NCBI GenBank assembly: GCA_934446365.1 | Contig: CAKSDZ010000003.1 | Location: 72,587-136,586, forward strand | Origin: an uncultured Eubacteriales bacterium | Lineage (GTDB): Bacteria > Bacillota > Clostridia > Oscillospirales > CAG-272 | Length of the DNA: 64,000 bases | Direction of reading: 5' to 3' | Shown here: positions 1 through 64,000 of the stretch, in pieces | Numbering within the stretch: position 1 is the stretch's first letter | Layout of the letters: each line of letters starts with the position of its first letter | Made by a program: the position numbers and the translations under genes | The notes under the pieces: model-generated | Told to the model about the DNA's origin: nothing | What the model saw: the letters and a program-made list of their open reading frames with translations, nothing else | Database searches by the model: none

Positions 1-80
1 CGGTGAGCCGCGATTTTCTTTGCCATTTGTGCTCGGAAGGCTGCGGTATCCTCCGGCTTTTTCTTTTTAAAAAGGCTCAT
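1..80 (-). CDS. hypothetical protein, N-terminal fragment (gene continues beyond left edge)
   Basis: ATG at 80 on minus strand with GGAGGAAAT Shine-Dalgarno just upstream (complement of 81-90). Open to the window edge (MSLFKKKKPEDTAAFRAQMAKKIAAH...). Too short to assign. Confidence 0.35.
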   Translation of the reverse strand, partial: MSLFKKKKPEDTAAFRAQMAKKIAAH

Positions 81-302
81 ATTTCCTCCGTTTGTCCGTT
101 CCGGTGAGAAAAATCCGGTTTTTGAACGACCAATCTATCGTTATGGTAACAGTATAACACATTTTGGACGGAAATGCTTGATTTTTTCATTTTTGCCGAA
201 AAATATGGAATACCGGACAGGCCGTTCTTGTTTTTTATAGGGTGAGAAGCGGAAAAGCGCCTGTTATTTTATCTAAATTTTGAATAATTTACAAAATATC
301 GG

Positions 303-331
303 TTTACAAACTATGATTTTGGTGCTATAAT
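303..331 (+). promoter_or_regulatory. sigma-70 type promoter upstream of YfhO-family gene
   Basis: TTTACA (303-308), 17-bp spacer, TATAAT (326-331) with TG at 323-324 (extended -10). Confidence 0.4.
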
Positions 332-437
332 AGAACGGTGATCGACGGACAAGCGGCTCTTCCCGGGCCTCTCTCCGTTTTGTTTTATAAAAGAATCTTA
401 TAGATTTGCCGCCGTAAGGCGGCGGATGGAGGAAAAT

Positions 438-3400
438 ATGAACAGAGACGATTGCGCAAAGAATCCGAACTGTGAAAAAGACGCCCCGACGGTGCCCGCC
501 GTGCCGGAATCTCCGGAGAACGGAAAAAAGCGCCGCCGAAGAGAGAAAAAGAGCTTCAACGGCTATTATCTGATTGCGGCATTCTTCATTCCGTTTGCCA
601 TTATGCTCGGCGTCTATGCGTGCCTTGGCAAGCATCCGTTCGGGAACGGCTCCGTTCTGACGCTCGATTTGCAGGCGCAGTACGTATATTATTACGAGGC
701 GATCAGACGGCTCATGACCGAGGGCGGAAGCTGGCTCTATTCTTGGCAGCGCACGCTCGGCGGCGAGTTCATGGGCATCGTCGCCTACTACATGGCGAGT
801 CCGTTCAATCTGATTCTGCTCCTGTTCCCGAAGAGCATGCTCGCGGACGCGGTCATGTTCATTCAGCTTGCCAAGGTCGGTGCGATGGGGCTTACCTTTG
901 CGTATTATCTGCGCAAAACACGCAAAACCTCGGATATGCAGACGGTCGTTTTTGCGATGATGTATGCGCTTTGCGCGTATTCCGTCGTACAGCTGATTGA
1001 CCCGATGTGGCTCGACGCGATGGTGTTCCTGCCGCTGCTTGTGCTCGGCATTGAATCCATGATCCGGAAGAAAAAATTCATTCTCTATACGGTATCCCTT
1101 GTGGCGGTCTTCGTGACGAACTACTATATGGGATATATGTGCGCGATTTTCACGTTCATTTATTTTCTGTATTATTATTTCCTTGTGCGGGACGAAATTC
1201 CGCAGAAGGAAAAGGCGAAAACGGGGAATTTTATCTCACGCATCTTTCATTCCCGCGGCTTTGAAACGCTGATGCGCTTTGCGCTGTTTACGGTGGTGGC
1301 GCTTCTCATTTCCGCGTTCATGCTGCTTTGCGCGTGGTATTCTCTCCAATTCGGAAAGACCGATTTCGCGACGACGGATTTCTCTCCGAATCTGCGCTTT
1401 GACTTCCTCGACCTGTTTGTCAAGATGCTTCCGGGCTCCTACGACACGGTGCGTCCGAACGGACTGCCGATGATCTACTGCGGCATGCTCGCGCTGCTTG
1501 CGCTTCCGCTTTTCTTCATGTCGCCCGTGATATCGAGAAAGAAAAAGCTGCTCAGCGCAGGTGTGCTTGCGGTGTTTATCATATCGTTCTCCGTCAACAC
1601 GATCGACCTTGTTTGGCACGGCTTTTCCGGTCCGAACTGGCTCAATTACCGATATTCCTATCTGTTTTCCTTCTTCGTCCTGCTTTTGGCGTGCGACGCT
1701 CTGCGCGGGATCCGGAAAATCCGTTATGGGAAAATTCTGACGGTCGGCGTTCTTGTGTCCGTCATGATTCTGATTGTGCAGAAGCTCGGCTATGCCTTTG
1801 AGCAGAATAATAAAACGGTGGAGCTCGACGATGCGAAATGCATTTTGCTTTCCATCGTCCTCATCATCGCCTATATGATCGTTCTCCGTTTTATGAAGAG
1901 CGACGGGATGGAGGGCTCCGGCTCCTTTGCGCTGGCGGTCGTCGTCTGCGTGGAGATGTTCGCCGTATCGCTTATCAACGTGACGGACGTTCAGATGGAC
2001 GTCGGCACCGTGAAGTATGGCAATTATCTTTCTTCCAGCGGCAAAACGGAATATTACGACGGCTATACCGGCTCGATCAAGCGGATTGAATCCGTGGTGA
2101 ATGAGGTTCTCGAGAAAGATAAATCCTTCTACCGGATGGAAAGCACGGTCTATCGGAGGCTCGGCGGCGTCAATGAGCCGATGGCATTCGGCTTCAACGG
2201 CATCTCCCACTCCACCTCCACACTCAATGCGTCGGTCATCAAGCTGATGAACAAGCTTGGCTACGCTTCGACGGCGCACTGGACGAAATATCTCGGCGGC
2301 ACGCCGGTCTCGGACGCGCTGCTCGGCATAAAGTACGTCATCACCAAAAACGACAAGCTCGACACCAATCTTTATACCGTCGCCGCTTCCGGCCCGGAGT
2401 ATTATAAATATATTCCGTCGAACAATACGATTTACGCGATGCAGAACACCAAGGCGCTTTCCGTCGCCTACGGCGTCAGCCCGAATTTGGTTTCCGAAAC
2501 GGAGGGCTTCCTGTATCCGCCGTATTATTCGTCGCTCGATCTTCAAAATAAGCTTGTCAATGCGATGCTTTCCGGCGTGATGGACACGCCGAACGTTCTG
2601 CGCGGTCTTTATGCGACGGTGGAAAGCATCAACTGTTCGCACAGCGCGCTTGCGCACAGACATTCTTACACCGATAAAAACGGCGAAACGCAGTATGCCG
2701 AGCAGAATTATTACTTTGTGGACGGCGGCGACACGGAGGGGACCTTCCGCTTTACCTTGACGGCGGAGGCGGACGGCGATATCTACGCGCATTTCCCGGG
2801 CGTGCTGTTCCAGGGAATGTCGACCGAATGCGGCCTTTATGTCAACGGCACCAAGGTCAGCGATTATTATACCAATGAAACCTGGGTCATTCAGAATCTC
2901 GGAACCTTCGAGAAGGGCGATGAGATAAAGGTGGAGCTCCGGTTCAAGAACGGCGACCTCTATATTTCCCGCGCATCCCGGTATTTCTTCTATTATGTCG
3001 ATTATACCGCGATGAATGTGGCGTTTTCTCAGCTCGAATCCGCATCCATGTATGTGGAGGAGTACGGAAACGATTTCCTGAAAGGGACGATCGATCTCCC
3101 CGAAGGGCAGGACCTGATTTTCACGACCATTCCCTATGACGAGGGCTGGCGCGTCTATATCGACGGCGAGCGGGCGGAAATCACCGAGGTGCTGGATTCG
3201 CTGCTGGCTGTCCAGTCGACGGCGGGCTTCCATGAGATCGAATTCGTATACCGGCCGAACTGCGCCGTATACGGCGGACTGATTTCGATCATCGGAATCC
3301 TCGTGTTTGCGCTGCTTGTCATTTGGAGCCGCAGCCGCAAGGCGCGCGCGCTTGTGAAGTGCGATAACACGCGCACCGAACATTTCTTCTATTGCAAAGG

Positions 3401-3662
3401 CGACGACACGACCGGATGGCTGACGGAGGCCTCGGAAACAGAGGCTGCGGCGGCGGGAGAGAATCCGGATGCGGAGGTTTCGGAAGCTGCGGCGGAGATA
3501 CCGTCTGAACCCGATGCGCCGGTCGGGCAGGCGGAGACGTCTTCCGAAACGAAGCAGGACGGCGGCGTTTCCGATGCGGAACAGGCGCCGGAAGCCGGCA
3601 GCGCTGTGGAAGAGTCCGCGGGGGACATGACGGAAAATACGCCGGAGAACGGTCTGCAATAA
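438..3662 (+). CDS. YfhO family membrane protein with acidic low-complexity C-terminal tail
   Basis: Very long ORF. It has many hydrophobic spans in the first ~480 aa, a large soluble middle domain and a late TM span (ISIIGILVFALLVIW), the layout typical of the YfhO family. ATG 438 lies 5 nt after GGAGG (428-432); ATG 426 is the alternative start. Confidence 0.8.
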   Translation: MNRDDCAKNPNCEKDAPTVPAVPESPENGKKRRRREKKSFNGYYLIAAFFIPFAIMLGVYACLGKHPFGNGSVLTLDLQAQYVYYYEAIRRLMTEGGSWLYSWQRTLGGEFMGIVAYYMASPFNLILLLFPKSMLADAVMFIQLAKVGAMGLTFAYYLRKTRKTSDMQTVVFAMMYALCAYSVVQLIDPMWLDAMVFLPLLVLGIESMIRKKKFILYTVSLVAVFVTNYYMGYMCAIFTFIYFLYYYFLVRDEIPQKEKAKTGNFISRIFHSRGFETLMRFALFTVVALLISAFMLLCAWYSLQFGKTDFATTDFSPNLRFDFLDLFVKMLPGSYDTVRPNGLPMIYCGMLALLALPLFFMSPVISRKKKLLSAGVLAVFIISFSVNTIDLVWHGFSGPNWLNYRYSYLFSFFVLLLACDALRGIRKIRYGKILTVGVLVSVMILIVQKLGYAFEQNNKTVELDDAKCILLSIVLIIAYMIVLRFMKSDGMEGSGSFALAVVVCVEMFAVSLINVTDVQMDVGTVKYGNYLSSSGKTEYYDGYTGSIKRIESVVNEVLEKDKSFYRMESTVYRRLGGVNEPMAFGFNGISHSTSTLNASVIKLMNKLGYASTAHWTKYLGGTPVSDALLGIKYVITKNDKLDTNLYTVAASGPEYYKYIPSNNTIYAMQNTKALSVAYGVSPNLVSETEGFLYPPYYSSLDLQNKLVNAMLSGVMDTPNVLRGLYATVESINCSHSALAHRHSYTDKNGETQYAEQNYYFVDGGDTEGTFRFTLTAEADGDIYAHFPGVLFQGMSTECGLYVNGTKVSDYYTNETWVIQNLGTFEKGDEIKVELRFKNGDLYISRASRYFFYYVDYTAMNVAFSQLESASMYVEEYGNDFLKGTIDLPEGQDLIFTTIPYDEGWRVYIDGERAEITEVLDSLLAVQSTAGFHEIEFVYRPNCAVYGGLISIIGILVFALLVIWSRSRKARALVKCDNTRTEHFFYCKGDDTTGWLTEASETEAAAAGENPDAEVSEAAAEIPSEPDAPVGQAETSSETKQDGGVSDAEQAPEAGSAVEESAGDMTENTPENGLQ

Positions 3663-3669
3663 ATTTTTC

Positions 3670-3698
3670 GCTGTCCTGCGGCATAGCCGCAGGACAGC
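3670..3698 (+). terminator. 13-bp stem-loop after YfhO-family gene (no U-tract)
   Basis: GCTGTCCTGCGGC-ATA-GCCGCAGGACAGC is a perfect inverted repeat 8 nt after the stop. It lacks a T-run, so terminator function is uncertain. Confidence 0.3.
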
Positions 3699-3716
3699 TC
3701 TGTCATAAGCTTTGTC

Positions 3717-5369
3717 ATGGCAGGGCAGATTGGAGGATACGACTTGAAAACGGTGCTTTTTGCATTGAACAGCTCCTATTCGCATACGAATCTCGCGGTG
3801 CGCGCCATCGGCGCCTCTCTTGCCGATGCCGGCTTTGAGAGCGTCGTTTTGGAGAGAAATTTGAAAGATCCGCGCCTCGGCGTTCTGCACGCGCTGTATG
3901 CGGAAAAGGCGGATGTGTACGGATTTTCCGTGTATATATGGAACGTTCGGGAGATGCTGCGCATCGCATCGGAGCTGAAATTGCTTTTGCCGGAGGCGGC
4001 GATTGTTTTCGGAGGACCGGAGGTTTCGTTCTCCGATGACGGCTTTTTTGCAGAGCATCCGTTTGTGGACTTCATCATCGCCGGCGAGGGCGAGGAGGCG
4101 TTTCCCGCACTCTGTCGTGCGCTGGAACGCGGCGAATCCGTGCCGCGCCTGTACCGTGCCTCGCCGTTTGCGGCATTCGCTTCGAGCGGAATCTATTACG
4201 ACAGGATCGGAGACGCGCCGCATGGACTTGTCTATTACGAATCCGTGCGGGGCTGTCCGTTTTCCTGTTCGTACTGTCTGTCCTCGGTCGAAGAGGGCAT
4301 CCGTGCGAAAACCGCGGAAAAGGCGCTGCGTGATCTTTTGGCGTTTGAAGCGTTTGACGGAATCCGCACGGTCAAGCTTGTCGACCGCACGTTTAATTTC
4401 GACCGTGAGCGCGCGAAGGTGATATGGCGCGGCCTTGCGGACGAGCGTTATACGAAGGAATATCACTTTGAGGTGTCGGCGGCGCTGCTCGACGAGGAAT
4501 CCTTTGCGCTGCTTGCCCATGTGCCGAAAGGAAAGTTCCGGCTCGAAATCGGCGTGCAGAGCACGAATCCCGACACCATCCGCGCGGTGTCCCGCGCGTT
4601 GAATACGGAAAAGACGCTTGCCGCCCTGAAAAGGCTGCACGCCGCAGGAAATCTGCATATTCATGCCGATCTCATCGCGGGGCTGCCGTATGAGGATTTT
4701 GCGTCGTTTGGGCGCTCTTTCGATGCGGTTTACGGGCATGCGGACGTTTTGCAGCTCGGATTTTTAAAGCTGCTCCGCGGCTCGCATATGCGGGAGAGCG
4801 CTGCGGACTACGGAATCCGTTATTCGCCGGAGCCTCCGTATCAGGTCTTGGAAACGGCGGCGCTTTCCTTTGACGATATCATGCGTCTTGAAGGGATCGA
4901 AGGTCTTGTGGAACGGTTTTCAAACAGCGGAAAACTTTCCTATACGTTTCCGTATCTGCCGACGGCATATGGCTCGGCATTCGGCTTTTTCGACCGTCTT
5001 TATCGGTTTATGGAGGAAGCGTTTGGGCAAGAAGATGTCTCACGTCTCTCTCAGACGGATGCTTTCCGGCTTGTTATGACGTTTGCGGAAGCGATGTCGA
5101 GGGATGGAATGCCGCTTGATGTAAGGCAGATAAAAGAGAGGCTGGCGCTCGATTTTCTGCTTGGCGAGAGCCGCAGGCTGCCGCCGTTTTTGTCGGCGGT
5201 ATTGGTGACGGCAGAGGAAAAGGCGCGGTATCTTTCGGAAATACCGGTCTATCAGCGCGCTTCTTCCGAGGTTGTGAGGCTGACATTTCTCTCCGATGCG
5301 CCTGTGGTCGTGGATCGGGCGGAGCACAGGGTGATAGGCTGGGATGTGGCCGGAGACGCTTCCGTTTGA
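3717..5369 (+). CDS. B12-binding domain radical SAM protein (DUF4080-type)
   Basis: N-terminal Rossmann-like B12-binding region, then the CxxxCxxC motif (CPFSCSYC) and a long C-terminal extension. Confidence 0.75.
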   Translation: MAGQIGGYDLKTVLFALNSSYSHTNLAVRAIGASLADAGFESVVLERNLKDPRLGVLHALYAEKADVYGFSVYIWNVREMLRIASELKLLLPEAAIVFGGPEVSFSDDGFFAEHPFVDFIIAGEGEEAFPALCRALERGESVPRLYRASPFAAFASSGIYYDRIGDAPHGLVYYESVRGCPFSCSYCLSSVEEGIRAKTAEKALRDLLAFEAFDGIRTVKLVDRTFNFDRERAKVIWRGLADERYTKEYHFEVSAALLDEESFALLAHVPKGKFRLEIGVQSTNPDTIRAVSRALNTEKTLAALKRLHAAGNLHIHADLIAGLPYEDFASFGRSFDAVYGHADVLQLGFLKLLRGSHMRESAADYGIRYSPEPPYQVLETAALSFDDIMRLEGIEGLVERFSNSGKLSYTFPYLPTAYGSAFGFFDRLYRFMEEAFGQEDVSRLSQTDAFRLVMTFAEAMSRDGMPLDVRQIKERLALDFLLGESRRLPPFLSAVLVTAEEKARYLSEIPVYQRASSEVVRLTFLSDAPVVVDRAEHRVIGWDVAGDASV

Positions 5370-5543
5370 CCGGGAATCGTGGCGGCATGAGAAAAATAGG
5401 GTCGGCACAGATATCCGCCGCTTTTGTATGCTGCGGCGGACGTGCGGCTTTTTGAATGGAAATATGCGGCGGGCGCCGTATTTTGAAAGATTGCATTATG
5501 TGATGGAAAACAGACGGGATACCGGGAGAAAAGAGGAGATTTT

Positions 5544-7328
5544 ATGGCTTATGACGCGGGAATGGCAAAAGCGGTCTGCCACGAGCTTTCGCAGACGGCG
5601 GTTGGCGCAAAAATAGAAAAGATTTATCAGCCGTCGGACGACGAGATCGTTCTGCTGTGCAGACGGCACGGAGAAAGCCGCCGGCTGCTCCTTTCCGCAT
5701 CGCCGTCCGGCGCGCGCGTCTGCATGACGGCGCTTACAAAGGAAAATCCCAAGGCGCCGCCGATGTTCTGTATGCAGCTGAGAAAGCATCTGACGGGCGC
5801 TGTGATTGCCGGCGTTTCCACGCCCGGCTTTGAACGGGTGATCGAGCTTGCTTTCGACGCTTTTGACGAGATGGGCTTCCCCTGTCGGAAGCATATCGAG
5901 GCGGAAATCATGGGTAAATACAGCAATCTTATCCTGACGGAGGAAAGAGAGTCGTCGCGCAGGGTGCTGGGCGCTTTGAAAAGCGTCGATTTCACGACGA
6001 GCTCAAAGCGTCAGGTGCTGCCCGGCATGACGTATGAGCTGCCGCCGAAGCAGGATAAATCCGATCCTCTGACGGCGACGGAGGAACAGTTTCAGGCGGC
6101 GTTTTCCGCCTATCCGAAGGAACGGACTGCCGAAAAATTGATTCTCGACACGTATCAGGGGCTTTCACCGCTTGCGGCAAGAGAGGTCGCTTTCCGTACG
6201 GGCTGTCTCGGAACGCCGCTTGCGGAGCTTTCCGACGCAGGGGCGCTGTGGCGTTCGCTTTCCGCGTTCCGTTCTCGTATTTTATCGTGTGAATTTACGC
6301 CGGTCATGCTGTCCCGTGCGGTCGGAACGGTCGTCGAACCGTTTGAATATTGCTTTTTTGACACCATGCAGTATGGAAATGCGGCGGTAAAAACCGTTTT
6401 CCCGGATTTTTCTTCGCTTCTTGACGCCTTTTACGGCGCGAGAGAGGAGCTTGCCGCCATGAAATCGCGCAGCCGCGACATCGAAGCCGTCATCACGGCT
6501 GCCCGTCATAAGCTGGAAAAAAAGCTCCCGCAGCTGGAAGCGGAGCTTGCGGAATGCGCACAGATGGAGCAGTTCAAGCTGTGGGGGGACCTCATCACGG
6601 CGTCCATGTATATGCTGGATAAAAAGGCGGCGTTCTGTGAGGTGACAAACTATTACAGTGAGACGCTGGAAACGGTGAAAATCCCGCTGGATACCAAGCT
6701 CACGCCCGCTAAAAACGCCGCAAAATATTATAAAAGATATACGAAGCTGAAAACCGCACAGAGGATTTTGACGGAACAGATCGAGAAAGCGAGAGGCGAG
6801 CTTTTTTATCTCGCGTCGGTGGAGGAGGCGGCATCCCGCGCGGAGAACGAGAACGATCTTGCGGGAATCCGCCGGGAGCTTGCGCTTTCCGGCTATGTGA
6901 GGGGAAACAAACAGACGGCAAAGCAGCCGCAAAAGGAGACGGCACAGCCTTTCCTCTGTCGGACGACAGGCGGGCGGACGCTTTACGTCGGACGCAATAA
7001 CATGCAGAACGATTATGTCACGATGAGGCTTTCCAAAAAGTCCGACTGGTGGTTTCACGTGAAGGGCGGTCACGGCTCTCATGTGGTGATGCTCTGCGAG
7101 CCGGAGGAGGATCCTTCGGCGGAGGATTTCACCGAAGCCGCCGCCGCCGCCGCGTATTATTCGGAAATGCGGGGCGGGGAAAAGGTTGCGGTGGATTATA
7201 CCCAAATCAAAAACGTAAAGAAGCCGTCCGGTGCTGTGCCGGGCAAGGTCGTCTATTATACCAATTATACCGCATACGTCGATCCGAAAAAGCCCATGGC
7301 TGCCGATGAACCGTCAAAAAAGGCATGA
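5544..7328 (+). CDS. rqcH: NFACT-family ribosome quality control protein RqcH (fibronectin-binding protein A-like)
   Basis: N-terminus MAYDAGMAKAVCHEL..IEKIYQP, central coiled coil, and C-terminal DUF814-like segment (GRNNMQNDYVT..WWFHVKGGHGSHVV). Confidence 0.8.
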   Translation: MAYDAGMAKAVCHELSQTAVGAKIEKIYQPSDDEIVLLCRRHGESRRLLLSASPSGARVCMTALTKENPKAPPMFCMQLRKHLTGAVIAGVSTPGFERVIELAFDAFDEMGFPCRKHIEAEIMGKYSNLILTEERESSRRVLGALKSVDFTTSSKRQVLPGMTYELPPKQDKSDPLTATEEQFQAAFSAYPKERTAEKLILDTYQGLSPLAAREVAFRTGCLGTPLAELSDAGALWRSLSAFRSRILSCEFTPVMLSRAVGTVVEPFEYCFFDTMQYGNAAVKTVFPDFSSLLDAFYGAREELAAMKSRSRDIEAVITAARHKLEKKLPQLEAELAECAQMEQFKLWGDLITASMYMLDKKAAFCEVTNYYSETLETVKIPLDTKLTPAKNAAKYYKRYTKLKTAQRILTEQIEKARGELFYLASVEEAASRAENENDLAGIRRELALSGYVRGNKQTAKQPQKETAQPFLCRTTGGRTLYVGRNNMQNDYVTMRLSKKSDWWFHVKGGHGSHVVMLCEPEEDPSAEDFTEAAAAAAYYSEMRGGEKVAVDYTQIKNVKKPSGAVPGKVVYYTNYTAYVDPKKPMAADEPSKKA

Positions 7329-7357
7329 AAAAAGGCAAAAATAGCAAGGCGGAGCGA

Positions 7358-7387
7358 TTGACAAAAAGAAGAAGAATGTGATATAAT
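7358..7387 (+). promoter_or_regulatory. sigma-70 promoter of structured leader/sRNA copy A
   Basis: TTGACA (7358-7363), 18-bp spacer, TGATATAAT extended -10 (7379-7387). The -35 context GATTGACAAAA and TGTGATA are shared with the copy at 41224. Confidence 0.5.
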
Positions 7388-7392
7388 GGGAA

Positions 7393-7497
7393 ACAGCAAA
7401 GAATTGCTTCCGGCAATTCGGGGCGTTTTACGCGCACGAGAAGTGCGCGGGAAACGCCCCCTCACGGGGTACCCCCTCACGGGGTACCTCGTTTTTT
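7393..7497 (+). ncRNA. structured leader or small RNA, copy A (unclassified motif)
   Basis: Hairpin 1 is GAATTGC-TTCCG-GCAATTC (7401-7419). Hairpin 2 is GGGGCGTTT..CGCGCAC-GAGAA-GTGCGCG..AAACGCCCC (7420-7460). The 15-mer CCCTCACGGGGTACC is tandemly duplicated (7459-7488). A terminator-like stem GGTACCCC/GGGGTACC is followed by T6 (7468-7497). The element lies 65 nt upstream of the pilin ATG. Confidence 0.4.
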
Positions 7498-7561
7498 GTT
7501 GTCAAGGAATGGGGCGCCTCCGTGAAAAAAGACAAAATATATATACATAGGAGGAAAACCC

Positions 7562-9583
7562 ATGAAACAAAAGAAGAGGGGCTTTACGCTGGTAGAGCTC
7601 GTCATCGTCATCGCCGTCATCGCGATTCTTGCGGGCGTGATGATCGCCGTGTTTGCGAATGTCGTGAATAAGGCGAACGAATCCGCGAAGTTGCAGGATG
7701 AGAAGCAGGCGGAGATTCAACAGAAGCTCGAGGATATCGAGCAGAAGCTGAACAATCAGAACTGGCTCGGCTGGGAGGATTTTGAGAATGAGCTGGCGGC
7801 GCAGCTGGCCGAGGCGAATGCGTCTTCTCAGGCGGAAATGAAAATTGCGATCGACAATGCCTTGAAGGAATATGCAAGCGCCGGATCGAATACCGGACTT
7901 ACGGAAGAGCAGGTAAAGACCATCATTGAACGCGCTCTTTCCGGCCAGCTCACCGAGGAGCAGGTGAAGCAAATCGTGACGACGGCTGTGAAAAACTCGT
8001 CCGGCTCAACGCTTACGGCTGCCGAGGTAAGCAGAATCGTGAGCACGGCGGTGGCAAACAATTTGACGGCGGATCAGGTAAAAACGGTTGTGAATAATGC
8101 GCTTGCCGGCATTACAACGGATATTTCAACTTTGAAAGCAAATGCTCTGACAGAAGAGCAGATTCAGGCTATGCTGGAATCTTATCTTCCCACGTCAAAG
8201 GATTATCCTGCCGGTACGGCGATCGATTTTGGTAAGCTGGTTTCCGGAAGTACTGTCAATTTGACGGGCGATTGGTCGTCTGCTACGTTGGATATCGTGT
8301 ATGATGCTGCCAAAACCTTTACAGTTACCGGTTCCGCGGTCGGGACAGTCAACATCAAGGCTCCTGCCGGAACGGTCAATCTCTATGCCGATGCGGCAAC
8401 GGCGAAGGTGACTGCGATTGCCAACAATTCGCTGCATATTTACAGCAAGGTCACATCACTGTCCGTGACGACCGGACGTGTTGTTCTTGAAAAAGGCTCT
8501 GTCGAAACTTTGACACTGGCTTCTGCATCTTCCGATGCCGTTACATTGGAAATTGCGAAAAATACAACGATTGGCACCCTTGCTGTGCAAGGCGCTGCCG
8601 GTGTTGTAACGGTCGAAAACAACGGAGCGATCAACGCCATCACAGGAACGGCAGGAAGCACGATTGTCGTTTCCGGTTCCGGCGAAACCATGACACCTGT
8701 CAACGGAGATAATTCCAATGTAACTGTCAATGGAACGGAAACACTTTCTTATAATGGGTCTGTCAATGTATTTACGGCAGCGAATAGCGGAAGCATCGTC
8801 AAGCTGACCGCGGATGTTACGACTGCGATTGTCATCCCCGAGGGTACGACGTTTGTTCTCGATTTGAATGGTCACAATGTTACGGTCGAAGGGGCACATG
8901 CCATTACCAATAACGGCACATTGACGGTTAAAGGTGAGGGAATTGTGGATGCTTTAACTCACGCAAAGGCGGCATTGTTTAATGCGCAGGGAGCAACCGC
9001 TATTTTAAACGGAGGTACATTCACCCGTAGCTTGGAAAACGGACAAGATAAGGAGGATAGTGGTGGAAACTCTTACTATGCGATTCATAATCAAGGGACG
9101 ATGACCATTAACAGCGGAGTAACCGTATCGCAAAGCGGACATTATTCCAGTATGCTTGCAAATGGATGGTATGATGGAAATCAGAATGATTCTCATATTG
9201 AAGCGGTTCTTATTATCAATGGCGGTACTTTTGAGGGTGGACTTAATACCATCAAAAACGATGACTGGGGCGTTGCGACCATCAACGGCGGAACGTTTAC
9301 TAACTTTACGCAGTATGTTGTGATGAACTGGAACAAACTCGATATCAACGGCGGTGCTTTCTATCATGGTGGTAGCACAGTCGTGTGGAGTGGATATGGC
9401 AACGCTCAAATGGATCAGGGTATTTTGAATATTACCGGTGGCACATTTGATGGAACTATTTATAAATACGGTGCTAATGGAAGAATTATCATCACAGGGG
9501 GTACATTTAACTCCGATGTTACAACCTATGTTCCTGCCGGCTATACCTATGATGCTACAACCGGAACGGTTTCCAAGAATTAA
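7562..9583 (+). CDS. large type IV pilin-like protein (prepilin N-terminal cleavage/methylation domain plus repeat and beta-solenoid-like region)
   Basis: MKQKKRG|FTLVELVIVIAVIAILAG prepilin signal with Glu at +5; AGGAGG RBS upstream. About five copies of LT(E/A)(E/D)QVKxIV repeats, then a G/T/N-rich region with recurrent NGGTF motifs. Confidence 0.8.
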   Translation: MKQKKRGFTLVELVIVIAVIAILAGVMIAVFANVVNKANESAKLQDEKQAEIQQKLEDIEQKLNNQNWLGWEDFENELAAQLAEANASSQAEMKIAIDNALKEYASAGSNTGLTEEQVKTIIERALSGQLTEEQVKQIVTTAVKNSSGSTLTAAEVSRIVSTAVANNLTADQVKTVVNNALAGITTDISTLKANALTEEQIQAMLESYLPTSKDYPAGTAIDFGKLVSGSTVNLTGDWSSATLDIVYDAAKTFTVTGSAVGTVNIKAPAGTVNLYADAATAKVTAIANNSLHIYSKVTSLSVTTGRVVLEKGSVETLTLASASSDAVTLEIAKNTTIGTLAVQGAAGVVTVENNGAINAITGTAGSTIVVSGSGETMTPVNGDNSNVTVNGTETLSYNGSVNVFTAANSGSIVKLTADVTTAIVIPEGTTFVLDLNGHNVTVEGAHAITNNGTLTVKGEGIVDALTHAKAALFNAQGATAILNGGTFTRSLENGQDKEDSGGNSYYAIHNQGTMTINSGVTVSQSGHYSSMLANGWYDGNQNDSHIEAVLIINGGTFEGGLNTIKNDDWGVATINGGTFTNFTQYVVMNWNKLDINGGAFYHGGSTVVWSGYGNAQMDQGILNITGGTFDGTIYKYGANGRIIITGGTFNSDVTTYVPAGYTYDATTGTVSKN

Positions 9584-9595
9584 GAGGTGAAATAC

Positions 9596-10051
9596 ATGAA
9601 ACAGAATAATAAGAAAAAAGGCTTTACGCTTGTTGAGCTTGTCATCGTTATTGCGGTGATTGCAATTCTTGCGGGCGTGATGATTGCCACATTCTCAAAT
9701 GTGGTGAGCGACGCAAAGGAATCCGCAGCTATGCAGGAAGCGAAATCCAAAATCGATGCGGAATACATCGACTTTATCACAAATAATCCGGGTGAGGTTC
9801 CGGCTTCCATTTTCATCGGTGTTGCCGACGGCAAAGTGACGAATGTTGCATTTTCATCGAATCCCGATGAGCCGGGATTTATTAAGCTTGCAGGTGAGAA
9901 TGATGATATTGTAATCCTGACGCTCGGTGAGGAAAGCTTGGTGTTTACATGGACGGAGAAGGGCTATACGCTGGAAACCAAAACGGGTGTTACAGCGAGG
10001 ACGACAAACGCGACAACTGCGACCGAGGCTACTTCGCCGGAACAACCTTAA
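9596..10051 (+). CDS. type IV pilin-like protein (prepilin N-terminal domain)
   Basis: MKQNNKKKG|FTLVELVIVIAVIAILAG. ATG 9596 lies 8 nt after AAGAGG; the track start at 9587 is a GTG inside the RBS. Confidence 0.8.
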   Translation: MKQNNKKKGFTLVELVIVIAVIAILAGVMIATFSNVVSDAKESAAMQEAKSKIDAEYIDFITNNPGEVPASIFIGVADGKVTNVAFSSNPDEPGFIKLAGENDDIVILTLGEESLVFTWTEKGYTLETKTGVTARTTNATTATEATSPEQP

Positions 10052-10122
10052 TTTATACGACGATAGAAAGCGAAAGCTTTTTATCATATAGCGTGATGAT
10101 CACGCACTCCTAAAGAAATGGC

Positions 10123-10158
10123 GGAAAGGCGCGTTGCGGAGCGCCTTTCCGTCTTTTT
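10123..10158 (+). terminator. rho-independent terminator after pilin genes
   Basis: GGAAAGGCGC-GTTGCGGA-GCGCCTTTCC followed by GTCTTTTT. Confidence 0.7.
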
Positions 10159-10250
10159 ATAGAGATAGACACTCATTCCGATTTCGGGATGGGTGTTTTT
10201 GTTTTGTGTGAATGAAATTGCGAACAAATATATGAAATCAACTGAAATAA

Positions 10251-10264
10251 AGAACAAATGTTCT
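10251..10264. promoter_or_regulatory. LexA (Cheo/DinR) box-like palindrome
   Basis: AGAACAAATGTTCT has perfect GAAC-N4-GTTC halves, 10 bp upstream of the -35. Related partial sites occur at 10221-10233 and 10280-10291. Confidence 0.45.
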
Positions 10265-10273
10265 CAAAATTCG

Positions 10274-10302
10274 TTGACACACAAATGTTCGCATGATATA
10301 AT
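10274..10302 (+). promoter_or_regulatory. sigma-70 promoter of phage head/packaging operon
   Basis: TTGACA (10274-10279), 17-bp spacer, TGATATAAT extended -10 (10294-10302). Confidence 0.55.
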
Positions 10303-10348
10303 GGCGTCGCAGGGAACAAAAATACATCGAGAAAGGAGGGCGGTCGCG

Positions 10349-10585
10349 ATGGACGGAATTTTTGATGAAAATTTAGAGGATTCGATAGAAAATCCAAGCG
10401 ATTATCGGGCGATTGCCTATTGTGATCACTGCGGCTTCGCTATTTATACGGCCGAAGAGGCATTGCTTGTAAAGGGAAGCCGCGACATCATCCACACCGA
10501 TTGCTGGGAGGAATACGCAGCAGATCATATGTTCGACTTTGTGATGAAAGCGGACGAGGACGGCCGTTTCGGTCATGGGCTCTGA
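10349..10585 (+). CDS. small Cys/His zinc-ribbon-like protein (first gene of head module)
   Basis: ATG 10349 follows GAAAGGAGGG. 78 aa with CDHC...HTDC; its stop overlaps the next start. Confidence 0.5.
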   Translation: MDGIFDENLEDSIENPSDYRAIAYCDHCGFAIYTAEEALLVKGSRDIIHTDCWEEYAADHMFDFVMKADEDGRFGHGL

Positions 10586-11024
10586 AAAGAGCGGACATGC
10601 CAAAAAGCAGGAGATCGCGCCGTCTGTTTTCGCAAGAAAGGCGGCGGCTTATTTTCGGGAATGCGACAGCGGCACGGCGACGGCGGCGTGCGACACGTGC
10701 GGGACGGAATTCGGAGACGCGAAGTGTGGAAAATGCGGCAAAAAACAGCGGCGTCCCTACACGCTTTCCGGCCTTTGCCTCGCGCTTGGAATCACCAAGC
10801 GAAAATTCGCAGCCCTCAAAGGCGATCAAAGCTTTGCGGACGCCGTAGAAATGGCACTTTTAAAAATTGAGGCGTATATTGAGGAAAACAGCATCACGGG
10901 GCATATCAGCGGGACGCTGGCGCTTGCGATTCTGCGCGAGAATTTCGGCTGGGGCGAGAAAACGGAATCCACGGACAGGATCGAGGTCGTGATGTCGGAG
11001 GAGGTCGGCTCTCTTGCAAAATGA
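10575..11024 (+). CDS. phage terminase small subunit-like protein
   Basis: 149 aa immediately upstream of and overlapping TerL. Contains a Cys cluster (CDTCG..CGKCG) and the segment PYTLSGLCLALGITKRKF typical of small terminase/packaging HTH proteins. Confidence 0.55.
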   Translation: MGSEKSGHAKKQEIAPSVFARKAAAYFRECDSGTATAACDTCGTEFGDAKCGKCGKKQRRPYTLSGLCLALGITKRKFAALKGDQSFADAVEMALLKIEAYIEENSITGHISGTLALAILRENFGWGEKTESTDRIEVVMSEEVGSLAK

Positions 11025-12342
11025 CGGCACCGAACGCCTCATTCTTGACATGAAGCCGTCGGCAAAGCAGCGGGAATTTTTTCTCTCCGAGGCGAAATTC
11101 ACCGCTTACGGCGGTGCGCGCGGCGGCGGGAAAAGCTTTGCTTTGCGCTATAAGCTGATTTTATTGTGTCTTGGATATCCGGGAATCCGCGTGCTGCTTG
11201 TCAGACGCAGCTATCCGGAGCTGCGGGAGAACCATATCCGCCCGCTGTGTGCGCTGCTTTGCGGCAAGCCTGCCGCTGCGGTTTACAGCGAACGGGACAA
11301 ATGCTTTGCGTTTTCCTGCGGTTCTCATCTTCAAATGGGATATCTCGCGGGGCACGGCGACCTGCTTCGCTATCAGGGGCAGGAGTACGACGTCATTGCC
11401 ATCGATGAGGCGACGCAGATCGACGAGCAGATGTTTCAGGCGCTTTCGGCTTCTTTGCGCGGTGCGAACCGTTTCCCGAAACGCATGTATCTCACGTGCA
11501 ATCCCGGCGGCGTGGGACACGGATGGGTCAAACGGCTTTTCATCGACAGGGAATACCGCGGCGCGGAAAATCCGGCGGATTACCGCTTTATTCCGGCCGG
11601 CATATACGACAATGAGGCGCTGATGAGGGCGGACCCGGACTATGTGAAACGGCTCGAAAATCTGCCGGAGGGCTTGCGCGCCGCATGGCTTTATGGCAGA
11701 TGGGATGTCTTTTCCGGTCAGTTTTTTCCGGAGTTCGATGAGCGGCGGCATGTATGCGAGCCGTTTTCGCTGCCGTCCTCTGCCGCGCATTACTGCGCGG
11801 TCGATTACGGACTTGACATGCTGGCGGCGCTGTTTATCGCGGTTCTGCCCGACGGACATGCTTATGTCTATGATGAGATTTATGCAAGCGACCTCATTGT
11901 CAGTACGGCCGCCGCCAAAATCCGAGAGAAGCTGCCGGAGAGGGCGGTTGTCATCGCGCCGTCCGACCTTTGGAGCCGAAGCCGTGACAGCGGACGCTCC
12001 GCTGCGGAGCTTTTTGCCGATGGCGGCGTCTATTTTACCAAAATCGTTCCGGATCGGGTGAACGGATGGCTTGCGCTCAAAGAGTGGCTTATGGTGACGA
12101 ACGGTACGCCGCGGCTGCGGATTTTTCGCGGCTGCCGCAATCTCATCCGCTGTCTTGCACAGCTGATGTATGATGAAAGGCGTCCGAACGACGCCGCCGT
12201 CGAACCGCACGAGCTCACGCACGCGCCGGATGCGCTGCGATATTTTGCGTCCTTCCGACAGGCGGTGCCGCCGGCGGAGCCGACGCTTCTGCGCGGTCGG
12301 AACGGAATCAAGAAAACAGAAAGGAATCGATATGAATTTTAA
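11014..12342 (+). CDS. phage terminase large subunit
   Basis: Walker A YGGARGGGKS, Walker B VIAIDEATQI, C-terminal nuclease-size domain. TTG start 9 nt after GAGGAGG; ATG 11050 is the alternative. Confidence 0.85.
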   Translation: MQNDGTERLILDMKPSAKQREFFLSEAKFTAYGGARGGGKSFALRYKLILLCLGYPGIRVLLVRRSYPELRENHIRPLCALLCGKPAAAVYSERDKCFAFSCGSHLQMGYLAGHGDLLRYQGQEYDVIAIDEATQIDEQMFQALSASLRGANRFPKRMYLTCNPGGVGHGWVKRLFIDREYRGAENPADYRFIPAGIYDNEALMRADPDYVKRLENLPEGLRAAWLYGRWDVFSGQFFPEFDERRHVCEPFSLPSSAAHYCAVDYGLDMLAALFIAVLPDGHAYVYDEIYASDLIVSTAAAKIREKLPERAVVIAPSDLWSRSRDSGRSAAELFADGGVYFTKIVPDRVNGWLALKEWLMVTNGTPRLRIFRGCRNLIRCLAQLMYDERRPNDAAVEPHELTHAPDALRYFASFRQAVPPAEPTLLRGRNGIKKTERNRYEF

Positions 12343-14035
12343 ATTTTGGAAGCATGGCGCGGAAAGCGGGGTGTCCTCCTGTCATGACGCTTCCGCAAGG
12401 GAACGGCGGATTGCCGCACTCCTCGACGCCGCCAAAACGGCAAGGAGCGGGACAGAGGCATATTGGCGGAAAATGCGCGCCTATTATGACGGCACGCACG
12501 ACACCGCAAAACAGACGGGGGATTTCATGGCCTCGCTCGACCTGCCGTGGATACCGGCGTCCGTGCCGGACGGATATATGCATGTCGAAAGTCAAATCGA
12601 GGCGAGCCCGCCCGATTTTGAATTTTCCGGCAGAGGTGAGTCCGACGAGGCGAAGGCGGATATCAGAGAGCGCGTGGTGCGCTATGTCGTGCAGAACAAC
12701 GACTTTACGGCGAAAAATGCAGCAAATGAGCGCAGGCTCGGCATCTACGGCAGCGCCGCATGGAAGCTTTCCGTCGGCCGCGGAGACGCAGGCGATGCGG
12801 AAATCCTGATTGAGAATCCGCCGCCGCAGACGCTCTTTCCCGACCCCGCGGCGACGTGCGTCGACGACTGTGAATATATCGGCTGCGTCTACCGGATGAG
12901 CGTCACACGCGCCGCCCGCATCTTCGCGGCCGACCTCGACCGACTGGGACTTACGATGGAGGAAATCCTGCGCGAGCGGGCATACGGGCGCAAAAGAGGA
13001 GCTGGGGATTCCTTGTTCGAGGGCGGCGGCGATCCGTCGGAGACGGTCGAAATCACGGAGTGGTGGTTCCGTCAGCCGCGGGACGGCGAGGAGGTCTGCG
13101 GTCTTTGCGGCGACGCCGGCACGGAAAATGTGACGTTCCGCTATGAAGCGGGGGATATCGCGCTTTCGATTCTGATTGAAGGGGTCGAGGTGCGGTACGT
13201 GCCGAAGTATTGGACGAAAACCGCATGCCGGAAATTCCCGTTTGTCATCTACGGCAAAATTCCGGGGGACGGCTCGATTTGGGGAAAAAGCGAAATGGAA
13301 CAGCTCATTCCGCTCATCGACGCCGCCGACAGGCAGCTCGCGTTCGCACAGCTCAACACGGCGTTTTTTGCCAATGATATCCTCGTATATGAGGAAAACG
13401 CCTTTGCGCCGGACAGCTATCCCGAAAACCGTCCGGGCGCAATATGGAAGCTGCGTCCCGGCATGTCGGATAAGGTGAAGCGGCTCGGAGGGCTTTCCGG
13501 CGACAGCATTTCCCATTATGAGATTGCGGACAGATACCGCGCCATGATGAAGGAGGCGCTCGGCAACTACGACTTTATGCAGGGCGACAGCTCAACCAAA
13601 GTCACGACGGCGACAGGGCTTGCCCTGCTCGGCGATTACGCCTCCCGCAGGATGCAGGCGAAAAATATCTGCAAGCGCGCGGGCTTTGAGCGGTTGTATA
13701 GGCTGATCGACTATATGGCGCTCGAGCTTTACGACTCCGACAAGGTGAAAGCCATCACGGACAGCGACACGGGATATTCCTTTGAAGAATATCTCGGCAC
13801 GGTCGGCTATGTGCCGGCGCTCGATGTGGTCGTCCATATCGGGGAGGGCGTCGAGAATTCGCATTCGTTTACGCTTTCCGCTTTGTCGGAGCTGATGGAG
13901 ACGGAGGTCACGGAGGCGAATTATCCGATGGTGCGCGCTTATATCAATGCACTGGGCATTCCGGAGCGCGCCTCGCTGATCGCGGCGCTGGACAGCAAAT
14001 TTGAAGGAAAAGCAGAGGAGACAACGCATGAATGA
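12332..14035 (+). CDS. phage portal protein
   Basis: 567 aa directly after and overlapping TerL. Size and position are canonical. ATG 12332 was chosen over the Arg-rich upstream extension from 12170. Confidence 0.7.
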   Translation: MNFKFWKHGAESGVSSCHDASARERRIAALLDAAKTARSGTEAYWRKMRAYYDGTHDTAKQTGDFMASLDLPWIPASVPDGYMHVESQIEASPPDFEFSGRGESDEAKADIRERVVRYVVQNNDFTAKNAANERRLGIYGSAAWKLSVGRGDAGDAEILIENPPPQTLFPDPAATCVDDCEYIGCVYRMSVTRAARIFAADLDRLGLTMEEILRERAYGRKRGAGDSLFEGGGDPSETVEITEWWFRQPRDGEEVCGLCGDAGTENVTFRYEAGDIALSILIEGVEVRYVPKYWTKTACRKFPFVIYGKIPGDGSIWGKSEMEQLIPLIDAADRQLAFAQLNTAFFANDILVYEENAFAPDSYPENRPGAIWKLRPGMSDKVKRLGGLSGDSISHYEIADRYRAMMKEALGNYDFMQGDSSTKVTTATGLALLGDYASRRMQAKNICKRAGFERLYRLIDYMALELYDSDKVKAITDSDTGYSFEEYLGTVGYVPALDVVVHIGEGVENSHSFTLSALSELMETEVTEANYPMVRAYINALGIPERASLIAALDSKFEGKAEETTHE

Positions 14036-14564
14036 TAACATAACAGAAGAAGACAAAACGCCCGTCGCCGGTTTCAATCGGGACGACGGGGACATGGAAT
14101 CCGCGGAAAACGGTGGGGTGGCGATGCCCGCCGCCCCGGACGGGGAAGCGCCGCCTGCCGCCGGTGCGGCTGGGGATTCCGACTTGCAAGAGGAGAACGC
14201 CGTACCGGCGGATATCTCTTTGGAAAACACGGGACCGGAAAGAGAACTCGACGATGCGCGCATCGCGGAGCTTTTGGCAAATCCGATGTTTATCCGTTTT
14301 GCGCGCGGACGCAGCGGCGGGCTTGAAACGGTCTGCCGCGAATTTGAGGAGATGCTGGCTTTGGGCGGGAAAGTGTCGGCTCCCCGCATGGCGGCGCCGA
14401 TTGCGGCGAAAATCGTACCCGCATCCTCCTCCGCTACGCCGGACGTGGCGCTGAACGAACGGCAGCGCGCAATCGCGCGCACCGCCGGCATGTCATACCG
14501 GGAATATTATGAGCTGATTTCCGAGCTTCCCGGTTCCAATCATCAAAATTATAAAGGAGAATAA
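14028..14564 (+). CDS. acidic scaffolding-like protein
   Basis: 178 aa, Asp/Glu/Ala/Pro-rich, located between portal and capsid genes. Its start overlaps the portal stop. Confidence 0.4.
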   Translation: MNDNITEEDKTPVAGFNRDDGDMESAENGGVAMPAAPDGEAPPAAGAAGDSDLQEENAVPADISLENTGPERELDDARIAELLANPMFIRFARGRSGGLETVCREFEEMLALGGKVSAPRMAAPIAAKIVPASSSATPDVALNERQRAIARTAGMSYREYYELISELPGSNHQNYKGE

Positions 14565-14567
14565 AAA

Positions 14568-15467
14568 ATGAGTAACGATATTTATACTTGGTCAAATGAT
14601 ATGTATCCGCTCGTCAAAAAGCGTTTTGACGACAGATATGCTTCGAGAATGAATCTCATCGGCAATGTATGCGGCATTGTGAAGCAGAATGAGCTTTCCT
14701 ATGAGCTGCCGGGGCTCGGCGGCTACGGCGAGCTTCCGGTGTATTCCGGCGGCACGCTTTCCTATGCGGACGGCAGCAAGAGCTTTCTTGCGACGGTGAC
14801 GCCGGTGGAACGCGCGCTTGCCATTCCGGTTTCCTATAAAAGAGCGAAGATCGACATTGTGGGCGAGGCCGACAAAACCGGCGTCCGGCTTGCGGATTCC
14901 GCCTATATGACGGTGCTCGGCGAATTTTACCGCGTGTTTGGAAACGCGCTTACCGCGAAGGGTGCGGACGGCGTCGCATGGGCGTCCGCTTCGCATCCGG
15001 TGGATACGACTGCCGACAGCGATACGTTTTCCAACCTGATTACCACGGAGCTTTCCGTCGCGGCGATCTGCGCGGCACAGGCCACGGCGGCGTCCTTTGT
15101 GACGGCGGACGGGCTTCCGTTTGTGGCGAATTTCGACCTGCTTCTCGTTTCGCCGGAGCTGGAAGGCACGGCAAGAACCATCTGCGGCGAGGATGCGCTT
15201 CTCACGCCGGCGGGCGGTGTCGGCGGCAATCCCTACGGCATGAAATACATGGTGGTCGGCGGAGGCGGCGTCGGCTTCTCGGGCAAAAGATGGGCGCTCG
15301 CGGACAGCATGCTGCTGCCGGAGGTTTTGAAGCTCGTCTATATCACGGAGCCGTCCGTCGTGCTTTCCCCAAGGGAAAATCCGCTTGTCGCGGATTACAT
15401 TTCCTATGTCGATTTCGCGTTCGGCTTCGGAGATGCAAGACCGATCATCTTCTCGAATCCCGCCTGA
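14568..15467 (+). CDS. phage major capsid protein-like
   Basis: 299 aa with a strong AAGGAG RBS. Position after portal and scaffold, and size typical of HK97-fold/gpT-like coat proteins. Followed by a strong hairpin. Confidence 0.6.
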   Translation: MSNDIYTWSNDMYPLVKKRFDDRYASRMNLIGNVCGIVKQNELSYELPGLGGYGELPVYSGGTLSYADGSKSFLATVTPVERALAIPVSYKRAKIDIVGEADKTGVRLADSAYMTVLGEFYRVFGNALTAKGADGVAWASASHPVDTTADSDTFSNLITTELSVAAICAAQATAASFVTADGLPFVANFDLLLVSPELEGTARTICGEDALLTPAGGVGGNPYGMKYMVVGGGGVGFSGKRWALADSMLLPEVLKLVYITEPSVVLSPRENPLVADYISYVDFAFGFGDARPIIFSNPA

Positions 15468-15486
15468 ACGAATGAAAAATCGGAAA

Positions 15487-15512
15487 TCCGGAGGAGCGGC
15501 CGCTCCTCCGGA
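15487..15512 (+). promoter_or_regulatory. perfect 26-nt palindrome after capsid gene (attenuator/stabiliser-type hairpin)
   Basis: TCCGGAGGAGCGG/CCGCTCCTCCGGA with no U-tract. The 3-prime arm abuts the RBS of the next gene. Confidence 0.4.
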
Positions 15513-15526
15513 GAAAGGAGAACTTT

Positions 15527-16120
15527 ATGACTTACGGAATGCTGCGTGACCGTATTTTATCGCTTTTGGATATCGGCACGGAGGAGCTGGCGTCTGAGGG
15601 AAGCCTGCTTTCGGCGGCGGACGGCCTGCTGCCGCAGACTGTGGACGCCACAGCGCGAAAGGCAGCTTTGCTTTTGAAATGTATCGTCAAAACGGCAGTG
15701 CTTCATTTTGAGTATGGCGAAAGTGATGCCGTGGCGGTGCTGCCGTCCGATTTTATCTCCGCGAAGCAGCTTCGCTGCGGCCGGAAAACCTATGGAAGCG
15801 AGAGCTTCGAGGCGGTGGGCGGGAGGCTTTGGTTTTTTGCCGCAGGAGCGGGAACATATGAGCTTGTGTATTTTGCCTATCCTGCGCGGATAGACGGGAG
15901 CATCGACGGCGACAAGGAGCTGGAATTTGACGATTACGCGGCGGATATCGTCGCATACGGCGCCGCGGCGGAGCTTTCTCATAGTCTTTATCCCGGCGAT
16001 ATGAAACGGTTTATGCGCCTTGCCACGGAATTTGACGAAAGAGCCGCGAACGCCGCTCCGCGTTCCGGCGACAGCGCCGTCCGCAATGCCGTTTTCGGCA
16101 GAAAGCGGGGTGTTCTATGA
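15527..16120 (+). CDS. hypothetical phage structural protein (head-tail adaptor position)
   Basis: 197 aa with an AAAGGAG RBS. Call is positional only, by analogy with a P22-like gene order. Confidence 0.45.
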   Translation: MTYGMLRDRILSLLDIGTEELASEGSLLSAADGLLPQTVDATARKAALLLKCIVKTAVLHFEYGESDAVAVLPSDFISAKQLRCGRKTYGSESFEAVGGRLWFFAAGAGTYELVYFAYPARIDGSIDGDKELEFDDYAADIVAYGAAAELSHSLYPGDMKRFMRLATEFDERAANAAPRSGDSAVRNAVFGRKRGVL

Positions 16121-17940
16121 GCCTGCTTCGAGTGAGAGGGAAAACGGGAACGGCGGAGGCTTATGACGAATTTGCACGGTATGACGAAGCATACCATGAA
16201 TATGCGATGAAGGATTTTTCGGGTGGTGTCATGACGGGAGAGCTTCATTCCCGTGCGGATACCGTTTCGCAGGCGGTGAATGTGCGCACGGATAGCAGCG
16301 GCGCTTTGGTTGCGATGTCCGTGCCGGTCACGGCCTTTGACGGGACGGTGGGCGCGGGGGAGATCGTATTCTCCTGCTATGACGACGGCATTTTGCTTTT
16401 CCGAAAGGGAAATACGCTGTATGCGGTAAAGGACGGCGCGCTCTCCGTGGTCGGCACCGCGGGCATGCTCCAATCGGAAAAAAGCGCCGTTTATACGGCG
16501 GACGGCCTATTCTGCATCATTGACGGCGACAGCATTTATATGGTTGACAGAGATCTCACCGTTTCCACGCCGGAGCCATATATTCCGACCTGTTATACGG
16601 ATGTTTCCGCGGACGGCGCTGTCAAAACGGAGAGCGAAAAGCCGAACCTGTTCTGCCGATACATCGATATCATCTTGGCAGCGGAATCGTCTCCCACACG
16701 GAAGATTCCGCCGGATATCGCCGTCGATGACACCTATATTCGGATATGGGATCTGACAAACGGCTCGGAGCTCGGCGATCCCGATTTCAACTTCGACGGG
16801 GAAACCATTCAATTTTTCGGGCTGTATTCTCGGAAATTCCGCGTTCGGCTGAAGCTTGCCGATTCCGGCACCTCCTCACAGCTGTCCTATACTTCCCTTG
16901 AAGCGCTGCGTGAGCTTGTTTCCTGCCCGGAAAAGGTGCTTCCGATATCGCTGCCGTCGTCGAGACTTGCCTATCTTTCTTTCGGCGGTGAAAACGGAAG
17001 ATGGATCACGGCCCTGAAAATGGAGGGCATATCGGATTTCTTATATCTTTCGGATGATAATATTATAAGGAAAGAATATCCGGAGAGGATCGCTTCGATC
17101 GTCGAGTATTCCGATGGATATTTTGTGTTTTCCGCCGGTGCCGTTAAAAAGCTGTTTATCACGGAGGATGAAAACGGCGTTCCGGTGTTTGAAATCAAGA
17201 GCTTCAAGAACGATTTCGGCTCGGATATGCCAGGCAGCATATGCGGCTTCGACGATAAAATTCTGTTTGCAAATTCGCGCGGCGGCGTGTATTATATCAA
17301 CAAATTCGGCATTTCGGAAAAGGACGTGAGCCGGCATATTTCCCGCAATATCGAGCAGGGAGAAAACGGATTTTTTTCTCATACCGAGGCGGAATATGCG
17401 GCGGCCTGTGCGGTTTGTGCGTTCGGGCGGTATATGCTGACGGTGGGCGATATGACCTATATTTGGGATTATACCGCAAGGCTGCCGTCCGGCACGCAAA
17501 GCAGGGAGGATGAAGATAAAATGATATGGACGATGTGCGACGCCGTTTGCCCGTCGGCGTATCTGTCGGAGCTATCCAAAAAGTTGTATTATACGGATAG
17601 GACGACCGGAGCGCTCCGCTGTTTTTCCTCGGACGATTCCGAATCGGACCCCATAGCGATCCGTGTCGAAACGGCCGCCTGCGATTTCGGCGAGAGCGCG
17701 GAAAAAGTCCTTATTGGCTTGTCGGTGCGATATCGGGCGGCGGAAAATGTGACGCTTCGTCTTTTGTTCGACGGAGAATTTTCTCCGTGCGAATATGTCC
17801 TGCCGCCGCAGCCGCGGTTTGGTACGGTGAATTTGAAAATCCATTCGGTGCGGCTTGTAAAATGTGCGGCTATGCTGGAATGCTCCCGTTCTTTTTCGCT
17901 GGAAAGCGTTCATTTTCGCTATCTTTCGGCGAAATCTTAA
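16117..17940 (+). CDS. hypothetical phage structural protein (607 aa; hub/neck position)
   Basis: ATGA start/stop overlap with the previous gene; last gene before the terminator. No recognisable motif by eye. Confidence 0.45.
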   Translation: MSLLRVRGKTGTAEAYDEFARYDEAYHEYAMKDFSGGVMTGELHSRADTVSQAVNVRTDSSGALVAMSVPVTAFDGTVGAGEIVFSCYDDGILLFRKGNTLYAVKDGALSVVGTAGMLQSEKSAVYTADGLFCIIDGDSIYMVDRDLTVSTPEPYIPTCYTDVSADGAVKTESEKPNLFCRYIDIILAAESSPTRKIPPDIAVDDTYIRIWDLTNGSELGDPDFNFDGETIQFFGLYSRKFRVRLKLADSGTSSQLSYTSLEALRELVSCPEKVLPISLPSSRLAYLSFGGENGRWITALKMEGISDFLYLSDDNIIRKEYPERIASIVEYSDGYFVFSAGAVKKLFITEDENGVPVFEIKSFKNDFGSDMPGSICGFDDKILFANSRGGVYYINKFGISEKDVSRHISRNIEQGENGFFSHTEAEYAAACAVCAFGRYMLTVGDMTYIWDYTARLPSGTQSREDEDKMIWTMCDAVCPSAYLSELSKKLYYTDRTTGALRCFSSDDSESDPIAIRVETAACDFGESAEKVLIGLSVRYRAAENVTLRLLFDGEFSPCEYVLPPQPRFGTVNLKIHSVRLVKCAAMLECSRSFSLESVHFRYLSAKS

Positions 17941-17944
17941 AAAA

Positions 17945-17978
17945 ACAGCCGGAAAAATTGATTTCCGGCTGTTTTTTT
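17945..17978 (+). terminator. rho-independent terminator closing the head module
   Basis: ACAGCCGGAAA-AATTGA-TTTCCGGCTGT followed by T6. Confidence 0.8.
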
Positions 17979-17999
17979 CCGTTATTTATGGTATAATTA

Positions 18000-18464
18000 C
18001 CCCACAAATGCGGAGCATTTGTGTTAAAGGAAATAGAAACATGGCAGAAAGCCTAAAAGGGTATAGATCGCTTGGACGAAAGACACCCCACAAATGCGGA
18101 GCATTTGTGCCCATGGAAATAGAAACATGGCAGGAAGCTTAAAAGGGTATAGATCGCTTGGACGAAAGCTACCCCACAAATGCGGAGCATTTGTGTTAAG
18201 GGTAACAGAAACATGGCAGAAAGCTTAAAAAGGTATAGATCGTTTGGATAAAAGACACCCCACAAATGCGGAGCATTTGTGTCCATGGAAACAGAAACAT
18301 GGCAGAAAGCTCAAAAGGGTATAGATCGCTTGGATGAAAAACACCCCACAAATGCGGAGCATTTGTGTCTATGGAAACAGAAACATGGCAGAAAGTCCAA
18401 AAGGGTATAGATCGCTTGGATAAAAGACACCCCACAAATGCGGAGCATTTGTGTCCATGGAAAC
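18000..18464. repeat. 86-bp tandem repeat array, 5.4 copies, each with an invariant palindrome
   Basis: Copies start at 18000, 18086, 18172, 18258, 18344 and 18430, an exact 86-bp period. All carry CCCCACAAATGCGGAGCATTTGTG (9-bp arms CACAAATGC/GCATTTGTG). The remaining 62 bp are about 90% conserved. Confidence 0.9.
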
Positions 18465-18689
18465 GAAAAACCGGGAATGTTAAAGTATAGAATCATGCGG
18501 ATATATCCAATATAAATAAGATCGAGAATTTTTCTCGCCGGCGGCCTCGTTGAAATTTGGATTTTTGCCAATCGGAAAGCATCGGCATTGGGCGCGATTC
18601 CAAACGGAAAAATATAAATAAAAAATTTTTTTGTAAAAAATGTGACCTGCGCAGGGTCTTATGCGTTTTACATACAGGAGGGACAAAAA

Positions 18690-19187
18690 GTGCTCTTATC
18701 TTTGGACAGCAAAACGGCGCTTGAAAAAGCTTATGACCGATATGCCGACATGCTGTATCGTCTCGCGCTCTCCCATTTGGGCAGGCGAGAGGATGCAGAG
18801 GATGCGGTTCAGGACGTCTTTACAAAATATGTCGGCACATCTCCTCGGTTTTCCGACGACGAGCACGAGCGCGCATGGCTCGTTCGGGTTACGGTGAATC
18901 GGTGTCACGATATGCAAAGACGCGGAAAGCTGCGCTGTCATGATTCGCTCGATGATATATCCGAGCTTCCGCTTGCGGCGGACGAAAGTGAAAACGGCGT
19001 ATTGCAAACGGTGTTTACGCTTCCGGAAAAATACAAGACGGCGATTGTGCTTCATTATTTGGAGGGCTTTTCCGTCGAGGAAATATCATCGATGATGGGA
19101 TTATCGGGTTCCGCCGTTAAGATGCGTCTGTCCCGCGGCAGAGAGCTGCTGAAAAATCTGCTCGATAAGGAGGAAATTTATGTTTGA
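18690..19187 (+). CDS. ECF-type RNA polymerase sigma-70 factor
   Basis: Region 2 (DAEDAVQDVF..RVTVNRCHD) and region 4 HTH (VLHYLEGFSVEEISSMMGLSGSAVKMRLSRGR). GTG 18690 lies 8 nt after AGGAGG. Confidence 0.85.
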   Translation: MLLSLDSKTALEKAYDRYADMLYRLALSHLGRREDAEDAVQDVFTKYVGTSPRFSDDEHERAWLVRVTVNRCHDMQRRGKLRCHDSLDDISELPLAADESENGVLQTVFTLPEKYKTAIVLHYLEGFSVEEISSMMGLSGSAVKMRLSRGRELLKNLLDKEEIYV

Positions 19188-19773
19188 CAAAAAAACCGTC
19201 GACGCCTATAAGCAAATCACGGCGCCGGATGAACTGAAAGAAAAGGTTATGGCGGCATGTCTTGTCGATAAGGCTCCCGAGAAAAGAAATTTCTTCGGAA
19301 CTATGAGAATGTATGCGACACTCGCCGCGTGTTTTGTCCTTGTCATCGTTTTCTCTGTTTTTGCCGTCGGGAATTTCGGCGATCTTTCGGTTTCTGTCTA
19401 TGGAAAGACGCTTACATCCGAATCTGTAATATTGTCCGATTCGGAAACCGAGCCTATTGCGTATTCCGCCGAGCCGAGGACTGTCCGCCGGACGAGTATT
19501 CCGGTGGAGCTCGAAGTCAGCGGTGAAACGGAGATATCCGTTTCCGATGGAATGATGAAGGTATGCGACGCCGAAACGGAGGAGGAGCTGTATTCCGGTA
19601 CCGAATTTACGGCTGAAGAAGACGTGCTTATTTATTGGACGGTGGATGCCGACGAAACGGCAACACACTTTGAAATGGTGATAAGCGGACGGAAAAAAAG
19701 CTATGTGCTTCTGCTGGATTTCGATGAGAATACAAAGCAATGGGCAATATGCAGAGAAAAGCGAAAGAACTGA
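19180..19773 (+). CDS. putative membrane-anchored anti-sigma factor
   Basis: Start overlaps the sigma gene stop (ATGTTTGA). Single TM span (YATLAACFVLVIVFSVFAV) after a ~45-aa cytoplasmic N-terminus. Confidence 0.5.
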   Translation: MFDKKTVDAYKQITAPDELKEKVMAACLVDKAPEKRNFFGTMRMYATLAACFVLVIVFSVFAVGNFGDLSVSVYGKTLTSESVILSDSETEPIAYSAEPRTVRRTSIPVELEVSGETEISVSDGMMKVCDAETEEELYSGTEFTAEEDVLIYWTVDADETATHFEMVISGRKKSYVLLLDFDENTKQWAICREKRKN

Positions 19774-19791
19774 TTTTGGAGGTCTGTTTAC

Positions 19792-20427
19792 ATGAAAAAA
19801 CTGTTGGCTTTGATGCTGGCTGCCGTCATGATTTTGGCGATTGTGTCCTGCGGCAAAAACAGTGAGGAGGATACGACGAAAGCCAGCGATACGACAAAAC
19901 CGGAGACGACCGGTTCGGAGCAAACGACATCGCCCGAGGAGGCGACCGATCCGGAGGAGACCACGGCGCCGGAGGAAACGACGGGAGAACCGGAGATTCC
20001 GGAAAAGCCCGACGCGACGCTTTCCGAGCTTATCGATAAGATTTATGAGATCCATCCTGTCGATGTTTTTGTCATGACAACGGAATGTGACCTTGGCGAT
20101 GCGGATTATATGAAGTATGCGATCGGACTTGAAAGCGTGGATAAGGCTTCGGAGGCCTGTACTTCCGGTCCGATGATATCGGCTCAGGCTTATGAGCTGG
20201 CGCTTGTCCGCGTAAAGGATGCGGCGGATGCCGAGGCAGTTGCAAGGGAAATGCTCGAGGGCGCCGACCCCGGCAAGTGGATCTGTGTGAGAGCGGAATC
20301 CGTGCAGGTCGCAGTTTCCGGCGACTTGATTCTGATGGTGATGTCCTCGAAGGAGGAAGCGGCCGGCTTGGTTGACGCATTCAAGACCGTTTGCGGCGGC
20401 GAGCTCGATTTTGTTCTGGAAAAATAA
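19792..20427 (+). CDS. lipoprotein, DUF4358-like (tentative)
   Basis: Lipobox LAIVSC, Thr/Pro/Glu-rich linker, ~130-aa globular C-terminus. Paralogous to the next gene. Confidence 0.6.
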   Translation: MKKLLALMLAAVMILAIVSCGKNSEEDTTKASDTTKPETTGSEQTTSPEEATDPEETTAPEETTGEPEIPEKPDATLSELIDKIYEIHPVDVFVMTTECDLGDADYMKYAIGLESVDKASEACTSGPMISAQAYELALVRVKDAADAEAVAREMLEGADPGKWICVRAESVQVAVSGDLILMVMSSKEEAAGLVDAFKTVCGGELDFVLEK

Positions 20428-20471
20428 TATACACCAAAAAACGATTTAAAAATTTAAAGGAGATTTTGAAC

Positions 20472-21149
20472 ATGAAAAAATTACTTGCCTTTATTCTTGC
20501 AGCAGCGATGATTTTTGCCTTTGCCTCTTGCGGCAAGGACGACCCTGAGGATACGACCGGAAAGGACCCTTCTCAGACCACCGCGGATACGAAAGCTCCG
20601 GAGGATACAACCGCTCCGGAAGATACGACAAGTCCGGAGGATACAACCGGCGGTAAGGAGCCGGAGGTGCCGGAAGCTTCCGGTGCCCTTGACGTGCTGA
20701 ATAAAATTTGGGATTCGTTTGATGATGAAGAAAAATTCGCAGTCATAGGCGGAATGGATTCCGAAGACAATATTGTCGACGGCGCTCCGGGCAGTTTCAG
20801 CGTCGAAAACGCAGAGCTGCTCGATTCCACGCTTGGCTTTCCGCAGGCATCCGCCTCTCAAATAGAGAGTGCCGCGTCCCTTATCTTTATGATGAACGCC
20901 AATTCCTTTACGGCAGGCGCTTATCAGGTCAAAAATTCTTCCGATATCGAAACGCTTGCCTCTGCTATCAAAGACAATATCATGAACAGACAGTGGATGT
21001 GCGGCTTCCCGGATAAGCTGATCGTCATCAGCGCCGGTGATTCTATTGTTTCCGCTTTCGGAAACGAAGATTTTATCGAGCTTTTCAAAACCAAGACGCT
21101 TGCAGCGCTCGACGGTGCCAAGCTTCTCTATGAGGAACCGATTCTCTGA
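20472..21149 (+). CDS. lipoprotein, DUF4358-like (tentative)
   Basis: ATG 20472 follows AAGGAG. Lipobox AFASC and PEDTT-repeat linker. Confidence 0.6.
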   Translation: MKKLLAFILAAAMIFAFASCGKDDPEDTTGKDPSQTTADTKAPEDTTAPEDTTSPEDTTGGKEPEVPEASGALDVLNKIWDSFDDEEKFAVIGGMDSEDNIVDGAPGSFSVENAELLDSTLGFPQASASQIESAASLIFMMNANSFTAGAYQVKNSSDIETLASAIKDNIMNRQWMCGFPDKLIVISAGDSIVSAFGNEDFIELFKTKTLAALDGAKLLYEEPIL

Positions 21150-21225
21150 GCATAGCGACAGATTTCATCAGCGGGAGAGATAAAAGCTTCTCCCGCTGAA
21201 ATAAAAATACACACGGGTAAAAAAC

Positions 21226-22626
21226 ATGTTATTTTCCAGTATTCCGTTTCTTTACTATTTTCTGCCGTGCGTACTGATTCTGTATTTTGTAGTGCCCAAA
21301 TGCCTGAAAAACACGGTGCTGCTTTTGTCCAGCCTTGTTTTTTACGCTTGGGGCGAACCGAAATATGTGCTGCTCATGGCGGTATCCATTACGCTTGGCT
21401 ATGTATTCGGGCTTCTGATTGAGATATGGCGGGGAACAAAGCTGTCGAAGCTGTTTCTCATTCTCTCGATTGTGACGAGCCTCGGACTGCTCGGATATTT
21501 CAAATATGCGGATTTCTTTATTGCCAATTTCAATGCGGCGACAGGGCTTTCCGTCCCGCTTCTCAAAATTGCGCTGCCGATCGGCATCAGCTTCTATACG
21601 TTCCAGATTCTCAGTTATACCGTAGACGTTTACAGAGGCGAGGTCAAGGCGCAGAGAAATTATATCAGTCTTGCCGTTTATGTGGCGCTGTTCCCGCAAC
21701 TTATTGCGGGTCCTATTGTCCGCTATTCCGATATCGCGGCGCAGCTGGAATCGAGAACACACAGCTTTTCCAATGTTGCCCTCGGCACACGCCGGTTTAT
21801 TCTCGGTCTTGCCAAGAAGGTTCTGATTGCAAATGCGCTTGGTGAGCTTTGCGATATCTTTAAGGAATCAAACGACAAATCCGTTCTTTTCTTTTGGCTT
21901 TACGCGATTGCGTTTACGCTGCACATTTATTTCGACTTCTCGGGTTACAGCGATATGGCGATCGGACTCGGCAAAATCTTCGGCTTTGATTTCCTCGAAA
22001 ACTTCGATTACCCTTACATTTCGGGGAGCATTACGGAATTTTGGCGCCGCTGGCATATGTCGCTTGGCTCGTGGTTCCGGGATTATGTGTATATTCCGCT
22101 CGGCGGCAACCGTGTATCCAAAGCCCGCTGGTTTCTCAACATATTCATCGTCTGGATGCTGACGGGCTTTTGGCACGGCGCCGCATGGAACTTCATCGTA
22201 TGGGGACTTTTCTTTGCGATTCTGCTGATTATCGAGAAGCTGTGGCTCTTGAAGCCCCTGAAAAAATCGAAGGTGTTAAGTCACATTTATGTGATGTTCT
22301 TCGTCATCATCAGCTTTGTTATTTTCAATGCGGCGGATATGAAGGAAGCATTTTCCTATATCGGAGGTATGTTCGGAGCCGGCGGCATCCCGTTTATCTC
22401 GGAGGAATGGCTCTATTATCTGCGCAGCTACGGCGTCGTGCTCATTGTGGCGATCATCGGTGCGACACCGCTTGTGAAGAAGCTCGTTCTTTCCGTCAAA
22501 AAGAAATCGACGGGCGAAAAAATCATGAACATTGCGGAGCCTATCATGCTTGTGGCGCTTTTGCTTGTGATCACCGCTTATTTGGTGGATGGCTCCTTCA
22601 ATCCGTTCCTCTATTTCAGATTCTAA
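21226..22626 (+). CDS. MBOAT family O-acyltransferase (AlgI/DltB-like)
   Basis: Polytopic membrane protein with WRRWHMSLGSWFRDYVYIPLGG and GFWHGA motifs. Confidence 0.9.
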   Translation: MLFSSIPFLYYFLPCVLILYFVVPKCLKNTVLLLSSLVFYAWGEPKYVLLMAVSITLGYVFGLLIEIWRGTKLSKLFLILSIVTSLGLLGYFKYADFFIANFNAATGLSVPLLKIALPIGISFYTFQILSYTVDVYRGEVKAQRNYISLAVYVALFPQLIAGPIVRYSDIAAQLESRTHSFSNVALGTRRFILGLAKKVLIANALGELCDIFKESNDKSVLFFWLYAIAFTLHIYFDFSGYSDMAIGLGKIFGFDFLENFDYPYISGSITEFWRRWHMSLGSWFRDYVYIPLGGNRVSKARWFLNIFIVWMLTGFWHGAAWNFIVWGLFFAILLIIEKLWLLKPLKKSKVLSHIYVMFFVIISFVIFNAADMKEAFSYIGGMFGAGGIPFISEEWLYYLRSYGVVLIVAIIGATPLVKKLVLSVKKKSTGEKIMNIAEPIMLVALLLVITAYLVDGSFNPFLYFRF

Positions 22627-22641
22627 GGAGGTGACGCTTTT

Positions 22642-23748
22642 ATGACGACAAAAATCAAAAATATCGTGACGGTCTGTGTGATGGCCGTGTTCCTGTTCGG
22701 TCTTTCGTTTTATTGCTGGGCGAAGCCCGCGGATGCGTTTTCCGACAGCGAAAGGCGGAATCTCGATCAGTTTCCGAAATTGGATAAGGATTCCGTTTTA
22801 TCAGGCGATTTCATGACGGACTTTGAGGATTACACGCTCGATCAGTTTCCGCTGCGCGACCGGTTCCGCACGCTCAAAGCGTTTACACGATTCTATGTAT
22901 TCTGGCAGAAGGATAACAACGATATTTATATCGAAGACGGATATGCTGCAAAGCTCGAATATCCGATGAATGAAAGCTCGATCGATCGGGCGGCGGAGAG
23001 GTTCCGGTATCTCTATGACAAATACATGGCGGATAAGGATGTAAACGTTTATTTTTCCATCGTGCCTGACAAGAGCTATTTCCTTGCGGAGAAGAACGGA
23101 TATCTCGCGATGGATTATGAGAAGTTTTTCTCGCTGATGCAGGAAAAGACGGACTATATGGAGTATATCGATATCACGGGACTGCTCGATATCGAGGACT
23201 ACTACAAGACGGATACGCACTGGAAGCAGGAAAAGCTCACGGACGTCGCGGCGAAGCTTGCGGCCGGCATGGGCGTCACGCTTTCCGGCAATTACACGGA
23301 AAAGACGCTCGACAATCCGTTTTACGGCGTGTATTACGGACAATCTGCGCTTCCGCTCTCGCCCGACACCATCAAGTATCTGACAAGCGACGTGCTGGAT
23401 GGCTGCAAGGTTTACAACTATGAGAGCGGCAGACCGGAGGAAATCGGCGTATACAATATGGATAAAGCTTATGGGAAGGATCCGTATGAGATGTTCCTTT
23501 CCGGCTCACTCTCTCTCATTACGATTGAGAATCCGAATGCGACGACCGACAAGGAGCTTGTCATCTTCCGTGATTCTTTCGGAAGCAGCATCGCTCCGCT
23601 TTTGGTGGAGGGTTATGCCAAAGTCACGCTTGTCGATATTCGGTATGTCGCAAGCGATCTCGTCGGAAGATTCGTAGATTTTGAAAATCAGGATGTCCTG
23701 TTCCTTTACAGCACGCTTGTGCTCAACAACAGCGTTACGCTGAAATAA
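22642..23748 (+). CDS. DHHW family protein (AlgX/AlgJ-like partner of MBOAT)
   Basis: N-terminal TM anchor, YYKTDTHW motif, FRDSFG motif. Immediately downstream of the MBOAT gene. Confidence 0.75.
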   Translation: MTTKIKNIVTVCVMAVFLFGLSFYCWAKPADAFSDSERRNLDQFPKLDKDSVLSGDFMTDFEDYTLDQFPLRDRFRTLKAFTRFYVFWQKDNNDIYIEDGYAAKLEYPMNESSIDRAAERFRYLYDKYMADKDVNVYFSIVPDKSYFLAEKNGYLAMDYEKFFSLMQEKTDYMEYIDITGLLDIEDYYKTDTHWKQEKLTDVAAKLAAGMGVTLSGNYTEKTLDNPFYGVYYGQSALPLSPDTIKYLTSDVLDGCKVYNYESGRPEEIGVYNMDKAYGKDPYEMFLSGSLSLITIENPNATTDKELVIFRDSFGSSIAPLLVEGYAKVTLVDIRYVASDLVGRFVDFENQDVLFLYSTLVLNNSVTLK

Positions 23749-23759
23749 TAACAAAAACG

Positions 23760-23794
23760 GCCGCCGGAGGCTTCAAGCATCCGGCGGCTTTTTT
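23760..23794 (+). terminator. rho-independent terminator
   Basis: GCCGCCGGA..TCCGGCGGC followed by T6. Confidence 0.7.
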
Positions 23795-23863
23795 ATATTG
23801 ACATGGGCTGCTTTGTATGATATTATGGTAAAAAATTGATTGATCGGGTAACGGAGGGATATT

Positions 23864-24964
23864 ATGACGGAAAATACAGACCGAATGCCGCAGGAGCCGG
23901 AAAATACGGAATATGAGGCAGAGAATATGTCGGGGGAAGCCGTTTTATTAGATGAGACGTCGGCGGCGCGCGGCATGAAAAAGCAGTATGACCGGATCGG
24001 ATGGGCGCTTGTCACCGTGGTTTTGGTGTGGCAGGTATTGATGCTGCTTGTGGGAATCGTGATGTCCGTCATTGAGCTTACAACCGGTTTTGCGATGGTG
24101 GATGCCTATTATCGATATCTTCTCCTGATCAACGAAGCGGCGCTTGCGGTCGGCATCCTTGCCGGTGCGCAGGTTTTGCGCGGTATTCCTTGTCATGCAC
24201 CGGAGAAACGCCCGTTTTCTGTGGGACAATTTATCATTCTTTTGTGTATTTGCTACGCTGCCTCGATCGCGGGGAATTTGGTCGGCAATTTGGTTCTCGG
24301 TATTTGGAACGCGCTCACCGGCAGATCGGTCGGTTCCGAGGTCACGGAGATACTGACGGAGACGAATCCCATCGTCAATCTGTTGACCGTGGGCATCATG
24401 GCTCCTGTTTTGGAGGAGCTGCTCATGCGCAAGCTTGTCATCGACCGGACGCGCGTTTATGGAGAGCGCGTGTGCATTCTGACGTCCGCTGCGCTGTTCG
24501 CGCTGTTTCATATGAATTTCAGCCAGATGTTTTATGCCTTTGGAGTCGGGCTTCTTTTGGCATATCTCTATTGCCGCAGCGGAAAGATATGGCTGTGTAT
24601 GCTGCTCCATGCGATTTTCAACTGCATTTCCGGCGTGCTGGGAGCGGAAATTTTAACACGTTTTACGAAGATTTTTGAGCCGCTCGCGAACCTTACGGAA
24701 GAAGAGCTTGCGGAGAAGCTTCCTGAGCTTGTCCAAAATCATGGATTGTTTATCCTATTGGCTGCCCTTTATTTCATTGCCATATTCGCTATGGTGATCG
24801 CCGGAATTGTACTTCTGATTGTGAAAGCACGTCAGTTTCGGCCGGAACCCGGTGAGGTGACGCTTTCCGCGAAAAGCCGCCGTACCGCGATTTTGAAAAA
24901 TCCGGGCATGATTGCCGCTGTGATTGTGTTTTTGGGTTTTACGATTTATTCACTGTTTGTGTAG
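23864..24964 (+). CDS. CPBP family intramembrane glutamic endopeptidase (CAAX protease-like)
   Basis: EELLMRK, FALFH and HAIFN motifs in a polytopic membrane protein. A TTGACA-17-TATTAT promoter lies at 23800-23828. Confidence 0.8.
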   Translation: MTENTDRMPQEPENTEYEAENMSGEAVLLDETSAARGMKKQYDRIGWALVTVVLVWQVLMLLVGIVMSVIELTTGFAMVDAYYRYLLLINEAALAVGILAGAQVLRGIPCHAPEKRPFSVGQFIILLCICYAASIAGNLVGNLVLGIWNALTGRSVGSEVTEILTETNPIVNLLTVGIMAPVLEELLMRKLVIDRTRVYGERVCILTSAALFALFHMNFSQMFYAFGVGLLLAYLYCRSGKIWLCMLLHAIFNCISGVLGAEILTRFTKIFEPLANLTEEELAEKLPELVQNHGLFILLAALYFIAIFAMVIAGIVLLIVKARQFRPEPGEVTLSAKSRRTAILKNPGMIAAVIVFLGFTIYSLFV

Positions 24965-25005
24965 AAAAAACTCTGAAAGACGGTTTTTTCAGGATAGATA
25001 AAACA

Positions 25006-25046
25006 AATCCCGCACGAGCTTCGCTTGCGAAGCATCGTGCGGGATT
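25006..25046. terminator. bidirectional stem-loop between convergent genes
   Basis: AATCCCGCACGA(GCTTCGC-TT-GCGAAGC)ATCGTGCGGGATT; T-rich run on the minus-strand side. Confidence 0.6.
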
Positions 25047-25694
25047 CTATTTTAATTTTAATCCAACTTTTTTGAAATATTCTTTATCTTGATTCATAAA
25101 AGCAAGCATATCTTCTATGGCTGCCTGATAATCGATTGGATGCCAATGTGTGGTGGTATGGATTTTCTTTTTTGTGAATTTTTTAATTTTGTCATATTCC
25201 ATGACAAATATAAATTCTGAAAAATCTCCGTCTTTCTGATATAATTGCATTTTGCCGATTTCAGATTCACCGATTATTACAAAATAATCGGTATCCGATG
25301 CGAAGTCTAAGTCTACCGAAGCGCGCCGCAATGCTATCGGCAAATTCATCTGTACCCCTTTTTTATAAATATATTCAATATCCATTATCGGATACCCCAT
25401 CTCTCTTTGTTTGTTTATGTTTAAAAGGAGTTCAAAAAAACCACGAAATTTACTTTGGTCTTTTCCCAAATGAATCTGTGTTCTTCCATAATCAGCATCA
25501 GCGCCAAGAGAAATCATTCTTTTCAAATCCGCAATATTTTCATCGATATAGTACGGCTCTTTAATTGAAAGCTTTTTTCCGTCATTGTTGGGTGTCGGAG
25601 GCTCTTCTAAAATGGTTATTTGAGAATCAAGACCGAATATTGGCAGAAATTCAATCAATTCTTCTTTTTCGATTTCTGTAACGAGTACTTTCAT
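25047..25694 (-). CDS. hypothetical protein in AT-rich islet
   Basis: 215-aa Lys/Ile/Glu-rich ORF in a ~750-bp segment whose GC content is far below that of its neighbours. No recognisable motif. Confidence 0.55.
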   Translation of the reverse strand: MKVLVTEIEKEELIEFLPIFGLDSQITILEEPPTPNNDGKKLSIKEPYYIDENIADLKRMISLGADADYGRTQIHLGKDQSKFRGFFELLLNINKQREMGYPIMDIEYIYKKGVQMNLPIALRRASVDLDFASDTDYFVIIGESEIGKMQLYQKDGDFSEFIFVMEYDKIKKFTKKKIHTTTHWHPIDYQAAIEDMLAFMNQDKEYFKKVGLKLK

Positions 25695-25790
25695 GTTGGT
25701 AATTTAAATTCCTCCAATGTCGAATCCGTATAAAAGCGTTTTTAACTAATTTCAAACAGAGGGGGTATTCGGTCGGAGAATCGGCTCCGT

Positions 25791-26384
25791 TCAGATAAAA
25801 TCTCGCACGCGAAGCGTGACGCCGATTTTTTCGGCGGTTTTTCGACATGCTTCGATATCCTCGGGCGGAATCGTCGTATCGACGACGGAGAGAACAACCT
25901 CGCCGACATAAGGCTTCACATTTCCGGCAAATTCGAGAATTGCCGGATAAGCGGCTTTCCCAAACTGAGAATGACACATTTTGTCGTATGTATCCGCATC
26001 GGCAGCGTTGAGACTGATCGAAACGATGTCGAACAAGCCATCGAAAAGGGCAGTGCTGTCCTTTCCGTTGATTAGCTCCGACTGACCGTTGGTATTGAGA
26101 CGGATTTTGATGCCGGAAATACTGCGGATATAACGGCAGACCGTGAGCATGTCGGCAAGGCGCTCCGTCGGCTCTCCGTATCCGCAGAAGACAAGCTCGG
26201 AGAAGTCCGCGAGGTCGTGCCCGTCAATGGAGGCGATAATCTCCTCCACGGAAGGTTCATGGTCGAGCCACAGGTTGCCGTAAAGTGTGTCGCCGTAGCT
26301 GCGCACGCAGAAGTCGCAGCGATTGGAGCAGCGGTTGGTCATATTGACGTAAAGTCCGTCGCGATGGGTATAGGTGATGATCAT
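25791..26384 (-). CDS. radical SAM protein, TatD-associated family
   Basis: CSNRCDFC motif near the N-terminus, ~197 aa, directly downstream of tatD. ATG 26384 was chosen because the upstream extension overlaps tatD. Confidence 0.7.
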   Translation of the reverse strand: MIITYTHRDGLYVNMTNRCSNRCDFCVRSYGDTLYGNLWLDHEPSVEEIIASIDGHDLADFSELVFCGYGEPTERLADMLTVCRYIRSISGIKIRLNTNGQSELINGKDSTALFDGLFDIVSISLNAADADTYDKMCHSQFGKAAYPAILEFAGNVKPYVGEVVLSVVDTTIPPEDIEACRKTAEKIGVTLRVRDFI

Positions 26385-26404
26385 AACAATCCCTTCTTGT
26401 ATCG

Positions 26405-27175
26405 TTAAATTCCAAAAACAGTGCGGGCATTGGCCATTTCCGTTTCGCAAAATTCCGCGTAGTCCATGCCGAGAAGCTCAGCCGCTTTTTCGGCGGTATA
26501 ATGCAGATATCCGCTGTGATTGAGCTTTCCGCGCATCGGAACAGGGGAGAGATACGGGCAGTCGGTCTCGACAAGAATCCGATCGCGCGGCGTCGCACGG
26601 ACGGAATCCAAGATTCCGGCGGCATTTTTGAACGTGATAACGCCGGAAAACGAGATATACCATCCCATTTTGACGTATTCGCGCACCTGTTCCGCCGAGG
26701 CAGAGCAACTATGGATGATGCCGCGCACCCGTCCGCGGTAGGCGTGAATGACGTCGAATACGTCGCCGTGCGCCTCGCGGTCATGGATGATGACGGGCAG
26801 GCCGGCCTCGGCGGCGACGTCCATTTGGGCACGGAAAAAGCGCATCTGTGTGTCCCGATCGGAAAAATCGTAGTGATAGTCGAGTCCGATTTCTCCGATG
26901 GCGACCGTTTTTTCTCTTTGCAGAAGCGTGTGCAGCCGCTTCATTGCCGCATCCAGATTACCGGCCTTTCCGCATTCGTGCGGATGAATGCCGGCGGACG
27001 CCCATACGTTCTCATAAGACGCGGCGAGCGCGATGCAAGCCTCGGAATCGGGAAGCTCGGTAGCGACGGTGACAATGCCGCCGGCGTCGCCGGAGAGCGC
27101 CTCCGTGAGAAGCTCCGGCATGGCGCGGAGCTTTTCATCGGTATAATGGGCGTGGGTATCAAAGAGTTTTGCCAT
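26405..27175 (-). CDS. TatD family metal-dependent hydrolase (DNase)
   Basis: MAKLFDTHAHY.., GEIGLDYHY, IIHDREAH, IIHSCS and VETDCPYL motifs. Confidence 0.9.
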   Translation of the reverse strand: MAKLFDTHAHYTDEKLRAMPELLTEALSGDAGGIVTVATELPDSEACIALAASYENVWASAGIHPHECGKAGNLDAAMKRLHTLLQREKTVAIGEIGLDYHYDFSDRDTQMRFFRAQMDVAAEAGLPVIIHDREAHGDVFDVIHAYRGRVRGIIHSCSASAEQVREYVKMGWYISFSGVITFKNAAGILDSVRATPRDRILVETDCPYLSPVPMRGKLNHSGYLHYTAEKAAELLGMDYAEFCETEMANARTVFGI

Positions 27176-27178
27176 CGG

Positions 27179-28756
27179 TTATGCTTCCGCCTTTTCCGCA
27201 TTCAGCTCGGCGAGCGTTTTCATCTCATCGAGACGGGCGAAAAGCACACTTTGCTCGCCGACGGTGTTTCCGGGGCGCGTTATGCCGAACGCTGCCGCCG
27301 ATTCAAAGCGGTCATCGGGCGAGCCGATGGCGGCGAGAATTTTTTCCGCGGAATCCGGAATCGCAGGACGGAGCAGAATCGCGGCGATACGCAGGGATTC
27401 CAACAGGTTGTAGAGCACGGTTCCGAGCCGCGCTCTCTGCGCTTCGTCCTTGGCGAGCGCCCACGGTGCGGTCTCATCGATATATTTGTTGGCACGGCGC
27501 AGCAGCGTGAATACGGCGTCGAGTGCGTCCGCCGCGCGGAAGGTATCCATGTTTGCGGTAAAATTCGCATAGGCATCCGCAGCCGCGGCTTTGAGTTCCG
27601 CATCCGGCCCTTCGTCGCCCGCAGGAGAGGGAATCACGCCGTCAAAATATTTTTTCGTCATCGCCACCGTGCGGGAGACAAGGTTGCCGAGCGTGTTGGC
27701 GAGATCGGTGTTGTAGCGCGCGATGAAGTTCTCATAGGTGATGGTGCCGTCGTTCTGATACGGCATTTCGGAAAGCAGGTAATAACGCACGCCGTCGAGG
27801 CCGAACCGGCGGATGAGATCGTCCGCATAGATGACGTTTCCCTTGGATTTGGACATTTTATCCGAGCCGAAAAGCAGCCACGGATGCCCGAAGATCTGCT
27901 TCGGAAGCGGCTCGCCCAAAGCCATCAGGAAAATCGGCCAGTAAAGCGTGTGGAAGCGGATGATGTCCTTGCCGATTACGTGTACGTCCGCCGGCCAGTA
28001 CTTGTGGTATTGTTCGCCGCCGGATTCTCCGTCGAAGCCGAGCGCGGTAATGTAGTTCGTCAGCGCGTCGAGCCAAACGTAAACGACGTGCTCGGGGTCG
28101 AAATCGACCGGAATCCCCCATTTGAAGGAGGAACGGGAAACGCAGAGGTCTTGCAGCCCCGGCACGAGGAAATTGTTGACCATCTCTTTTTTGCGCGCTT
28201 CCGGCACGATGAAATCGGGATGCTCCTCGATATGCTTCATGAGTCTGTCCTGATATTTGCTCATCTTGAAGAAATAGGCTTCCTCGTGCTCGCGTGTGAG
28301 CGGGCGTCCGCAGTCGGGGCAGATGCCGCCCTCCGCCTGCGTATCCGTGAAAAACGATTCGCAGGGGACGCAGTACCAGCCCTCATAGGCGCTTTTGTAG
28401 ATATCGCCCTGATCGTAGAGACGTTTGAAGATTTTCTGCACGGCCTTTACATGGTAATCGTCCGTTGTGCGGATGAAGTGGTCGTAGCGGCAGCCCAGCA
28501 TATCCCAAATTTTCTTGATTTCGCCGGAGATGCCGTCCACGTATTCCTGCGGCGTGATGCCGGCTTCCCCCGCCAGCGTCTCGATTTTCTGGCCGTGCTC
28601 GTCGGTTCCGGTGCAGAAAAAGACGTCGTAGCCCTGCGCGCGCTTATAACGGGCGATTGCGTCGGAGAGCACGATCTCATAGGTGTTGCCGATATGCGGC
28701 TTGCGCGATGCATAGGCGATCGCCGTGGTGATATAATACTTTCCTTTGTTTTCCAT
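27179..28756 (-). CDS. metG: methionine--tRNA ligase (short form)
   Basis: HIGN (HIGH-type) motif, KMSKSKGN, and a Cys knuckle (CVPCE..CPDCG). Confidence 0.95.
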   Translation of the reverse strand: MENKGKYYITTAIAYASRKPHIGNTYEIVLSDAIARYKRAQGYDVFFCTGTDEHGQKIETLAGEAGITPQEYVDGISGEIKKIWDMLGCRYDHFIRTTDDYHVKAVQKIFKRLYDQGDIYKSAYEGWYCVPCESFFTDTQAEGGICPDCGRPLTREHEEAYFFKMSKYQDRLMKHIEEHPDFIVPEARKKEMVNNFLVPGLQDLCVSRSSFKWGIPVDFDPEHVVYVWLDALTNYITALGFDGESGGEQYHKYWPADVHVIGKDIIRFHTLYWPIFLMALGEPLPKQIFGHPWLLFGSDKMSKSKGNVIYADDLIRRFGLDGVRYYLLSEMPYQNDGTITYENFIARYNTDLANTLGNLVSRTVAMTKKYFDGVIPSPAGDEGPDAELKAAAADAYANFTANMDTFRAADALDAVFTLLRRANKYIDETAPWALAKDEAQRARLGTVLYNLLESLRIAAILLRPAIPDSAEKILAAIGSPDDRFESAAAFGITRPGNTVGEQSVLFARLDEMKTLAELNAEKAEA

Positions 28757-28831
28757 TGTCTTGTTATCCTTTCCAATGCGGCGGCAAATGAGCCGTGCGC
28801 ATGATTTTGTAGATTTACGGCAGATATTTCC

Positions 28832-29995
28832 TTATATTTTTCGGCCTGCGCAGAATACCGACCGGATATTCATATTCTTATCACACAGCAGAAGGTCCGC
28901 GCGCTTGCCGATATCGAGCGAGCCGCGGGAATCGTAGACGCCGACCATCTCCGCGGGCGCCTTAGTCGCGCAGACAAGCGCGTCCTCAAAGCGGATATCC
29001 GCGAATTTTGCGAGGTTTTTCACCGCGGTGAAAAGGTCGAGCGCGGAACCGACGATGGTACCGTCCGCGCGCGCCGCCTTGCCGTTTGCAAGCGTAAAGG
29101 GGATTCCGTTCATCGCGTATTCGCCGTCCGGCAGCCCCGCTGCGGGAATCGAATCGGTGATGAGGACGAATTTATCGCCCTGTCTGCGTTTTGCTTCATA
29201 GGCGATGCGGATGACCGCGGGGGAGACGTGGATGCCGTCGCAGATGAACTCCGCATAAGCGTCGGAGAAGAGCGCGGCGCCTGCGGCGCCGGGCGCCCGA
29301 TGGGAAAGCGGCGTCATCGCGTTGAAGGTATGGGTAAAGGAATTGGCTCCGTCTGAAAGCGCGCGCATTGCCGTATCGAAATCCGCATTGGTATGTCCGA
29401 TGCCGACGGTGCCGCCGCATTTGCCGAACCGCTCGCAGAACGCGCAGATCACACCGTCCGAATCCTCCTCCGGCGCGATGGTGAGGTGGGAGCGCAGCGG
29501 CAGGATGCTCTCGCAGAGCGCGCGGATTTCCGCCCAGTCGGGGCGCCGGATGGCGGAAAGCTCGTGGCAGCCCGGTTTTTTCCGGCTGATGTATGGCCCC
29601 TCGATGTGGATTCCCGCGAAATCCGCGGTGTATTCCGTCTCTTTGATTCTTTGCGCCGCGCATTTGATTTTTTCAAGTGGGGCGGTCATGACCGTCGGGA
29701 ATACGGTGGTGACGCCGGATTTCGCATAGGAAAACGAAAGCGCGGCAAGCTCTTTTTCGTCCGCTTCCATGATATCGATTCCGCTTCTGCCGTGCGTATG
29801 CACATCGATAAGTCCCGGCAGGACATATCCGCCTCCCGCGTCGATGACGGCGTCGGGGAAGAGAACGCCGCCCGTGATCCATTCGTTTTCAAAGCAGAGC
29901 GAGCCGTATTCAAAGCACCGCTTGCCGGTGTTGTAAACATAGGCGTTTTCGATTTTGGTCGTCACTTTATTTTCTCCTTTCTCAGGATGCTTCAA
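28832..29995 (-). CDS. nagA: N-acetylglucosamine-6-phosphate deacetylase
   Basis: GLIDVHTHG, HIEGPYIS, GHTNA and FNAM motifs. Confidence 0.85.
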   Translation of the reverse strand: MKHPEKGENKVTTKIENAYVYNTGKRCFEYGSLCFENEWITGGVLFPDAVIDAGGGYVLPGLIDVHTHGRSGIDIMEADEKELAALSFSYAKSGVTTVFPTVMTAPLEKIKCAAQRIKETEYTADFAGIHIEGPYISRKKPGCHELSAIRRPDWAEIRALCESILPLRSHLTIAPEEDSDGVICAFCERFGKCGGTVGIGHTNADFDTAMRALSDGANSFTHTFNAMTPLSHRAPGAAGAALFSDAYAEFICDGIHVSPAVIRIAYEAKRRQGDKFVLITDSIPAAGLPDGEYAMNGIPFTLANGKAARADGTIVGSALDLFTAVKNLAKFADIRFEDALVCATKAPAEMVGVYDSRGSLDIGKRADLLLCDKNMNIRSVFCAGRKI

Positions 29996-30891
29996 TCCTT
30001 TTTCATGACAATATTGTAAATTTCACTTTTTCCGACGCCGCGGTCGCGCGCCGCCTGCTTGATGGCGTCGCTTTTCGTCATGCCGCGGTCGGTATAGTAG
30101 CTCACGTGCTCGCGCTCCGTCAGATCCGCCCAAAAGGCGGTTTCTTTTGCTTCCTTTTCGGATGCGCCCTCGATGACGAGCACGTATTCGCCGCGCGGCG
30201 CCGTATTTTCATAATATGCCGCCGCTTCGGAAAGCGTTGTGCGCAGAATCTCCTCATTGAGCTTGGTCAGCTCCCGGCAGAGCGAGATTTTCCGGTCGCC
30301 GAGGGCTTTTTCAAGGTCGGCAAGCGTTGTCCGCAGCTTATGCGGCGCTTCGTATAGGAGGATGGTGCGCGTTTCCGATTTCAGGCGTTCGAGCGATTCG
30401 CGCCGCTCGCCTGTCGCCGTCGAGAGAAAGCCCTCAAAAACGAATTTCGCGGTAAAAAGTCCGGATACGGCGAGGGCGGATACGGCGGCGCAGGGACCGG
30501 GGACGACGGAGACGGGGATGCCGCGCTCGGCGCAGAGCCGCACGAGATCCTCGCCGGGATCGCTGACGGCGGGCATACCCGCGTCCGTGACAAGCGCACA
30601 GGCCTCGCCGTTTTGTATGCGGGCGACGATAAGCTCCCCGCGTTCGCGCTTGTTGTGCTCAAAGTAGCTGACCATCGGCTTTTTGATGCCGTAAAAGGCG
30701 AGCAGCCTGCCGGAATTGCGCGTATCCTCCGCCGCGATGAAATCGACCTCGGAAAGCACCTTGCGCGCGCGCTCGGAAAGATCGGAGAGATTGCCGATCG
30801 GCGTGCCGACGAGATACAGCGTGCCCTTTTCCGTTTTGTTTTTCTGACGGTCGGGCGGATAATAATTCTCAGGGCTTTTGATACTGCTCAT
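29992..30891 (-). CDS. rsmI: 16S rRNA (cytidine1402-2'-O)-methyltransferase
   Basis: GTLYLVGTPIGNLSDLSERA..AEDTR..TDAGMPAVSDPG, plus the C-terminal extension typical of Firmicutes. Confidence 0.9.
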   Translation of the reverse strand: MSSIKSPENYYPPDRQKNKTEKGTLYLVGTPIGNLSDLSERARKVLSEVDFIAAEDTRNSGRLLAFYGIKKPMVSYFEHNKRERGELIVARIQNGEACALVTDAGMPAVSDPGEDLVRLCAERGIPVSVVPGPCAAVSALAVSGLFTAKFVFEGFLSTATGERRESLERLKSETRTILLYEAPHKLRTTLADLEKALGDRKISLCRELTKLNEEILRTTLSEAAAYYENTAPRGEYVLVIEGASEKEAKETAFWADLTEREHVSYYTDRGMTKSDAIKQAARDRGVGKSEIYNIVMKKD

Positions 30892-31627
30892 GAAACGCTC
30901 CGTTTTCGTAAATATAGTTCATGTCGTCCGTGTAATTTTCATTTTTCTGTGCCAGTCCCGCGCGGTATATCATAAGCGGTTTTGTCAGAAAAAGTCCCGG
31001 CGCGCCTTGCTTTTTTGCCTCCAGAAGCACAAGAGAGGGCGTATGTGCCGCGGTCGGATAGACGAGGGTCATGCGCTTGGGTTCGAGATGGTTTTTCCGG
31101 CAGGCGCAGATAAGCTCCGTGAGCCTGTCCGGACGGTATACGGCGTAAAACACGCCGCCGAATTTGAGATAGTCCGCCGCTGCCGCGGCGAAATCCGTGA
31201 TATCTCCGTGGATTTCATGGCGGGAGGCGGCGTCGGCTTCGTTTTCGCTGTGCTTGCCGCAGCCTGTGGGAAGATACGGGGGATTGGCGAATACCGCGCC
31301 GAAAGCGCCGGAAAGGGAAGCGTTTCTGCGGCGGATATCTGCGCAAATCACGTCAATTTTATCGGAAAAACCGTTTTTTTCGACATTTCGGACGGCGATT
31401 TCGGCGATCGGAGCTTGAATTTCGATCGCCGTGATGTGGGAGAATTTGCCTCTTGCCGAGAGCAAAAGGGAAATGACGCCGGAACCTGCGCCGAGCTCGC
31501 ATGCCTTCTCTTTGGGCTGCCGCCGGATATAAGCGGAGAGCAGGTAGGCGTCCGTGCCGAACGCAAGTGAGCCGGGGTTTTGATATAGGGTGATGTCGTC
31601 GTTGATTTTTTCGGAGATGTCGGTCAT
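30869..31627 (-). CDS. tRNA (adenine37-N6)-methyltransferase-like SAM-dependent methyltransferase
   Basis: ELGAGSGVISL SAM motif and NPPY catalytic motif. Confidence 0.75.
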   Translation of the reverse strand: MTDISEKINDDITLYQNPGSLAFGTDAYLLSAYIRRQPKEKACELGAGSGVISLLLSARGKFSHITAIEIQAPIAEIAVRNVEKNGFSDKIDVICADIRRRNASLSGAFGAVFANPPYLPTGCGKHSENEADAASRHEIHGDITDFAAAAADYLKFGGVFYAVYRPDRLTELICACRKNHLEPKRMTLVYPTAAHTPSLVLLEAKKQGAPGLFLTKPLMIYRAGLAQKNENYTDDMNYIYENGAFHEQYQKP

Positions 31628-32418
31628 GGTTTTTTCCTCGCTGTCCGGTTTTGGCGGAAGATTTCAAAGGCGAGAATGGACGCCGCGGAGGCGGCCGAAA
31701 GCGCCGCGCCGAAGCGTCTGCCGTAATCCAGAGCGACGGTTTTATCGCATTTTTCAAGGACGGAACGGGCAATCCCGCGCTTTTCGCCGCCGATGACAAG
31801 CAGGATGGGATATCGAAGCTCCGTCTCATAGACCGAAACCGCTTCCTTTGACAGATCCGCCGCGACGACGGAATAGGCGTGTTCGTGAAAAATATCGGCG
31901 ATTTCGGAGGGCTCTCCCATCGCGATGGGGAAAAGCTCGGAGGCGCCCGCCGACGCGCGGCAGACCACGCCCGCGGCGGAGAACCAGTTGCGCATTCCGA
32001 CAAGAATACCGTCCACGCCCGCGGCATACAGCGAGCGCAGGCAATAGCCGAAATTATAAGGGTCCTCGATGCCGTCGAGCAGGACGTAAAAGCCGTCCCT
32101 TTGGATAGGCAAAGTCTCGACGGGCGGAACGGTCCGCTCCGAGCAAAGGGCGATGATGCCGCCGTGTGAGGAGCCGATGGTCATTTCATCGATGACGCCT
32201 GCGTCCGTAAATTCGACGGAGAAGCCGTGAGATGCCGCTTTCCCCTTTAAAAAAGCGAGCTCACGCGCTTTTGAATCGCGTTTTTCTCTGTCGAAAAGCA
32301 CTTTTTCAATTTTCCGGTCGTTGATGCCTGCCTCCCGCGCTTTGATAACCGCGCGCAGGGAAACCATGCCCTCCATGACGGAGGAGCTGTCGAATTTCAG
32401 GACTTCCTTTTGCATCAT
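31624..32418 (-). CDS. TrmH/SpoU family RNA 2'-O-methyltransferase
   Basis: LLDGIEDPYNFGYCLRS, LLVIGGEKRGI and ALSAASAASI motifs. Confidence 0.8.
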   Translation of the reverse strand: MMQKEVLKFDSSSVMEGMVSLRAVIKAREAGINDRKIEKVLFDREKRDSKARELAFLKGKAASHGFSVEFTDAGVIDEMTIGSSHGGIIALCSERTVPPVETLPIQRDGFYVLLDGIEDPYNFGYCLRSLYAAGVDGILVGMRNWFSAAGVVCRASAGASELFPIAMGEPSEIADIFHEHAYSVVAADLSKEAVSVYETELRYPILLVIGGEKRGIARSVLEKCDKTVALDYGRRFGAALSAASAASILAFEIFRQNRTARKKP

Positions 32419-32464
32419 TTCCTGTCCTATCCGGACGGAAAATGCGATTTATGCTGTCCGGAGG

Positions 32465-33139
32465 TTATCCTTTTCTGAAATTTTCCGCGGTGGAGAGGCG
32501 ATAGAGAATCAGCGCCAGCTCCTCGCGCGTCAATATCTGCTTCGGACGGAACGTGCCGTCCGTATATCCGATCATGATTTCAAAATCCACGAGCTTTTTC
32601 GCATTTGGCTCGAAGTATGTACTGATGGTGTCGAAGTCGGAGAAGCTTTCGCTTTTGCCGGCCGATATCGCCGCGGTGCAGAGCGCGCCGAAGATATCCG
32701 CCGTCTCCTCGCGCGTGATAAAGTCGTCCGGATGGAACACATATCCGCTTTGCAGCTTCATGAGTCCGTTTGCAAGCGCCGCGCGGATATAGGGTCGCAG
32801 CGACGTGTCGATTTCCGCTTCGTCGGCGAAGCCTATCTCCGTTTTTTCGTATTTTGACGGATTGATTCCGAGATAGGTGACGATGACCTGCGCGACTTCG
32901 CCGCGCGTCACCTCCAGCTCGGGATAGAAATAGACATTTTCCCCGATGGTATAGGTTTTCATGAGTCCAAGCTCGCAGACCTTTTGAATCGCCTCATAGG
33001 CATAGCTGTCCTCGATGTCGCACGGCGGCGTTTTTTTCGCCGAGACGAAAACGCCGGAAATTGCGGCGTATACGATGGTTAGGAGAACCGTGAGTGTGAG
33101 AAGCGCGGTGCCTGCGGCAAGAGAGATTTTTTTATTCAT
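32465..33139 (-). CDS. S-layer homology (SLH) domain protein
   Basis: N-terminal signal/anchor and three SLH-like repeats, each ending in ..TR(G/E)E.A..... Confidence 0.65.
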   Translation of the reverse strand: MNKKISLAAGTALLTLTVLLTIVYAAISGVFVSAKKTPPCDIEDSYAYEAIQKVCELGLMKTYTIGENVYFYPELEVTRGEVAQVIVTYLGINPSKYEKTEIGFADEAEIDTSLRPYIRAALANGLMKLQSGYVFHPDDFITREETADIFGALCTAAISAGKSESFSDFDTISTYFEPNAKKLVDFEIMIGYTDGTFRPKQILTREELALILYRLSTAENFRKG

Positions 33140-33237
33140 ATTTCGTCGTCCTTTCGCATATTATGTTTAATTCCACTATAACATAACAGCTGCGAAAAAA
33201 CGCTCGAAGCATGGCGGCAAAAAAGGGAAGGTTTGTG

Positions 33238-33918
33238 TTATCCGCGTCGTATTTTGCGGTTCAGTGCCATAGCCTGTCGTTTGGATTTTGCATATTTTTG
33301 AATGGTTCTTTTGATTTTCAGTCTGTCGCGGAGCCGGTAAGCCTTTCCCGTGTTCATGGCCTTTAATTTTTTGATTGCCTCCGGGAGCGAATAGATCTCT
33401 TTTTGACGGTCATAGGTGAAAGCGGCGCGCGCGGAGGTGAAGATGATAAGACTTTCCATTTTGGGCTTCGGTGTGATTTTTTCTTTTTCAAAGATGCCGG
33501 CAAGCGCTGTGATATGGCGTTCATTTTGCAGGATAGGACTTACGAAATCAAGCTCTTTTCGCTCGCCGTCCCGCATGACGGCGCTTTGATGCCATGTGTC
33601 GGAGCCCGGATTGTGGATTGTTCCGACAAGGGATTTTACCTCGATGACGGCGATTCTGCCCTTTAAAATGACGATGCAGTCGATTTCCGTATAAGCGGTG
33701 CCGTTTTTTGTCCGATAGGGAAGATATTTGTTCGATATGACGTTTGCGGCGCCGAAATGGGAGATGAGAAGCGCCGAGACCGTATCCTCCGACGCCTTGC
33801 CGTAGGAGAGGATTTTTCGCCTTGCCATGGTGCTGCTGATGAAAAGGGATAGGCGCATTAAACCATACGCCGCGAGAATGAAAACGGCGCATATGAGAAT
33901 CGGCACCAAAAATTCCAT
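33238..33918 (-). CDS. NERD domain-containing protein with N-terminal TM anchor
   Basis: EIDCIVILKGRIAVIEVKS nuclease-related-domain core. ATG 33918 follows AAGGAGA. Confidence 0.6.
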   Translation of the reverse strand: MEFLVPILICAVFILAAYGLMRLSLFISSTMARRKILSYGKASEDTVSALLISHFGAANVISNKYLPYRTKNGTAYTEIDCIVILKGRIAVIEVKSLVGTIHNPGSDTWHQSAVMRDGERKELDFVSPILQNERHITALAGIFEKEKITPKPKMESLIIFTSARAAFTYDRQKEIYSLPEAIKKLKAMNTGKAYRLRDRLKIKRTIQKYAKSKRQAMALNRKIRRG

Positions 33919-34130
33919 ATCCGTTCTCCTTTCCACAGCCGCAGCTCCGCACATGATATCCGTATGACAATCATAAAAAAGGAGCGGCGCGTTTTTTCTC
34001 ATCGTTTCGTTTGGGGCAGCACAAATTTTGCATTTACAAAATAATTATAACACAAAGATGGGGACGGTGCAAGGCATTCGGAAGAAAATACCGGATTTTC
34101 TTGCAATCCGTGAGGATAGGTGATATACTG

Positions 34131-35360
34131 ATGCAAAAGCATGATTTTTCATTTTTGACGGATCCGAAACATATAAGGGAATGTGATATTGTGGTTTCTT
34201 TGCTTTCAAAATTGTTTATCAAAAATCCCGAGCAGCTCGACACCGAGCAGCTGCGCGGGAAATACGGCGTGCTCTGCGGGATTCTCGGCATTTTCCTCAA
34301 TCTTCTTCTGTTTGCGGGAAAGCTTGCGGCGGGGATTCTCACCGGCGCGATTTCCATCACGGCCGATGCGTTCAACAACCTCTCCGATGCAGGCTCGTCC
34401 GTAATCACCCTGCTCGGCTTCCGGCTGGCCGGACACAAGGCGGATTCCGACCATCCCTTCGGGCATGGCCGCATCGAATACCTGTCGGGACTGCTGGTTT
34501 CGATTCTGATAATCCTTGTCGGCTTTGAGCTGGGAAAAAACTCCGTGGAAAAAATCATCTCTCCTGAACCCGTCGAGTTTTCCGTTTTATCGGTCGTCAT
34601 TCTTGCGGTTTCGATTGCCGTAAAGCTGTATATGGCGTTTTATAACAAGAGAGTCGGCAGGAAGCTCGCCTCTCCCGCCATGGAGGCGACGGCGCTCGAC
34701 AGCCTTTCCGATTCCGTGGCGACCGCCGCCGTGCTTGTCTGTATGCTGCTTTCCCACTTTTTCTCGCTGGAGATCGACGCATACTGCGGTCTTGCCGTAG
34801 CTGTTTTTATTCTTGTTTCCGGCATCCGTTCGGCAAAGGAAACGGTCAGTCCTCTGCTCGGTCAGCCGCCGACGCCGGAGCTGGTGGAAAAAATCGAAAC
34901 GATCGTGAAAAGTCATCCGTATGTGTGCGGAATTCATGATCTTGTCGTCCACGACTATGGGCCGGGAAGACTGATGATTTCGCTTCATGCGGAGGTTCCG
35001 GCGAGCGGCAGTCTTTTGGAGATTCATGATTCCATCGACAACGCGGAAAGGGAGCTGCGCGAGAAGCTGCGCTGCGACGCGGTAATCCATATGGACCCGA
35101 TCGAAACGGACGATGCGCTTACCAATGAGGTGCGGGAAAGGGTCGCCTCGCTTGTGCGCGGAATCGATGAGCGGATTACGATTCACGACTTCCGCATGGT
35201 GAGGGGCGCAACACATACGAATGTGATTTTTGATGCGGTGGTGCCGTATGATGTGGATTTGGGCGAAAAGGAAGCCGCAGAAAAGATTGCGGCGCTTGTG
35301 GCATCCCTTGACGGTACCTACTATGCGGCGGTGAATATCGACAAAACGACGGTGAAATAG
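34131..35360 (+). CDS. cation diffusion facilitator family transporter
   Basis: Six TM spans, ITADAFNNLSD and HPFGHGR motifs, and a C-terminal cytoplasmic domain. ATG 34131 was chosen over the upstream extension. Confidence 0.85.
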   Translation: MQKHDFSFLTDPKHIRECDIVVSLLSKLFIKNPEQLDTEQLRGKYGVLCGILGIFLNLLLFAGKLAAGILTGAISITADAFNNLSDAGSSVITLLGFRLAGHKADSDHPFGHGRIEYLSGLLVSILIILVGFELGKNSVEKIISPEPVEFSVLSVVILAVSIAVKLYMAFYNKRVGRKLASPAMEATALDSLSDSVATAAVLVCMLLSHFFSLEIDAYCGLAVAVFILVSGIRSAKETVSPLLGQPPTPELVEKIETIVKSHPYVCGIHDLVVHDYGPGRLMISLHAEVPASGSLLEIHDSIDNAERELREKLRCDAVIHMDPIETDDALTNEVRERVASLVRGIDERITIHDFRMVRGATHTNVIFDAVVPYDVDLGEKEAAEKIAALVASLDGTYYAAVNIDKTTVK

Positions 35361-35503
35361 CGTTTCATAGATTCCCTCCGTTTTGGAAAAATGGCGGGAA
35401 ATGCGTTTTATCAGAGCGTGAAAAGAGAAAAAGCCCTGTCTTTGCATGAGAGAATGCGCAGACGGGGCTTTTTATCCGCGGGAATTTCATTCTTCGCGGG
35501 GAC

Positions 35504-36667
35504 TTACTTTGTCATTTTGCGGCGGATATCCGAAAGACGGTCGAGCGCTTCGCGAAGCGTTTCATCTTTTTTTGCGAAATGGACGCGGGCATAGCGGTTT
35601 TCCTCCTCGCGGAAGAAGCTGGAGCCGGGAACCATGCCGACGCCTACCTTTCTTGCCAAGTCCTCGCAGAAAGCCATGTCGCTCGCATAGCCGAACTCCG
35701 AAATGTCGATCAGTGCGTAGTACGCGCCCTCCGGCACGGTGTGAGAAAGGCCGATATCGTCAAGCCCTTTCATGAAAAGCTCGCGCTTTGCGGTGTATTT
35801 CTCCTGCAAATCACGGTAATAATCGTCGCCGAATTCCAGTCCCGTCACCGCCGCTTCCTGCAAGGGAGCCGCCGCGCCGACGGTCAGAAAATCATGCACC
35901 TTTTTCACGGTGTCGATGATTTCGGGTCGGGCAATCACATAACCGAGCCGCCAGCCGGTGATGGAATACGTTTTGGAGAGCGAGGAACAGCAGACCGTGC
36001 GCTCCTCCATGCCGGGCAGGGAATAGAGATAGACCATCTCATGAGGACGGTAGACGATGTGCTCGTATACCTCGTCGGTGATGACGAACACGTCGTATTT
36101 TTTCGCGAGGAACGCGATGATATCAAGCTCGGCTCTCGTAAAGACCTTGCCGCAGGGATTGGAGGGATTGCAGAGAATCAGCGCCTTCGGATGCTGCCGG
36201 AACGCCTCCTCCAAAACCTCGGGATCGAAATCGAATGCCGGCGGCACAAGCGGGACGTAGATCGGCTCCGCGCCGGAAAGAATCGCGTCCGCCCCGTAAT
36301 TTTCATAAAAGGGCGAGAACACGACGACTTTATCGCCGGGGTTTGTCAGCGAGAGCATCGCCGCCATCATCGCTTCCGTGCTGCCGCAGGTCACGACGAC
36401 GTTTTTATCGGGATCGACCGGCACTCCCATGAAGCGGCTTTGCTTTGCCGCCAGTGCCCTCCGAAAGTGATCGGAACCCCATGTTACCGAATATTGATGA
36501 AAATCCTCATAGCTTACCGCGGCGAGCCGGTCGAGAATCGGTTTCGGCGGATCGAAATCGGGAAAGCCCTGGGAGAGGTTGACGGCGCCGTATTCGTTGC
36601 TGATTCTGGTCATTCGCCGGATGACCGAATCCGTAAAGCCCGCCGTGCGGTCGGATGTAATGCTCAT
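35504..36667 (-). CDS. class I/II PLP-dependent aminotransferase (YbdL/MtnE-like methionine aminotransferase type)
   Basis: NLSQGFPDF.., SLSKTYSITGWRLGY (PLP lysine). ATG 36667; the 149-aa upstream extension in the track is Arg-rich shadow sequence. Confidence 0.8.
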   Translation of the reverse strand: MSITSDRTAGFTDSVIRRMTRISNEYGAVNLSQGFPDFDPPKPILDRLAAVSYEDFHQYSVTWGSDHFRRALAAKQSRFMGVPVDPDKNVVVTCGSTEAMMAAMLSLTNPGDKVVVFSPFYENYGADAILSGAEPIYVPLVPPAFDFDPEVLEEAFRQHPKALILCNPSNPCGKVFTRAELDIIAFLAKKYDVFVITDEVYEHIVYRPHEMVYLYSLPGMEERTVCCSSLSKTYSITGWRLGYVIARPEIIDTVKKVHDFLTVGAAAPLQEAAVTGLEFGDDYYRDLQEKYTAKRELFMKGLDDIGLSHTVPEGAYYALIDISEFGYASDMAFCEDLARKVGVGMVPGSSFFREEENRYARVHFAKKDETLREALDRLSDIRRKMTK

Positions 36668-36687
36668 AGGACAAAGTATCCTTTCCG

Positions 36688-38064
36688 TTATTTGAGATAT
36701 GAAATATGATCGTTCAAAAGATGCTTGCGGTCGAGGGAATCCTTGATGCCGCGCATAAGCTCGAGATTGACCTCGGACATTTGCTCGAAGAAGTAGGGAC
36801 GCTTGGCGATGCCGATGCCATGCTCGCCGGAGGTCAGTCCGCCGAGGGAATAAGCCTTGCCGTAGATTTTTTCCATGTTGGCGTGAAGCTCTCTCGTCCA
36901 TGTCGCATCGTCGCGAGCTCCGCGCACGATGCAGAGATGCACGTTGCCGTCGCCCGCGTGACCGAAGCTCACCATCTGCATGCCGCTTTCCTTTTCCACC
37001 TTGTGGACATAGGAAATAAACTCCGCGGTGCGGTCGATCGGGACCACAAGATCCACCGGCTCCTGCTCGGAGGTGGCCTCCACTGCTTTGACAAGGCATC
37101 CGCGGATCTGCCATACCTCGGAAATCAGCTCCGGCGTATCGAGCACGATAAAGTCGGCGGCACCTGTCGCTTCCGCGACACCGCGGACACGCTCGATACC
37201 GGCGGCGACGGTGCTTTCTCCTCCGTCGAAGGTGAGCAGGATATAGGCATCGCCCTTATCGCTGGGGAAACGGATGCCCGTATAGCGTTCGCCAAGCTCC
37301 ACTACACTGCGCTCGACAAACTCGATGGCGGTGGGGCCTGCATTCGCTTTGATGACTTTCAGGACGCTGGAAATGCCGGTGCTAAGGTCGGGATAGGCGA
37401 TCAGCACAGAGCGGCTCATTTCCGGCTTCGGCAAAAGGCGCAGAATACACTTTGTGATAACGGCGAGCGTTCCCTCGGAGCCGATGATAAGGTTTTTGAG
37501 CGAAAGCCCGCTTGCATCCTTGACGTTTTTGGAGCCGACCGTCGTCACCGTGCCGTCGGCCAAAACGAGTTCAAGACCTCTGACGTAATCGCGCGTCACA
37601 CCGTATTTGACGGCGCGCATACCGCCGGCGTTGGTGGAAATATTGCCGCCGATGGTCGAGGCTTTTTCACCCGGATCGGGCGGATAAAAGAGTCCGCGCT
37701 CCTCCACATAGGCTTGAAAATCCTTTAATAAGATGCCGGGCTGTACCGTTGCGGTAAAGGTGTCGGGATCGACCTCGAGAATTTTATCCATGCGGGAAAA
37801 ATCCAAAATAATGCCGCCGCGCGGGATTGTGGAGCCGACGAGATTGGTGCCGGCGCCTCTCGGCGTGACCGGAATATCATTTTGGTAGGCATATGCCATA
37901 ACGGCACTGACCTCTTCGGTATCGGTCGGGAACACCAGCGCTCCGGCGGTTCCGCGGAGCCGTCCCAAAGAGTCGGAAAGATATTTTTCCTCGATTTCCT
38001 CTGCGGAAACGACGCGTTCGGGATCGGAAATGATGGCTTTCAATGCATTGATCATAGGATTCAC
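36688..38064 (-). CDS. FAD-binding oxidase (GlcD / D-2-hydroxyacid dehydrogenase family)
   Basis: FAD_binding_4-type N-terminus (PRGAGTNLVGS, GGNISTNAGG) and FAD-oxidase C-terminal domain (GHAGDGNVH, GEHGIG). Confidence 0.85.
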   Translation of the reverse strand: MNPMINALKAIISDPERVVSAEEIEEKYLSDSLGRLRGTAGALVFPTDTEEVSAVMAYAYQNDIPVTPRGAGTNLVGSTIPRGGIILDFSRMDKILEVDPDTFTATVQPGILLKDFQAYVEERGLFYPPDPGEKASTIGGNISTNAGGMRAVKYGVTRDYVRGLELVLADGTVTTVGSKNVKDASGLSLKNLIIGSEGTLAVITKCILRLLPKPEMSRSVLIAYPDLSTGISSVLKVIKANAGPTAIEFVERSVVELGERYTGIRFPSDKGDAYILLTFDGGESTVAAGIERVRGVAEATGAADFIVLDTPELISEVWQIRGCLVKAVEATSEQEPVDLVVPIDRTAEFISYVHKVEKESGMQMVSFGHAGDGNVHLCIVRGARDDATWTRELHANMEKIYGKAYSLGGLTSGEHGIGIAKRPYFFEQMSEVNLELMRGIKDSLDRKHLLNDHISYLK

Positions 38065-38136
38065 CGTTCTTTCATATATAGGGTTTGTTCCGGACGGCGG
38101 CAGCCGTCCGGAAAGCTTTTCTATCGTGGGTTTTTG

Positions 38137-38958
38137 TCAGTTTTCCGTGTTCCAAGCCGGAACGAAGAAGCCCTTGTATTTTTCTTCAAACAGGTTTTCC
38201 GTGACCTCCGAGCAGAAGACCTCGGCGATTCTCTTGTAGGTCGCGTTGTCCTTGTCTGCGGTCCGGCAGGCGATAAGGCAGGTGAAGCTGTCGTTTGTCA
38301 GGTCGAGATTTTCATAGAAGATTGCGGTATTCGGGTCTACACCGTAGCTTGCGGCGTAATTGCCGTTGACAACGGCGGCCGTTACGGTTTTATCGTCCAG
38401 GAATGTATATGTCAATGCAGCGTTTACCTCTTGCAACACGACCTTGCTTGTGACGATGTCCGAGGTGGTTGGGGTGTCGCCGGCATCCTCTTTGAGCGTA
38501 AGCAGCCCCGCATCCGCGAGCAGCAGCAGCGCTCTTCCGTAGTTTGTCGCATCGTTGGGAACGGCAATGACGTCGCCTTCTTTGATTTCATCCACGCTGG
38601 AGGTGGTTTTGGAGAACAGGTTCATGGAGATGACAAAGGTGGGAGCGAGTACGGTCAGGTCATAGCCGCGTGTGGAGAGCTCGTTGCGGAAATAAGCGTG
38701 ATGCTGGAAAGCGTTGAGATCGATATCCCCGCTGGAAAGCGCATTGTTCGGAATCGAAAAATCCGAATACTGAACGAGCTCTACGTTGATGCCTTCTTCT
38801 TTGAGCTTGGCGATGGCGGGTGCCCAGATGTCCTCATAAACCGCGCCTGTCACGCCGATTTTAACGGTATTGGTTTCCGTTTTTCCGCAGGAAGCGAAAA
38901 TGCCGCAAACAACTATGAGTGCGAGAAGTGCCGATGCCAGTCTGATAATGGTTTTCAT
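38137..38958 (-). CDS. metQ: MetQ/NlpA family methionine ABC transporter substrate-binding lipoprotein
   Basis: Lipobox FASC and NlpA-type sequence. Lies downstream of metN and metI. Confidence 0.85.
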   Translation of the reverse strand: MKTIIRLASALLALIVVCGIFASCGKTETNTVKIGVTGAVYEDIWAPAIAKLKEEGINVELVQYSDFSIPNNALSSGDIDLNAFQHHAYFRNELSTRGYDLTVLAPTFVISMNLFSKTTSSVDEIKEGDVIAVPNDATNYGRALLLLADAGLLTLKEDAGDTPTTSDIVTSKVVLQEVNAALTYTFLDDKTVTAAVVNGNYAASYGVDPNTAIFYENLDLTNDSFTCLIACRTADKDNATYKRIAEVFCSEVTENLFEEKYKGFFVPAWNTEN

Positions 38959-38993
38959 GATAAATTTCCTCTTTTCATTGAATGATAAAATTT

Positions 38994-39704
38994 TTAATGT
39001 GTATTTTTCTTTGCGATGAGAGTGCCTATGAGCTGAATGACGCAGACGATGACGATGATGGCGAGCACGGAGACGTAGATGATGTCATCCTTGCCGTAAT
39101 TGTGTCCCCAGGTGACGGCATAATCGCCGAGACCGCCGGCGCCGACCCAGCCGGCCATTGCCGTAAGCCCGATCAGGTTGATGACGGTGATCGTCGCGCC
39201 GCGTGCGATGGCGGCCGCGCCCTCTTTGAGATAAACACGGAAAATGATTTCGGTGGGTCCGCAGCCCATCGCTTTGGCCGCTTCCACGACGCCGCCGCCG
39301 ATGCCGGCGAGCGCCGACTCGACCTGTCTTGCAAAGAAGGGCGCCGAGCCTACGACAAGCGGAATGATCGCGCCTTTGACGCCGGAGCTTGTGCCCATGA
39401 TGGCGCCGGAAACATCGAAGAGCAGTACGATAAGAAGCACAAACGGGATGCTGCGCAGAATATTGATGAGCTTGTCGAGAATCTCATGCACCACCCGATT
39501 TTGCAGGATGCCGCCTTTTGCCGTTACGGTGAGAGCGACGCCGAGGATCATGCCGAGAATCAGCATCAGGGCGCCCGACCATGCCACCATGAGAAGGGTA
39601 TCGCGGATGGCATTGTAAAAACGCGTCGGATTGTCCGCGACGCCGGGCAGAAGCTTTGCGATCCAGCTTGTGTTTTCCGCTGTGAGAAGCATTGTTTGGA
39701 TCAT
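38994..39704 (-). CDS. metI: methionine ABC transporter permease
   Basis: Five TM spans; MetI-type EAA region (VEAAKAMG). Confidence 0.85.
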   Translation of the reverse strand: MIQTMLLTAENTSWIAKLLPGVADNPTRFYNAIRDTLLMVAWSGALMLILGMILGVALTVTAKGGILQNRVVHEILDKLINILRSIPFVLLIVLLFDVSGAIMGTSSGVKGAIIPLVVGSAPFFARQVESALAGIGGGVVEAAKAMGCGPTEIIFRVYLKEGAAAIARGATITVINLIGLTAMAGWVGAGGLGDYAVTWGHNYGKDDIIYVSVLAIIVIVCVIQLIGTLIAKKNTH

Positions 39705-39705
39705 C

Positions 39706-40716
39706 TTATATCACCCCCACCTTTACGCCGTTTTCGGACATATCGTTTATCGCTTTTTCGATTTTGCTTTCATCGCCCTCGGCACGCACGACGAGCGTGC
39801 CGAGCGTTCTGCCGTCGATCGTTTCGATGCTGCCGTTTATGATATTGAAATCGATCCCATAGTCCCTTGAAAGCCGGGATATAATCGCCTTGCCGGCGCT
39901 GTTATCGAGAAATTTGAGCTTCAATACCTTGCCGGGGAGCTGATGTTCCTTTTCCAGCGCTTCGCCGGAAACGGAGAGCCCTCCCGCCGTCAGGGCGAAG
40001 CTTCTCGTGACGTCGGCCTTGGGATTGGCAAAGATGTCATATACCTTTCCGCTTTCGGCCACCCGCCCGTTTTCCAGTACGGTGACGCTGTGGCAGATTT
40101 TTTTGATGACCTGCATTTCATGCGTGATGAGGACGATCGTGATGCCCAGCTCCGTATTGAGCTTTTTGAGAAGCTCGAGGATTTGCTCCGTCGTCTGCGG
40201 ATCCAGCGCGCTTGTCGCCTCGTCACAGAGCAGGATTTCCGGATCGCTTGCCAGCGCTCTTGCGATGGCGACGCGCTGCTTCTGTCCGCCGGAAAGCTCG
40301 GAGGGATAGGATTTCGCTTTGTCGGAAAGTCCTACGATTTCGAGCAGCCGCATCACCTTTTCCTGAATGGCGGTTTTGGCGATTTTCCGATATCGCAGAG
40401 GGAACGCAACATTGTCTTCCACCGTTCTTGTGGCGAATAAGTTGAACTGCTGAAAGATCATTCCGATTTTCCGCCGCTTTTCGCGCAGCGCCCGGCCGTG
40501 CAGCGTCGTGATGTCTTCGCCGCCGACGAGCACCTTGCCGGAATCGGGACGCTCCAAGAGGTTGATGCACCGCACCAATGTGGATTTGCCCGCGCCGGAA
40601 AACCCGATGATGCCGTAGATTTCTCCTTTTTCGATTTTCAGGCTCACGTTATCCGCCGCGAGAACCTTTCCGTGATCGGTTTCAAAAGCCTTTGTGACGC
40701 CAATCAGTTCTATCAT
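39706..40716 (-). CDS. metN: methionine ABC transporter ATP-binding protein
   Basis: Walker A GFSGAGKST, signature LSGGQKQR, Walker B LLCDEATSALD, and a C-terminal NIL domain. ATG 40716 chosen. Confidence 0.9.
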   Translation of the reverse strand: MIELIGVTKAFETDHGKVLAADNVSLKIEKGEIYGIIGFSGAGKSTLVRCINLLERPDSGKVLVGGEDITTLHGRALREKRRKIGMIFQQFNLFATRTVEDNVAFPLRYRKIAKTAIQEKVMRLLEIVGLSDKAKSYPSELSGGQKQRVAIARALASDPEILLCDEATSALDPQTTEQILELLKKLNTELGITIVLITHEMQVIKKICHSVTVLENGRVAESGKVYDIFANPKADVTRSFALTAGGLSVSGEALEKEHQLPGKVLKLKFLDNSAGKAIISRLSRDYGIDFNIINGSIETIDGRTLGTLVVRAEGDESKIEKAINDMSENGVKVGVI

Positions 40717-41006
40717 ATGTATTGATTTCCACCCTTCTTCTGCGGACGCCGTGCCGCAGTGTAGTCTGCCTTCCGGTGATTCGGCAATAAAAAAACCGGA
40801 AGGTAAAAAATACCTCCCGGACAATCAGCTCATGCCGGCGTTTATGAATATGCCCGAAACCCGAATGCTCAAACGGATTTACTGCCAAAAAGGCATGCAC
40901 AAAACACCCGCACTGTATTTGTCCGGGAGCAAAGCATTCGCATAGTCGCGGCTTGAATCTGATTCTGCTTCATTTGTGACAGCCCTCTTTCATAAGATTT
41001 TTGTAC
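40717..41006 (-). promoter_or_regulatory. ~290-nt structured leader of the met operon with terminator/antiterminator (class unassigned)
   Basis: Promoter is TTGACA (complement of 41030-41035), 17-bp spacer, TGGTATAGT (TATAGT = complement of 41007-41012). The terminator is CCGGGAGGTA..TACCTTCCGG plus U7 (40789-40820). Its 5-prime arm can instead pair with CTCCCGGACAA ~95 nt upstream (complement of 40919-40929). Confidence 0.55.
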
Positions 41007-41223
41007 ACTATACCACTCCGGATTCATTTTGTCAAGGGGTTTTTGAAAATTATTTTGAAATATGTGATTTTTTCGGGAATTGGGTGTATCCTATAAAAAA
41101 CATTGAGAAAAAGAAAACCGAATCCGAAAAAGAAGCACTATATGGACGAGAGGACAGAAAGGCACGCAAGAATAATCGGCACGATGATTACGGTGAACCG
41201 GGAAAAATAAAGGCGAATATAGA

Positions 41224-41252
41224 TTGACAAAACGGCGGTGCTGTGATAAGAT
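41224..41252 (+). promoter_or_regulatory. sigma-70 promoter of structured RNA copy B
   Basis: TTGACA (41224-41229), 17-bp spacer, TGATAAGAT (41244-41252). Same GATTGACAAAA / TGTGATA context as at 7357. Confidence 0.45.
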
Positions 41253-41257
41253 AAGCA

Positions 41258-41343
41258 AAAGCGGAATTGCTTTTGGCAATTCGGATTTCCGCGCCCGCCA
41301 CAGCGGGCGCGGAAATCCCCTCACGGGGTACTCTTTTTGTTTT
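41258..41343 (+). ncRNA. structured small RNA/leader, copy B (same motif as 7393-7497)
   Basis: Hairpin 1 is GAATTGC-TTTTG-GCAATTC (41264-41282). It is followed by a perfect 16-bp hairpin GGATTTCCGCGCCCGC-CACA-GCGGGCGCGGAAATCC (41283-41318). Then come CCCCTCACGGGGTAC (41317-41331) and a T-run. A second promoter, TTGACA-17-TAGAAT (41374-41402), follows. Confidence 0.4.
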
Positions 41344-41452
41344 CGCTGTTGACGGAGGCAATCGGCATCCCAATTGACAAACATACGCACGTATGATAGA
41401 ATGGGGCGGGAAAAATATCCGGTGGGAGGATTCAATCAAAACGGAGGCTATC

Positions 41453-42229
41453 ATGGGAGAAATTCTGACGGTAAAGGAGCTTACCAAAACATTCAAATTA
41501 TCGTCCAAGCAGCAGAGGCTCGAAAAGACCGGCGCCAAGGTGAAAACGGCGGTCGACCGACTGTCCTTTTCGGTGAACGAGGGCGAAATCTTCGGCCTGC
41601 TCGGTCCGAACGGCGCCGGCAAAACGACGACGCTCCGGATGCTGGCGACGCTGATAAAACCCGATTCCGGAACGGCAGAGGTATTGGGACATGACATCGT
41701 GCGCGATCCGGACGCGGTGCGCCGCAGCGTCGGCTTTTTGACGGGAGAGCTGAAGCTGGAGGATTATTTTACGCCGAATTATCTGTTCGATTTCTTTTCG
41801 GAGCTGCACGGGGTGCCTGCGCAGGTGCGCGACGCCCGCAAAAAGGAGCTTTTCGACCGATTCGGCATCGGGGAGTTCGCCGAGGTCAAGGTGGGCAATC
41901 TTTCGACGGGCATGAAGCAGAAAGCTTCTATTGTCATCTCCATCGTGCATGATCCCGCCATTATCATTTTCGACGAGCCGACCAACGGACTCGACGTTTT
42001 GACGGCGAGGGTCGTGACGGATTTTCTCGCGGCATTAAAGGAACAGGGAAAGACGGTGATCGTATCGACGCATATTTTCAGCCTGATCGAGAAGGTCTGC
42101 GACCGTGTTGGCATCATCGTGGACGGAAAAATGGCGGTGTGCGGCACACTTGCGGACGTCTGCGGCGAAAAGACGCTCGAGGACAGCTTCTTTGACATTT
42201 ATGCGGAAAGGATGGGCGAGCGCGTATGA
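41453..42229 (+). CDS. ABC transporter ATP-binding protein (ABC-2/NatA-like exporter)
   Basis: Walker A GPNGAGKTT, signature LSTGMKQK, Walker B IIFDEPTNGLD. ATG 41453 follows GGAGG. Confidence 0.9.
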   Translation: MGEILTVKELTKTFKLSSKQQRLEKTGAKVKTAVDRLSFSVNEGEIFGLLGPNGAGKTTTLRMLATLIKPDSGTAEVLGHDIVRDPDAVRRSVGFLTGELKLEDYFTPNYLFDFFSELHGVPAQVRDARKKELFDRFGIGEFAEVKVGNLSTGMKQKASIVISIVHDPAIIIFDEPTNGLDVLTARVVTDFLAALKEQGKTVIVSTHIFSLIEKVCDRVGIIVDGKMAVCGTLADVCGEKTLEDSFFDIYAERMGERV

Positions 42230-43401
42230 AAAGCGGGATTCTCACGATTATGAAAAAAGAGCTTACCCGCTTTTTTACGGATAAGCGTTTGGTATTTACG
42301 ACCATTCTCATGCCCGGTATCCTGATTTATCTGATGTATACCTTTATGGGTACCGCCATTACCAGCATGTACGGTCCGAGTGAGGAGATGACGGAGGTCG
42401 CGGTCGTGAATCTGCCCGATTCGATTGCGTCCGTCCCGACAGGGGATTCGATGAAATTCGTGTCTGTGGACGCATCGGAGATCGAGTCGCTCAAAAAGGC
42501 GGTTGAGAATGCGGAAAAGGACATTCTCGTTGTTTTCCCGTCGGATTTCGATGAGCAGGTGGCGGCCTATCGAACGGATTCCGGCGCCGCGGCGCCGAAT
42601 GTGGAGATTTATTTCAATTCCTCTACGACCGATTCTCAGAATGCGTACCGCATGATGGCGGCACTCCTTGACGGTTATGAATCCTTGCTTGCCAATAAAT
42701 TCGATATCAATGCGGGCGACGGCGTCTATGATCTTGCGACGGTGGAGGATACGGCGTCCTCGTTCTTCGCCTCGATGCTGCCGCTGCTTCTGATGATTTT
42801 CCTTTTCTCCGGCTGTATGGCGGTGGCGCCGGAATCCATCGCGGGAGAAAAGGAGCGCGGCACGATTACGACGATTCTCATCACACCGATCCGCCGCGGA
42901 GAGCTTGCCATCGGAAAGATCGCGGCGCTGGCGATTGTCGCGCTTTTGTCCGGCATATCGAGTGCGCTCGGCACGATTCTGTCTCTGCCGAAGCTGATAG
43001 GAGGTGCCGGGCTTGTCGATGCGAGCATTTACGGCATGAAAGAATACCTGATGCTGCTTGTGCTGATTCTTTCGACGGTGCTCCTCATCATTACGGCGAT
43101 TTCAATCATTTCCGCATTTGCGAAAACGGTCAAGGAGGCGCAGGGCTATGTGACGCCGATGATGATTCTCGTTATGGCGGTCGGCATCACGGCGATGTTC
43201 GGAGCCGCGGCGCCGGAAAATCCTCTTCTTTATCTGATTCCGTTCTATAACACGGTGCAGTGTATGGCGGCGGTGTTCTCATTTGAGGCGGTGACGGCAA
43301 ATCTTCTCGTCTGCCTCATTTCCAATGCGGTTTATACGGCTCTCGGCGTGTTTGCGCTTGCCAAGATGTTTAACAGCGAAAAAATTATTTTTTCAAAATA
43401 A
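42226..43401 (+). CDS. ABC-2 family transporter permease (NatB-like)
   Basis: N-terminal TM span, ~150-aa external loop, then five further TM spans. Start overlaps the ATPase stop. Confidence 0.8.
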   Translation: MKSGILTIMKKELTRFFTDKRLVFTTILMPGILIYLMYTFMGTAITSMYGPSEEMTEVAVVNLPDSIASVPTGDSMKFVSVDASEIESLKKAVENAEKDILVVFPSDFDEQVAAYRTDSGAAAPNVEIYFNSSTTDSQNAYRMMAALLDGYESLLANKFDINAGDGVYDLATVEDTASSFFASMLPLLLMIFLFSGCMAVAPESIAGEKERGTITTILITPIRRGELAIGKIAALAIVALLSGISSALGTILSLPKLIGGAGLVDASIYGMKEYLMLLVLILSTVLLIITAISIISAFAKTVKEAQGYVTPMMILVMAVGITAMFGAAAPENPLLYLIPFYNTVQCMAAVFSFEAVTANLLVCLISNAVYTALGVFALAKMFNSEKIIFSK

Positions 43402-43428
43402 ACTCTAAAAAACGAAAGGAATCAACCA

Positions 43429-43944
43429 ATGGAAATCATCAAATCCTATGTGCAGCAGGTTCCGGCAACCCGTTTTATCGGAAAGAAATACGGCGACGCC
43501 GATCGGGTGGGCGGAGGCTTCGGAAAGCAGTGGGACGAGTGGAATGGAAATGGACTGTTCGCCCCGATTGACAGCGCTGCGGGAGACGTTTCCGCACTGT
43601 TTGAGGATGCGGACGCGACGATAGGTCTCATGCGCTGGAAGAAGGATGAGCCGTTTGAATACCGGATCGGCAAGTTCACGCCTTGTGATACGGCCGTGCC
43701 GGAAGGCTATGGTTTTGTGGATTTTCCGGCGGCAAAGCTCGGCGTATGCTGGCTTTACGGCGAGCTCGACACGCTTTTTTTCAAAGAGCATCTCGCCGAA
43801 AAACGCCTGCGTGAGCAAGGATATCGGTACATCGGCGATGAAAAAGGCGCTTTTTGGTTTTTCGAGCGGTATGCCCTGCCGCGCTCCACGGTGCCGGACG
43901 AAAAGGGAAATGTCGTGCTCGATATTGTGTTTTTTGTAGAATAG
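43429..43944 (+). CDS. GyrI-like/effector-binding-domain-like small protein (tentative)
   Basis: 171 aa. The call rests on the N-terminal pattern (V..VPATRFIGKKY) and overall size only. Confidence 0.35.
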   Translation: MEIIKSYVQQVPATRFIGKKYGDADRVGGGFGKQWDEWNGNGLFAPIDSAAGDVSALFEDADATIGLMRWKKDEPFEYRIGKFTPCDTAVPEGYGFVDFPAAKLGVCWLYGELDTLFFKEHLAEKRLREQGYRYIGDEKGAFWFFERYALPRSTVPDEKGNVVLDIVFFVE

Positions 43945-44112
43945 ACGGAGTCCCGCCCCGAGGCGGGGCTTTTTCTTTTCGTAAAAGGGAAAGATCTCGC
44001 CGTTTTTTTCTCACATTTATTCCTTTGCGACATACCATATAGCGAGGAGGAAGTTTGAAACGAAAGCTTTTCTCCAACAAATCAATTTGATTATTTCGGA
44101 GGGAAAATTTTT

Positions 44113-44967
44113 ATGCCAGATATCAGAAATACTTCGCCGACATGCGGCGGACAGGGCCGTGATTCGGTATATATAGATACAAATAGGATTCTCGACAGCT
44201 GCCGTGATAAGGACTGCTATGAGGACGTCGTCGTTTATCTTTCGGATGCGGGAAGCGATCTTCTCGAAAGAAGCGGAAGCGTTCGCACGAAGTGCGCCAA
44301 GGTGATTTGCGCGAACATACATGTGGATTCCGTACCGTTCAACCGCGGTTTTTATCAGATCAGCATCACGATGTATATCAAGATCGTATGCGAGGTCTGC
44401 GCCTGCATGGGCAGACCGCAGGAGGTCGAAGGAATCGCCGTCGTAGAGAAAAAGGTCATCCTTTACGGCAGCGAGGGCAACGTCAATATCTTTAAGAGCG
44501 AACCCGGATCGCAGAACTTCTGCGGCTGCGCAAACGCGGAACAGCCCGGAACGAATCTGCCGATCGCCGTTTTCGAGGTCGCCGATCCGATCGTTCTCAA
44601 TACCAAAATCGTGGAAGCGTGCGAATGCCATAATTGCCATTCGTGCCTTTCCGCTTCCGATCTGCCGGAATCCGTATGCAGCTGCATAAACGGCAGAATC
44701 AACTGTGAGCCGGCAGGCAAGGTCCTGACCGTTTCGCTCGGCTTCTTCTCCGTCGTGAGAATCGAGCGCCCCGCTCAGTATCTTGTCTACGGCACCGAAT
44801 ACACGGTTCCCGAAAAGGAATGTGTATCCCCGGCGACCGACGATCCGTGCAAGATGTTCAAGCACATGGCGTTCCCGATCAACGAGTTCTATCCGCCGTC
44901 TCTTTGCGACGTGAAGGGCTCCGAGACCGACGGGATGACCGGCGGCTGCGGCTGCGGCAAACGCTGA
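44113..44967 (+). CDS. cysteine-rich hypothetical protein (284 aa, no signal peptide)
   Basis: More than 20 Cys, including CEVCAC, CGC, CECHNCHSC, CSC and a GGCGCGKR tail. Its 3-prime 123 nt are duplicated at 47004. Confidence 0.6.
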   Translation: MPDIRNTSPTCGGQGRDSVYIDTNRILDSCRDKDCYEDVVVYLSDAGSDLLERSGSVRTKCAKVICANIHVDSVPFNRGFYQISITMYIKIVCEVCACMGRPQEVEGIAVVEKKVILYGSEGNVNIFKSEPGSQNFCGCANAEQPGTNLPIAVFEVADPIVLNTKIVEACECHNCHSCLSASDLPESVCSCINGRINCEPAGKVLTVSLGFFSVVRIERPAQYLVYGTEYTVPEKECVSPATDDPCKMFKHMAFPINEFYPPSLCDVKGSETDGMTGGCGCGKR

Positions 44968-45210
44968 TCAGTCAAGATAAATCTGAAAAAATGCCCCTTC
45001 GATGAGAGGGGCATTTTTTGATGCTGTGTCCCCGAGATGGAATCGATAGCAGATGTTTGTTAAATTTATGAAATTATTATTGACACGAATGATTATTTGT
45101 GTTATTATTGACTTAGAAAGGGCGATACCGATGCAGATAGGATAAAAATCTAAAATCAGACAAAATTTAACAAAAATCTGTTATAGGAAATGGAGGAAAT
45201 TATGAGAAAG
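44845..45210 (+). repeat. direct repeat copy 1 (3-prime end of Cys-rich gene, terminator, promoter, RBS and ATGAGAAAG)
   Basis: About 94% identical to 47004-47363. Contains the terminator at 44986-45019 and a TTGACA-17-TATTAT promoter at 45081-45109. Confidence 0.9.
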
Positions 45211-46584
45211 AAATTTTCAACAATGGTTATTGCTCTTTTGGCTTTTTCGTTATTAACAACAAATCTGTTTGCGATGCAAAATAAAATGGTGAGTTATGGA
45301 GATACATTTACAGATTTATTGGATCAAGATATATCGACAAGAGCTATTGGGCTTGTCTCAGGCGAACAGTATTATATTCAAAGTGCATATGCGGGAAGAT
45401 TTGTGGATGTGGATAATAATGCTGGATCACCGTATACGAATAGTAAGTTAGAGCAGTGGGATTTGGACACCAAGGAAACCAAAAAGTGGGAATTTATTAG
45501 TACGGGAGATGGTTATTTTAAAATAAAAAGTAGTTTGAAAGATGGATCTACTGAATTATATATGTCAGTAAAAAATAACTCATCTGCTAATGATACGGAT
45601 ATCATTTTGGCTCCTTATACAGCCGGAGACGGTCAAAAATGGAAGATTGGACTGGTAGAAGGAGACAGAGTGAAAATAATCCCTAAATGCGGAGAAAATG
45701 TGAATCGAGTTTTACGAGTAAATAATTCTCTTTGGGAACAAAATGGCTTAGATATAAAACTCTATAATTATACGGATGATAGTAATTATAAAGACGAATG
45801 GATACTTATCCGCACAATGCCGTTATCAGGTTATGAATTACCATATAATCCTTCTCTTTGGGAAGGCGTTGTCAAAGATACCAATAATTGTTATGCTTAT
45901 ATTCTTAATAATCAAGTATATCCGGGGACAACTTCCGCTTGGTTTAAGCAGCAGCCGGGACGGTATGCCGGATTAACATTGACACAGAGTCAAATACAAG
46001 GGAATGGTCAAAACATCCTCTATAATGTTTTAGAGGATTTTGAAGCATATAATGAGAATTTTGGTACAAATCTTGTATTTAATCAAATTGGACGATTTGA
46101 AAAATGTCCGCCTGGCTCATATAAGGTTGCTTTGGTAGTAAATCCTGGTGTTGATTATCATTGGTATAGACAGGATGCAGATGGATTTTGGTCTCATAAA
46201 CAGGGAACTACTGCTGTTAAAAGAACGGATGGTTCTAATCAATTGATTATCGATCCTATATTGGCTGATCGTGGTGATTATACTTCTTTCGTTGCATATT
46301 TTAAAGTCACGCCGTGGAACAATTATTATACGTCAGGGGGAATTGTTACATATAGTATTGAGGACGCTTTTGTCAACAAGATTGATAGAAATTCGTTGAA
46401 TCTTATTACTATAGGTATGTCATACAGTGAGGTAACTGCTATTTTAGGTTCATGTGGCGTGGATGCCGAATTTGGTATAGCGGCATTTCAATATGAGACT
46501 ACAGACGGCGATATATTTTATATTAGTTACATTGAAAATGAAAATCACGAGCTTATCGTTGCTGAAATATATCAGAAGGAGTAA
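45202..46584 (+). CDS. secreted ricin-B-lectin (beta-trefoil) domain protein with putative Cys/His peptidase-amidase domain
   Basis: Signal peptide; QxW motifs (EQWDL, QKWKI, DEWIL). Candidate catalytic Cys (TNNCYAY) and His (DYHWYRQD..WSHKQG). C-terminal GMSYSEVTAILG small domain. ATG 45202 lies 5 nt after GGAGG. Confidence 0.7.
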   Translation: MRKKFSTMVIALLAFSLLTTNLFAMQNKMVSYGDTFTDLLDQDISTRAIGLVSGEQYYIQSAYAGRFVDVDNNAGSPYTNSKLEQWDLDTKETKKWEFISTGDGYFKIKSSLKDGSTELYMSVKNNSSANDTDIILAPYTAGDGQKWKIGLVEGDRVKIIPKCGENVNRVLRVNNSLWEQNGLDIKLYNYTDDSNYKDEWILIRTMPLSGYELPYNPSLWEGVVKDTNNCYAYILNNQVYPGTTSAWFKQQPGRYAGLTLTQSQIQGNGQNILYNVLEDFEAYNENFGTNLVFNQIGRFEKCPPGSYKVALVVNPGVDYHWYRQDADGFWSHKQGTTAVKRTDGSNQLIIDPILADRGDYTSFVAYFKVTPWNNYYTSGGIVTYSIEDAFVNKIDRNSLNLITIGMSYSEVTAILGSCGVDAEFGIAAFQYETTDGDIFYISYIENENHELIVAEIYQKE

Positions 46585-46590
46585 TGCGTT

Positions 46591-46947
46591 ATGTCAAAGA
46601 AAAATCATGTGTTGCTTTGGGTTGTTTTATGCGCGTTTTTCTTTAATATGGTAATGCTGTCTTCCTGTGGAAAACAAGATCTTCCTTATGATGAAAGGAA
46701 GCTTAATACTTATATTGAACCGAATAAAAAAGAACTGCCAACACCGGAGGAATTTTCTGATGTGAAAGAGGGAATGACCTTTACGGAGGTAGTGGAGCTT
46801 GTCGGACGTCCCCAACGAGAGATTGGTTCCGGAGCGGTTATTTATGAATTTGATTTGTCGGACGGTTCTACGTATGCGGTTTACTTTATTACCGACCAAG
46901 AACATCGGTATGTTGTAAGTGGTATTATGAAACCGACGAATAAATGA
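46591..46947 (+). CDS. small lipoprotein (118 aa)
   Basis: Lipobox LSSC. The GMTFTEVVELVG segment resembles the C-terminal domain of the preceding protein. Confidence 0.65.
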   Translation: MSKKNHVLLWVVLCAFFFNMVMLSSCGKQDLPYDERKLNTYIEPNKKELPTPEEFSDVKEGMTFTEVVELVGRPQREIGSGAVIYEFDLSDGSTYAVYFITDQEHRYVVSGIMKPTNK

Positions 46948-47003
46948 AGGAGGAACGATTTTTATCGTTCCTCTTTCGTTTGCATATTCAAATTATATAA
47001 TGA

Positions 47004-47363
47004 CCGTGCAAGATGTTCAAGCACATGGCGTTCCCGATCAACGAGTTCTATCCGCCGTCTCTTTGCGACGTGAAGGGCTCCGAGACCGACGGGATGACCG
47101 GCGGCTGCGGCAAACGCTGAGCAGTCAAGATAAATCTGAAAAAATGCCCCTTCGATGAGAGGGGCATTTTTTGATGCTTGTCCATGAGATGGAATCGATA
47201 GCAGATGTTTGTTAAATTTATGAAATTGTTATTGACACAAATGATTATTTATGTTATTATTAACTTAGAAAGAGGTGATACCGATGCAGATAGGCTGAAA
47301 ATCCAAAATTCGACAAAATTTAACAAAATTCTGTTATAGGAAATGGAGGAAATTATGAGAAAG
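47004..47363 (+). repeat. direct repeat copy 2 (includes a start-less 3-prime fragment of the Cys-rich gene)
   Basis: Matches 44845-45210 with a 6-bp deletion (CTGCGG) and about 20 substitutions. Terminator copy at 47139-47172. Confidence 0.9.
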
Positions 47364-47384
47364 CGTGTTTAAAAATTATCTTTT

Positions 47385-48572
47385 TTGATTGCGGTAGTTT
47401 TTATCTTACAACTGCTTTTTATTTTATCTGTGTCGGCGGACAATGCGATTACTTTTGCTGATACTGCATCCAGTGTAACGCTTGTGGATGGAGAATATTA
47501 TATTCAAAATCGCTTTCGTCCTCGTTATGTTCAAGTGGATGACAACGATAAACCTGGATATTCTACGTCTGGCAGTATTTTGGAGCAGTGGAATTTCTGT
47601 GGAGATGCTCACCAACGTTGGATGATTACATCTGTGGGAGACGGTTATTACAAGATCGTAAATGTAAAAAGCGACAAGGCGATTTCTGTCCCTGCCAACA
47701 AAATAGGGAGTGAGGATGTTGCTTTGGTGCAGGAACCGTATGCAGGATTAGACCGTCAAAAATGGAAGATTACATGGACGAAATATGGTTCTTTCAAAAT
47801 CAAAGCAAAATCTGCGGAAGCCATTACCAATAAAGATCTTGCTATGGTTATCGGCGACAGTTTATTGGGTGACAGCGATGGCTTGAATGTGGAACAGAGA
47901 AAATATGTCGATAATAACAGCTTTCGAGATGAATGGAATCTGCATTTTGTAATGTCAGATACCGGAACTGCGGTGGAAGGGCAAAAGAAAGATAATTGGT
48001 GCTGGGTGGCTACTTCAAGGATGTTTGCTAAACATTATTTTCCTAATGTTACTTACACTCAAAATCAAGCTGTCGTAGATATATATGGCAGTGAAGTGGA
48101 TGTAAAAGCCGGTTTGCAAGAATCGGCGAGTGCAATGAATTTCTATATATCGAATCTAACCAGTAATGTATTTAATATTAGAGGAACTGGTTGGGAATAT
48201 GGAGTCTATTCTGAGCAAACTGTTCGTACTTTTTTAGATAATAATCATGTTTTATTTATTGGACTTGGGCTATATAATAGTGATAATGTAAATACTCGTC
48301 AAAATGGTCATGTTATTTTAATTTATGGTTATACAAAACAGACCATTATAGATGATAATGGGGCTGTAAATACAAAATATTGGTTTCTTGTAAGAGATCC
48401 ATGGCCTAAAAATCAAGGAAAAAGTTATATGATATCTTATGAGAAATTATATAATGGCCGAAATCCACAGATATTTGAGGAAGCAGATAAATATGTGTGG
48501 GAATGTCAAATTGTTATCAATACCAGTTATTCATCAAATTTAGTTCCAGGCCATTTTACATACAACGAATAA
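47385..48572 (+). CDS. ricin-B-lectin domain protein with C39-like/papain-fold cysteine peptidase domain (N-terminus interrupted)
   Basis: QxW motifs (EQWNF, QRWMI, QKWKI, DEWNL). Peptidase motifs are QKKDNWCWVATS (Cys) and NGHVILIYGY (His). The canonical ATG at 47355 is followed by an in-frame TAA at 47370, so the ORF only reopens at TTG 47385. Confidence 0.6.
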   Translation: MIAVVFILQLLFILSVSADNAITFADTASSVTLVDGEYYIQNRFRPRYVQVDDNDKPGYSTSGSILEQWNFCGDAHQRWMITSVGDGYYKIVNVKSDKAISVPANKIGSEDVALVQEPYAGLDRQKWKITWTKYGSFKIKAKSAEAITNKDLAMVIGDSLLGDSDGLNVEQRKYVDNNSFRDEWNLHFVMSDTGTAVEGQKKDNWCWVATSRMFAKHYFPNVTYTQNQAVVDIYGSEVDVKAGLQESASAMNFYISNLTSNVFNIRGTGWEYGVYSEQTVRTFLDNNHVLFIGLGLYNSDNVNTRQNGHVILIYGYTKQTIIDDNGAVNTKYWFLVRDPWPKNQGKSYMISYEKLYNGRNPQIFEEADKYVWECQIVINTSYSSNLVPGHFTYNE

Positions 48573-48585
48573 TAGGAGGATATAG

Positions 48586-49371
48586 ATGAAAAAAACAATA
48601 TGTTTGTCAATATCAATGCTTTTATTTATTTTCCTTGTATTTAGTGCTTCTGCTGATGATATAAAAACAGATTCCTTGACTTTTTCAGATTCCGTTTATG
48701 AGAAAATCGACAATGCCAATCGTAGTAATACAATTCAAATATATAACGGGACATTTATGCATTTATTTGCGGAAAGAAAAAGTATAGAGCAAATCATAAC
48801 GGATGAAAGCTTACTTGATCCATATTATGCGGTAAAAGGGATTTTTTCATCACCTGAATACTATTATGTGAAAGATGGAACTTCACAAAAAATTAGTATA
48901 AATCCACCTGAGATAGATTCAACTTTACGCTATGTTACTTCTCCCAATTATGTATTGAATCATATTTCTCCGTTTCTTACAGTGCAAAATGTTTATTATT
49001 TGAATGGAGATGCTTCTCATGATGGAATTTATATCTATTATAAAACAAGCGAGGGCGACTATATCTATTATAAAGATTATGCCGAGGCAGAAGAAAGTTA
49101 TTTGTTTCCGTTAGAGGATTTTTATTGTATGGCGGAAACAATGGAAGAAAAAGTGCAACAGGAAAAACAAGAAAGAGAACATCTTGACAGTATTCATAAG
49201 TATTTATTTGGCGGTCCTACCTTGCTTTCCGATATCGTCGATATTTCCTCCTATCGGATAACGCCGCGGAATTCGGTTGCTTTATATGTGGGAATTGCTG
49301 TTATCGTGTTAGCGGTCGGTGCCGTGGCAGTTGTTTTAATTCGCAGAAAACGCAGAAAAATTACTTTATAA
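48586..49371 (+). CDS. secreted hypothetical protein with C-terminal TM anchor
   Basis: Signal peptide; C-terminal hydrophobic span VALYVGIAVIVLAVGAVAVVLI followed by RRKRRK. Confidence 0.6.
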   Translation: MKKTICLSISMLLFIFLVFSASADDIKTDSLTFSDSVYEKIDNANRSNTIQIYNGTFMHLFAERKSIEQIITDESLLDPYYAVKGIFSSPEYYYVKDGTSQKISINPPEIDSTLRYVTSPNYVLNHISPFLTVQNVYYLNGDASHDGIYIYYKTSEGDYIYYKDYAEAEESYLFPLEDFYCMAETMEEKVQQEKQEREHLDSIHKYLFGGPTLLSDIVDISSYRITPRNSVALYVGIAVIVLAVGAVAVVLIRRKRRKITL

Positions 49372-49531
49372 GAATTTGAGGCAAAAAGAGAGTGACCGAT
49401 ATTCGGTCACTCTCTTTTTGCAGAAAGGCTTGTAATATAACAAAATATGTGATAAAATAATGTTGAAAGATATGCAAGTAAGTCAAAATTGGGAAGCTTC
49501 CCCGCCAACTAACGAAAGGAGATAGAATGAT

Positions 49532-50365
49532 ATGAAAAAGCTGAAAATAGTTTTATCGGTACTGTTCATATGTGCGGTGATCTTGTCAATATTCGGATGC
49601 GGTAAAACGGAAAAAATCGGCGAATTGACGATTGTAATCAAAGATGGTAAGAAATATATAGATTGTAGCGAGTTTTCGGAAGGAGAAAATAAAGACATTC
49701 ATTTGAGCTATGCTTTAATTCCTGTTTCATTTTCATCAGAAAAAGAATTTCTTACATCAATACGAAATTATAGCTTTACTGATGCACAGAAAAAGCAGAT
49801 GGGGCGTCTTGCCATCGGTGATCAACTGATAGCCATGCCTGCATTAAAAAGTTCTACGAATCTAGTCTGCTCCTCCAATATGATGCTGAATCAAGTAGAT
49901 TGGTACGGTGGCGATCATTGCAGATATCGGTACACTATTCAATATCATCATAATGAAATCGGTTTGGTTTATATTCCAATTATGGATAAAGAAGATTCGG
50001 TTGAGTTTATTGCTGAAAGGAATGAAGTGTTGACAATTCCTTATGAAAGGATTGAATATACTTTCAATAATATTTCCTATACTCAAACGACTATCACAAG
50101 TATCTATGATATTCCTGATAAATATTATCAGGAAATATATTGGGATTATACAATTGGGTCAAGTGTCTATTATGTCCACCAATATAAGCGTGCGACATCT
50201 GAAAGTCTTTTGGAAAGCTCCCCGTATACAGGTGCGAGAATCGTGATAAAAGACAGCTATGGATATCATGAAATTCTCATCAACGATTCTACCGCGCTTT
50301 CGATCACGCCGGCGTTCTTGGAACAGCTGCAAGTGGCGGCGGTTACGATAGAGACCAAATCGTGA
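49532..50365 (+). CDS. hypothetical lipoprotein (277 aa)
   Basis: Lipobox IFGC; AAGGAG-type RBS. Confidence 0.6.
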   Translation: MKKLKIVLSVLFICAVILSIFGCGKTEKIGELTIVIKDGKKYIDCSEFSEGENKDIHLSYALIPVSFSSEKEFLTSIRNYSFTDAQKKQMGRLAIGDQLIAMPALKSSTNLVCSSNMMLNQVDWYGGDHCRYRYTIQYHHNEIGLVYIPIMDKEDSVEFIAERNEVLTIPYERIEYTFNNISYTQTTITSIYDIPDKYYQEIYWDYTIGSSVYYVHQYKRATSESLLESSPYTGARIVIKDSYGYHEILINDSTALSITPAFLEQLQVAAVTIETKS

Positions 50366-50396
50366 TTTTCGGTCGGATCACGAAAAAAATAACAAG

Positions 50397-50434
50397 GCAA
50401 AGCCCTCCTGTTTTCGGGAGGGCTTTGCTTTTTT
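50397..50434 (+). terminator. rho-independent terminator at island end
   Basis: GCAAAGCCCTCC-TGTTTTCG-GGAGGGCTTTGC followed by T6. Confidence 0.8.
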
Positions 50435-50583
50435 CGCCTTGATATCGCATTAAAGCCGATAAAATTGCAAATATACAGAGATTTTTCCAAATTATAACAC
50501 TTTGCGGTGTTATTGTATAAAAAATAGAAGAATTTCTATTATAATAAATGGTAAATACTGTAATTTAAATGGGAGGAAAAATT

Positions 50584-50823
50584 GTGTATTTGTACCATCG
50601 GATTCGGGATTTGAGAGAGGATCACGATAAAACGCAGCGGGATGTGGCAAAATACCTGAATATGCAGCTTACGGTATATCAGCGATATGAACGGGGCGAA
50701 AGGGAGCTGCCGCTTTGGGCGGCAATCAAGCTGGCGGATTATTATCGGGTCTCACTGGATTATCTTGTGGGATTCACGGACTATCAGGAACGATATCCGG
50801 AGTTTTCCGGCACATATCTTTAA
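50584..50823 (+). CDS. XRE family helix-turn-helix transcriptional regulator
   Basis: IRDLREDHDKTQRDVAKYLNMQLTVYQRYERGERELP is a Cro/C1-type HTH. GTG 50584 lies 6 nt after GGGAGGA; ATG 50569 is the alternative. Confidence 0.75.
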   Translation: MYLYHRIRDLREDHDKTQRDVAKYLNMQLTVYQRYERGERELPLWAAIKLADYYRVSLDYLVGFTDYQERYPEFSGTYL

Positions 50824-50964
50824 TCATCGGACTTGGCGGCTGCATGGGAATGGGAAAGAAGAACGGCTTGACGGGCGTTCTTCTTTCATTTTTTTCTTTA
50901 TGGATTGCATGAACCGCGATTCTGTGGTATACTAATCCAAAACCTTATTGAAAGGAGCGCCGCC

Positions 50965-53145
50965 ATGCCGCTTTCCGCGAAATTTGTAAAGACCCAGCTG
51001 GAGCTTTTTAAGCCGCTTCTCACCGGCTCCTCGCTCGAGACGGCAAGACGCGGGCAGGATAAGCTCGGGGAGCTGATGGCGGCGACGCGCCGGAAGGATG
51101 TCACATCGGAGGAGCATGCCTTCGATATGTTCGAGGGTGCGTGGCTCATTCCAAAGGATGAGACGCGCGACGGCGTCATTCTGTATCTGCATGGCGGCGG
51201 CTATTGCTGCGGCGACCTTGCCTATGCGAAGGGCTTCGGCTCGATTTTGGCTGCGGAATGTGGGATTCGGGTATTTGCCGCCGCATATAGGCTGGCGCCG
51301 GAAGCGATGTTCCCCGCGGCGCTGGACGACGCCGTCACGGCTTACCGGTACCTGCTTTCCAGCGGATATTCCAACCGTAAGATTGTGCTTTGCGGGGAGA
51401 GCGCCGGCGGCGGACTGATTTTTGCGCTCTGCTTGAAGCTGCGTCAGCTCGGTTTGCCGGTTCCGTGCGGCGCCGTTGCCATATCGCCGTGGAGCGATCT
51501 TACGGCTTCCGGCGCTTCCTATGCGGTCAATGAAAAGGCCGATCCCTCTCTGACAAAGGAGCGGCTCGATTTCTATGCTTCGCTTTATACGACAGACCGC
51601 ACAAATCCGCTTGTCTCGCCGCTGTTCGGCGAGCTTTCCGGCATGCCGCGCTCGCTTATCTTCGCGGGCGGGGATGAAATCATGCTGGACGACGCGGGGC
51701 TGCTTCATGAAAAGCTGACCGCATCCGGTTCTCAGTCCGAGCTTGTCGTCGCACCGGATATGTGGCACGCCTATGTGCTGTATGATTTGAAAGAGCGCGC
51801 ATGCGATTATGACAAAATCAATGAATTTTTGAGCGCGGTTCTGCCGCGCGCCCATAAGCTGCGCTGGATGAAGCTCGACAATGCGGCGAAAATTTATCCG
51901 GCGGCGAGACGCCGGAATTGGAGCAATGTGTTCCGGCTTTCCGCGACGCTTACCGAACCCGTCAACGTGGATATTCTCAAATCCGCTTTGGATGTGACGG
52001 TGCGGCGGTTTCCTTCGATTGCGGTGCGGCTGTGCGCGGGTGTATTTTGGTACTATCTTGAAGAGCTGTCGGAGGCGCCGGCCATTCTCCCCGAAAAAAG
52101 CTATCCGCTCGCCCGTATGGGCGGCCGGGACATCCGCAAATGCGCATTCCGCGTTTTGGTTTATGAAAATCGGATTGCAACGGAATTTTTCCATGCGATT
52201 ACGGACGGAAACGGCGGGCTTGTTTTTCTCAAAACGCTTCTCGCGGAATATGTTTCCCAGCGGTACGGCGTGAATGTGCCGGCTGTGTGCGGTGTGCTCG
52301 ACCGGCTGGAGGAGCCGTCGGAGGCGGAGCTCGAGGACAGCTTTCTCAAATACAGCGGAGACGTCCCCATGAGCCGCAGGGAATCGACCGCCTATCATCT
52401 GCATGGGACAAGGGAGGTGGGCGGCTTTCTGAATGCGACGACCTTGATTGCCGATGTGGATAAGGTTCATGCGCTGGCATCCCGTTTCGGCGTCAGCATC
52501 ACCGCGTTTCTATGCGCGGTTATGATGCAGGCGATTATCGAGATTCAGGCGGAAAAGGTGCCGCGCGTCAAGCGCCGCCGTCCCGTCAAGGTGCTGATTC
52601 CGGTCAACCTGCGGAAGATTTTCGACAGCAGGACGCTTCGGAATTTTGTGCTGTATATCACGCCGGAGGTCAGTCCCGGCATGGGAGAATATACCTTTGA
52701 GGAAATCTGCAAAAGCGTGCATCATCAGATGGGAATGGAGCTCACCGCCAAGCGTATGGGCGCCCGGATCACCACCAATGTAAACAGTGAAAAATCGCTG
52801 TTTGTCAAGATTATGCCGCTGTTTATCAAGAATTTTGCGATGAAGATGGTTTTCAATGCGGTCGGAGAGCGCAAGTCCTGTCTCTCACTCTCCAACCTCG
52901 GCAGGGTAGAGCTGCCGGAGGAAATGAAGCCGTATGTGACACGCTTTGACTTTGTGCTTGGCGTGCAGGCTTCGGCTCCGTATAACTGCGGCGTCATTTC
53001 CTACGGGGATAAACTGTATATCAATTTTATCCGGAATACCGAGGAGCCGGAGCTGGAAGCGCATTTTCACGGCGTTATGCGCCGGCTCGGTCTTGTGATG
53101 AAGGTCGAAAGCAATGCGAAAAGGGAAGTGAGGGAATCCCGATAA
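50965..53145 (+). CDS. fusion protein: alpha/beta hydrolase fold-3 esterase domain plus HxxxD acyltransferase (condensation/WS-DGAT/AATase-like) domain
   Basis: N-terminal half has the HGGGY oxyanion motif and the GESAGG nucleophile elbow. C-terminal half has FHAITDGNGG (HxxxDG). ATG 50965 follows AAAGGAG. Confidence 0.7.
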   Translation: MPLSAKFVKTQLELFKPLLTGSSLETARRGQDKLGELMAATRRKDVTSEEHAFDMFEGAWLIPKDETRDGVILYLHGGGYCCGDLAYAKGFGSILAAECGIRVFAAAYRLAPEAMFPAALDDAVTAYRYLLSSGYSNRKIVLCGESAGGGLIFALCLKLRQLGLPVPCGAVAISPWSDLTASGASYAVNEKADPSLTKERLDFYASLYTTDRTNPLVSPLFGELSGMPRSLIFAGGDEIMLDDAGLLHEKLTASGSQSELVVAPDMWHAYVLYDLKERACDYDKINEFLSAVLPRAHKLRWMKLDNAAKIYPAARRRNWSNVFRLSATLTEPVNVDILKSALDVTVRRFPSIAVRLCAGVFWYYLEELSEAPAILPEKSYPLARMGGRDIRKCAFRVLVYENRIATEFFHAITDGNGGLVFLKTLLAEYVSQRYGVNVPAVCGVLDRLEEPSEAELEDSFLKYSGDVPMSRRESTAYHLHGTREVGGFLNATTLIADVDKVHALASRFGVSITAFLCAVMMQAIIEIQAEKVPRVKRRRPVKVLIPVNLRKIFDSRTLRNFVLYITPEVSPGMGEYTFEEICKSVHHQMGMELTAKRMGARITTNVNSEKSLFVKIMPLFIKNFAMKMVFNAVGERKSCLSLSNLGRVELPEEMKPYVTRFDFVLGVQASAPYNCGVISYGDKLYINFIRNTEEPELEAHFHGVMRRLGLVMKVESNAKREVRESR

Positions 53146-53178
53146 CGCCCCTTTTATTTCACTTGTCGGAGGAATGCT

Positions 53179-53874
53179 ATGTACTGTATCAAATGCGGCG
53201 TCGAGCTTGCGGACGGCCAGTCGAAATGTCCGCTTTGCGGGACGGTCGTCTACCACCCGGATGTTCCGGTGACGGAGGCGAAGCCGTCGTATCCGTCCTA
53301 TGTCAGACCGCCGATGCGCGTCAATCACCGCGGCGTCATGTTTCTTGTCACCATGGTTTACGTCATGCTGATTATTCAGCTGATTATCTGCGATTTCAGC
53401 ATTTCCGGCGGATTCGTTTGGTCGCTTTACGCGGACGGCGGACTTCTGCTTTCCTATATCCTCTTCCTGCTGCCTTTGTGGTTTCGCCGTCCCAATCCCG
53501 TGATTTTTGTTCCGTGTGATTTTGCCGCCATCGCCCTTTATCTTCTGTTTATCGACCTTGTGACGGGCGGAGATTGGTTTCTGAGCTTCGCCTTTCCCGT
53601 TGTCGGAATCGCCGGAATAATCGTCACGACCGTGGTCGCTCTTGTGAGGTATGTGCGGCGCGGATATTTCTTCATTTTCGGCGGCGCTGTCATCGCGTGC
53701 GGCGGCTATCTGATGCTGCTGGAATTTTTCCTCAATATCACCTTCAAGCTGCGGGGGACCTTCATTTGGTCGATTTATCCGCTGATCGGCTGCTTTTTGA
53801 TGGGAATGGCGCTCATCGTCATCGGGATAAGCAAGCCCCTCAGGGAATCGCTTTCCAAGAAATTCTTTTTGTAG
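53179..53874 (+). CDS. zinc-ribbon domain membrane protein
   Basis: MYCIKCG..CPLCG N-terminal zinc ribbon, then about five TM spans. Confidence 0.65.
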   Translation: MYCIKCGVELADGQSKCPLCGTVVYHPDVPVTEAKPSYPSYVRPPMRVNHRGVMFLVTMVYVMLIIQLIICDFSISGGFVWSLYADGGLLLSYILFLLPLWFRRPNPVIFVPCDFAAIALYLLFIDLVTGGDWFLSFAFPVVGIAGIIVTTVVALVRYVRRGYFFIFGGAVIACGGYLMLLEFFLNITFKLRGTFIWSIYPLIGCFLMGMALIVIGISKPLRESLSKKFFL

Positions 53875-54031
53875 AGAAGCTATGGAGCGGATTGCGCTGA
53901 TTTGATTGCTCCTAAGAATGCACAGAGACACAACTATTCCGGAATTTACTGCGCCGCGACAGTATTTTTCACCGATATATTTTATTCACCATAAGAACGG
54001 GACAAACCGGAATTGAAAGGGACTAAGACAG

Positions 54032-54604
54032 ATGATGAAGAACCTTGTTAAAATCGGGATAGGGCTGCTGATGGTCACGGCTGTTTTCATCGGCTACATG
54101 CCCCAGCCGGAATATTTGGTTGAACTGACCTGCATCTCGAATACGCTTGGCGGGGTGCTTTTGCTTGCGGACGGAATCCTCGGCATCACGAAAAAGAAAG
54201 CTTTTCCGCGCTCTTTTTATCTGAATGCTGCGGTGAGCATATTCACGGTATTTCTTGTCTGTATGGGAAGCCTTGCCGGCGCATATAAATTTAATTTCAG
54301 CGGTGCGTTTTTCTTTATGCATGTCATAAATCCGATTGCTTTTGTGACCTGCTATATGCTTTTTGTCAATGAACGGGACCGCAAAATTCGGGTTGTTTTG
54401 ACGGCTCCGATTCTGACGATGGCATATCTTCTGTTTGATTACATACGCTATCGACTCACAGGCGAATTTGTTTACGGCTTTATAGAATCCGGAGAACTTA
54501 CGCTTGCGTGGGCAATCGTCGCAGGAATTGCTGCCTACGCTCTTATGTATCTGCTTGGCCTGCTGCTTTTTGCTCTGAACAGACTTGTGCATAAAAGGAA
54601 GTGA
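54032..54604 (+). CDS. hypothetical polytopic membrane protein
   Basis: 190 aa with about six hydrophobic spans. A bidirectional terminator hairpin lies at 54679-54716. Confidence 0.6.
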   Translation: MMKNLVKIGIGLLMVTAVFIGYMPQPEYLVELTCISNTLGGVLLLADGILGITKKKAFPRSFYLNAAVSIFTVFLVCMGSLAGAYKFNFSGAFFFMHVINPIAFVTCYMLFVNERDRKIRVVLTAPILTMAYLLFDYIRYRLTGEFVYGFIESGELTLAWAIVAGIAAYALMYLLGLLLFALNRLVHKRK

Positions 54605-54739
54605 CAGCTTTCGTTTTGACGAACTGTCGGAATACCTTTAAAACGAAATAGCGCATTTCTATATTGAGAATAGACATAAAAATTCTCCGTATGACCGTAG
54701 TCATACGGAGAATTTGCTGTTTTTAGGGCACCGCCCTTA

Positions 54740-55615
54740 TTATTCCTTGGATTGCGCGGGCGTTTGCGCCGGAACCGATTCCTCTGCCGCCGATTTCTTT
54801 TTCAAGGCTGAGATCATGGTATACAGAACGGCGAATATATAGAATACCGCACCGCATTCGACCGCCTCGAACAGAGATTCGAGCGTCAGCGGAATTTCCC
54901 AAAAAGCGGTGAGGGCAAGCAGCGGTACCATATAGGTCATGACACAGACCATCGCGATGAGAGAGAACGCGAAGCGCATGGGATTCTGAGGCTTCGACAC
55001 CGTGTTGCGCGTTTCAAAGAGAAGGAACAACAGGAGCGCCGCAAGGGACACGTTGCAGAGGATTCTGTTGGGATCGTTGTAAATGTAATCGGCGTTGATG
55101 TATGAGCAGGACAAATAGGAAAGCGCCCACAGAGCGGGGAAAAACGAGAGTCCTTTTTTGATTTTGGATTCGCAGTAGCCGGTAGACGCGCTGAAAATGA
55201 AATACGCCGCCGCTCCGAACAGAGAGAAGAACGAAATGATCTGCGCCGTTTTAAAAAACCATCCGCCGCCCGAACGGCCGAACACCGAGCCGCCGTAGTA
55301 GACGACAATCAAGATTCCGACGGCGACGAAAACGAAGCCGCACAGGGAGCTTGAAAAAACGGATACCTGATTGGAGGAGGCGGAAAAACGCTCGAAGCTT
55401 TCTTTCCGAATAAAGAAATAAGAGGTAAACATCAGCAGCACGACGCCGAGCGTCACGTATCCGAGCGCTTTCAGCATGGTGTCGGCGTCCCGGGAAAACT
55501 CCCCGTTATACGGATCGTAATACCGGTATATCAGGACCATCCGCCATACGGCGAGTGCGATTCCCGCCGCAATGGCTGCGGCCGTATAAGCGATCATAAT
55601 TTTTCTTTTATTCAA
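54740..55615 (-). CDS. hypothetical polytopic membrane protein
   Basis: 291 aa with about eight hydrophobic spans. Confidence 0.6.
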   Translation of the reverse strand: MNKRKIMIAYTAAAIAAGIALAVWRMVLIYRYYDPYNGEFSRDADTMLKALGYVTLGVVLLMFTSYFFIRKESFERFSASSNQVSVFSSSLCGFVFVAVGILIVVYYGGSVFGRSGGGWFFKTAQIISFFSLFGAAAYFIFSASTGYCESKIKKGLSFFPALWALSYLSCSYINADYIYNDPNRILCNVSLAALLLFLLFETRNTVSKPQNPMRFAFSLIAMVCVMTYMVPLLALTAFWEIPLTLESLFEAVECGAVFYIFAVLYTMISALKKKSAAEESVPAQTPAQSKE

Positions 55616-55744
55616 ACGGCATACATCCCCTTATAAATGAAAATTATCCTATCACACAAAATTATATCTTGAAAATGTTAATAAACTGTATAAGAAAATT
55701 AAACATTCAGAAATTTTTTGTGTTTTTACGATTGAATTGGGGAT

Positions 55745-56353
55745 TCAGCGGCCGCCGTCTCCGCTTTTTTCATCTTTGTCATCGATTTCCACATATTCGG
55801 CCTCAATGGGCGAAGCTTTTCGCACCAAGCTTTTCACAAAGAAAACCGTCCAAAGATTTTCGATGCCGTCGATGATGAGCGATATGCCGACAAAGATGAG
55901 CGCGATGCGGTTCGCCTCAAACGGATTGAACACGAGCAGAAATCCGAATACGAGGCCGACCGCGGCGACAAGGAGCACGCTCCACCAGTGCTTCGAGCGG
56001 TCCGCACGCAGCTCGAAGGCGGTTTGCAGCTTGAACGCACTGTCGATGATGACGACGATTCCGATAATGACGGGAAAAAGATTGGTGATAAACGATGGAC
56101 GCGCAATGAGAATCGCGCCGGCGGCAATGCTGAAAATACCGGATATCAAATCCAGATTTGCGGAAAAACGCCGGCTTTTCTGCAAAAGGGAGCTTATGAC
56201 CTTGTAAATGCCCGCCGCAAGCGCGATGATGCCGATGACAAGGCAGATGGTTTCCAGCGATTTGTCCGGAAACGCGACAAGGCAGATTCCGAGCACGATA
56301 TACAGAATCGATATGACGAGATATCCGGCCTTGGCTTTTTTGAGTAGATTCAT
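55745..56353 (-). CDS. HdeD/DUF308 family membrane protein
   Basis: Repeated GxxxxxxG-type TM pairs (ILYIVLGICLV.., VIGIIALAAGIY..). ATG 56353 follows GGAGGAAAAC. Confidence 0.65.
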   Translation of the reverse strand: MNLLKKAKAGYLVISILYIVLGICLVAFPDKSLETICLVIGIIALAAGIYKVISSLLQKSRRFSANLDLISGIFSIAAGAILIARPSFITNLFPVIIGIVVIIDSAFKLQTAFELRADRSKHWWSVLLVAAVGLVFGFLLVFNPFEANRIALIFVGISLIIDGIENLWTVFFVKSLVRKASPIEAEYVEIDDKDEKSGDGGR

Positions 56354-56493
56354 GGGTTTTCCTCCGATTTGTGTCAATCAATTGGTGAGCGGGCGCCGCT
56401 TTGTGAAAGCGGCGGCAAAAATAGTATACAGGATATGGGAGTCACTGTCAAGCGCCGTAAGACAGCTTTTCCATAACCGTCCGAAATCCGATT

Positions 56494-57354
56494 TTAAGCC
56501 TCGTCGGTGCGGTTCCATTCCTCCATGAGGTCGGCTACCGAACGGTATCGGTCGCGCTTTTCCGTGCTTACCGCTTTCCCTGCGATTTGAAAAAGGGCTT
56601 CCGAGCCCGTCCATGCGGCGCGCGACCGTGTGACGGGGTCGCCGAGACAGTAAAACATCATGGCGCCCGCACGGTATACATTGGTCGCCTCGTCGAGGAC
56701 GGCGCCTTTCGTGTATTCCTCCGGCGCGCGGAATTTGTCGTCTCCCCACATGAGTCCGCGCGTGTTGACGTGCGGGATTTTTTCAAAAAAGTCGATGTCG
56801 CAGATGTGAGGGATGCCGGCGTCGAAGTCATAGAGGATGCTCCCGTCGTAGAAATCGATGGCAGCGTATCCGTGCGCCGCGGCTGCCAGCAGAAAATCCA
56901 GCATGATGCGCAGCGTCCGCATGCGGTCGGAGGCGGGAAGCGCACGAAACTTCGCGGCGGGCGAAAGAACCGCCGGATTTGCCCGATACGTCTCAAAATT
57001 CCAGTGATCATAGAGACATTCGCCGTTTTCCCACTGAAATACGGCAATAAAGAGGGAATCCGTCTCATAAGCATCCGTAAGGCGGATCAGGTTCGGATGG
57101 GAAAGCTCCTCATACAGCGGGATGGCTTTCCGCAGCGCCTTTACGGCATCGGCGGGGTTTCCGGTGTAATTCACGGTGGGAAGTCCCGCGATTTTGACAA
57201 AGCGGCGGACGGCGCCGTCGTCCATGCCGAAGCCGATATTGCCGGATATATTCCGGTCAAACGCGCAGAACGGCTTTCCGTAGCGTTCCAAAAAGGAGAG
57301 GTCGCGGTATTTGCCGAGCGAGAACGGGACGCCGCCCATTTTGTATGAATACAT
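56494..57354 (-). CDS. protein kinase-like domain protein
   Basis: VKIAG (Lys), HGYAAIDFYDGSILYD (catalytic-loop-like), ICDIDFF (DFG-like) and RAPEE (APE). Confidence 0.55.
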   Translation of the reverse strand: MYSYKMGGVPFSLGKYRDLSFLERYGKPFCAFDRNISGNIGFGMDDGAVRRFVKIAGLPTVNYTGNPADAVKALRKAIPLYEELSHPNLIRLTDAYETDSLFIAVFQWENGECLYDHWNFETYRANPAVLSPAAKFRALPASDRMRTLRIMLDFLLAAAAHGYAAIDFYDGSILYDFDAGIPHICDIDFFEKIPHVNTRGLMWGDDKFRAPEEYTKGAVLDEATNVYRAGAMMFYCLGDPVTRSRAAWTGSEALFQIAGKAVSTEKRDRYRSVADLMEEWNRTDEA

Positions 57355-57724
57355 ATTGACGGCTCCCCACCTTTCCGGACATTTTCTTCCGCGTGTCCTT
57401 GTCCGAATATTATAGCATAAGTTCCGGGAATTTGGTAGCTTTTTTCGGATTTTCTTTTTTATGGCTACGCCGGAAGCGCAGCCGTGATGCCGGAAGCGCG
57501 CGGCACGCCTCTTTATTTTTCCACATAAAAAAGGAAAAAAATATGATTCCTTGTAAAAAACAGGAAAGTTCCGGAAAATCGGTCTTTTGGATTTGACAAA
57601 GAAAATCCTTTCTTGTAAAATTATATAAAAATCAACGGTTTTTTCGGTTGATTTTGACCCTTTTCAGGGCTTCAAAAAATATGATAAAATCGGAAAATCC
57701 GAAAGGAACAAGGAGACAAGAAAA

Positions 57725-58960
57725 ATGAAATCATTGGTAAGACTGATTGCTTTGGTGCTTGCTGCCGCTATGGTGCTGATGTTTGCGGCATGTGGAAAGG
57801 ACGATGTTCCTGCCGATACGACGGGTTCTGCAAAGCCGGAGGAAACGACGGGCTCCGCCAAGCCGGAGGAAACGACGGGCAGCGGAACGAATCCGGAGGA
57901 AAATTACGACGGCAGGCTCGTTTTCGATCATGCGATGGAGCTGCGGTATGCAAAAGCGTTTTCTGTCGATTATTATAAGGGCGGTTACAAAATGATCACC
58001 GTGACGAAGGGAAGCATGGACGGCAGCGATCTGAAAATGCTCGTCGTGCCGGAGGGCATGAGCGTTCCTGCGGGACTTGAAAGCGACATTTATGTTTTGC
58101 AGCAGCCGGTGACGAATATTCTCGTTTCTTCCACACCGACAACCTCGCTTTTCCATGCGATCGGTACGCTGGACGCGATTTCTCTGACCACCTATGATGT
58201 CGGCAGCTGGTATATTGAGGACGTCAAAGCCCTTATGAATGAAGGCAAGATGACCTATATCGGCGACTACAAGACGCCGGATTATGAGAAAATCGTCACC
58301 GCCGGTACGACGTTCGCGATTTTTTCCACAATGCTGACCGAGGACGTTGCGGCGCAGCTGGATACGCTCGGCGTCAAGGTGATGCTCGATCAGGCGGCCT
58401 CCGAGGACCATCCGCTGGCCAGAGTCGAGTGGGCCAAGCTCTACGGCGCGATCTTCAATAAAGAGGAAGAAGCCGAGGCACATTTCAACGCGCAGTCGAA
58501 TTATGTGGATGAGATTGCAAAGAGAGAAGCGACCGGCAAGAGCGTCGCGATTTTCTACATCACCTCCAAGGGCGTTCTGTATGCGCGTAATTCCGACGAC
58601 TATATGGCCAAGATGGTGGCGCTTGCCGGCGGCGAATATGTGCTGGACGGCAAAATCGGCGTGGGACAGACGGGAACTGCAAAAATGGAGATGGAGGCCT
58701 TCTATGACGGCGCGAAGGATGCGGATTATATCATTTACGTCTGGACGCTCGGCGGCAAGCCCGAGACGCTTTCCGCTCTTCTCGAACGCGGCGATTTCCT
58801 CGCGGATATGAAAGCGGTCAAGGAGGGGAATGTTTGGTGTACGACGCCCGACTTCTTCCAGATTTCGAGCACGCTCGGCAATATGATAAACGATATCAAT
58901 CTGATGCTGAACGCCGACGATACCGCCGATGAATTTACCTATCTTTTCAAGCTGAAATAA
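57725..58960 (+). CDS. ABC transporter substrate-binding lipoprotein (metal-chelate/cobalamin-siderophore class)
   Basis: Lipobox FAAC, duplicated TTGSAKPEE linker, periplasmic-binding-protein-type body. A TTGACA-17-TAAAAT promoter lies at 57594-57622. Confidence 0.8.
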   Translation: MKSLVRLIALVLAAAMVLMFAACGKDDVPADTTGSAKPEETTGSAKPEETTGSGTNPEENYDGRLVFDHAMELRYAKAFSVDYYKGGYKMITVTKGSMDGSDLKMLVVPEGMSVPAGLESDIYVLQQPVTNILVSSTPTTSLFHAIGTLDAISLTTYDVGSWYIEDVKALMNEGKMTYIGDYKTPDYEKIVTAGTTFAIFSTMLTEDVAAQLDTLGVKVMLDQAASEDHPLARVEWAKLYGAIFNKEEEAEAHFNAQSNYVDEIAKREATGKSVAIFYITSKGVLYARNSDDYMAKMVALAGGEYVLDGKIGVGQTGTAKMEMEAFYDGAKDADYIIYVWTLGGKPETLSALLERGDFLADMKAVKEGNVWCTTPDFFQISSTLGNMINDINLMLNADDTADEFTYLFKLK

Positions 58961-58961
58961 T

Positions 58962-59984
58962 ATGAAGCAAAAGCATAGGGATATCCTCCGATATCAGATC
59001 GTTTTCCTGATTCTCATTGCGCTTTTTATAGCTGCGCTGATTCTGAATATCAACACGGGGAGCGTCAGGCTCTCCGTGGAGAGGATTTTTAAAATTATTT
59101 TTATGCGGGATTCTACGGATTCCGCATATCCTATTATATGGAAAATTCGGTTGCCGCGGCTTTTGACCGCGGCTGTTCTCGGCGGCGCGCTCTCCCTTTC
59201 CGGCTTCCTTTTGCAAACATTTTTCCGCAATCCGATTGCCGGCCCGTTTGTGCTCGGCATTTCCTCCGGTGCGAAAATGCTGCTCGCGGTCGTGACCATT
59301 GCGCTTTCCGGCATGATGACGCAGGTTCCGGTTTCGCTGACCGTTGCCGCCGCGTTTATCGGCTCTATGCTGTCCATGCTGCTTGTTCTGGTTTTTGCGA
59401 GGAAAATCAAAAGCATGTCCTCGCTGCTGGTCATCGGCATCATGATCAGCAATATCTGCTCGGCGGTGACGGATTTTCTGATCAATTTCGCCAAGGAAGC
59501 GGATATCGTCAATCTGACCTACTGGTCGATGGGAACTTTTTCGGGAAAATCGTGGAATGACTTGAAGATTTCGTCGATCATTGTTATAATAACCTTAATC
59601 GTAACATTTTTCATGTCAAAGCCGATCGGTGCATATCAGCTCGGCGAGGGCTATGCGAAGAGCATGGGCATCGATATCAAGGCTTTCCGTGTCGTGCTGA
59701 TTGTCCTTTCCAGCTTGCTGTCCGCCTGCGTGACGGCGTTTGCGGGTCCCATCGCCTTTGTCGGCATTGCGGTGCCGCATATCGCGAAGCTGATGTTCGG
59801 GACGGCCAAGCCGATCGTGATGATTCCCGGCGTATTTCTGACGGGCGCGATCTTCTGTATGTTCTGCGACCTTGTCGCGCGCACCGTCTTTTCTCCGACG
59901 GAGCTTACGCTTGGAACGGTGACTGCGGCGGTCGGCGCGCCTGTCGTGATTTGGCTGATGCTGAAACGCAAAAGCGAGGTGTGA
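58962..59984 (+). CDS. FecCD/BtuC family ABC transporter permease
   Basis: RLPRLLTAAVLGGALSLSGFLLQTFFRNPIA.. and the characteristic 9-10 TM spans. Confidence 0.9.
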   Translation: MKQKHRDILRYQIVFLILIALFIAALILNINTGSVRLSVERIFKIIFMRDSTDSAYPIIWKIRLPRLLTAAVLGGALSLSGFLLQTFFRNPIAGPFVLGISSGAKMLLAVVTIALSGMMTQVPVSLTVAAAFIGSMLSMLLVLVFARKIKSMSSLLVIGIMISNICSAVTDFLINFAKEADIVNLTYWSMGTFSGKSWNDLKISSIIVIITLIVTFFMSKPIGAYQLGEGYAKSMGIDIKAFRVVLIVLSSLLSACVTAFAGPIAFVGIAVPHIAKLMFGTAKPIVMIPGVFLTGAIFCMFCDLVARTVFSPTELTLGTVTAAVGAPVVIWLMLKRKSEV

Positions 59985-59986
59985 GC

Positions 59987-61135
59987 GTGGGATATTATTT
60001 TAAAACGGAAAAGCTCACCGTCGGCTATGACGGCAAACCGCTCATTTCCGACATCGATATCGGCATCGAAAAGGGCGAGATTCTCACGCTGATCGGTCCC
60101 AACGGTTCGGGCAAATCGACGATTCTCAAAAGCATCACAAGGCATCTGGAATCCATTTCCGGTGTCGTTTCCATCGACGGGGCGGACATGCGGCGCATGT
60201 CCGGGCGCGACGTGGCGACAAGGCTTTCCGTGGTGCTCACGGAGCGCATCAATCCGGAGCTTATGAGCTGTGGGGATATCGTCGCCACCGGCCGTTATCC
60301 TTATACAAGTCATTTTGGGCTTTTGACCGCGAAAGACCGCGAAATCGTGCGGGATTCCTTAGAAAAGGTTCACGCGACCGAGCTTTACGACCGGGATTTC
60401 CGGGAAATCAGCGACGGACAGCGCCAGCGCGTCATGCTTGCCCGCGCCATCTGTCAGGAGCCGGAGATTATCGTGCTCGACGAGCCGACCTCGTTTCTCG
60501 ATATCCGCCATAAAATCGAGCTTTTGAATATCCTTTCGGAGATGGCGAAGGAGCGGGGCATCACGGTGATTATGTCCCTGCATGAGATCGATCTCGCTTA
60601 TAAGATATCGGACAAGATTATTTGTGTCGCCGGAGATAAAATCAGCGATTTCGGCACGCCGGACGAGATTTTTACCGAGGAGCGCATCGCCCGTCTTTAC
60701 GGGATCGAAAACGGCTCCTACGATACGCTGTTCGGCAGCGTGGAGCTGCAAAGACCGGCGGGGGATCCGCGCGTTTTCGTCATCGGAGGCGCGGGCTCCG
60801 GCATCCCGTTTTACCGGATGCTGCAACGGTGCGGCATCCCGTTTGCCGCCGGCATTTTATATGAGAACGACGTGGATTTCCGCGTGGCGCGCGCACTTGC
60901 GGCGTCGGTCGTGTCGGCGCGTGCGTTCGAGCCGGTGGATGCGGAGACGCAGGCACGCGCCGCAGGACTGCTTGATCAGGCGGCATATGCCGTGGACTGC
61001 GGCTTTCCGCGCGGCGCCTATAACCGCTGCAACGAAGCGCTGCTTTCCCGTGCCGAAGCGCAGGGAAAGCCGATTCTGCGCTCGGCGGAGGAAATACGGG
61101 CGGCCTTTGGCTCCGGAGGGAACGCCGGTCAATAG
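59987..61135 (+). CDS. ABC transporter ATP-binding protein with ~125-aa C-terminal extension
   Basis: Walker A GPNGSGKST, signature ISDGQRQR, Walker B IVLDEPTSFLD. GTG 59987 or 59981 is the start. The extra C-terminal domain has a VFVIGGAGSG motif. Confidence 0.8.
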   Translation: MGYYFKTEKLTVGYDGKPLISDIDIGIEKGEILTLIGPNGSGKSTILKSITRHLESISGVVSIDGADMRRMSGRDVATRLSVVLTERINPELMSCGDIVATGRYPYTSHFGLLTAKDREIVRDSLEKVHATELYDRDFREISDGQRQRVMLARAICQEPEIIVLDEPTSFLDIRHKIELLNILSEMAKERGITVIMSLHEIDLAYKISDKIICVAGDKISDFGTPDEIFTEERIARLYGIENGSYDTLFGSVELQRPAGDPRVFVIGGAGSGIPFYRMLQRCGIPFAAGILYENDVDFRVARALAASVVSARAFEPVDAETQARAAGLLDQAAYAVDCGFPRGAYNRCNEALLSRAEAQGKPILRSAEEIRAAFGSGGNAGQ

Positions 61136-61180
61136 CGTGCCGGTGCAAACGAAAATCCATTTGCAAAAAATGAGGGAAGT

Positions 61181-62569
61181 ATGGAGCGAATCTGCAAAAA
61201 CATACCGAGGATTCTTGTCGCCGGCACGGCGAGCGGCTGCGGCAAAACGACCGCCGTCTGCGCGATTCTGACGCTTTTGAAGCGGCGGGGACTGCGGCCG
61301 GTGTCGCTCAAATGCGGACCGGATTATATCGACCCGATGTTTCATAAAACCGTGACCGAAACGGACAGCGCAAACCTCGATCCGTTTTTTTTCGACGACG
61401 ACACGCTGAACGCTCTCCTTGCGGAGAATGCAGGGGGACACGATATCGCCGTCATCGAGGGCGTGATGGGCTTTTACGACGGCGCCGGCATGGACGGCAC
61501 GGAGAACAGCACCTATTCCGTGGCGCGTCGGACAAAAAGCCCCGTGATTCTCGTCATGGACGGCCGAGGCGCGTCGGTATCCGTTTTGGCGGCGCTTTCC
61601 GGCTTTCTGGATTTTATGCCGGAGAATGGGATTGCGGGCGTCCTTTTGAGCCGTGTGACCTCCGGCACTTACGGAATGCTCCGCCGTCTTGCCGGGCAGC
61701 GGTTCGGGGCTCGGATTCGGATGCTCGGCTATCTTCCGAAGCTGCCGGAGGCGCTTGCGCTCGGCAGCCGTCATTTGGGGCTTATCACCGCCGATGAAGT
61801 CGTCGGCTTGCGGGAAAAGTTAAATCGGACGGCGGATATCCTGTCGGAAACCGTCGATATCGACGCGCTTTTGGCGCTTGCGAATGGAGCGCCGCCGATT
61901 TCGTTTCTTCCGCCGGCGTTTCTGCTCGAAAAGCCGCCGCTTCCGTCCGTGCGCATCGCGGTGGCGAGGGATCAGGTGTTTTGCTTTTATTATGCGGATA
62001 ATTTCCGCCTTTTGGAAAGGCTCGGCGCGGAGCTTGTCTTTTTCAGTCCTCTTGCGGATTCCTCGCTTCCGGCAGGCTGCGCGGGGCTTTATCTCGGCGG
62101 CGGCTATCCGGAGCTGTATAAAGAGAAGCTGTCGGAGAATACCGGCATGCGCGCGTCCATATCGGCGGCGCTTGCGGACGGGATGCCGTGCGTCGCGGAG
62201 TGCGGCGGCTTTCTGTATCTCGGTGCGCGGCTCGACGGTGTTCCGATGGTCGGTGCGCTTGCTTCGGACGGGGCGAACACGGGACATCTTGTCCGGTTCG
62301 GCTACATCACGCTGACCGCAAAACGGGACGGGCTTCTGCTGAAAGAAGGCGAAAATGTCCGCGCGCACGAATTTCACTATTACGACAGCACGGCGTGCGG
62401 CGACGGCTTCCGCGCGGAAAAGCAAAGCGGCGCCGCATGGGACTGCGTCGTGACGGGGGACACTCTCCACGCCGGATATTCCCACATTCATTTTTGGTCG
62501 AATCCCGAGACGGCGGCAAACTTTATCGCTGCCTGCAAAAAATACGGAGAAAACAGGAAAAGAGAATAA
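61181..62569 (+). CDS. cbiA: cobyrinate a,c-diamide synthase
   Basis: P-loop AGTASGCGKTT and C-terminal glutamine amidotransferase domain (AECGGFLYLG). Confidence 0.9.
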   Translation: MERICKNIPRILVAGTASGCGKTTAVCAILTLLKRRGLRPVSLKCGPDYIDPMFHKTVTETDSANLDPFFFDDDTLNALLAENAGGHDIAVIEGVMGFYDGAGMDGTENSTYSVARRTKSPVILVMDGRGASVSVLAALSGFLDFMPENGIAGVLLSRVTSGTYGMLRRLAGQRFGARIRMLGYLPKLPEALALGSRHLGLITADEVVGLREKLNRTADILSETVDIDALLALANGAPPISFLPPAFLLEKPPLPSVRIAVARDQVFCFYYADNFRLLERLGAELVFFSPLADSSLPAGCAGLYLGGGYPELYKEKLSENTGMRASISAALADGMPCVAECGGFLYLGARLDGVPMVGALASDGANTGHLVRFGYITLTAKRDGLLLKEGENVRAHEFHYYDSTACGDGFRAEKQSGAAWDCVVTGDTLHAGYSHIHFWSNPETAANFIAACKKYGENRKRE

Positions 62570-62573
62570 GATT

Positions 62574-63191
62574 ATGATTTTGCACGATCCGAAGGAAATT
62601 GAAAAGAGAAGCTTTGAAATCATCGCGTCCGAGCTTGCTGTGAGCATACCGGCGGAGAACGAGCTTGTCGTCAAGCGCGTCATTCATGCGACCGCCGATT
62701 TTGACTTTGCGGAGAATCTCTGCTTTTCCGAGCATGCCGTGGAAAAAGCGCTCGCGGCGCTGCGCGGCGGGTGTGACATCGTCACCGACACGCAGATGGC
62801 GAGGTCGGGAATCAACAAAAAAATTCTCGCCGAGCTTGGCGGCGAGGTACACTGCTTCATGAGCGATGAGGATGTGGCGGCGGAGGCCGTCCGGCGCGGG
62901 ACGACGCGTGCCGAGATTTCCATGGAAAAGGCGGCAAAGCTTGCAAAACCGTGCATTTTCGCCATCGGGAACGCGCCGACGGCGCTGCTTGCGATCCATG
63001 ACCTTGTCACGGCGGGGAAGCTTTCTTGCGCGCTTGTTATCGGCGCGCCGGTCGGCTTTGTCAACATCATCGAATCCAAAGAGAAAATCATGACGCTGGA
63101 TATCCCGTATATCGTCGCGCGCGGCAGAAAGGGCGGCAGCGGCGTTGCGGCGGCGATCTGCAACGCGCTGATTTATCAGATCAAGCGATGA
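62574..63191 (+). CDS. cbiC: cobalt-precorrin-8 methylmutase
   Basis: RVIHATADF.., FAIGNAPTAL and GAPVGFV motifs. Confidence 0.9.
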   Translation: MILHDPKEIEKRSFEIIASELAVSIPAENELVVKRVIHATADFDFAENLCFSEHAVEKALAALRGGCDIVTDTQMARSGINKKILAELGGEVHCFMSDEDVAAEAVRRGTTRAEISMEKAAKLAKPCIFAIGNAPTALLAIHDLVTAGKLSCALVIGAPVGFVNIIESKEKIMTLDIPYIVARGRKGGSGVAAAICNALIYQIKR

Positions 63192-64000
63192 ACGACGGCT
63201 TTATCACAAAGGACGGAAAAAGGCTGCGCTGCGGATATACGACCGGCTCCTCGGCCGCGGCTGCATCAAAGGCCGCGGCTTTGATGCTTTTTTCCGGTAA
63301 ACGGGTGGACAGCGTATATCTCCTGACGCCGAAGGGCGTGGGACTGACGCTTTCCGTGGAGGAAATCGAATTCGGCGCGGGGTTTGTGAGCTGTGCCGTG
63401 AAAAAGGACAGCGGCGACGACCCGGACGTGACAAACGGCATTCGGATTTATGCGAAGGTGTCGCGCTTTCCGGCGGATGCGCCCGAGGTGCGAATCGACG
63501 GCGGCAAGGGGATCGGCAGGGTGACAAAGCCGGGGCTTGACCAGCCGCCCGGCGAGGCTGCCGTCAACAGTGTCCCGCGCACGATGATACGGCGGGAAAT
63601 GCTCGACGTGATGGCGGAATACGGCTATACGGGCGGACTTTCCGTTATTCTGTCCGCGCCGGGCGGGGAGGAGATTGCCGCGCGCACCTTCAATCCTAAA
63701 CTCGGCATCGTGGGCGGCATCTCCATTCTCGGAACGACCGGAATCGTCGAGCCGATGAGCGACGCCGCGGTCGTCGATACCATCCGGATCGAAATGAATA
63801 TGCGGCGCGCGGCGGGGAAGCGGTATCTGCTCCTCACGCCAGGAAATTATGGGGCGGATTTTATATCCGGTACGATGGGAATGAACGCGGAGCGCGCCGT
63901 GAAATGCTCCAATTTCATCGGAGATTCCCTTGAATATGCGGCGGAGATGGGCTTTTTCGGGATTCTGCTCGTCGGGCATATCGGCAAGCTTGTCAAGCTT
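63188..64000 (+). CDS. cbiD: cobalt-precorrin-5B (C1)-methyltransferase, 5-prime partial (runs off right edge)
   Basis: ATGA overlap with the cbiC stop. My translation reads MNDGF..LRCGYTTGSSAAAASKAA.., DDPDVTNG and NPKLGIVGGISILGTTGIVEPMS. Not in the ORF track because no stop falls within the window. Confidence 0.85.
   Translation, partial: MNDGFITKDGKRLRCGYTTGSSAAAASKAAALMLFSGKRVDSVYLLTPKGVGLTLSVEEIEFGAGFVSCAVKKDSGDDPDVTNGIRIYAKVSRFPADAPEVRIDGGKGIGRVTKPGLDQPPGEAAVNSVPRTMIRREMLDVMAEYGYTGGLSVILSAPGGEEIAARTFNPKLGIVGGISILGTTGIVEPMSDAAVVDTIRIEMNMRRAAGKRYLLLTPGNYGADFISGTMGMNAERAVKCSNFIGDSLEYAAEMGFFGILLVGHIGKLVKL

Follow-up and report, generated by a model that had tools for sequence, protein, structure and literature searches.

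An intact operon for a phage-like head and short-tail core in uncultured gut Clostridia, apparently under LexA control and probably GTA-like

What is a compact set of phage head and packaging genes doing among the host genes of an uncultured member of the Clostridia? The window considered here, that is, the whole 64-kb stretch of DNA that was analysed, had been described in an earlier note as carrying eight co-directional ORFs between one promoter and one terminator, and we re-found all of these ORFs as described (Table 1). They lie on the + strand between positions 10349 and 17940, are translationally coupled, and are flanked by a sigma-70 promoter and a strong terminator, the length from promoter to terminator being 7.7 kb. 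The five start/stop overlaps previously listed (10575/10585, 11014/11024, 12332/12342, 14028/14035 and 16117/16120) are all present. Two terminator-like hairpins (10120-10153 and 10167-10198) insulate the operon from the upstream pilin genes. The module has a GC content of 56.5% and the remainder of the window one of 51%, with 2-kb windows outside the module spanning 34% to 59%. The block is an intact eight-gene operon that encodes a phage-like head and the core of a short tail.

Table 1. Features of the eight-gene operon and of its boundaries in the 64-kb window.
Feature	Coordinates	Strand	Remarks
Two terminator-like hairpins (intrinsic type)	10120..10198 (10120-10153, 10167-10198)	+	End the upstream pilin genes
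Exact box of LexA (Cheo) type, GAACAAATGTTC	10252..10263		10 nt ahead of the -35 hexamer
Sigma-70-type promoter	10274..10302	+	TTGACA 10274-10279, 17-nt spacer, TATAAT 10297-10302
Imperfect second LexA-like box, ACACAAATGTTC	10279..10290		Within the promoter spacer
orf1, 78 aa, acidic	10349..10585	+	Cys/His protein with CxxC...HxxC motif; first gene of the block
TerS (small terminase), 149 aa	10575..11024	+	P22 gp3 type; CxxC-x8-CxxC insertion
TerL (large terminase), 442 aa	11014..12342	+	TTG start; phrog_979, 8e-43
Portal, 567 aa, P22/SU10 type	12332..14035	+	Pfam P22_portal 8e-14, SU10_portal 5e-8
Scaffold-like protein, 178 aa, pI 4.4	14028..14564	+	Label from position and composition only
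MCP (major capsid protein), 299 aa	14568..15467	+	PF25209 Phage_capsid_4 on homologues
Podovirus tail adaptor, 197 aa, SU10 / T7 gp11 type	15527..16120	+	From profile and predicted fold
Podovirus tail nozzle/hub, 607 aa, T7 gp12 / P22 gp10 type	16117..17940	+	From predicted fold
Intrinsic terminator	17939..17978	+	17-bp stem, then T-run

The start of orf1 is best placed at the ATG at 10349, behind a GGAGG ribosome-binding site. Its product matches phrog_33578 (1e-5), a PHROG labelled as of unknown function, and the gene (cluster c7) is conserved in 58 loci as the first one of the block. A 130-aa version of orf1 starting at 10193 was rejected as an over-extension in favor of this GGAGG-preceded ATG. 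TerS matches Pfam GP3_package (2e-15) and phrog_606. Searches of Pfam, PHROG and NCBIfam gave no family match for the scaffold-like protein, whose family carries a C-terminal motif, AGMSYREY, that is conserved throughout. MCP is the most conserved gene within the block; the capsid family assignment is precomputed on its homologues, some of which (e.g. P0052) also exceed the threshold for Mu-like gpT.

Furthermore, structure searches with the products of 15527-16120 and 16117-17940 pointed to a podovirus adaptor and a podovirus nozzle, respectively, bearing out the earlier guess of an adaptor and a hub. The adaptor model (pLDDT 86) matched the adaptors of SU10, LME-1, KHP30 and crAss001 and T7 gp11 in Foldseek, and a homologue sharing 80% identity with the adaptor matched SU10_adaptor above the gathering score. 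For the nozzle model (pLDDT 85.8, pTM 0.81), the best 23 PDB matches were all nozzle or hub proteins, with E values from 8e-18 to 2.5e-10, and the fold match in BFVD was P22 gp10-like. Identity of the two proteins to the tail proteins of SU10, T7 and P22 was 8-17% in the fold search. Judging from these models, the unit encodes the core of a short tail and is not tail-less. The title of the earlier note, which spoke of no tail, holds for the fibre, needle, ejection and lysis genes, which are absent, and fails for the adaptor and nozzle. The block resembles the podoviruses SU10, T7 and P22 in its adaptor and nozzle folds and in its order from head to adaptor to nozzle, and P22 and SU10 in its type of portal, whereas these phages additionally possess fibres or tailspikes, a needle or plug, ejection or core proteins, and full replication and lysis programmes.

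A Pfam scan of the approximately 50 other proteins of the window revealed host-type proteins only. It found no tail gene and, in agreement with the absences reported earlier, no integrase, repressor, holin or lysin. Neither the operon nor the remainder of the 64 kb contains fibre, needle, ejection-protein, holin or endolysin genes, and no fibre or receptor-binding gene lies within the window. Replication and integration modules are likewise missing from the window, and neither tRNA genes nor att-like flanking direct repeats were found. Devoid of replication, integration and excision functions, the operon cannot amplify or move itself.

The block recurs, with its genes in the same order, among Clostridia of the gut and rumen, where at least 80 assemblies (80 MAG contigs) carry it. 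The comparison genomes are all MAGs, gene calls in these relatives were heuristic, and 10 kb were read on either side of the block. In these 80 other assemblies, the orthologous blocks are flanked by host genes and do not lie inside prophages. Only the module genes recur across loci, and the flanks consist of host housekeeping genes on both sides, on contigs of up to 683 kb, with YfhO, radical SAM, NFACT/RqcH, ECF sigma, MBOAT and ribosomal proteins among them. Within 10 kb on either side of the 80 loci, no integrase, tail or lysis gene recurs beside the block, nor do fibres or tailspikes, needle, ejection proteins, or replication and lysogeny modules. The operon in the window is a type-A version with 8 genes, and type-B relatives carry an 11-gene version. 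CHAP/SH3 or weak SLT fusion proteins are encoded behind the block in a few type-B loci.

The intactness noted for the block extends to its orthologues, as the six core genes are free of frameshifts in 66 of the 67 complete loci. The dN/dS estimates proposed in the earlier note revealed purifying selection on every gene of the block (0.04-0.42, with saturated dS, comparable to flanking host genes), at a pace like that of the neighbouring host genes. In 14 loci, the block adjoins the same NFACT (rqcH-like) gene. Pairwise identities of the module proteins and of NFACT are strongly correlated (Spearman 0.92, 91 pairs), the module proteins being conserved as much as NFACT or more (e.g. 64% vs 53%), and this co-divergence holds down to about 45-50% NFACT identity. 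The block is inherited vertically in many uncultured gut Clostridia. Purifying selection and intactness would fit an active mobile element as well; it is synteny and co-divergence that argue against mobility.

The promoter of the operon scores 12/12 against the TTGACA-17-TATAAT consensus, and its -10 element is TG-extended. GAACAAATGTTC, at 10252-10263, is the sole exact GAAC-N4-GTTC across the 64-kb window, and ACACAAATGTTC combines a perfect right half-site with a left half-site bearing 2 mismatches. A second box of the latter type is conserved in four related loci (L081, L008, L009 and L010). At least one exact box occurs in 49 of 67 loci. Within the 500 nt preceding the block, exact boxes reach a density of 2.44/kb (77 hits, 63 loci) compared to 0.027/kb elsewhere, where 1.22 Mb yielded 33 hits (Fisher p about 3e-96), an upstream enrichment of approximately 90-fold across loci, and most of the remaining intergenic matches are likewise module-associated. 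Most related loci share the combination of box and consensus promoter with a fixed spacing, about 10 nt separating the box from the consensus -35 downstream of it, and 2-4 boxes occur in many loci. In one sub-lineage (L002-L004, L018 and L020), the box is located about 720 nt upstream of TerS, with no recognisable consensus promoter near it. In Bacillus and Clostridium, LexA recognises GAACN4GTTC/T as its operator (PMC4234289). As in the LexA (Cheo-box) regulon of these bacteria, an exact GAAC-N4-GTTC site, here a putative operator, overlaps the promoter or lies next to it; the genes behind it are virion genes here, whereas they are DNA-repair genes there. Assigned to LexA purely by motif identity, the box suggests that the operon is apparently switched on by DNA damage via LexA.

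Phage and virome collections hardly contain the block. A tblastn search of 50,697 phage records gave no match for MCP, portal or nozzle, MCP had no match in plasmids, and only 2 short contigs matched in IMG/VR (2.9 million contigs). Relatives that share the architecture of the block are present on scaffolds of 6.6-9.6 kb in a faecal virome, and virome scaffolds carry related TerL, adaptor and nozzle.

The block displays features that define gene transfer agents (GTAs), namely phage-derived head and packaging genes on the chromosome, without replication, integration or lysogeny modules, under purifying selection and inherited vertically with the host. RcGTA of the Alphaproteobacteria likewise associates vertical inheritance and purifying selection with a head and packaging cluster that has no replication or integration genes, and its accessory genes are located elsewhere in the genome; its regulation by the host would have a parallel here in the putative LexA control. 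In contrast, RcGTA is siphovirus-like, with a tube and a tape measure, and its cluster spans about 15 kb; control is by CtrA, GafA and quorum sensing, LexA acting indirectly, and the RcGTA proteins are unrelated to those of the block at the sequence level.

The closest known system is FpGTA, a GTA of Faecalibacterium prausnitzii, itself one of the gut Oscillospirales (Borodovich et al., Nat Commun 2026, PMC12946183), the likeness lying in gene order rather than in demonstrated homology. Operon I of FpGTA (10 genes, about 10 kb) is ordered TerS, TerL, portal, X, MCP, small protein, adaptor, nozzle, ..., TolA-like, with X occupying the scaffold position. The TolA-like protein is abundant in the particles, which measure roughly 40 nm and enclose host DNA of about 9 kb; a second operon, located 125 kb away, codes for fibres, receptor-binding protein, holin and endolysin (PMC12946183). 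The architecture of the block, which the earlier note did not recognise, is the gene order of FpGTA operon I (PMC12946183). Type-B relatives have an identical order, including a small gene behind MCP and, behind the nozzle, a TolA-like coiled-coil gene; the 8 genes (7.7 kb) of the window form a subset in which both of these are missing. Both systems are chromosomal, integrase-less operons of podovirus-type parts with fibres and lysis left outside the operon, a likeness that here is one of genes. They differ in their hosts, which here are other, uncultured Clostridia, and in their capsids: that of FpGTA is assigned by NCBI to N4-gp56, whereas 0 of 25 MCPs of the present family match any NCBIfam N4-gp56 model at E up to 10. 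Furthermore, a LexA-type box is present here, whereas LexA is unmentioned in the FpGTA paper (0 occurrences, PMC12946183).

We consider it probable that the block is a LexA-controlled, domesticated operon for a GTA-like particle. By analogy, it most likely makes particles of the FpGTA kind, first shown in Faecalibacterium in 2026. The operon would be the chromosomally fixed, domesticated descendant of a short-tailed P22/SU10/T7-like phage, of which the packaging (TerS, TerL), head (portal, scaffold, capsid) and tail-core (adaptor, nozzle) parts were retained. Host LexA, bound to the GAAC-N4-GTTC operator beside the -35 and to the weaker operator in the spacer, would keep a very strong sigma-A promoter off, and LexA cleavage upon DNA damage would allow expression of the eight coupled genes. 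Scaffold and portal would then direct procapsid formation, TerS and TerL would fill the procapsids with cellular DNA by a headful mechanism, and adaptor and nozzle would close the portal vertex. Because the operon is unable to amplify or move itself, the particles would carry host DNA, as in gene transfer agents. With no fibre, needle, ejection or lysis gene in the 64 kb, delivery and release are left unexplained by the operon. We assume that a second locus elsewhere in the genome would supply the lysis functions and the fibres or receptor-binding proteins, following the two-locus example of FpGTA. Tentatively, the block may even represent a second, independent sequence family of podovirus-type GTAs, chromosomally fixed throughout a family-level clade of uncultured Clostridia from gut and rumen, reduced to eight genes in this lineage, and SOS-wired by LexA operators flanking a consensus promoter.

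Other readings deserve to be weighed against this GTA-like one. The earlier note had favored a domesticated capsid-forming unit over a decaying prophage, and the host flanks, intactness and purifying selection speak for that choice. A cryptic remnant, that is, a dead podovirus structural module without host function that is intact by chance or through recent arrival, would account for a gene content that is a subset of the P22/T7-type virion module and for the missing structural genes required for infection. However, neutral decay over such divergence would have destroyed the ORFs, and the remnant is therefore contradicted by the unframeshifted core genes of deeply diverged species and by the low dN/dS; the capsid protein is also among the most conserved genes of the region and the regulatory architecture is conserved, making a remnant very improbable. 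As for the alternative "GTA-like or satellite-like" offered at the time, the data favor its first half and not its second. A capsid-forming satellite (cf-PICI-like) would build its own small capsids, package itself and borrow fibres or tails from a helper, which suits head and packaging genes without fibres or lysis, a 7.7-kb span that could fit a small head, and the short virome scaffolds of the same architecture. Capsid-forming PICIs, reportedly described by Alqurainy et al. in 2023, are said to be small mobile islands with their own capsid, portal and terminase and no complete tail, to possess an integrase and regulatory and replication modules, and to take whole tails from the helper. The block shares their own capsid, portal and terminase without a complete tail, yet it shows no att sites or att-like repeats, tRNA genes or signs of mobility, and neither the window nor the 10 kb flanking each side of the 80 loci contains an integrase, an excisionase, or a module for replication or regulation. 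Its chromosomal position is conserved, with co-divergence with NFACT to about 45-50% identity, it is almost missing from IMG/VR, and it has an adaptor and a nozzle of its own, parts that cf-PICIs can do without; we regard a satellite as quite improbable.

Some phages, GIL01-type ones among them, are known to place lytic genes directly under LexA. An active, unconventional temperate or chronic phage with host LexA as its repressor, and its other modules located on a different replicon or at a distance of more than 10 kb, would follow these precedents, would also be expected to evolve under purifying selection, and would fit the related TerL, adaptor and nozzle on virome scaffolds. We nevertheless find it unlikely given the syntenic housekeeping genes on both sides of the block on contigs of up to 683 kb, the divergence of the module, which mirrors that of host genes, and the lack of counterparts of MCP, portal and nozzle in 50,697 phage genomes. 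There is also little probability in our view that the eight genes suffice for a domesticated particle with a function other than transfer, such as SOS-triggered DNA packaging with export or sequestration in fibre-less capsids. The minimal type-A version is indeed stable in many species without any host-recognition or ejection gene, and its regulation appears DNA-damage-linked from the LexA-type boxes. However, such a function has no precedent, adaptor and nozzle are DNA-delivery parts under purifying selection, and the closest known system keeps fibres and lysis at a second locus.

If functional, the GTA-like operon would tie horizontal gene flow in commensals to DNA damage (antibiotics, inflammation, bile), and its eight-gene version would offer an unusually small structural gene set for minimal-GTA studies. 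If the GTA reading and the proposed regulation are both true, it would also be the first GTA to be switched by LexA directly. Long-read viromics revealed large-scale capsid packaging of short, apparently random pieces of chromosome in the gut, strongest in Ruminococcaceae and Oscillospiraceae, for which the responsible gene cluster was pinned down only in Faecalibacterium (PMC12946183; bioRxiv 10.64898/2026.07.08.737213). The operon would, if our reading is true, be a candidate source of GTA-like DNA packaging signals in gut Clostridia lacking an assigned cluster. Another compact cluster of FpGTA design, with evidence of long-term host retention, is now defined, and its signature is a LexA box and a consensus promoter followed by orf1-TerS-TerL-portal-scaffold-MCP-adaptor-nozzle.

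The eight same-direction ORFs that the earlier note had placed at ~10.2-18.0 kb of the window are all present on the + strand. The five start/stop overlaps that it named are real, and a single promoter and a strong terminator bound the block as it had described. Downstream of this promoter, a GGAGG ribosome-binding site is followed by the ATG at 10349; orf1 is therefore a 78-aa protein and not an over-extended 130-aa ORF. Antisense ORFs of up to 400 aa inside the block were rejected as GC-driven artefacts, a codon-usage model being used for gene choice.

Features of the head and tail-core operon and its surroundings in the window
Feature	Coordinates	Strand	Size or basis
orf1	10349-10585	+	78 aa
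TerS	10575-11024	+	profile match GP3_package (2e-15)
TerL	11014-12342	+	profile matches phrog_979 (8e-43), Terminase_6N, Terminase_3
Portal	12332-14035	+	profile matches P22_portal (8e-14), SU10_portal
Scaffold-like protein	14028-14564	+	178 aa; position and acidity
Capsid	14568-15467	+	299 aa; Phage_capsid_4 on homologues
Tail adaptor	15527-16120	+	197 aa; predicted structure and fold search
Tail nozzle/hub	16117-17940	+	607 aa; predicted structure and fold search
Promoter, extended -10 TG	10274-10302	+	TTGACA-17-TATAAT, 12/12 positions
LexA-type box	10252-10263		exact GAAC-N4-GTTC, GAACAAATGTTC
Half-perfect second box	10279-10290		inside promoter spacer
Terminator, operon end	17939-17978	+	17-bp stem and T-run
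Two terminators closing upstream pilin genes	10120-10198	+	sequence
Pilin-motif gene pair	7562-10051		type IV pilin N-terminal methylation motifs
86-bp tandem repeat	17999-18468		5.5 copies, 90% matches
Low-GC island	~44900-50400		34-39% GC vs 51% for the window
HTH_3 regulator gene	50569-50823		after the low-GC island

Profile searches identified TerS, TerL and the portal. Homologues of the capsid protein number more than 500; among the 120 matches listed, almost every one carries Phage_capsid_4 as a precomputed Pfam assignment, and some homologues exceed the threshold for Mu-like gpT. The 178-aa protein matched no family in profile searches, and from its pI of 4.4, its scaffold position and a C-terminal motif conserved family-wide we infer that it is the scaffold. 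NCBIfam provided no names for the block proteins except a weak PBSX-type match for TerL. Sequence searches of the capsid, portal, adaptor, nozzle, TerL and orf1 proteins against PDB returned nothing useful, and fold comparison alone succeeded. For the 607-aa protein, an AlphaFold model (pLDDT 85.8, pTM 0.81) retrieved podovirus nozzle/hub proteins as all of its top 23 PDB matches (E 8e-18 to 2.5e-10), including those of Pa223, T7 gp12, P22 gp10, SU10 and Sf6, and its best viral predicted-structure matches were P22 gp10-like proteins. As modelled, this protein is a podovirus tail nozzle or hub. The predicted structure of the 197-aa protein (pLDDT 86) matched the tail adaptors of SU10, LME-1, KHP30, crAss001, GP4 and T7 (gp11), and an 80%-identical homologue exceeds the gathering threshold of Pfam SU10_adaptor; on these grounds, it is a podovirus tail adaptor. 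These folds bear out the guess in the earlier note that the last two proteins are an adaptor and a hub. Therefore, the operon encodes a head and a short-tail core, and the description of a head operon stands but its lack of a tail does not. The TerS protein also carries a zinc-ribbon-like CxxC-x8-CxxC insertion near the N-terminus of an otherwise P22 gp3-like sequence, and orf1 contains a CxxC...HxxC motif.

The operon is devoid of genes for fibres or spikes, needle, ejection proteins, lysis, replication, lysogeny and integration. About 50 further proteins encoded in the window are of ordinary host kinds, in agreement with the earlier observation that no integrase, repressor, tailspike, holin or lysin occurs anywhere in the 64 kb, and neither tRNA genes nor att-like repeats were found.

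When one genome from each GTDB species was scanned, 92 capsid-encoding stretches emerged, from which 80 loci were kept. All are MAG contigs of gut or rumen Clostridia, with labels including Oscillospiraceae, Acutalibacteraceae, Ruminococcus sp., Eubacterium sp. CAG:841 and Candidatus Apopatosoma. Module gene order was identical in every sufficiently long locus. Two architectures were observed: type A consists of the eight genes of the window, and type B has eleven, the extra three being genes for a 215-aa protein before the capsid and a ~89-aa protein after it, and a TolA-like coiled-coil gene that follows the nozzle. Host genes, different from lineage to lineage, make up the flanks. Clustering of all flanking ORFs revealed recurrence of module genes only, with no recurrent integrase, tail or lysis family. 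The window is among 14 loci in which one and the same NFACT (RqcH-like) gene immediately precedes the block. Some type-B loci (L035, 14300-15697; L053, 7698-9236; also L051) encode fusion proteins after the coiled-coil gene that combine a common N-terminal domain with either SH3 and CHAP domains or a weak SLT-like domain. As candidate peptidoglycan hydrolases, either virion-associated or lytic, they hint at what the missing accessory genes might look like. One locus labelled Sphaerochaetaceae (L059) has a module and downstream flanking genes that cluster with those of L060 (Eubacteriales), which suggests a mis-binned contig.

An exact GAAC-N4-GTTC box is located ten nucleotides upstream of the -35 hexamer, and is the sole exact copy in the 64-kb window. 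In Bacillus and Clostridium, this motif serves as the LexA operator (PMC4234289). Most related loci of both types share the layout of box, ~10 nt, TTGACA, 17 nt and TG-TATAAT, and type-B loci often carry two to four boxes around the promoter and leader. Over the 500 nt that precede the block, the density of exact boxes reached 2.44/kb (77 hits, 63 loci), vs 0.027/kb elsewhere over 1.22 Mb (Fisher p ~3e-96); of the intergenic hits left, most are likewise upstream of the module. At least one exact box was found upstream in 49 of 67 loci. From these sequence patterns, we infer that host LexA would directly repress the operon through the box and that the SOS response would induce it. In L002-L004, L018 and L020, a LexA-type box lies ~720 nt upstream of TerS, beside a divergently oriented CmpB-like membrane gene, and no consensus promoter was found near orf1; regulation may differ in this sub-lineage, whose nozzle is 801 aa long vs ~600 elsewhere.

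Comparison with five relatives gave dN/dS values from 0.04 (capsid) to 0.42 (scaffold) per module gene, which are not those of neutral evolution, and the dS and amino-acid identity of the module were similar to those of flanking host genes. Furthermore, mean identity of the capsid, TerL and portal tracked NFACT identity (Spearman 0.92, 14 loci, 91 non-independent pairs), with module proteins still 59-65% identical where NFACT falls to 45-53%. In 67 loci, all six core families lay clear of contig ends, and 66 of these had no split gene; the exception was the nozzle of L009, split over two frames at ~11549-13400 by a frameshift or an assembly error, and other flags reflected adaptor divergence. 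Against 50,697 deposited phage genomes, tblastn returned no match for the capsid, portal or nozzle, and plasmids likewise gave none for the capsid. Two short IMG/VR contigs matched, at least one of which includes a host gene fragment. The best matches of TerL were unverified faecal-virome scaffolds, true phages reaching only ~35% identity. Taken together, purifying selection, co-divergence, intactness and rarity in phage collections rule out a decaying prophage. The same selection, co-divergence with NFACT and intactness, with near-absence from phage, plasmid and IMG/VR collections, weigh heavily against either a mobile satellite or a phage in circulation. The block is also not a complete prophage, nor is it a capsid-forming phage satellite (cf-PICI), since it lacks mobility and carries neither an integrase nor a replication module. 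Of the two forms offered in the earlier note for a domesticated unit, the satellite-like one is thus disfavoured, whereas the GTA-like one is supported by selection, co-divergence, host flanks and a published precedent.

This precedent, for an architecture that had been called unrecognised, is FpGTA, a gene transfer agent described in Faecalibacterium (Borodovich et al., Nat Commun 2026, PMC12946183) and, per its authors, the first podovirus-like GTA. Its operon I (~10 kb) encodes, in this order, the terminase subunits TerS and TerL, the portal, a protein annotated as Prp, a capsid of the N4-gp56 family, a small protein, an adaptor, a nozzle, a further gene product and a TolA-annotated protein found in abundance; operon II, 125 kb away, encodes fibres, a receptor-binding protein, holin and endolysin (PMC12946183). 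FpGTA particles are ~40 nm, have no visible tail and contain ~9 kb of host DNA, and LexA is nowhere mentioned in that paper (PMC12946183). With proteins compared by description only, gene order is the same in our family, type B corresponding nearly gene for gene. Conversely, none of 25 capsids of the family matched any NCBIfam N4-gp56 model, so that an attempted sequence link through the capsid gave nothing, and the eight-gene version of the window is without three of the genes. The block is therefore not filed in the FpGTA family; judged by description and capsid models, it is a variant of the same kind of system, which is not categorically new. Among representatives at 50% identity, a search found 411 relatives of the capsid, of which just 27 scored below 1e-30. 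The 9588-bp MT836592.1 (L089), one of the best TerL matches and, like L090 and L091, an 'UNVERIFIED Bacteriophage sp.' scaffold from a Mexican human faecal sample set, has the order TerS-TerL-79aa-portal-280aa-278aa-123aa-adaptor-nozzle and the same overall architecture. Its capsid is also not of the N4-gp56 type, so it was rejected as a bridge to FpGTA. Its TerL is 57% and its adaptor and nozzle are 26% identical to members of the block family, and it may represent a further lineage of such elements in VLP-type data.

Overall, we consider it reasonably probable that the block is a LexA-controlled, domesticated podovirus-type operon whose particles would package host DNA, with fibres and lysis functions that would come from another genomic locus. 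The block offers a simple genomic signature, a broad distribution and evidence of long-term host retention, and the predicted link between the SOS response and capsid-mediated gene flow in gut Clostridia is directly testable.

Other features of the window were also considered. One of the two pilin-motif genes directly upstream encodes a 673-aa protein; in its C-terminal half, repetitive segments rich in Gly, Thr and Asn apparently resemble those of beta-helix adhesins. The two genes are next to the block in the window, L081 and L005 alone, and in L005 they are preceded by a T2SSE ATPase. Since the pilin genes and the ECF sigma factor adjoin the block in the nearest lineages only, they were rejected as functional partners. 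Between the operon terminator and the ECF sigma gene, each unit of the 86-bp tandem repeat carries a hairpin, CACAAATGC-GGA-GCATTTGTG. The repeat matched no Rfam family, folded weakly (z -1.9 and -1.3) and is confined to the window (6 hairpins) and its closest relative L081 (3). It is therefore lineage-specific, with a copy number that varies. Considered as a candidate pac, regulatory or RNA element, it was rejected as a conserved component of the module. The 8-mer CACAAATG is common to this repeat and the promoter's imperfect LexA-like box, which may be chance. Finally, the low-GC island encodes secreted proteins with ricin-type lectin and peptidase C39-like domains, and looks horizontally acquired and unrelated to the operon.

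Follow-up and report, generated by a model that had tools for sequence, protein, structure and literature searches.

A Copy-Number-Variable Tandem Array of a Promoter-Proximal Stem-Loop Module Upstream of an ECF Sigma Factor Operon

Results

The Array and Its Surroundings

We analyzed the window, a 64-kb stretch from an uncultured Eubacteriales genome, around a tandem array that lies between a head-like gene cluster and an envelope operon in the order ECF sigma/MBOAT/DHHW/Rce1-like (Table 1). The cluster is closed by an intrinsic terminator that is conserved in the relatives L015, L068, L069, L070 and L078. The distances given in an earlier, sequence-only reading of the window, 21 bp from this terminator to the array and ~225 bp from the array to the GTG of the sigma gene (18690), are correct. 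Homologues of the ECF sigma factor are 165 aa long, agreeing with this GTG as the real start, and the sigma gene is the first of its operon. A terminator scan found no + strand terminator between the array and the sigma gene.

The extended –10 promoter upstream of the array, P1, had been overlooked in that reading. Its box ends 2 nt ahead of array copy 1, and transcription is predicted from the sequence to start near A18004, base 2 of stem 1. Two relatives without the hairpin, L069 and L070, keep a P1-type box as TTTGTGGTATAAT. The ECF-type promoter nearer the sigma gene is conserved in L015, L068, L069, L070, L078 and L079–82; because ECF sigma genes are usually autoregulated, we provisionally assign it to the ECF sigma factor itself. 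The leader between these two promoters is hypervariable among relatives.

Table 1. Features of the array and its flanks, in window coordinates
Feature	Position	Strand	Basis or remark
Intrinsic terminator of the 607-aa gene, last in the head-like cluster	17939..17978	+	17-bp stem, then T run
Extended –10 sigma-A promoter P1, TATGGTATAAT (TRTGnTATAAT)	17987..17997	+	Read from sequence
86-bp leader module, 5.5 copies	18000..18468	+	TRF, copy alignment
Stem-loop 1, CACAAATGC-GGA-GCATTTGTG	18003..18023	+	Sequence and fold
Stem-loop 2	18089..18109	+	Exact 24-mer match
Stem-loop 3	18175..18195	+	Exact 24-mer match
Stem-loop 4	18261..18281	+	Exact 24-mer match
Stem-loop 5	18347..18367	+	Exact 24-mer match
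Stem-loop 6, within the truncated final unit	18433..18453	+	Exact 24-mer match
Leader remainder, nonrepeated, lineage-specific	18469..18607	+	Common to L015, not L068 or L069
Weak candidate promoter TAGAAT-N17-TATAAA	18488..18516	+	Sequence reading; absent from promoter-scan list
ECF-type promoter GTGACC-N16-CGTTTT, directly 5' of the sigma gene	18642..18669	+	Read from sequence
ECF sigma factor gene, 165 aa, GTG after AGGAGGG	18690..19187	+	Pfam Sigma70_r2, r4_2

TRF reported a single tandem array at 17999–18468, with a period of 86, 5.5 copies, 90% matches and zero indels. As the sequence-only reading had stated, six copies begin with the same 24-mer, CCCCACAAATGCGGAGCATTTGTG, at 18000, 18086, 18172, 18258, 18344 and 18430. 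The 64-kb window holds no seventh site when up to three mismatches are allowed (shuffle expectation 0), and an nhmmer search with a profile built from the unit detected no further, degenerate copy there or in any other DNA that we fetched. Each unit runs from CCC through a 9-bp stem with a 3-nt loop and an A-rich stretch to GGGTATAGAT and a further 17 nt. Three GGA motifs occur per window unit, one of them in the loop. Promoter scanning and inspection found no promoter inside the 86-bp units.

The variation is confined to one part of the unit. Across the five full copies, 17 of the 86 columns vary and all of them lie within columns 25–86 (hypergeometric P = 0.002). Divergence of the copies from their consensus amounts to 8.4% of positions beyond the 24-mer, a rate at which ~12 differences would be expected in the 6 × 24 nt (144 nt) of the 24-mers, where we observed 0 (P ~3e-6). 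The contrast drawn earlier, between an invariant 24-mer and a remainder variable at about one position in ten, thus holds, and with it the proposal of selection on the palindrome. From one hairpin to the next, the intervening 62 nt share 79–92% identity among copies, and columns 25–35, the 11 nt 3' of the stem, are the most variable portion. Units of the array differ by 8–21%, with the internal stems intact.

The first stem-loop folds at –10.4 kcal/mol, and none of 200 shuffles folded equally well. A consensus fold of the whole unit predicts the 9-bp stem alone; folding the entire array is uninformative, as the copies pair with each other. A second inverted repeat, CCATG-N10-CATGG, had been noted in copies 2, 4 and 6 and in altered form in copy 5. 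Copies 2 and 4 do contain it and copy 5 has the CTATG form, but copy 6, where the partner is ACCGG, does not, and we do not regard this repeat as a conserved structure because it is missing from paralogous units. The 8-mer half-site CACAAATG, for which two occurrences outside the array had been listed, has four (24, 10280, 40971 and 47236) against an expectation of 1.75. The array is noncoding, as proposed, with no conserved ORF.

Related Units at Three Further Loci

Three other genes are preceded by the same unit: one for a WecG/TagA glycosyltransferase, one for a small XRE protein and one for a UDG-family glycosylase. Pfam supports the WecG/TagA and UDG identities, and the XRE regulator gene is followed by a GT4 gene. 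Three of the four downstream gene sets, the ECF operon included, are envelope-related. The three non-window loci carry 1–5 copies with periods of 86, 91 or 94 bp, and all units are oriented toward the downstream gene. Genome and metagenome scans returned the identical four loci in MAG4602, the CDZB01 assembly and other assemblies, a count per genome that is a lower bound, since the scans demanded exact arms.

The position relative to the promoter is nearly fixed. At the ECF, TagA and XRE loci, the first unit stands 2–3 nt 3' of a TRTGnTATAAT box, and most units next to a promoter begin their stem 5 nt past TATAAT, though the internal units of 86-bp arrays do not. The 91- to 94-bp variants contain a TRTGnTATAAT-type box inside every unit. 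This is also the arrangement at the glycosylase locus, where the box before the first unit is degenerate in some strains: in L037, a degenerate TGTACAAT abuts the stem and in L076, the box reads TGGTAATAG, with the stem intact in both. The TagA array is of the 86-bp type and has part of the ECF upstream flank in common. The arms are identical at the four promoters of one genome, with flanks diverged by 20–35%. Two further elements are shared: the CCC 5' of the stem is invariant across the family, and a second conserved block reads AAAAGGG[CT]ATAGAT.

This distribution bears on the suggestion, made in the sequence-only reading, that the array might serve the neighboring TerS/TerL head cluster as a pac-, centromere- or iteron-like site. 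The array does adjoin a head-like cluster, and palindrome-bearing tandem units formally resemble sopC of the F plasmid. The unit, however, occurs at three loci free of phage genes, and the head clusters of L069 and L070 have no hairpin; a strong terminator separates cluster and array, and the array has its own outward-facing promoter. Among 2.9 million viral contigs, 50,697 phage records and 72,556 plasmids, we found no match. Judged by both of the refuting conditions that the earlier reading had itself set, a packaging or partitioning role fails; we can scarcely credit it, and we consider that a tempting but wrong pac-site annotation can be removed from a conserved head-like gene cluster.

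Copy Number and Empty Sites

Orthologous arrays at the ECF locus contain 2.5 copies in L015, L050 and L051, at least 2.5 in L080 and L082, 1.5 in L078, one copy plus a decayed one in L068 and none in L069 and L070. With the window, the range at this locus is 0 to 5.5. Among relatives in which head cluster and ECF sigma gene remain syntenic, we found 0, 1, 1.5 and 2.5 copies, and the array is independent of the head module, since the cluster is kept at 0 copies. The TagA locus has 1.6 or 4.6 copies and the glycosylase locus 0, 1, 2 or 3. Overall, copy number varies at three of the four loci, from 0–1 up to 3–5.5, as counted in short-read assemblies in which some contigs break inside the array.

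Empty sites occur at two of the loci. At the ECF locus of L069 and L070, the terminator and a TGGTATAAT box are kept and the hairpin is absent; homology between the window and L069 breaks off precisely at 17997, on the final T of TATAAT, and picks up again at 18608. At the XRE locus, L038 and L056 have one 94-bp unit between two –10 boxes, and in sister taxa (90% identical protein, same synteny) TATAAT leads directly into the gene.

Conservation of the Stem Rather Than Its Sequence

Comparing units between lineages, we found that the conserved feature is the stem and not the stem sequence. The stems of L078 read CACAAACGC-GAAA/GGAA-GCGTTTGTG and those of L072 CGCAAGCG-AGTG-CGCTTGCG and CGCAGGCG-GATA-CGCTTGCG. 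Across the alignment, 98.4% of stem cells are paired, compared with 23–54% in controls slid out of register. Both-sided changes affect three of the nine stem pairs, and at pair 10–19, U–A changed to C–G in two separate lineages; the covariation as a whole comes from two lineages only. A G–U variant in L072 folds at –14.3 kcal/mol on the + strand and at –9.5 kcal/mol on the – strand, where it becomes a C–A mismatch. We read the selected feature as a + strand stem-loop. The loops are 3 or 4 nt long and almost all purine (GGA, GAA, AAA, AAG, AGA, GAAA and GGAA), and two of them fit GNRA. A GGA loop is seen solely at the ECF locus, and there just in the window and its nearest relatives (the L015 lineage); elsewhere, other ECF-locus arrays included, we found GAA, AAA, AAG, AGA, AGTG, GATA, GAAA and GGAA.

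The sequence-only reading had offered tandem small structured RNAs as a second possible role. It is partly supported, given the compensatory changes in the stem, the G–U pair on the + strand and the position just 3' of a promoter, but discrete 86-nt RNAs are not supported and the second stem is not conserved.

The stem data weigh on a DNA-level function as well. A dimeric regulator might bind the palindrome at +1 of a small envelope regulon, extra copies serving as auxiliary operators, roadblocks or titration sites. Such a model draws on the perfect 9-3-9 palindrome overlapping the predicted start site, the identity of the arms at four promoters of one genome despite the diverged flanks and the envelope-related genes at three of the four loci. 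Nevertheless, a single genome, ERZ28657060, combines homologous units with different arms, CACAAATGC at the ECF locus (L068) and CGCAAGCG at the glycosylase locus (L072), leaving no one recognition sequence per genome for a specific operator or iteron. The G–T variant of L072 is asymmetric; the change of the loop from 3 to 4 nt would alter the half-site spacing, and most copies of the 86-bp arrays have no promoter to control. Only one regulator, the XRE protein, is encoded next to a unit. Its orthologues at 90% identity have no upstream hairpin and keep a different palindrome, AATGTTCGA-N4-TCGAACA, a likelier XRE operator, and we rejected the XRE protein as the hairpin binder. An operator array appears improbable to us.

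A functionless minisatellite, the third role suggested earlier, would explain the invariant 24-mer by concerted evolution or chance. It accounts for the copy-number variation, with numbers free to fall to zero in healthy-looking relatives, and the stretch of leader from P1 to the ECF promoter is hypervariable anyway. It does not account for the invariant hairpin: gene conversion would homogenize whole units and not merely 24 of 86 columns, the arms are identical between paralogous loci with diverged flanks, and arm changes, where present, are two-sided. Neutrality is therefore already disfavored, and we put little weight on it.

Comparison with Known Element Types

We compared the array with several known kinds of repeat and regulatory element. 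A CRISPR array is contradicted by would-be spacers that are near-identical (79–92%) and by a would-be crRNA handle (the stem plus 11 nt ending in GAAAC) that is the most variable part of the unit; a scan of 29 window proteins, encoded from 426 to 34002, revealed no cas product. A short encoded peptide was rejected as no ORF is conserved, the ATG being missing in TagA units and the frames differing. The scan flagged the hairpin and GGGTGTCTTT in some copies as minus-strand terminators, a reading that we dropped because the 94-bp units have no T tract. Matches to a DnaA box (CCCCACA), a sporulation-sigma –10 element (CATAGAT) and an ECF promoter (GAAAC) were rejected on spacing and C/T variation.

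Another possibility is a multi-hairpin functional RNA comparable to ToxI, CsrB or nut boxB, which is either processed to ~86-nt units or titrates or recruits an RNA-binding protein. One promoter followed by 5.5 near-identical structured units suits this model, ToxI having the same copy count of 5.5, as do the nearly all-purine loops and the three GGA motifs per window unit. The genes 3' of the units, however, are ordinary ones (ECF sigma, WecG/TagA, XRE regulator and UDG-family glycosylase), with no toxin or endoribonuclease gene 3' of any array; a type III toxin–antitoxin array was rejected for want of a ToxN/AbiQ-type toxin gene and of a terminator closing the array. A CsrB/RsmZ-type sponge fails as GGA loops are limited to the window ECF locus and the L015 lineage and are not a family-wide property. 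Single copies are common, and no Rfam family matched the window at gathering score, the only matches near the array being subthreshold, terminator-driven ones in a permissive scan. We give the model a low chance.

The architecture is a familiar one. Homologous units are present at four loci, in head-to-tail arrays of strain-variable copy number, as in dispersed intergenic tandem repeats, and an invariant CCC stands 5' of a covarying stem, as in REP-type elements. The modules form a new, small family within a type of intergenic repeat well known from bacteria.

Discussion

The array is a copy-number-variable tandem amplification of a promoter-proximal leader module that belongs to a small lineage-specific family with at least four loci. 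As for its function, we see an even chance that the hairpin serves as a stem-loop of the + strand leader RNA and that the module has been amplified via unequal recombination. Transcription from P1 would traverse the six stem-loops and continue into the ECF sigma operon, with ~470 nt of a ~690-nt 5' UTR supplied by the array. The first stem begins 5 nt past the –10 box and would therefore coincide with the transcript's 5' end or be no more than a few nucleotides away from it, where it may act in the RNA as a 5'-proximal structure. Secondary structure at the 5' end stabilizes bacterial mRNAs, and RNase Y cleaves AU-rich single strands adjoining structure (PMC3997798). The stem-loop could thus shield the leader from 5'-end-dependent decay by RppH and RNase J1, and cleavage in the A-rich linkers might re-expose a structured 5' end. 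Copy number would shift by unequal recombination or slippage between units.

Several observations sit uneasily with a stabilizer. Only stem 1 would be 5'-terminal, and the five internal stems are equally invariant; the stabilizer model therefore needs the added assumption of linker processing. At the glycosylase locus, the stem is intact despite the degenerate promoter before the first unit in some strains. Neither the AAAAGGG[CT]ATAGAT block nor the invariant CCC is explained by a simple stabilizer; a possible 4-bp GGGY/RCCC helix across unit junctions (with U–A, U–G or C–G) is a weak hint. Equally symmetric stem changes would arise, moreover, if the palindrome were a protein site evolving together with its binder. 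Amplification at three of the four loci suggests an active duplication mechanism or selection on copy number, and a leader stabilizer explains neither.

Two further readings place more weight on mobility. According to one, the unit is a self-spreading cassette of promoter plus leader, which copies itself to just after a sigma-A –10 box and then amplifies in tandem, each 91- to 94-bp copy adding a complete promoter. We regard it as unlikely; if true, it would provide heritable strain-level tuning of envelope-modifying genes (ECF-sigma/MBOAT, TagA and GT4), a contingency mechanism built on a promoter VNTR. The covarying stem and its purine-rich loop might then be what a structure-specific factor recognizes, for instance a recombinase or an antiterminator of the boxB type.

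According to the other, the unit is a selfish REP/MITE-like element whose transposase or recombinase recognizes the single-stranded CCC-plus-hairpin, copies the unit into promoters and makes tandems, with incidental effects on host genes. New loci have been gained, as the empty XRE sites of sister taxa indicate, the insertion point is constant relative to the –10 box and three of the four loci are amplified. The TagA array has the 86-bp unit type together with part of the ECF upstream flank, the G–T variant is tolerated on one strand only and a short invariant 5' motif before a covarying stem is the architecture of REP elements. Weighing against it are the mere four loci per genome, the same four in every assembly seen (a lower bound from exact-arm scans), the lack of terminal inverted repeats and of a clear target-site duplication beyond the –10 box, and the absence of a transposase or RAYT gene near any copy at the loci examined. 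The internal stems, moreover, are intact among diverged units, which argues for continuing selection beyond past mobility. On balance, a selfish element has a small chance of being the answer.

Among known systems, the nearest analogues are MIRU-VNTR and the pneumococcal BOX (boxB) arrays. MIRU units are reportedly 40–100 bp long and present at several intergenic loci with strain-variable copy number (Supply et al.). MIRUs lie between operon genes at ~40 loci, with short ORFs overlapping the neighboring start and stop codons, and are not known to have a promoter or a conserved hairpin. The term MIRU-VNTR is in use (PMC3294723). Like those of Mycobacterium tuberculosis, our units are multilocus, intergenic, head to tail, gene-oriented and variable in copy number among strains; unlike them, they are known from only four loci, abut or contain a –10 box and have a covarying stem as their core.

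Pneumococcal BOX elements are dispersed intergenic repeats of the form boxA-boxB(n)-boxC, with a number of boxB modules that varies between strains, and the more strongly the longer the array; the transcript is predicted to fold as a stem-loop and BOX can raise or lower downstream expression (PMC3049150). The present family shares the Gram-positive background, the dispersed intergenic location, the tandem module of strain-variable number and the predicted stem-loop. BOX, however, exceeds 100 copies per genome and has distinct end modules and no fixed promoter position, whereas the units described here lack end modules and start right after a –10 box. Correia elements of Neisseria can create or carry promoters on insertion, and their transcribed form is a nuclease substrate (PMC3049150). 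They too are small promoter-associated repeats, but they differ from our units in their terminal inverted repeats, their TA duplication and their lack of tandem amplification.

Other likenesses are more partial. In REP/BIME elements, an imperfect palindrome is preceded on its 5' side by a short motif that does not vary, with pairing kept and stems differing between families. Our units are similarly intergenic, with a 5' motif and a palindrome whose sequence varies and whose pairing is kept; REPs, by contrast, number hundreds of copies, typically in inverted pairs with a cognate RAYT gene, and the units here are few direct repeats with no RAYT seen at the loci examined. The sopC and pac sites travel with a cognate protein that is encoded beside them and binds them; tandem palindrome-bearing units beside DNA-handling genes recall them, yet the window array is independent of the head cluster. 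The stable hairpin predicted near the 5' end resembles 5'-terminal stabilizers such as the E. coli ompA and papA leaders and the RppH/RNase J1 blockers of Bacillus. The action of a 5'-terminal stem-loop stabilizer is the one proposed here for the units (PMC3997798). Known stabilizers, however, are single gene-specific leaders and not a repeated, dispersing and tandemly amplified module.

If the leader interpretation holds, the array is uninformative on DNA packaging, and short structured leader modules would pass from promoter to promoter and multiply in gut Clostridia, so that envelope and stress-response genes come to differ widely between strains in their 5' regions. They may alter the expression of cell-surface modification genes relevant to phage–host interactions. 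Such arrays break short-read assemblies and are usable as strain markers.

Hairpins with the same arms occur as dispersed repeats in a Margulisiibacteriota MAG and in Oscillospiraceae SIG615. Unrelated hairpin families in other phyla likewise gave no Rfam match. The likeness of the dispersed repeats ends at the stem; because the stem sequence is unconserved even within our own family, the match is probably coincidental.

Distribution of the unit

TRF resolved the array in the window as 5.5 copies of an 86-bp period with 90% matches and zero indels, and the 24-mer CCCCACAAATGCGGAGCATTTGTG recurred six times at 86-bp intervals without variation, as the sequence-only reading had described. The 24-mer was not found elsewhere in the window, even at three mismatches. 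Two details of that reading required correction: the CCATG-N10-CATGG pair is absent from copy 6, and the half-site 8-mer has four occurrences beyond the array rather than two. Alignment of the five complete units showed 17 variable columns out of 86, none of them in the 24-mer (P = 0.002). Had the six 24-mers diverged at the 8.4% seen in the rest of the unit, they would hold about 12 differences; they hold none (P about 3e-6). The window units differ pairwise at 5-13 of 62 positions, similar to their distance from units of the orthologous locus in Eubacteriales MAG4602 (contig L015, 90-93% identical to window 14955-23217, only 2.5 copies), which argues against a recent burst, and the stems have stayed intact despite this divergence. 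A neutral minisatellite would account for the copy-number variation but sits poorly with the invariant core, and we regard it as rather improbable.

Besides the ECF locus, MAG4602 has the unit at three further places. The scan for the arms that turned up MAG4602 covered one genome per species, and a metagenome scan added 11 contigs, every one at the same four loci (Table); because the collection scans required exact arms, four loci are a lower bound. A profile search of all fetched DNA gave no more copies, degenerate ones included, and nothing similar was found in viral, phage and plasmid collections. The copy counts are approximate, since most derive from short-read assemblies and four contigs start partway through the array. 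These four independent metagenome contigs indicate that the repeat breaks short-read assemblies, making published copy numbers at such loci unreliable. Upstream of the TagA array lies a remnant, GCCGTTTATGGTATTTTCCCCATTTTTGTGGTATAATAA, which looks like an older promoter-plus-unit copy with the hairpin centre deleted. It has the flank CCGTT..TTATGGTAT in common with the ECF locus, suggesting that the TagA array may have been copied from there.

Table. Positions, copy numbers and periods of the unit loci and other features
Feature	Position	Copies	Period
ECF sigma locus	window 17999-18468	5.5 (window), 2.5, at least 2.5, 1.5, 1 plus decayed copy, 0	86 bp
WecG/TagA glycosyltransferase locus (Pfam)		1.6 or 4.6	86 bp
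XRE/HTH_26 locus (70-aa gene, then GT4 and acyltransferase genes)		1	94 bp
UDG-family glycosylase locus		0, 1, 2 or 3	94 or 91 bp
Extended -10 box P1	window 17987-17997
Contigs starting within ECF-locus array	L079, L080, L081, L082 (positions 1-250)
Remnant upstream of TagA array	L020 5146-5190 (minus strand)
TGT[CA]AAATGC motif	L074/L075 upstream of glycosylase gene; L069/L070 9710-9740
Palindrome AATGTTCGA-cttc-TCGAACAAAAT	L038 about 405-430 (minus strand); L056 about 9150-9180; L061-L064 upstream of XRE gene
Head-only phage-like cluster	window 10575-17940; L068 2071-9481; L069/L070 about 2084-9658; L078 1-2742
Mechanical ORF of ECF sigma	window 18642-19187
Imperfect tandem repeat	window 19902-19982		36 bp
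Imperfect tandem repeat	window 20585-20644		18 bp
JBFWNS01 repeat	L001, L005, L010, L012, L013, L021, L025, L029, L030, L035, L040, L045, L047	at least 17	81 and 169 bp (some copies)
SIG615 element	L006 1220-1930; L036 1-300 and 4790-4960

Coupling to promoters and empty sites

Every array is directed at its downstream gene. In the window, the extended -10 box TATGGTATAAT (TRTGnTATAAT), overlooked by the sequence-only reading, sits just past the upstream gene's intrinsic terminator and ends 2 nt ahead of copy 1, and at the ECF, TagA and XRE loci such a box precedes the first unit by 2-3 nt. The stem thus begins 5 nt past the -10 hexamer, and the predicted +1 is its second base. The 91-94-bp variants carry their own TRTGnTATAAT box inside each unit, so that their arrays are tandem promoters, in which the gene-proximal promoter is the sole one without a hairpin. 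The internal units of the 86-bp variant, those of the window included, contain no -10 box, and one promoter would read through all stems. Three blocks are conserved in the 18 distinct units compared: NCCC together with the stem, a stretch rich in GAAA, and AAAAGGG[CT]ATAGAT. The loop varies (GGA, GAA, AAA, AAG, AGA), and the units share no conserved ORF.

Relatives provide empty sites. At the ECF locus of L069/L070 (sigma 81% identical), the head cluster, the terminator and the TTTGTGGTATAAT box are kept and the hairpin is absent, the homology to the window breaking off precisely at 17997, the final T of TATAAT, and restarting at 18608. In XRE orthologues of sister taxa (90% identity, same synteny), a TTGCAA-17-TATAAT promoter leads straight into the gene without the unit, and in L038/L056 a single 94-bp unit lies between two -10 boxes. 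A REP/MITE-like selfish element would fit such insertions at several loci; no transposase or RAYT gene was seen near any copy, however, and we consider it unlikely. The packaging or centromere site listed by the sequence-only reading is highly improbable, as the unit occurs at loci away from any head genes and the L069/L070 head cluster lacks the hairpin; both refuting conditions which that reading had named for such a role are thereby satisfied.

In the hairpin-less relatives L069/L070 (ECF locus) and L074/L075 (glycosylase locus), TGT[CA]AAATGC stands 7-13 nt past the -10 box, followed in L074 by GATAGATC; these sequences could be what is left of the 5' arm and the ATAGAT block, or forerunners of them.

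Compensatory changes in the stem

The arms are invariant throughout the window species, which alone does not separate a protein site from a structure; the loci fetched by synteny decide. The ECF locus of L078 (sigma 86% identical) has CACAAACGC-GAAA/GGAA-GCGTTTGTG, and L072, the glycosylase locus in the sister genome ERZ28657060, carries three units of 94-95 bp that keep the frame but have the stems CGCAAGCG-AGTG-CGCTTGCG and CGCAGGCG-GATA-CGCTTGCG. The ECF locus of that genome (L068) retains the CACAAATGC stem, and two stem sequences thus coexist in it. Across 14 distinct units, 98.4% of cells were paired, with both-sided changes in three of the nine stem pairs and one G-U; control registers slid by 1-3 columns were only 23-54% paired. 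At pair 10-19, C-G has replaced U-A in each of two distinct lineages. On the plus strand the G-U variant has a folding energy of -14.3 kcal/mol, against -9.5 kcal/mol, with a mismatch, on the minus strand. Together, the compensatory pairs, the two stems in one genome and the strand-biased G-U argue that pairing on the plus strand is selected, rather than a single recognition sequence, with support from two lineages only. An operator array would accommodate the invariant arms but not readily two stem sequences in one genome, and seems to us quite unlikely.

RNAalifold predicted the 9-bp stem alone as the consensus fold. A candidate second helix of 4 bp pairs GGGY with the RCCC preceding the next stem. 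Units of the 94-bp type have C-G as its fourth pair, those of the 86-bp type U-A or U-G; this is only a hint of pairing across units.

Proposed role

On the reading we favour, the stem works in the plus-strand leader RNA. In bacteria, a structured 5' end shields mRNAs from decay that depends on that end, and RNase Y cleaves AU-rich single strands adjoining structure (PMC3997798). From its predicted start, the P1 transcript would begin in stem 1, cross five further stems with A-rich linkers between them and, with no terminator found between the array and the ECF sigma operon, enter that operon; the stem may stabilise the leader mRNA. Slippage or unequal recombination would alter the copy number, a route also considered for pneumococcal boxB arrays (PMC3049150). 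Four points weaken the stabiliser reading: stems that would not be 5'-terminal are equally conserved, the first promoters at the glycosylase locus are degenerate, the GGGYATAGAT block is unexplained, and amplification is seen at three of the four loci. Because of them, we gave real weight to the rivals. One of these, a multi-hairpin RNA that binds protein or is processed, would draw on the same run of stems; single copies of the unit are common, and we hold it to be unlikely.

Known systems and similar repeats

The architecture is of the MIRU-VNTR or pneumococcal BOX kind: short homologous units lie head to tail at several intergenic loci, co-oriented with neighbouring genes and varying in copy number from strain to strain. 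Unlike in those elements, the leader unit is tied directly to the -10 box of sigma-A promoters, one variant duplicates the whole promoter, and the conserved core is a covarying stem. The array failed the defining tests for a pac/centromere site, a CRISPR array, a ToxI array, a CsrB-type sponge and a single-sequence operator.

The Margulisiibacteriota MAG JBFWNS01 contains dispersed copies of another repeat, some of them in tandem at spacings of 81 and 169 bp, whose arms are identical to those of the unit, CACAAATGC-N3-GCATTTGTG. An A/T-rich -10-like box precedes each copy; behind it come GGTCG, a second hairpin in which compensatory changes are clear, and CTCCCGCTGCGCGG. This is probably a small RNA or REP-like family of separate origin, with the stem in common by chance. 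The Oscillospiraceae MAG SIG615 holds a larger structured element repeated in inverted pairs, AATCC[AG]CAAATGC-NNN-GCATTTG[TC]G and then a second covarying hairpin (CCGAAGGGTCAGGAATGACCCTTCG). Neither these two nor the array matched an Rfam family.

Genomic neighbourhood

The annotated portion of the window is ordinary chromosome. Upstream of the array lies a head-only phage-like cluster, with type IV pilin-like genes on one side and the ECF sigma operon on the other: small and large terminase, P22/SU10-type portal, a 187-aa ORF, a Phage_capsid_4 capsid protein (299 aa), and 197-aa and 607-aa proteins without a family match. Genes for tail proteins, lysis or an integrase were not found near it. 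Its synteny is retained even in taxa with sigma only 81% identical (L069/L070, in which the small terminase gene is apparently missing). The cluster resembles a domesticated remnant, or one fixed long ago, more than a recent prophage. In L071 (sigma 70% identical) the sigma-MBOAT-DHHW genes are present and the cluster absent.

The ECF sigma gene downstream has its own ECF-type promoter, GTGACC-N16-CGTTTT, kept across relatives. The mechanical ORF begins at a GTG within this promoter; homologues, with 165 aa, and an AGGAGGG ribosome-binding site point to GTG 18690 as the true start. Three genes of unclear function follow, then MBOAT, DHHW and Rce1-like genes. Two imperfect tandem repeats fall within ORFs of 211 and 252 aa downstream of sigma, both weakly matching New_glue/DUF4358, and are low-complexity coding repeats of what are probably secreted or lipoproteins. 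A palindrome conserved in all close relatives lies immediately 5' of the -35 box at the XRE/HTH_26 gene and is likely the autoregulatory operator of that protein.
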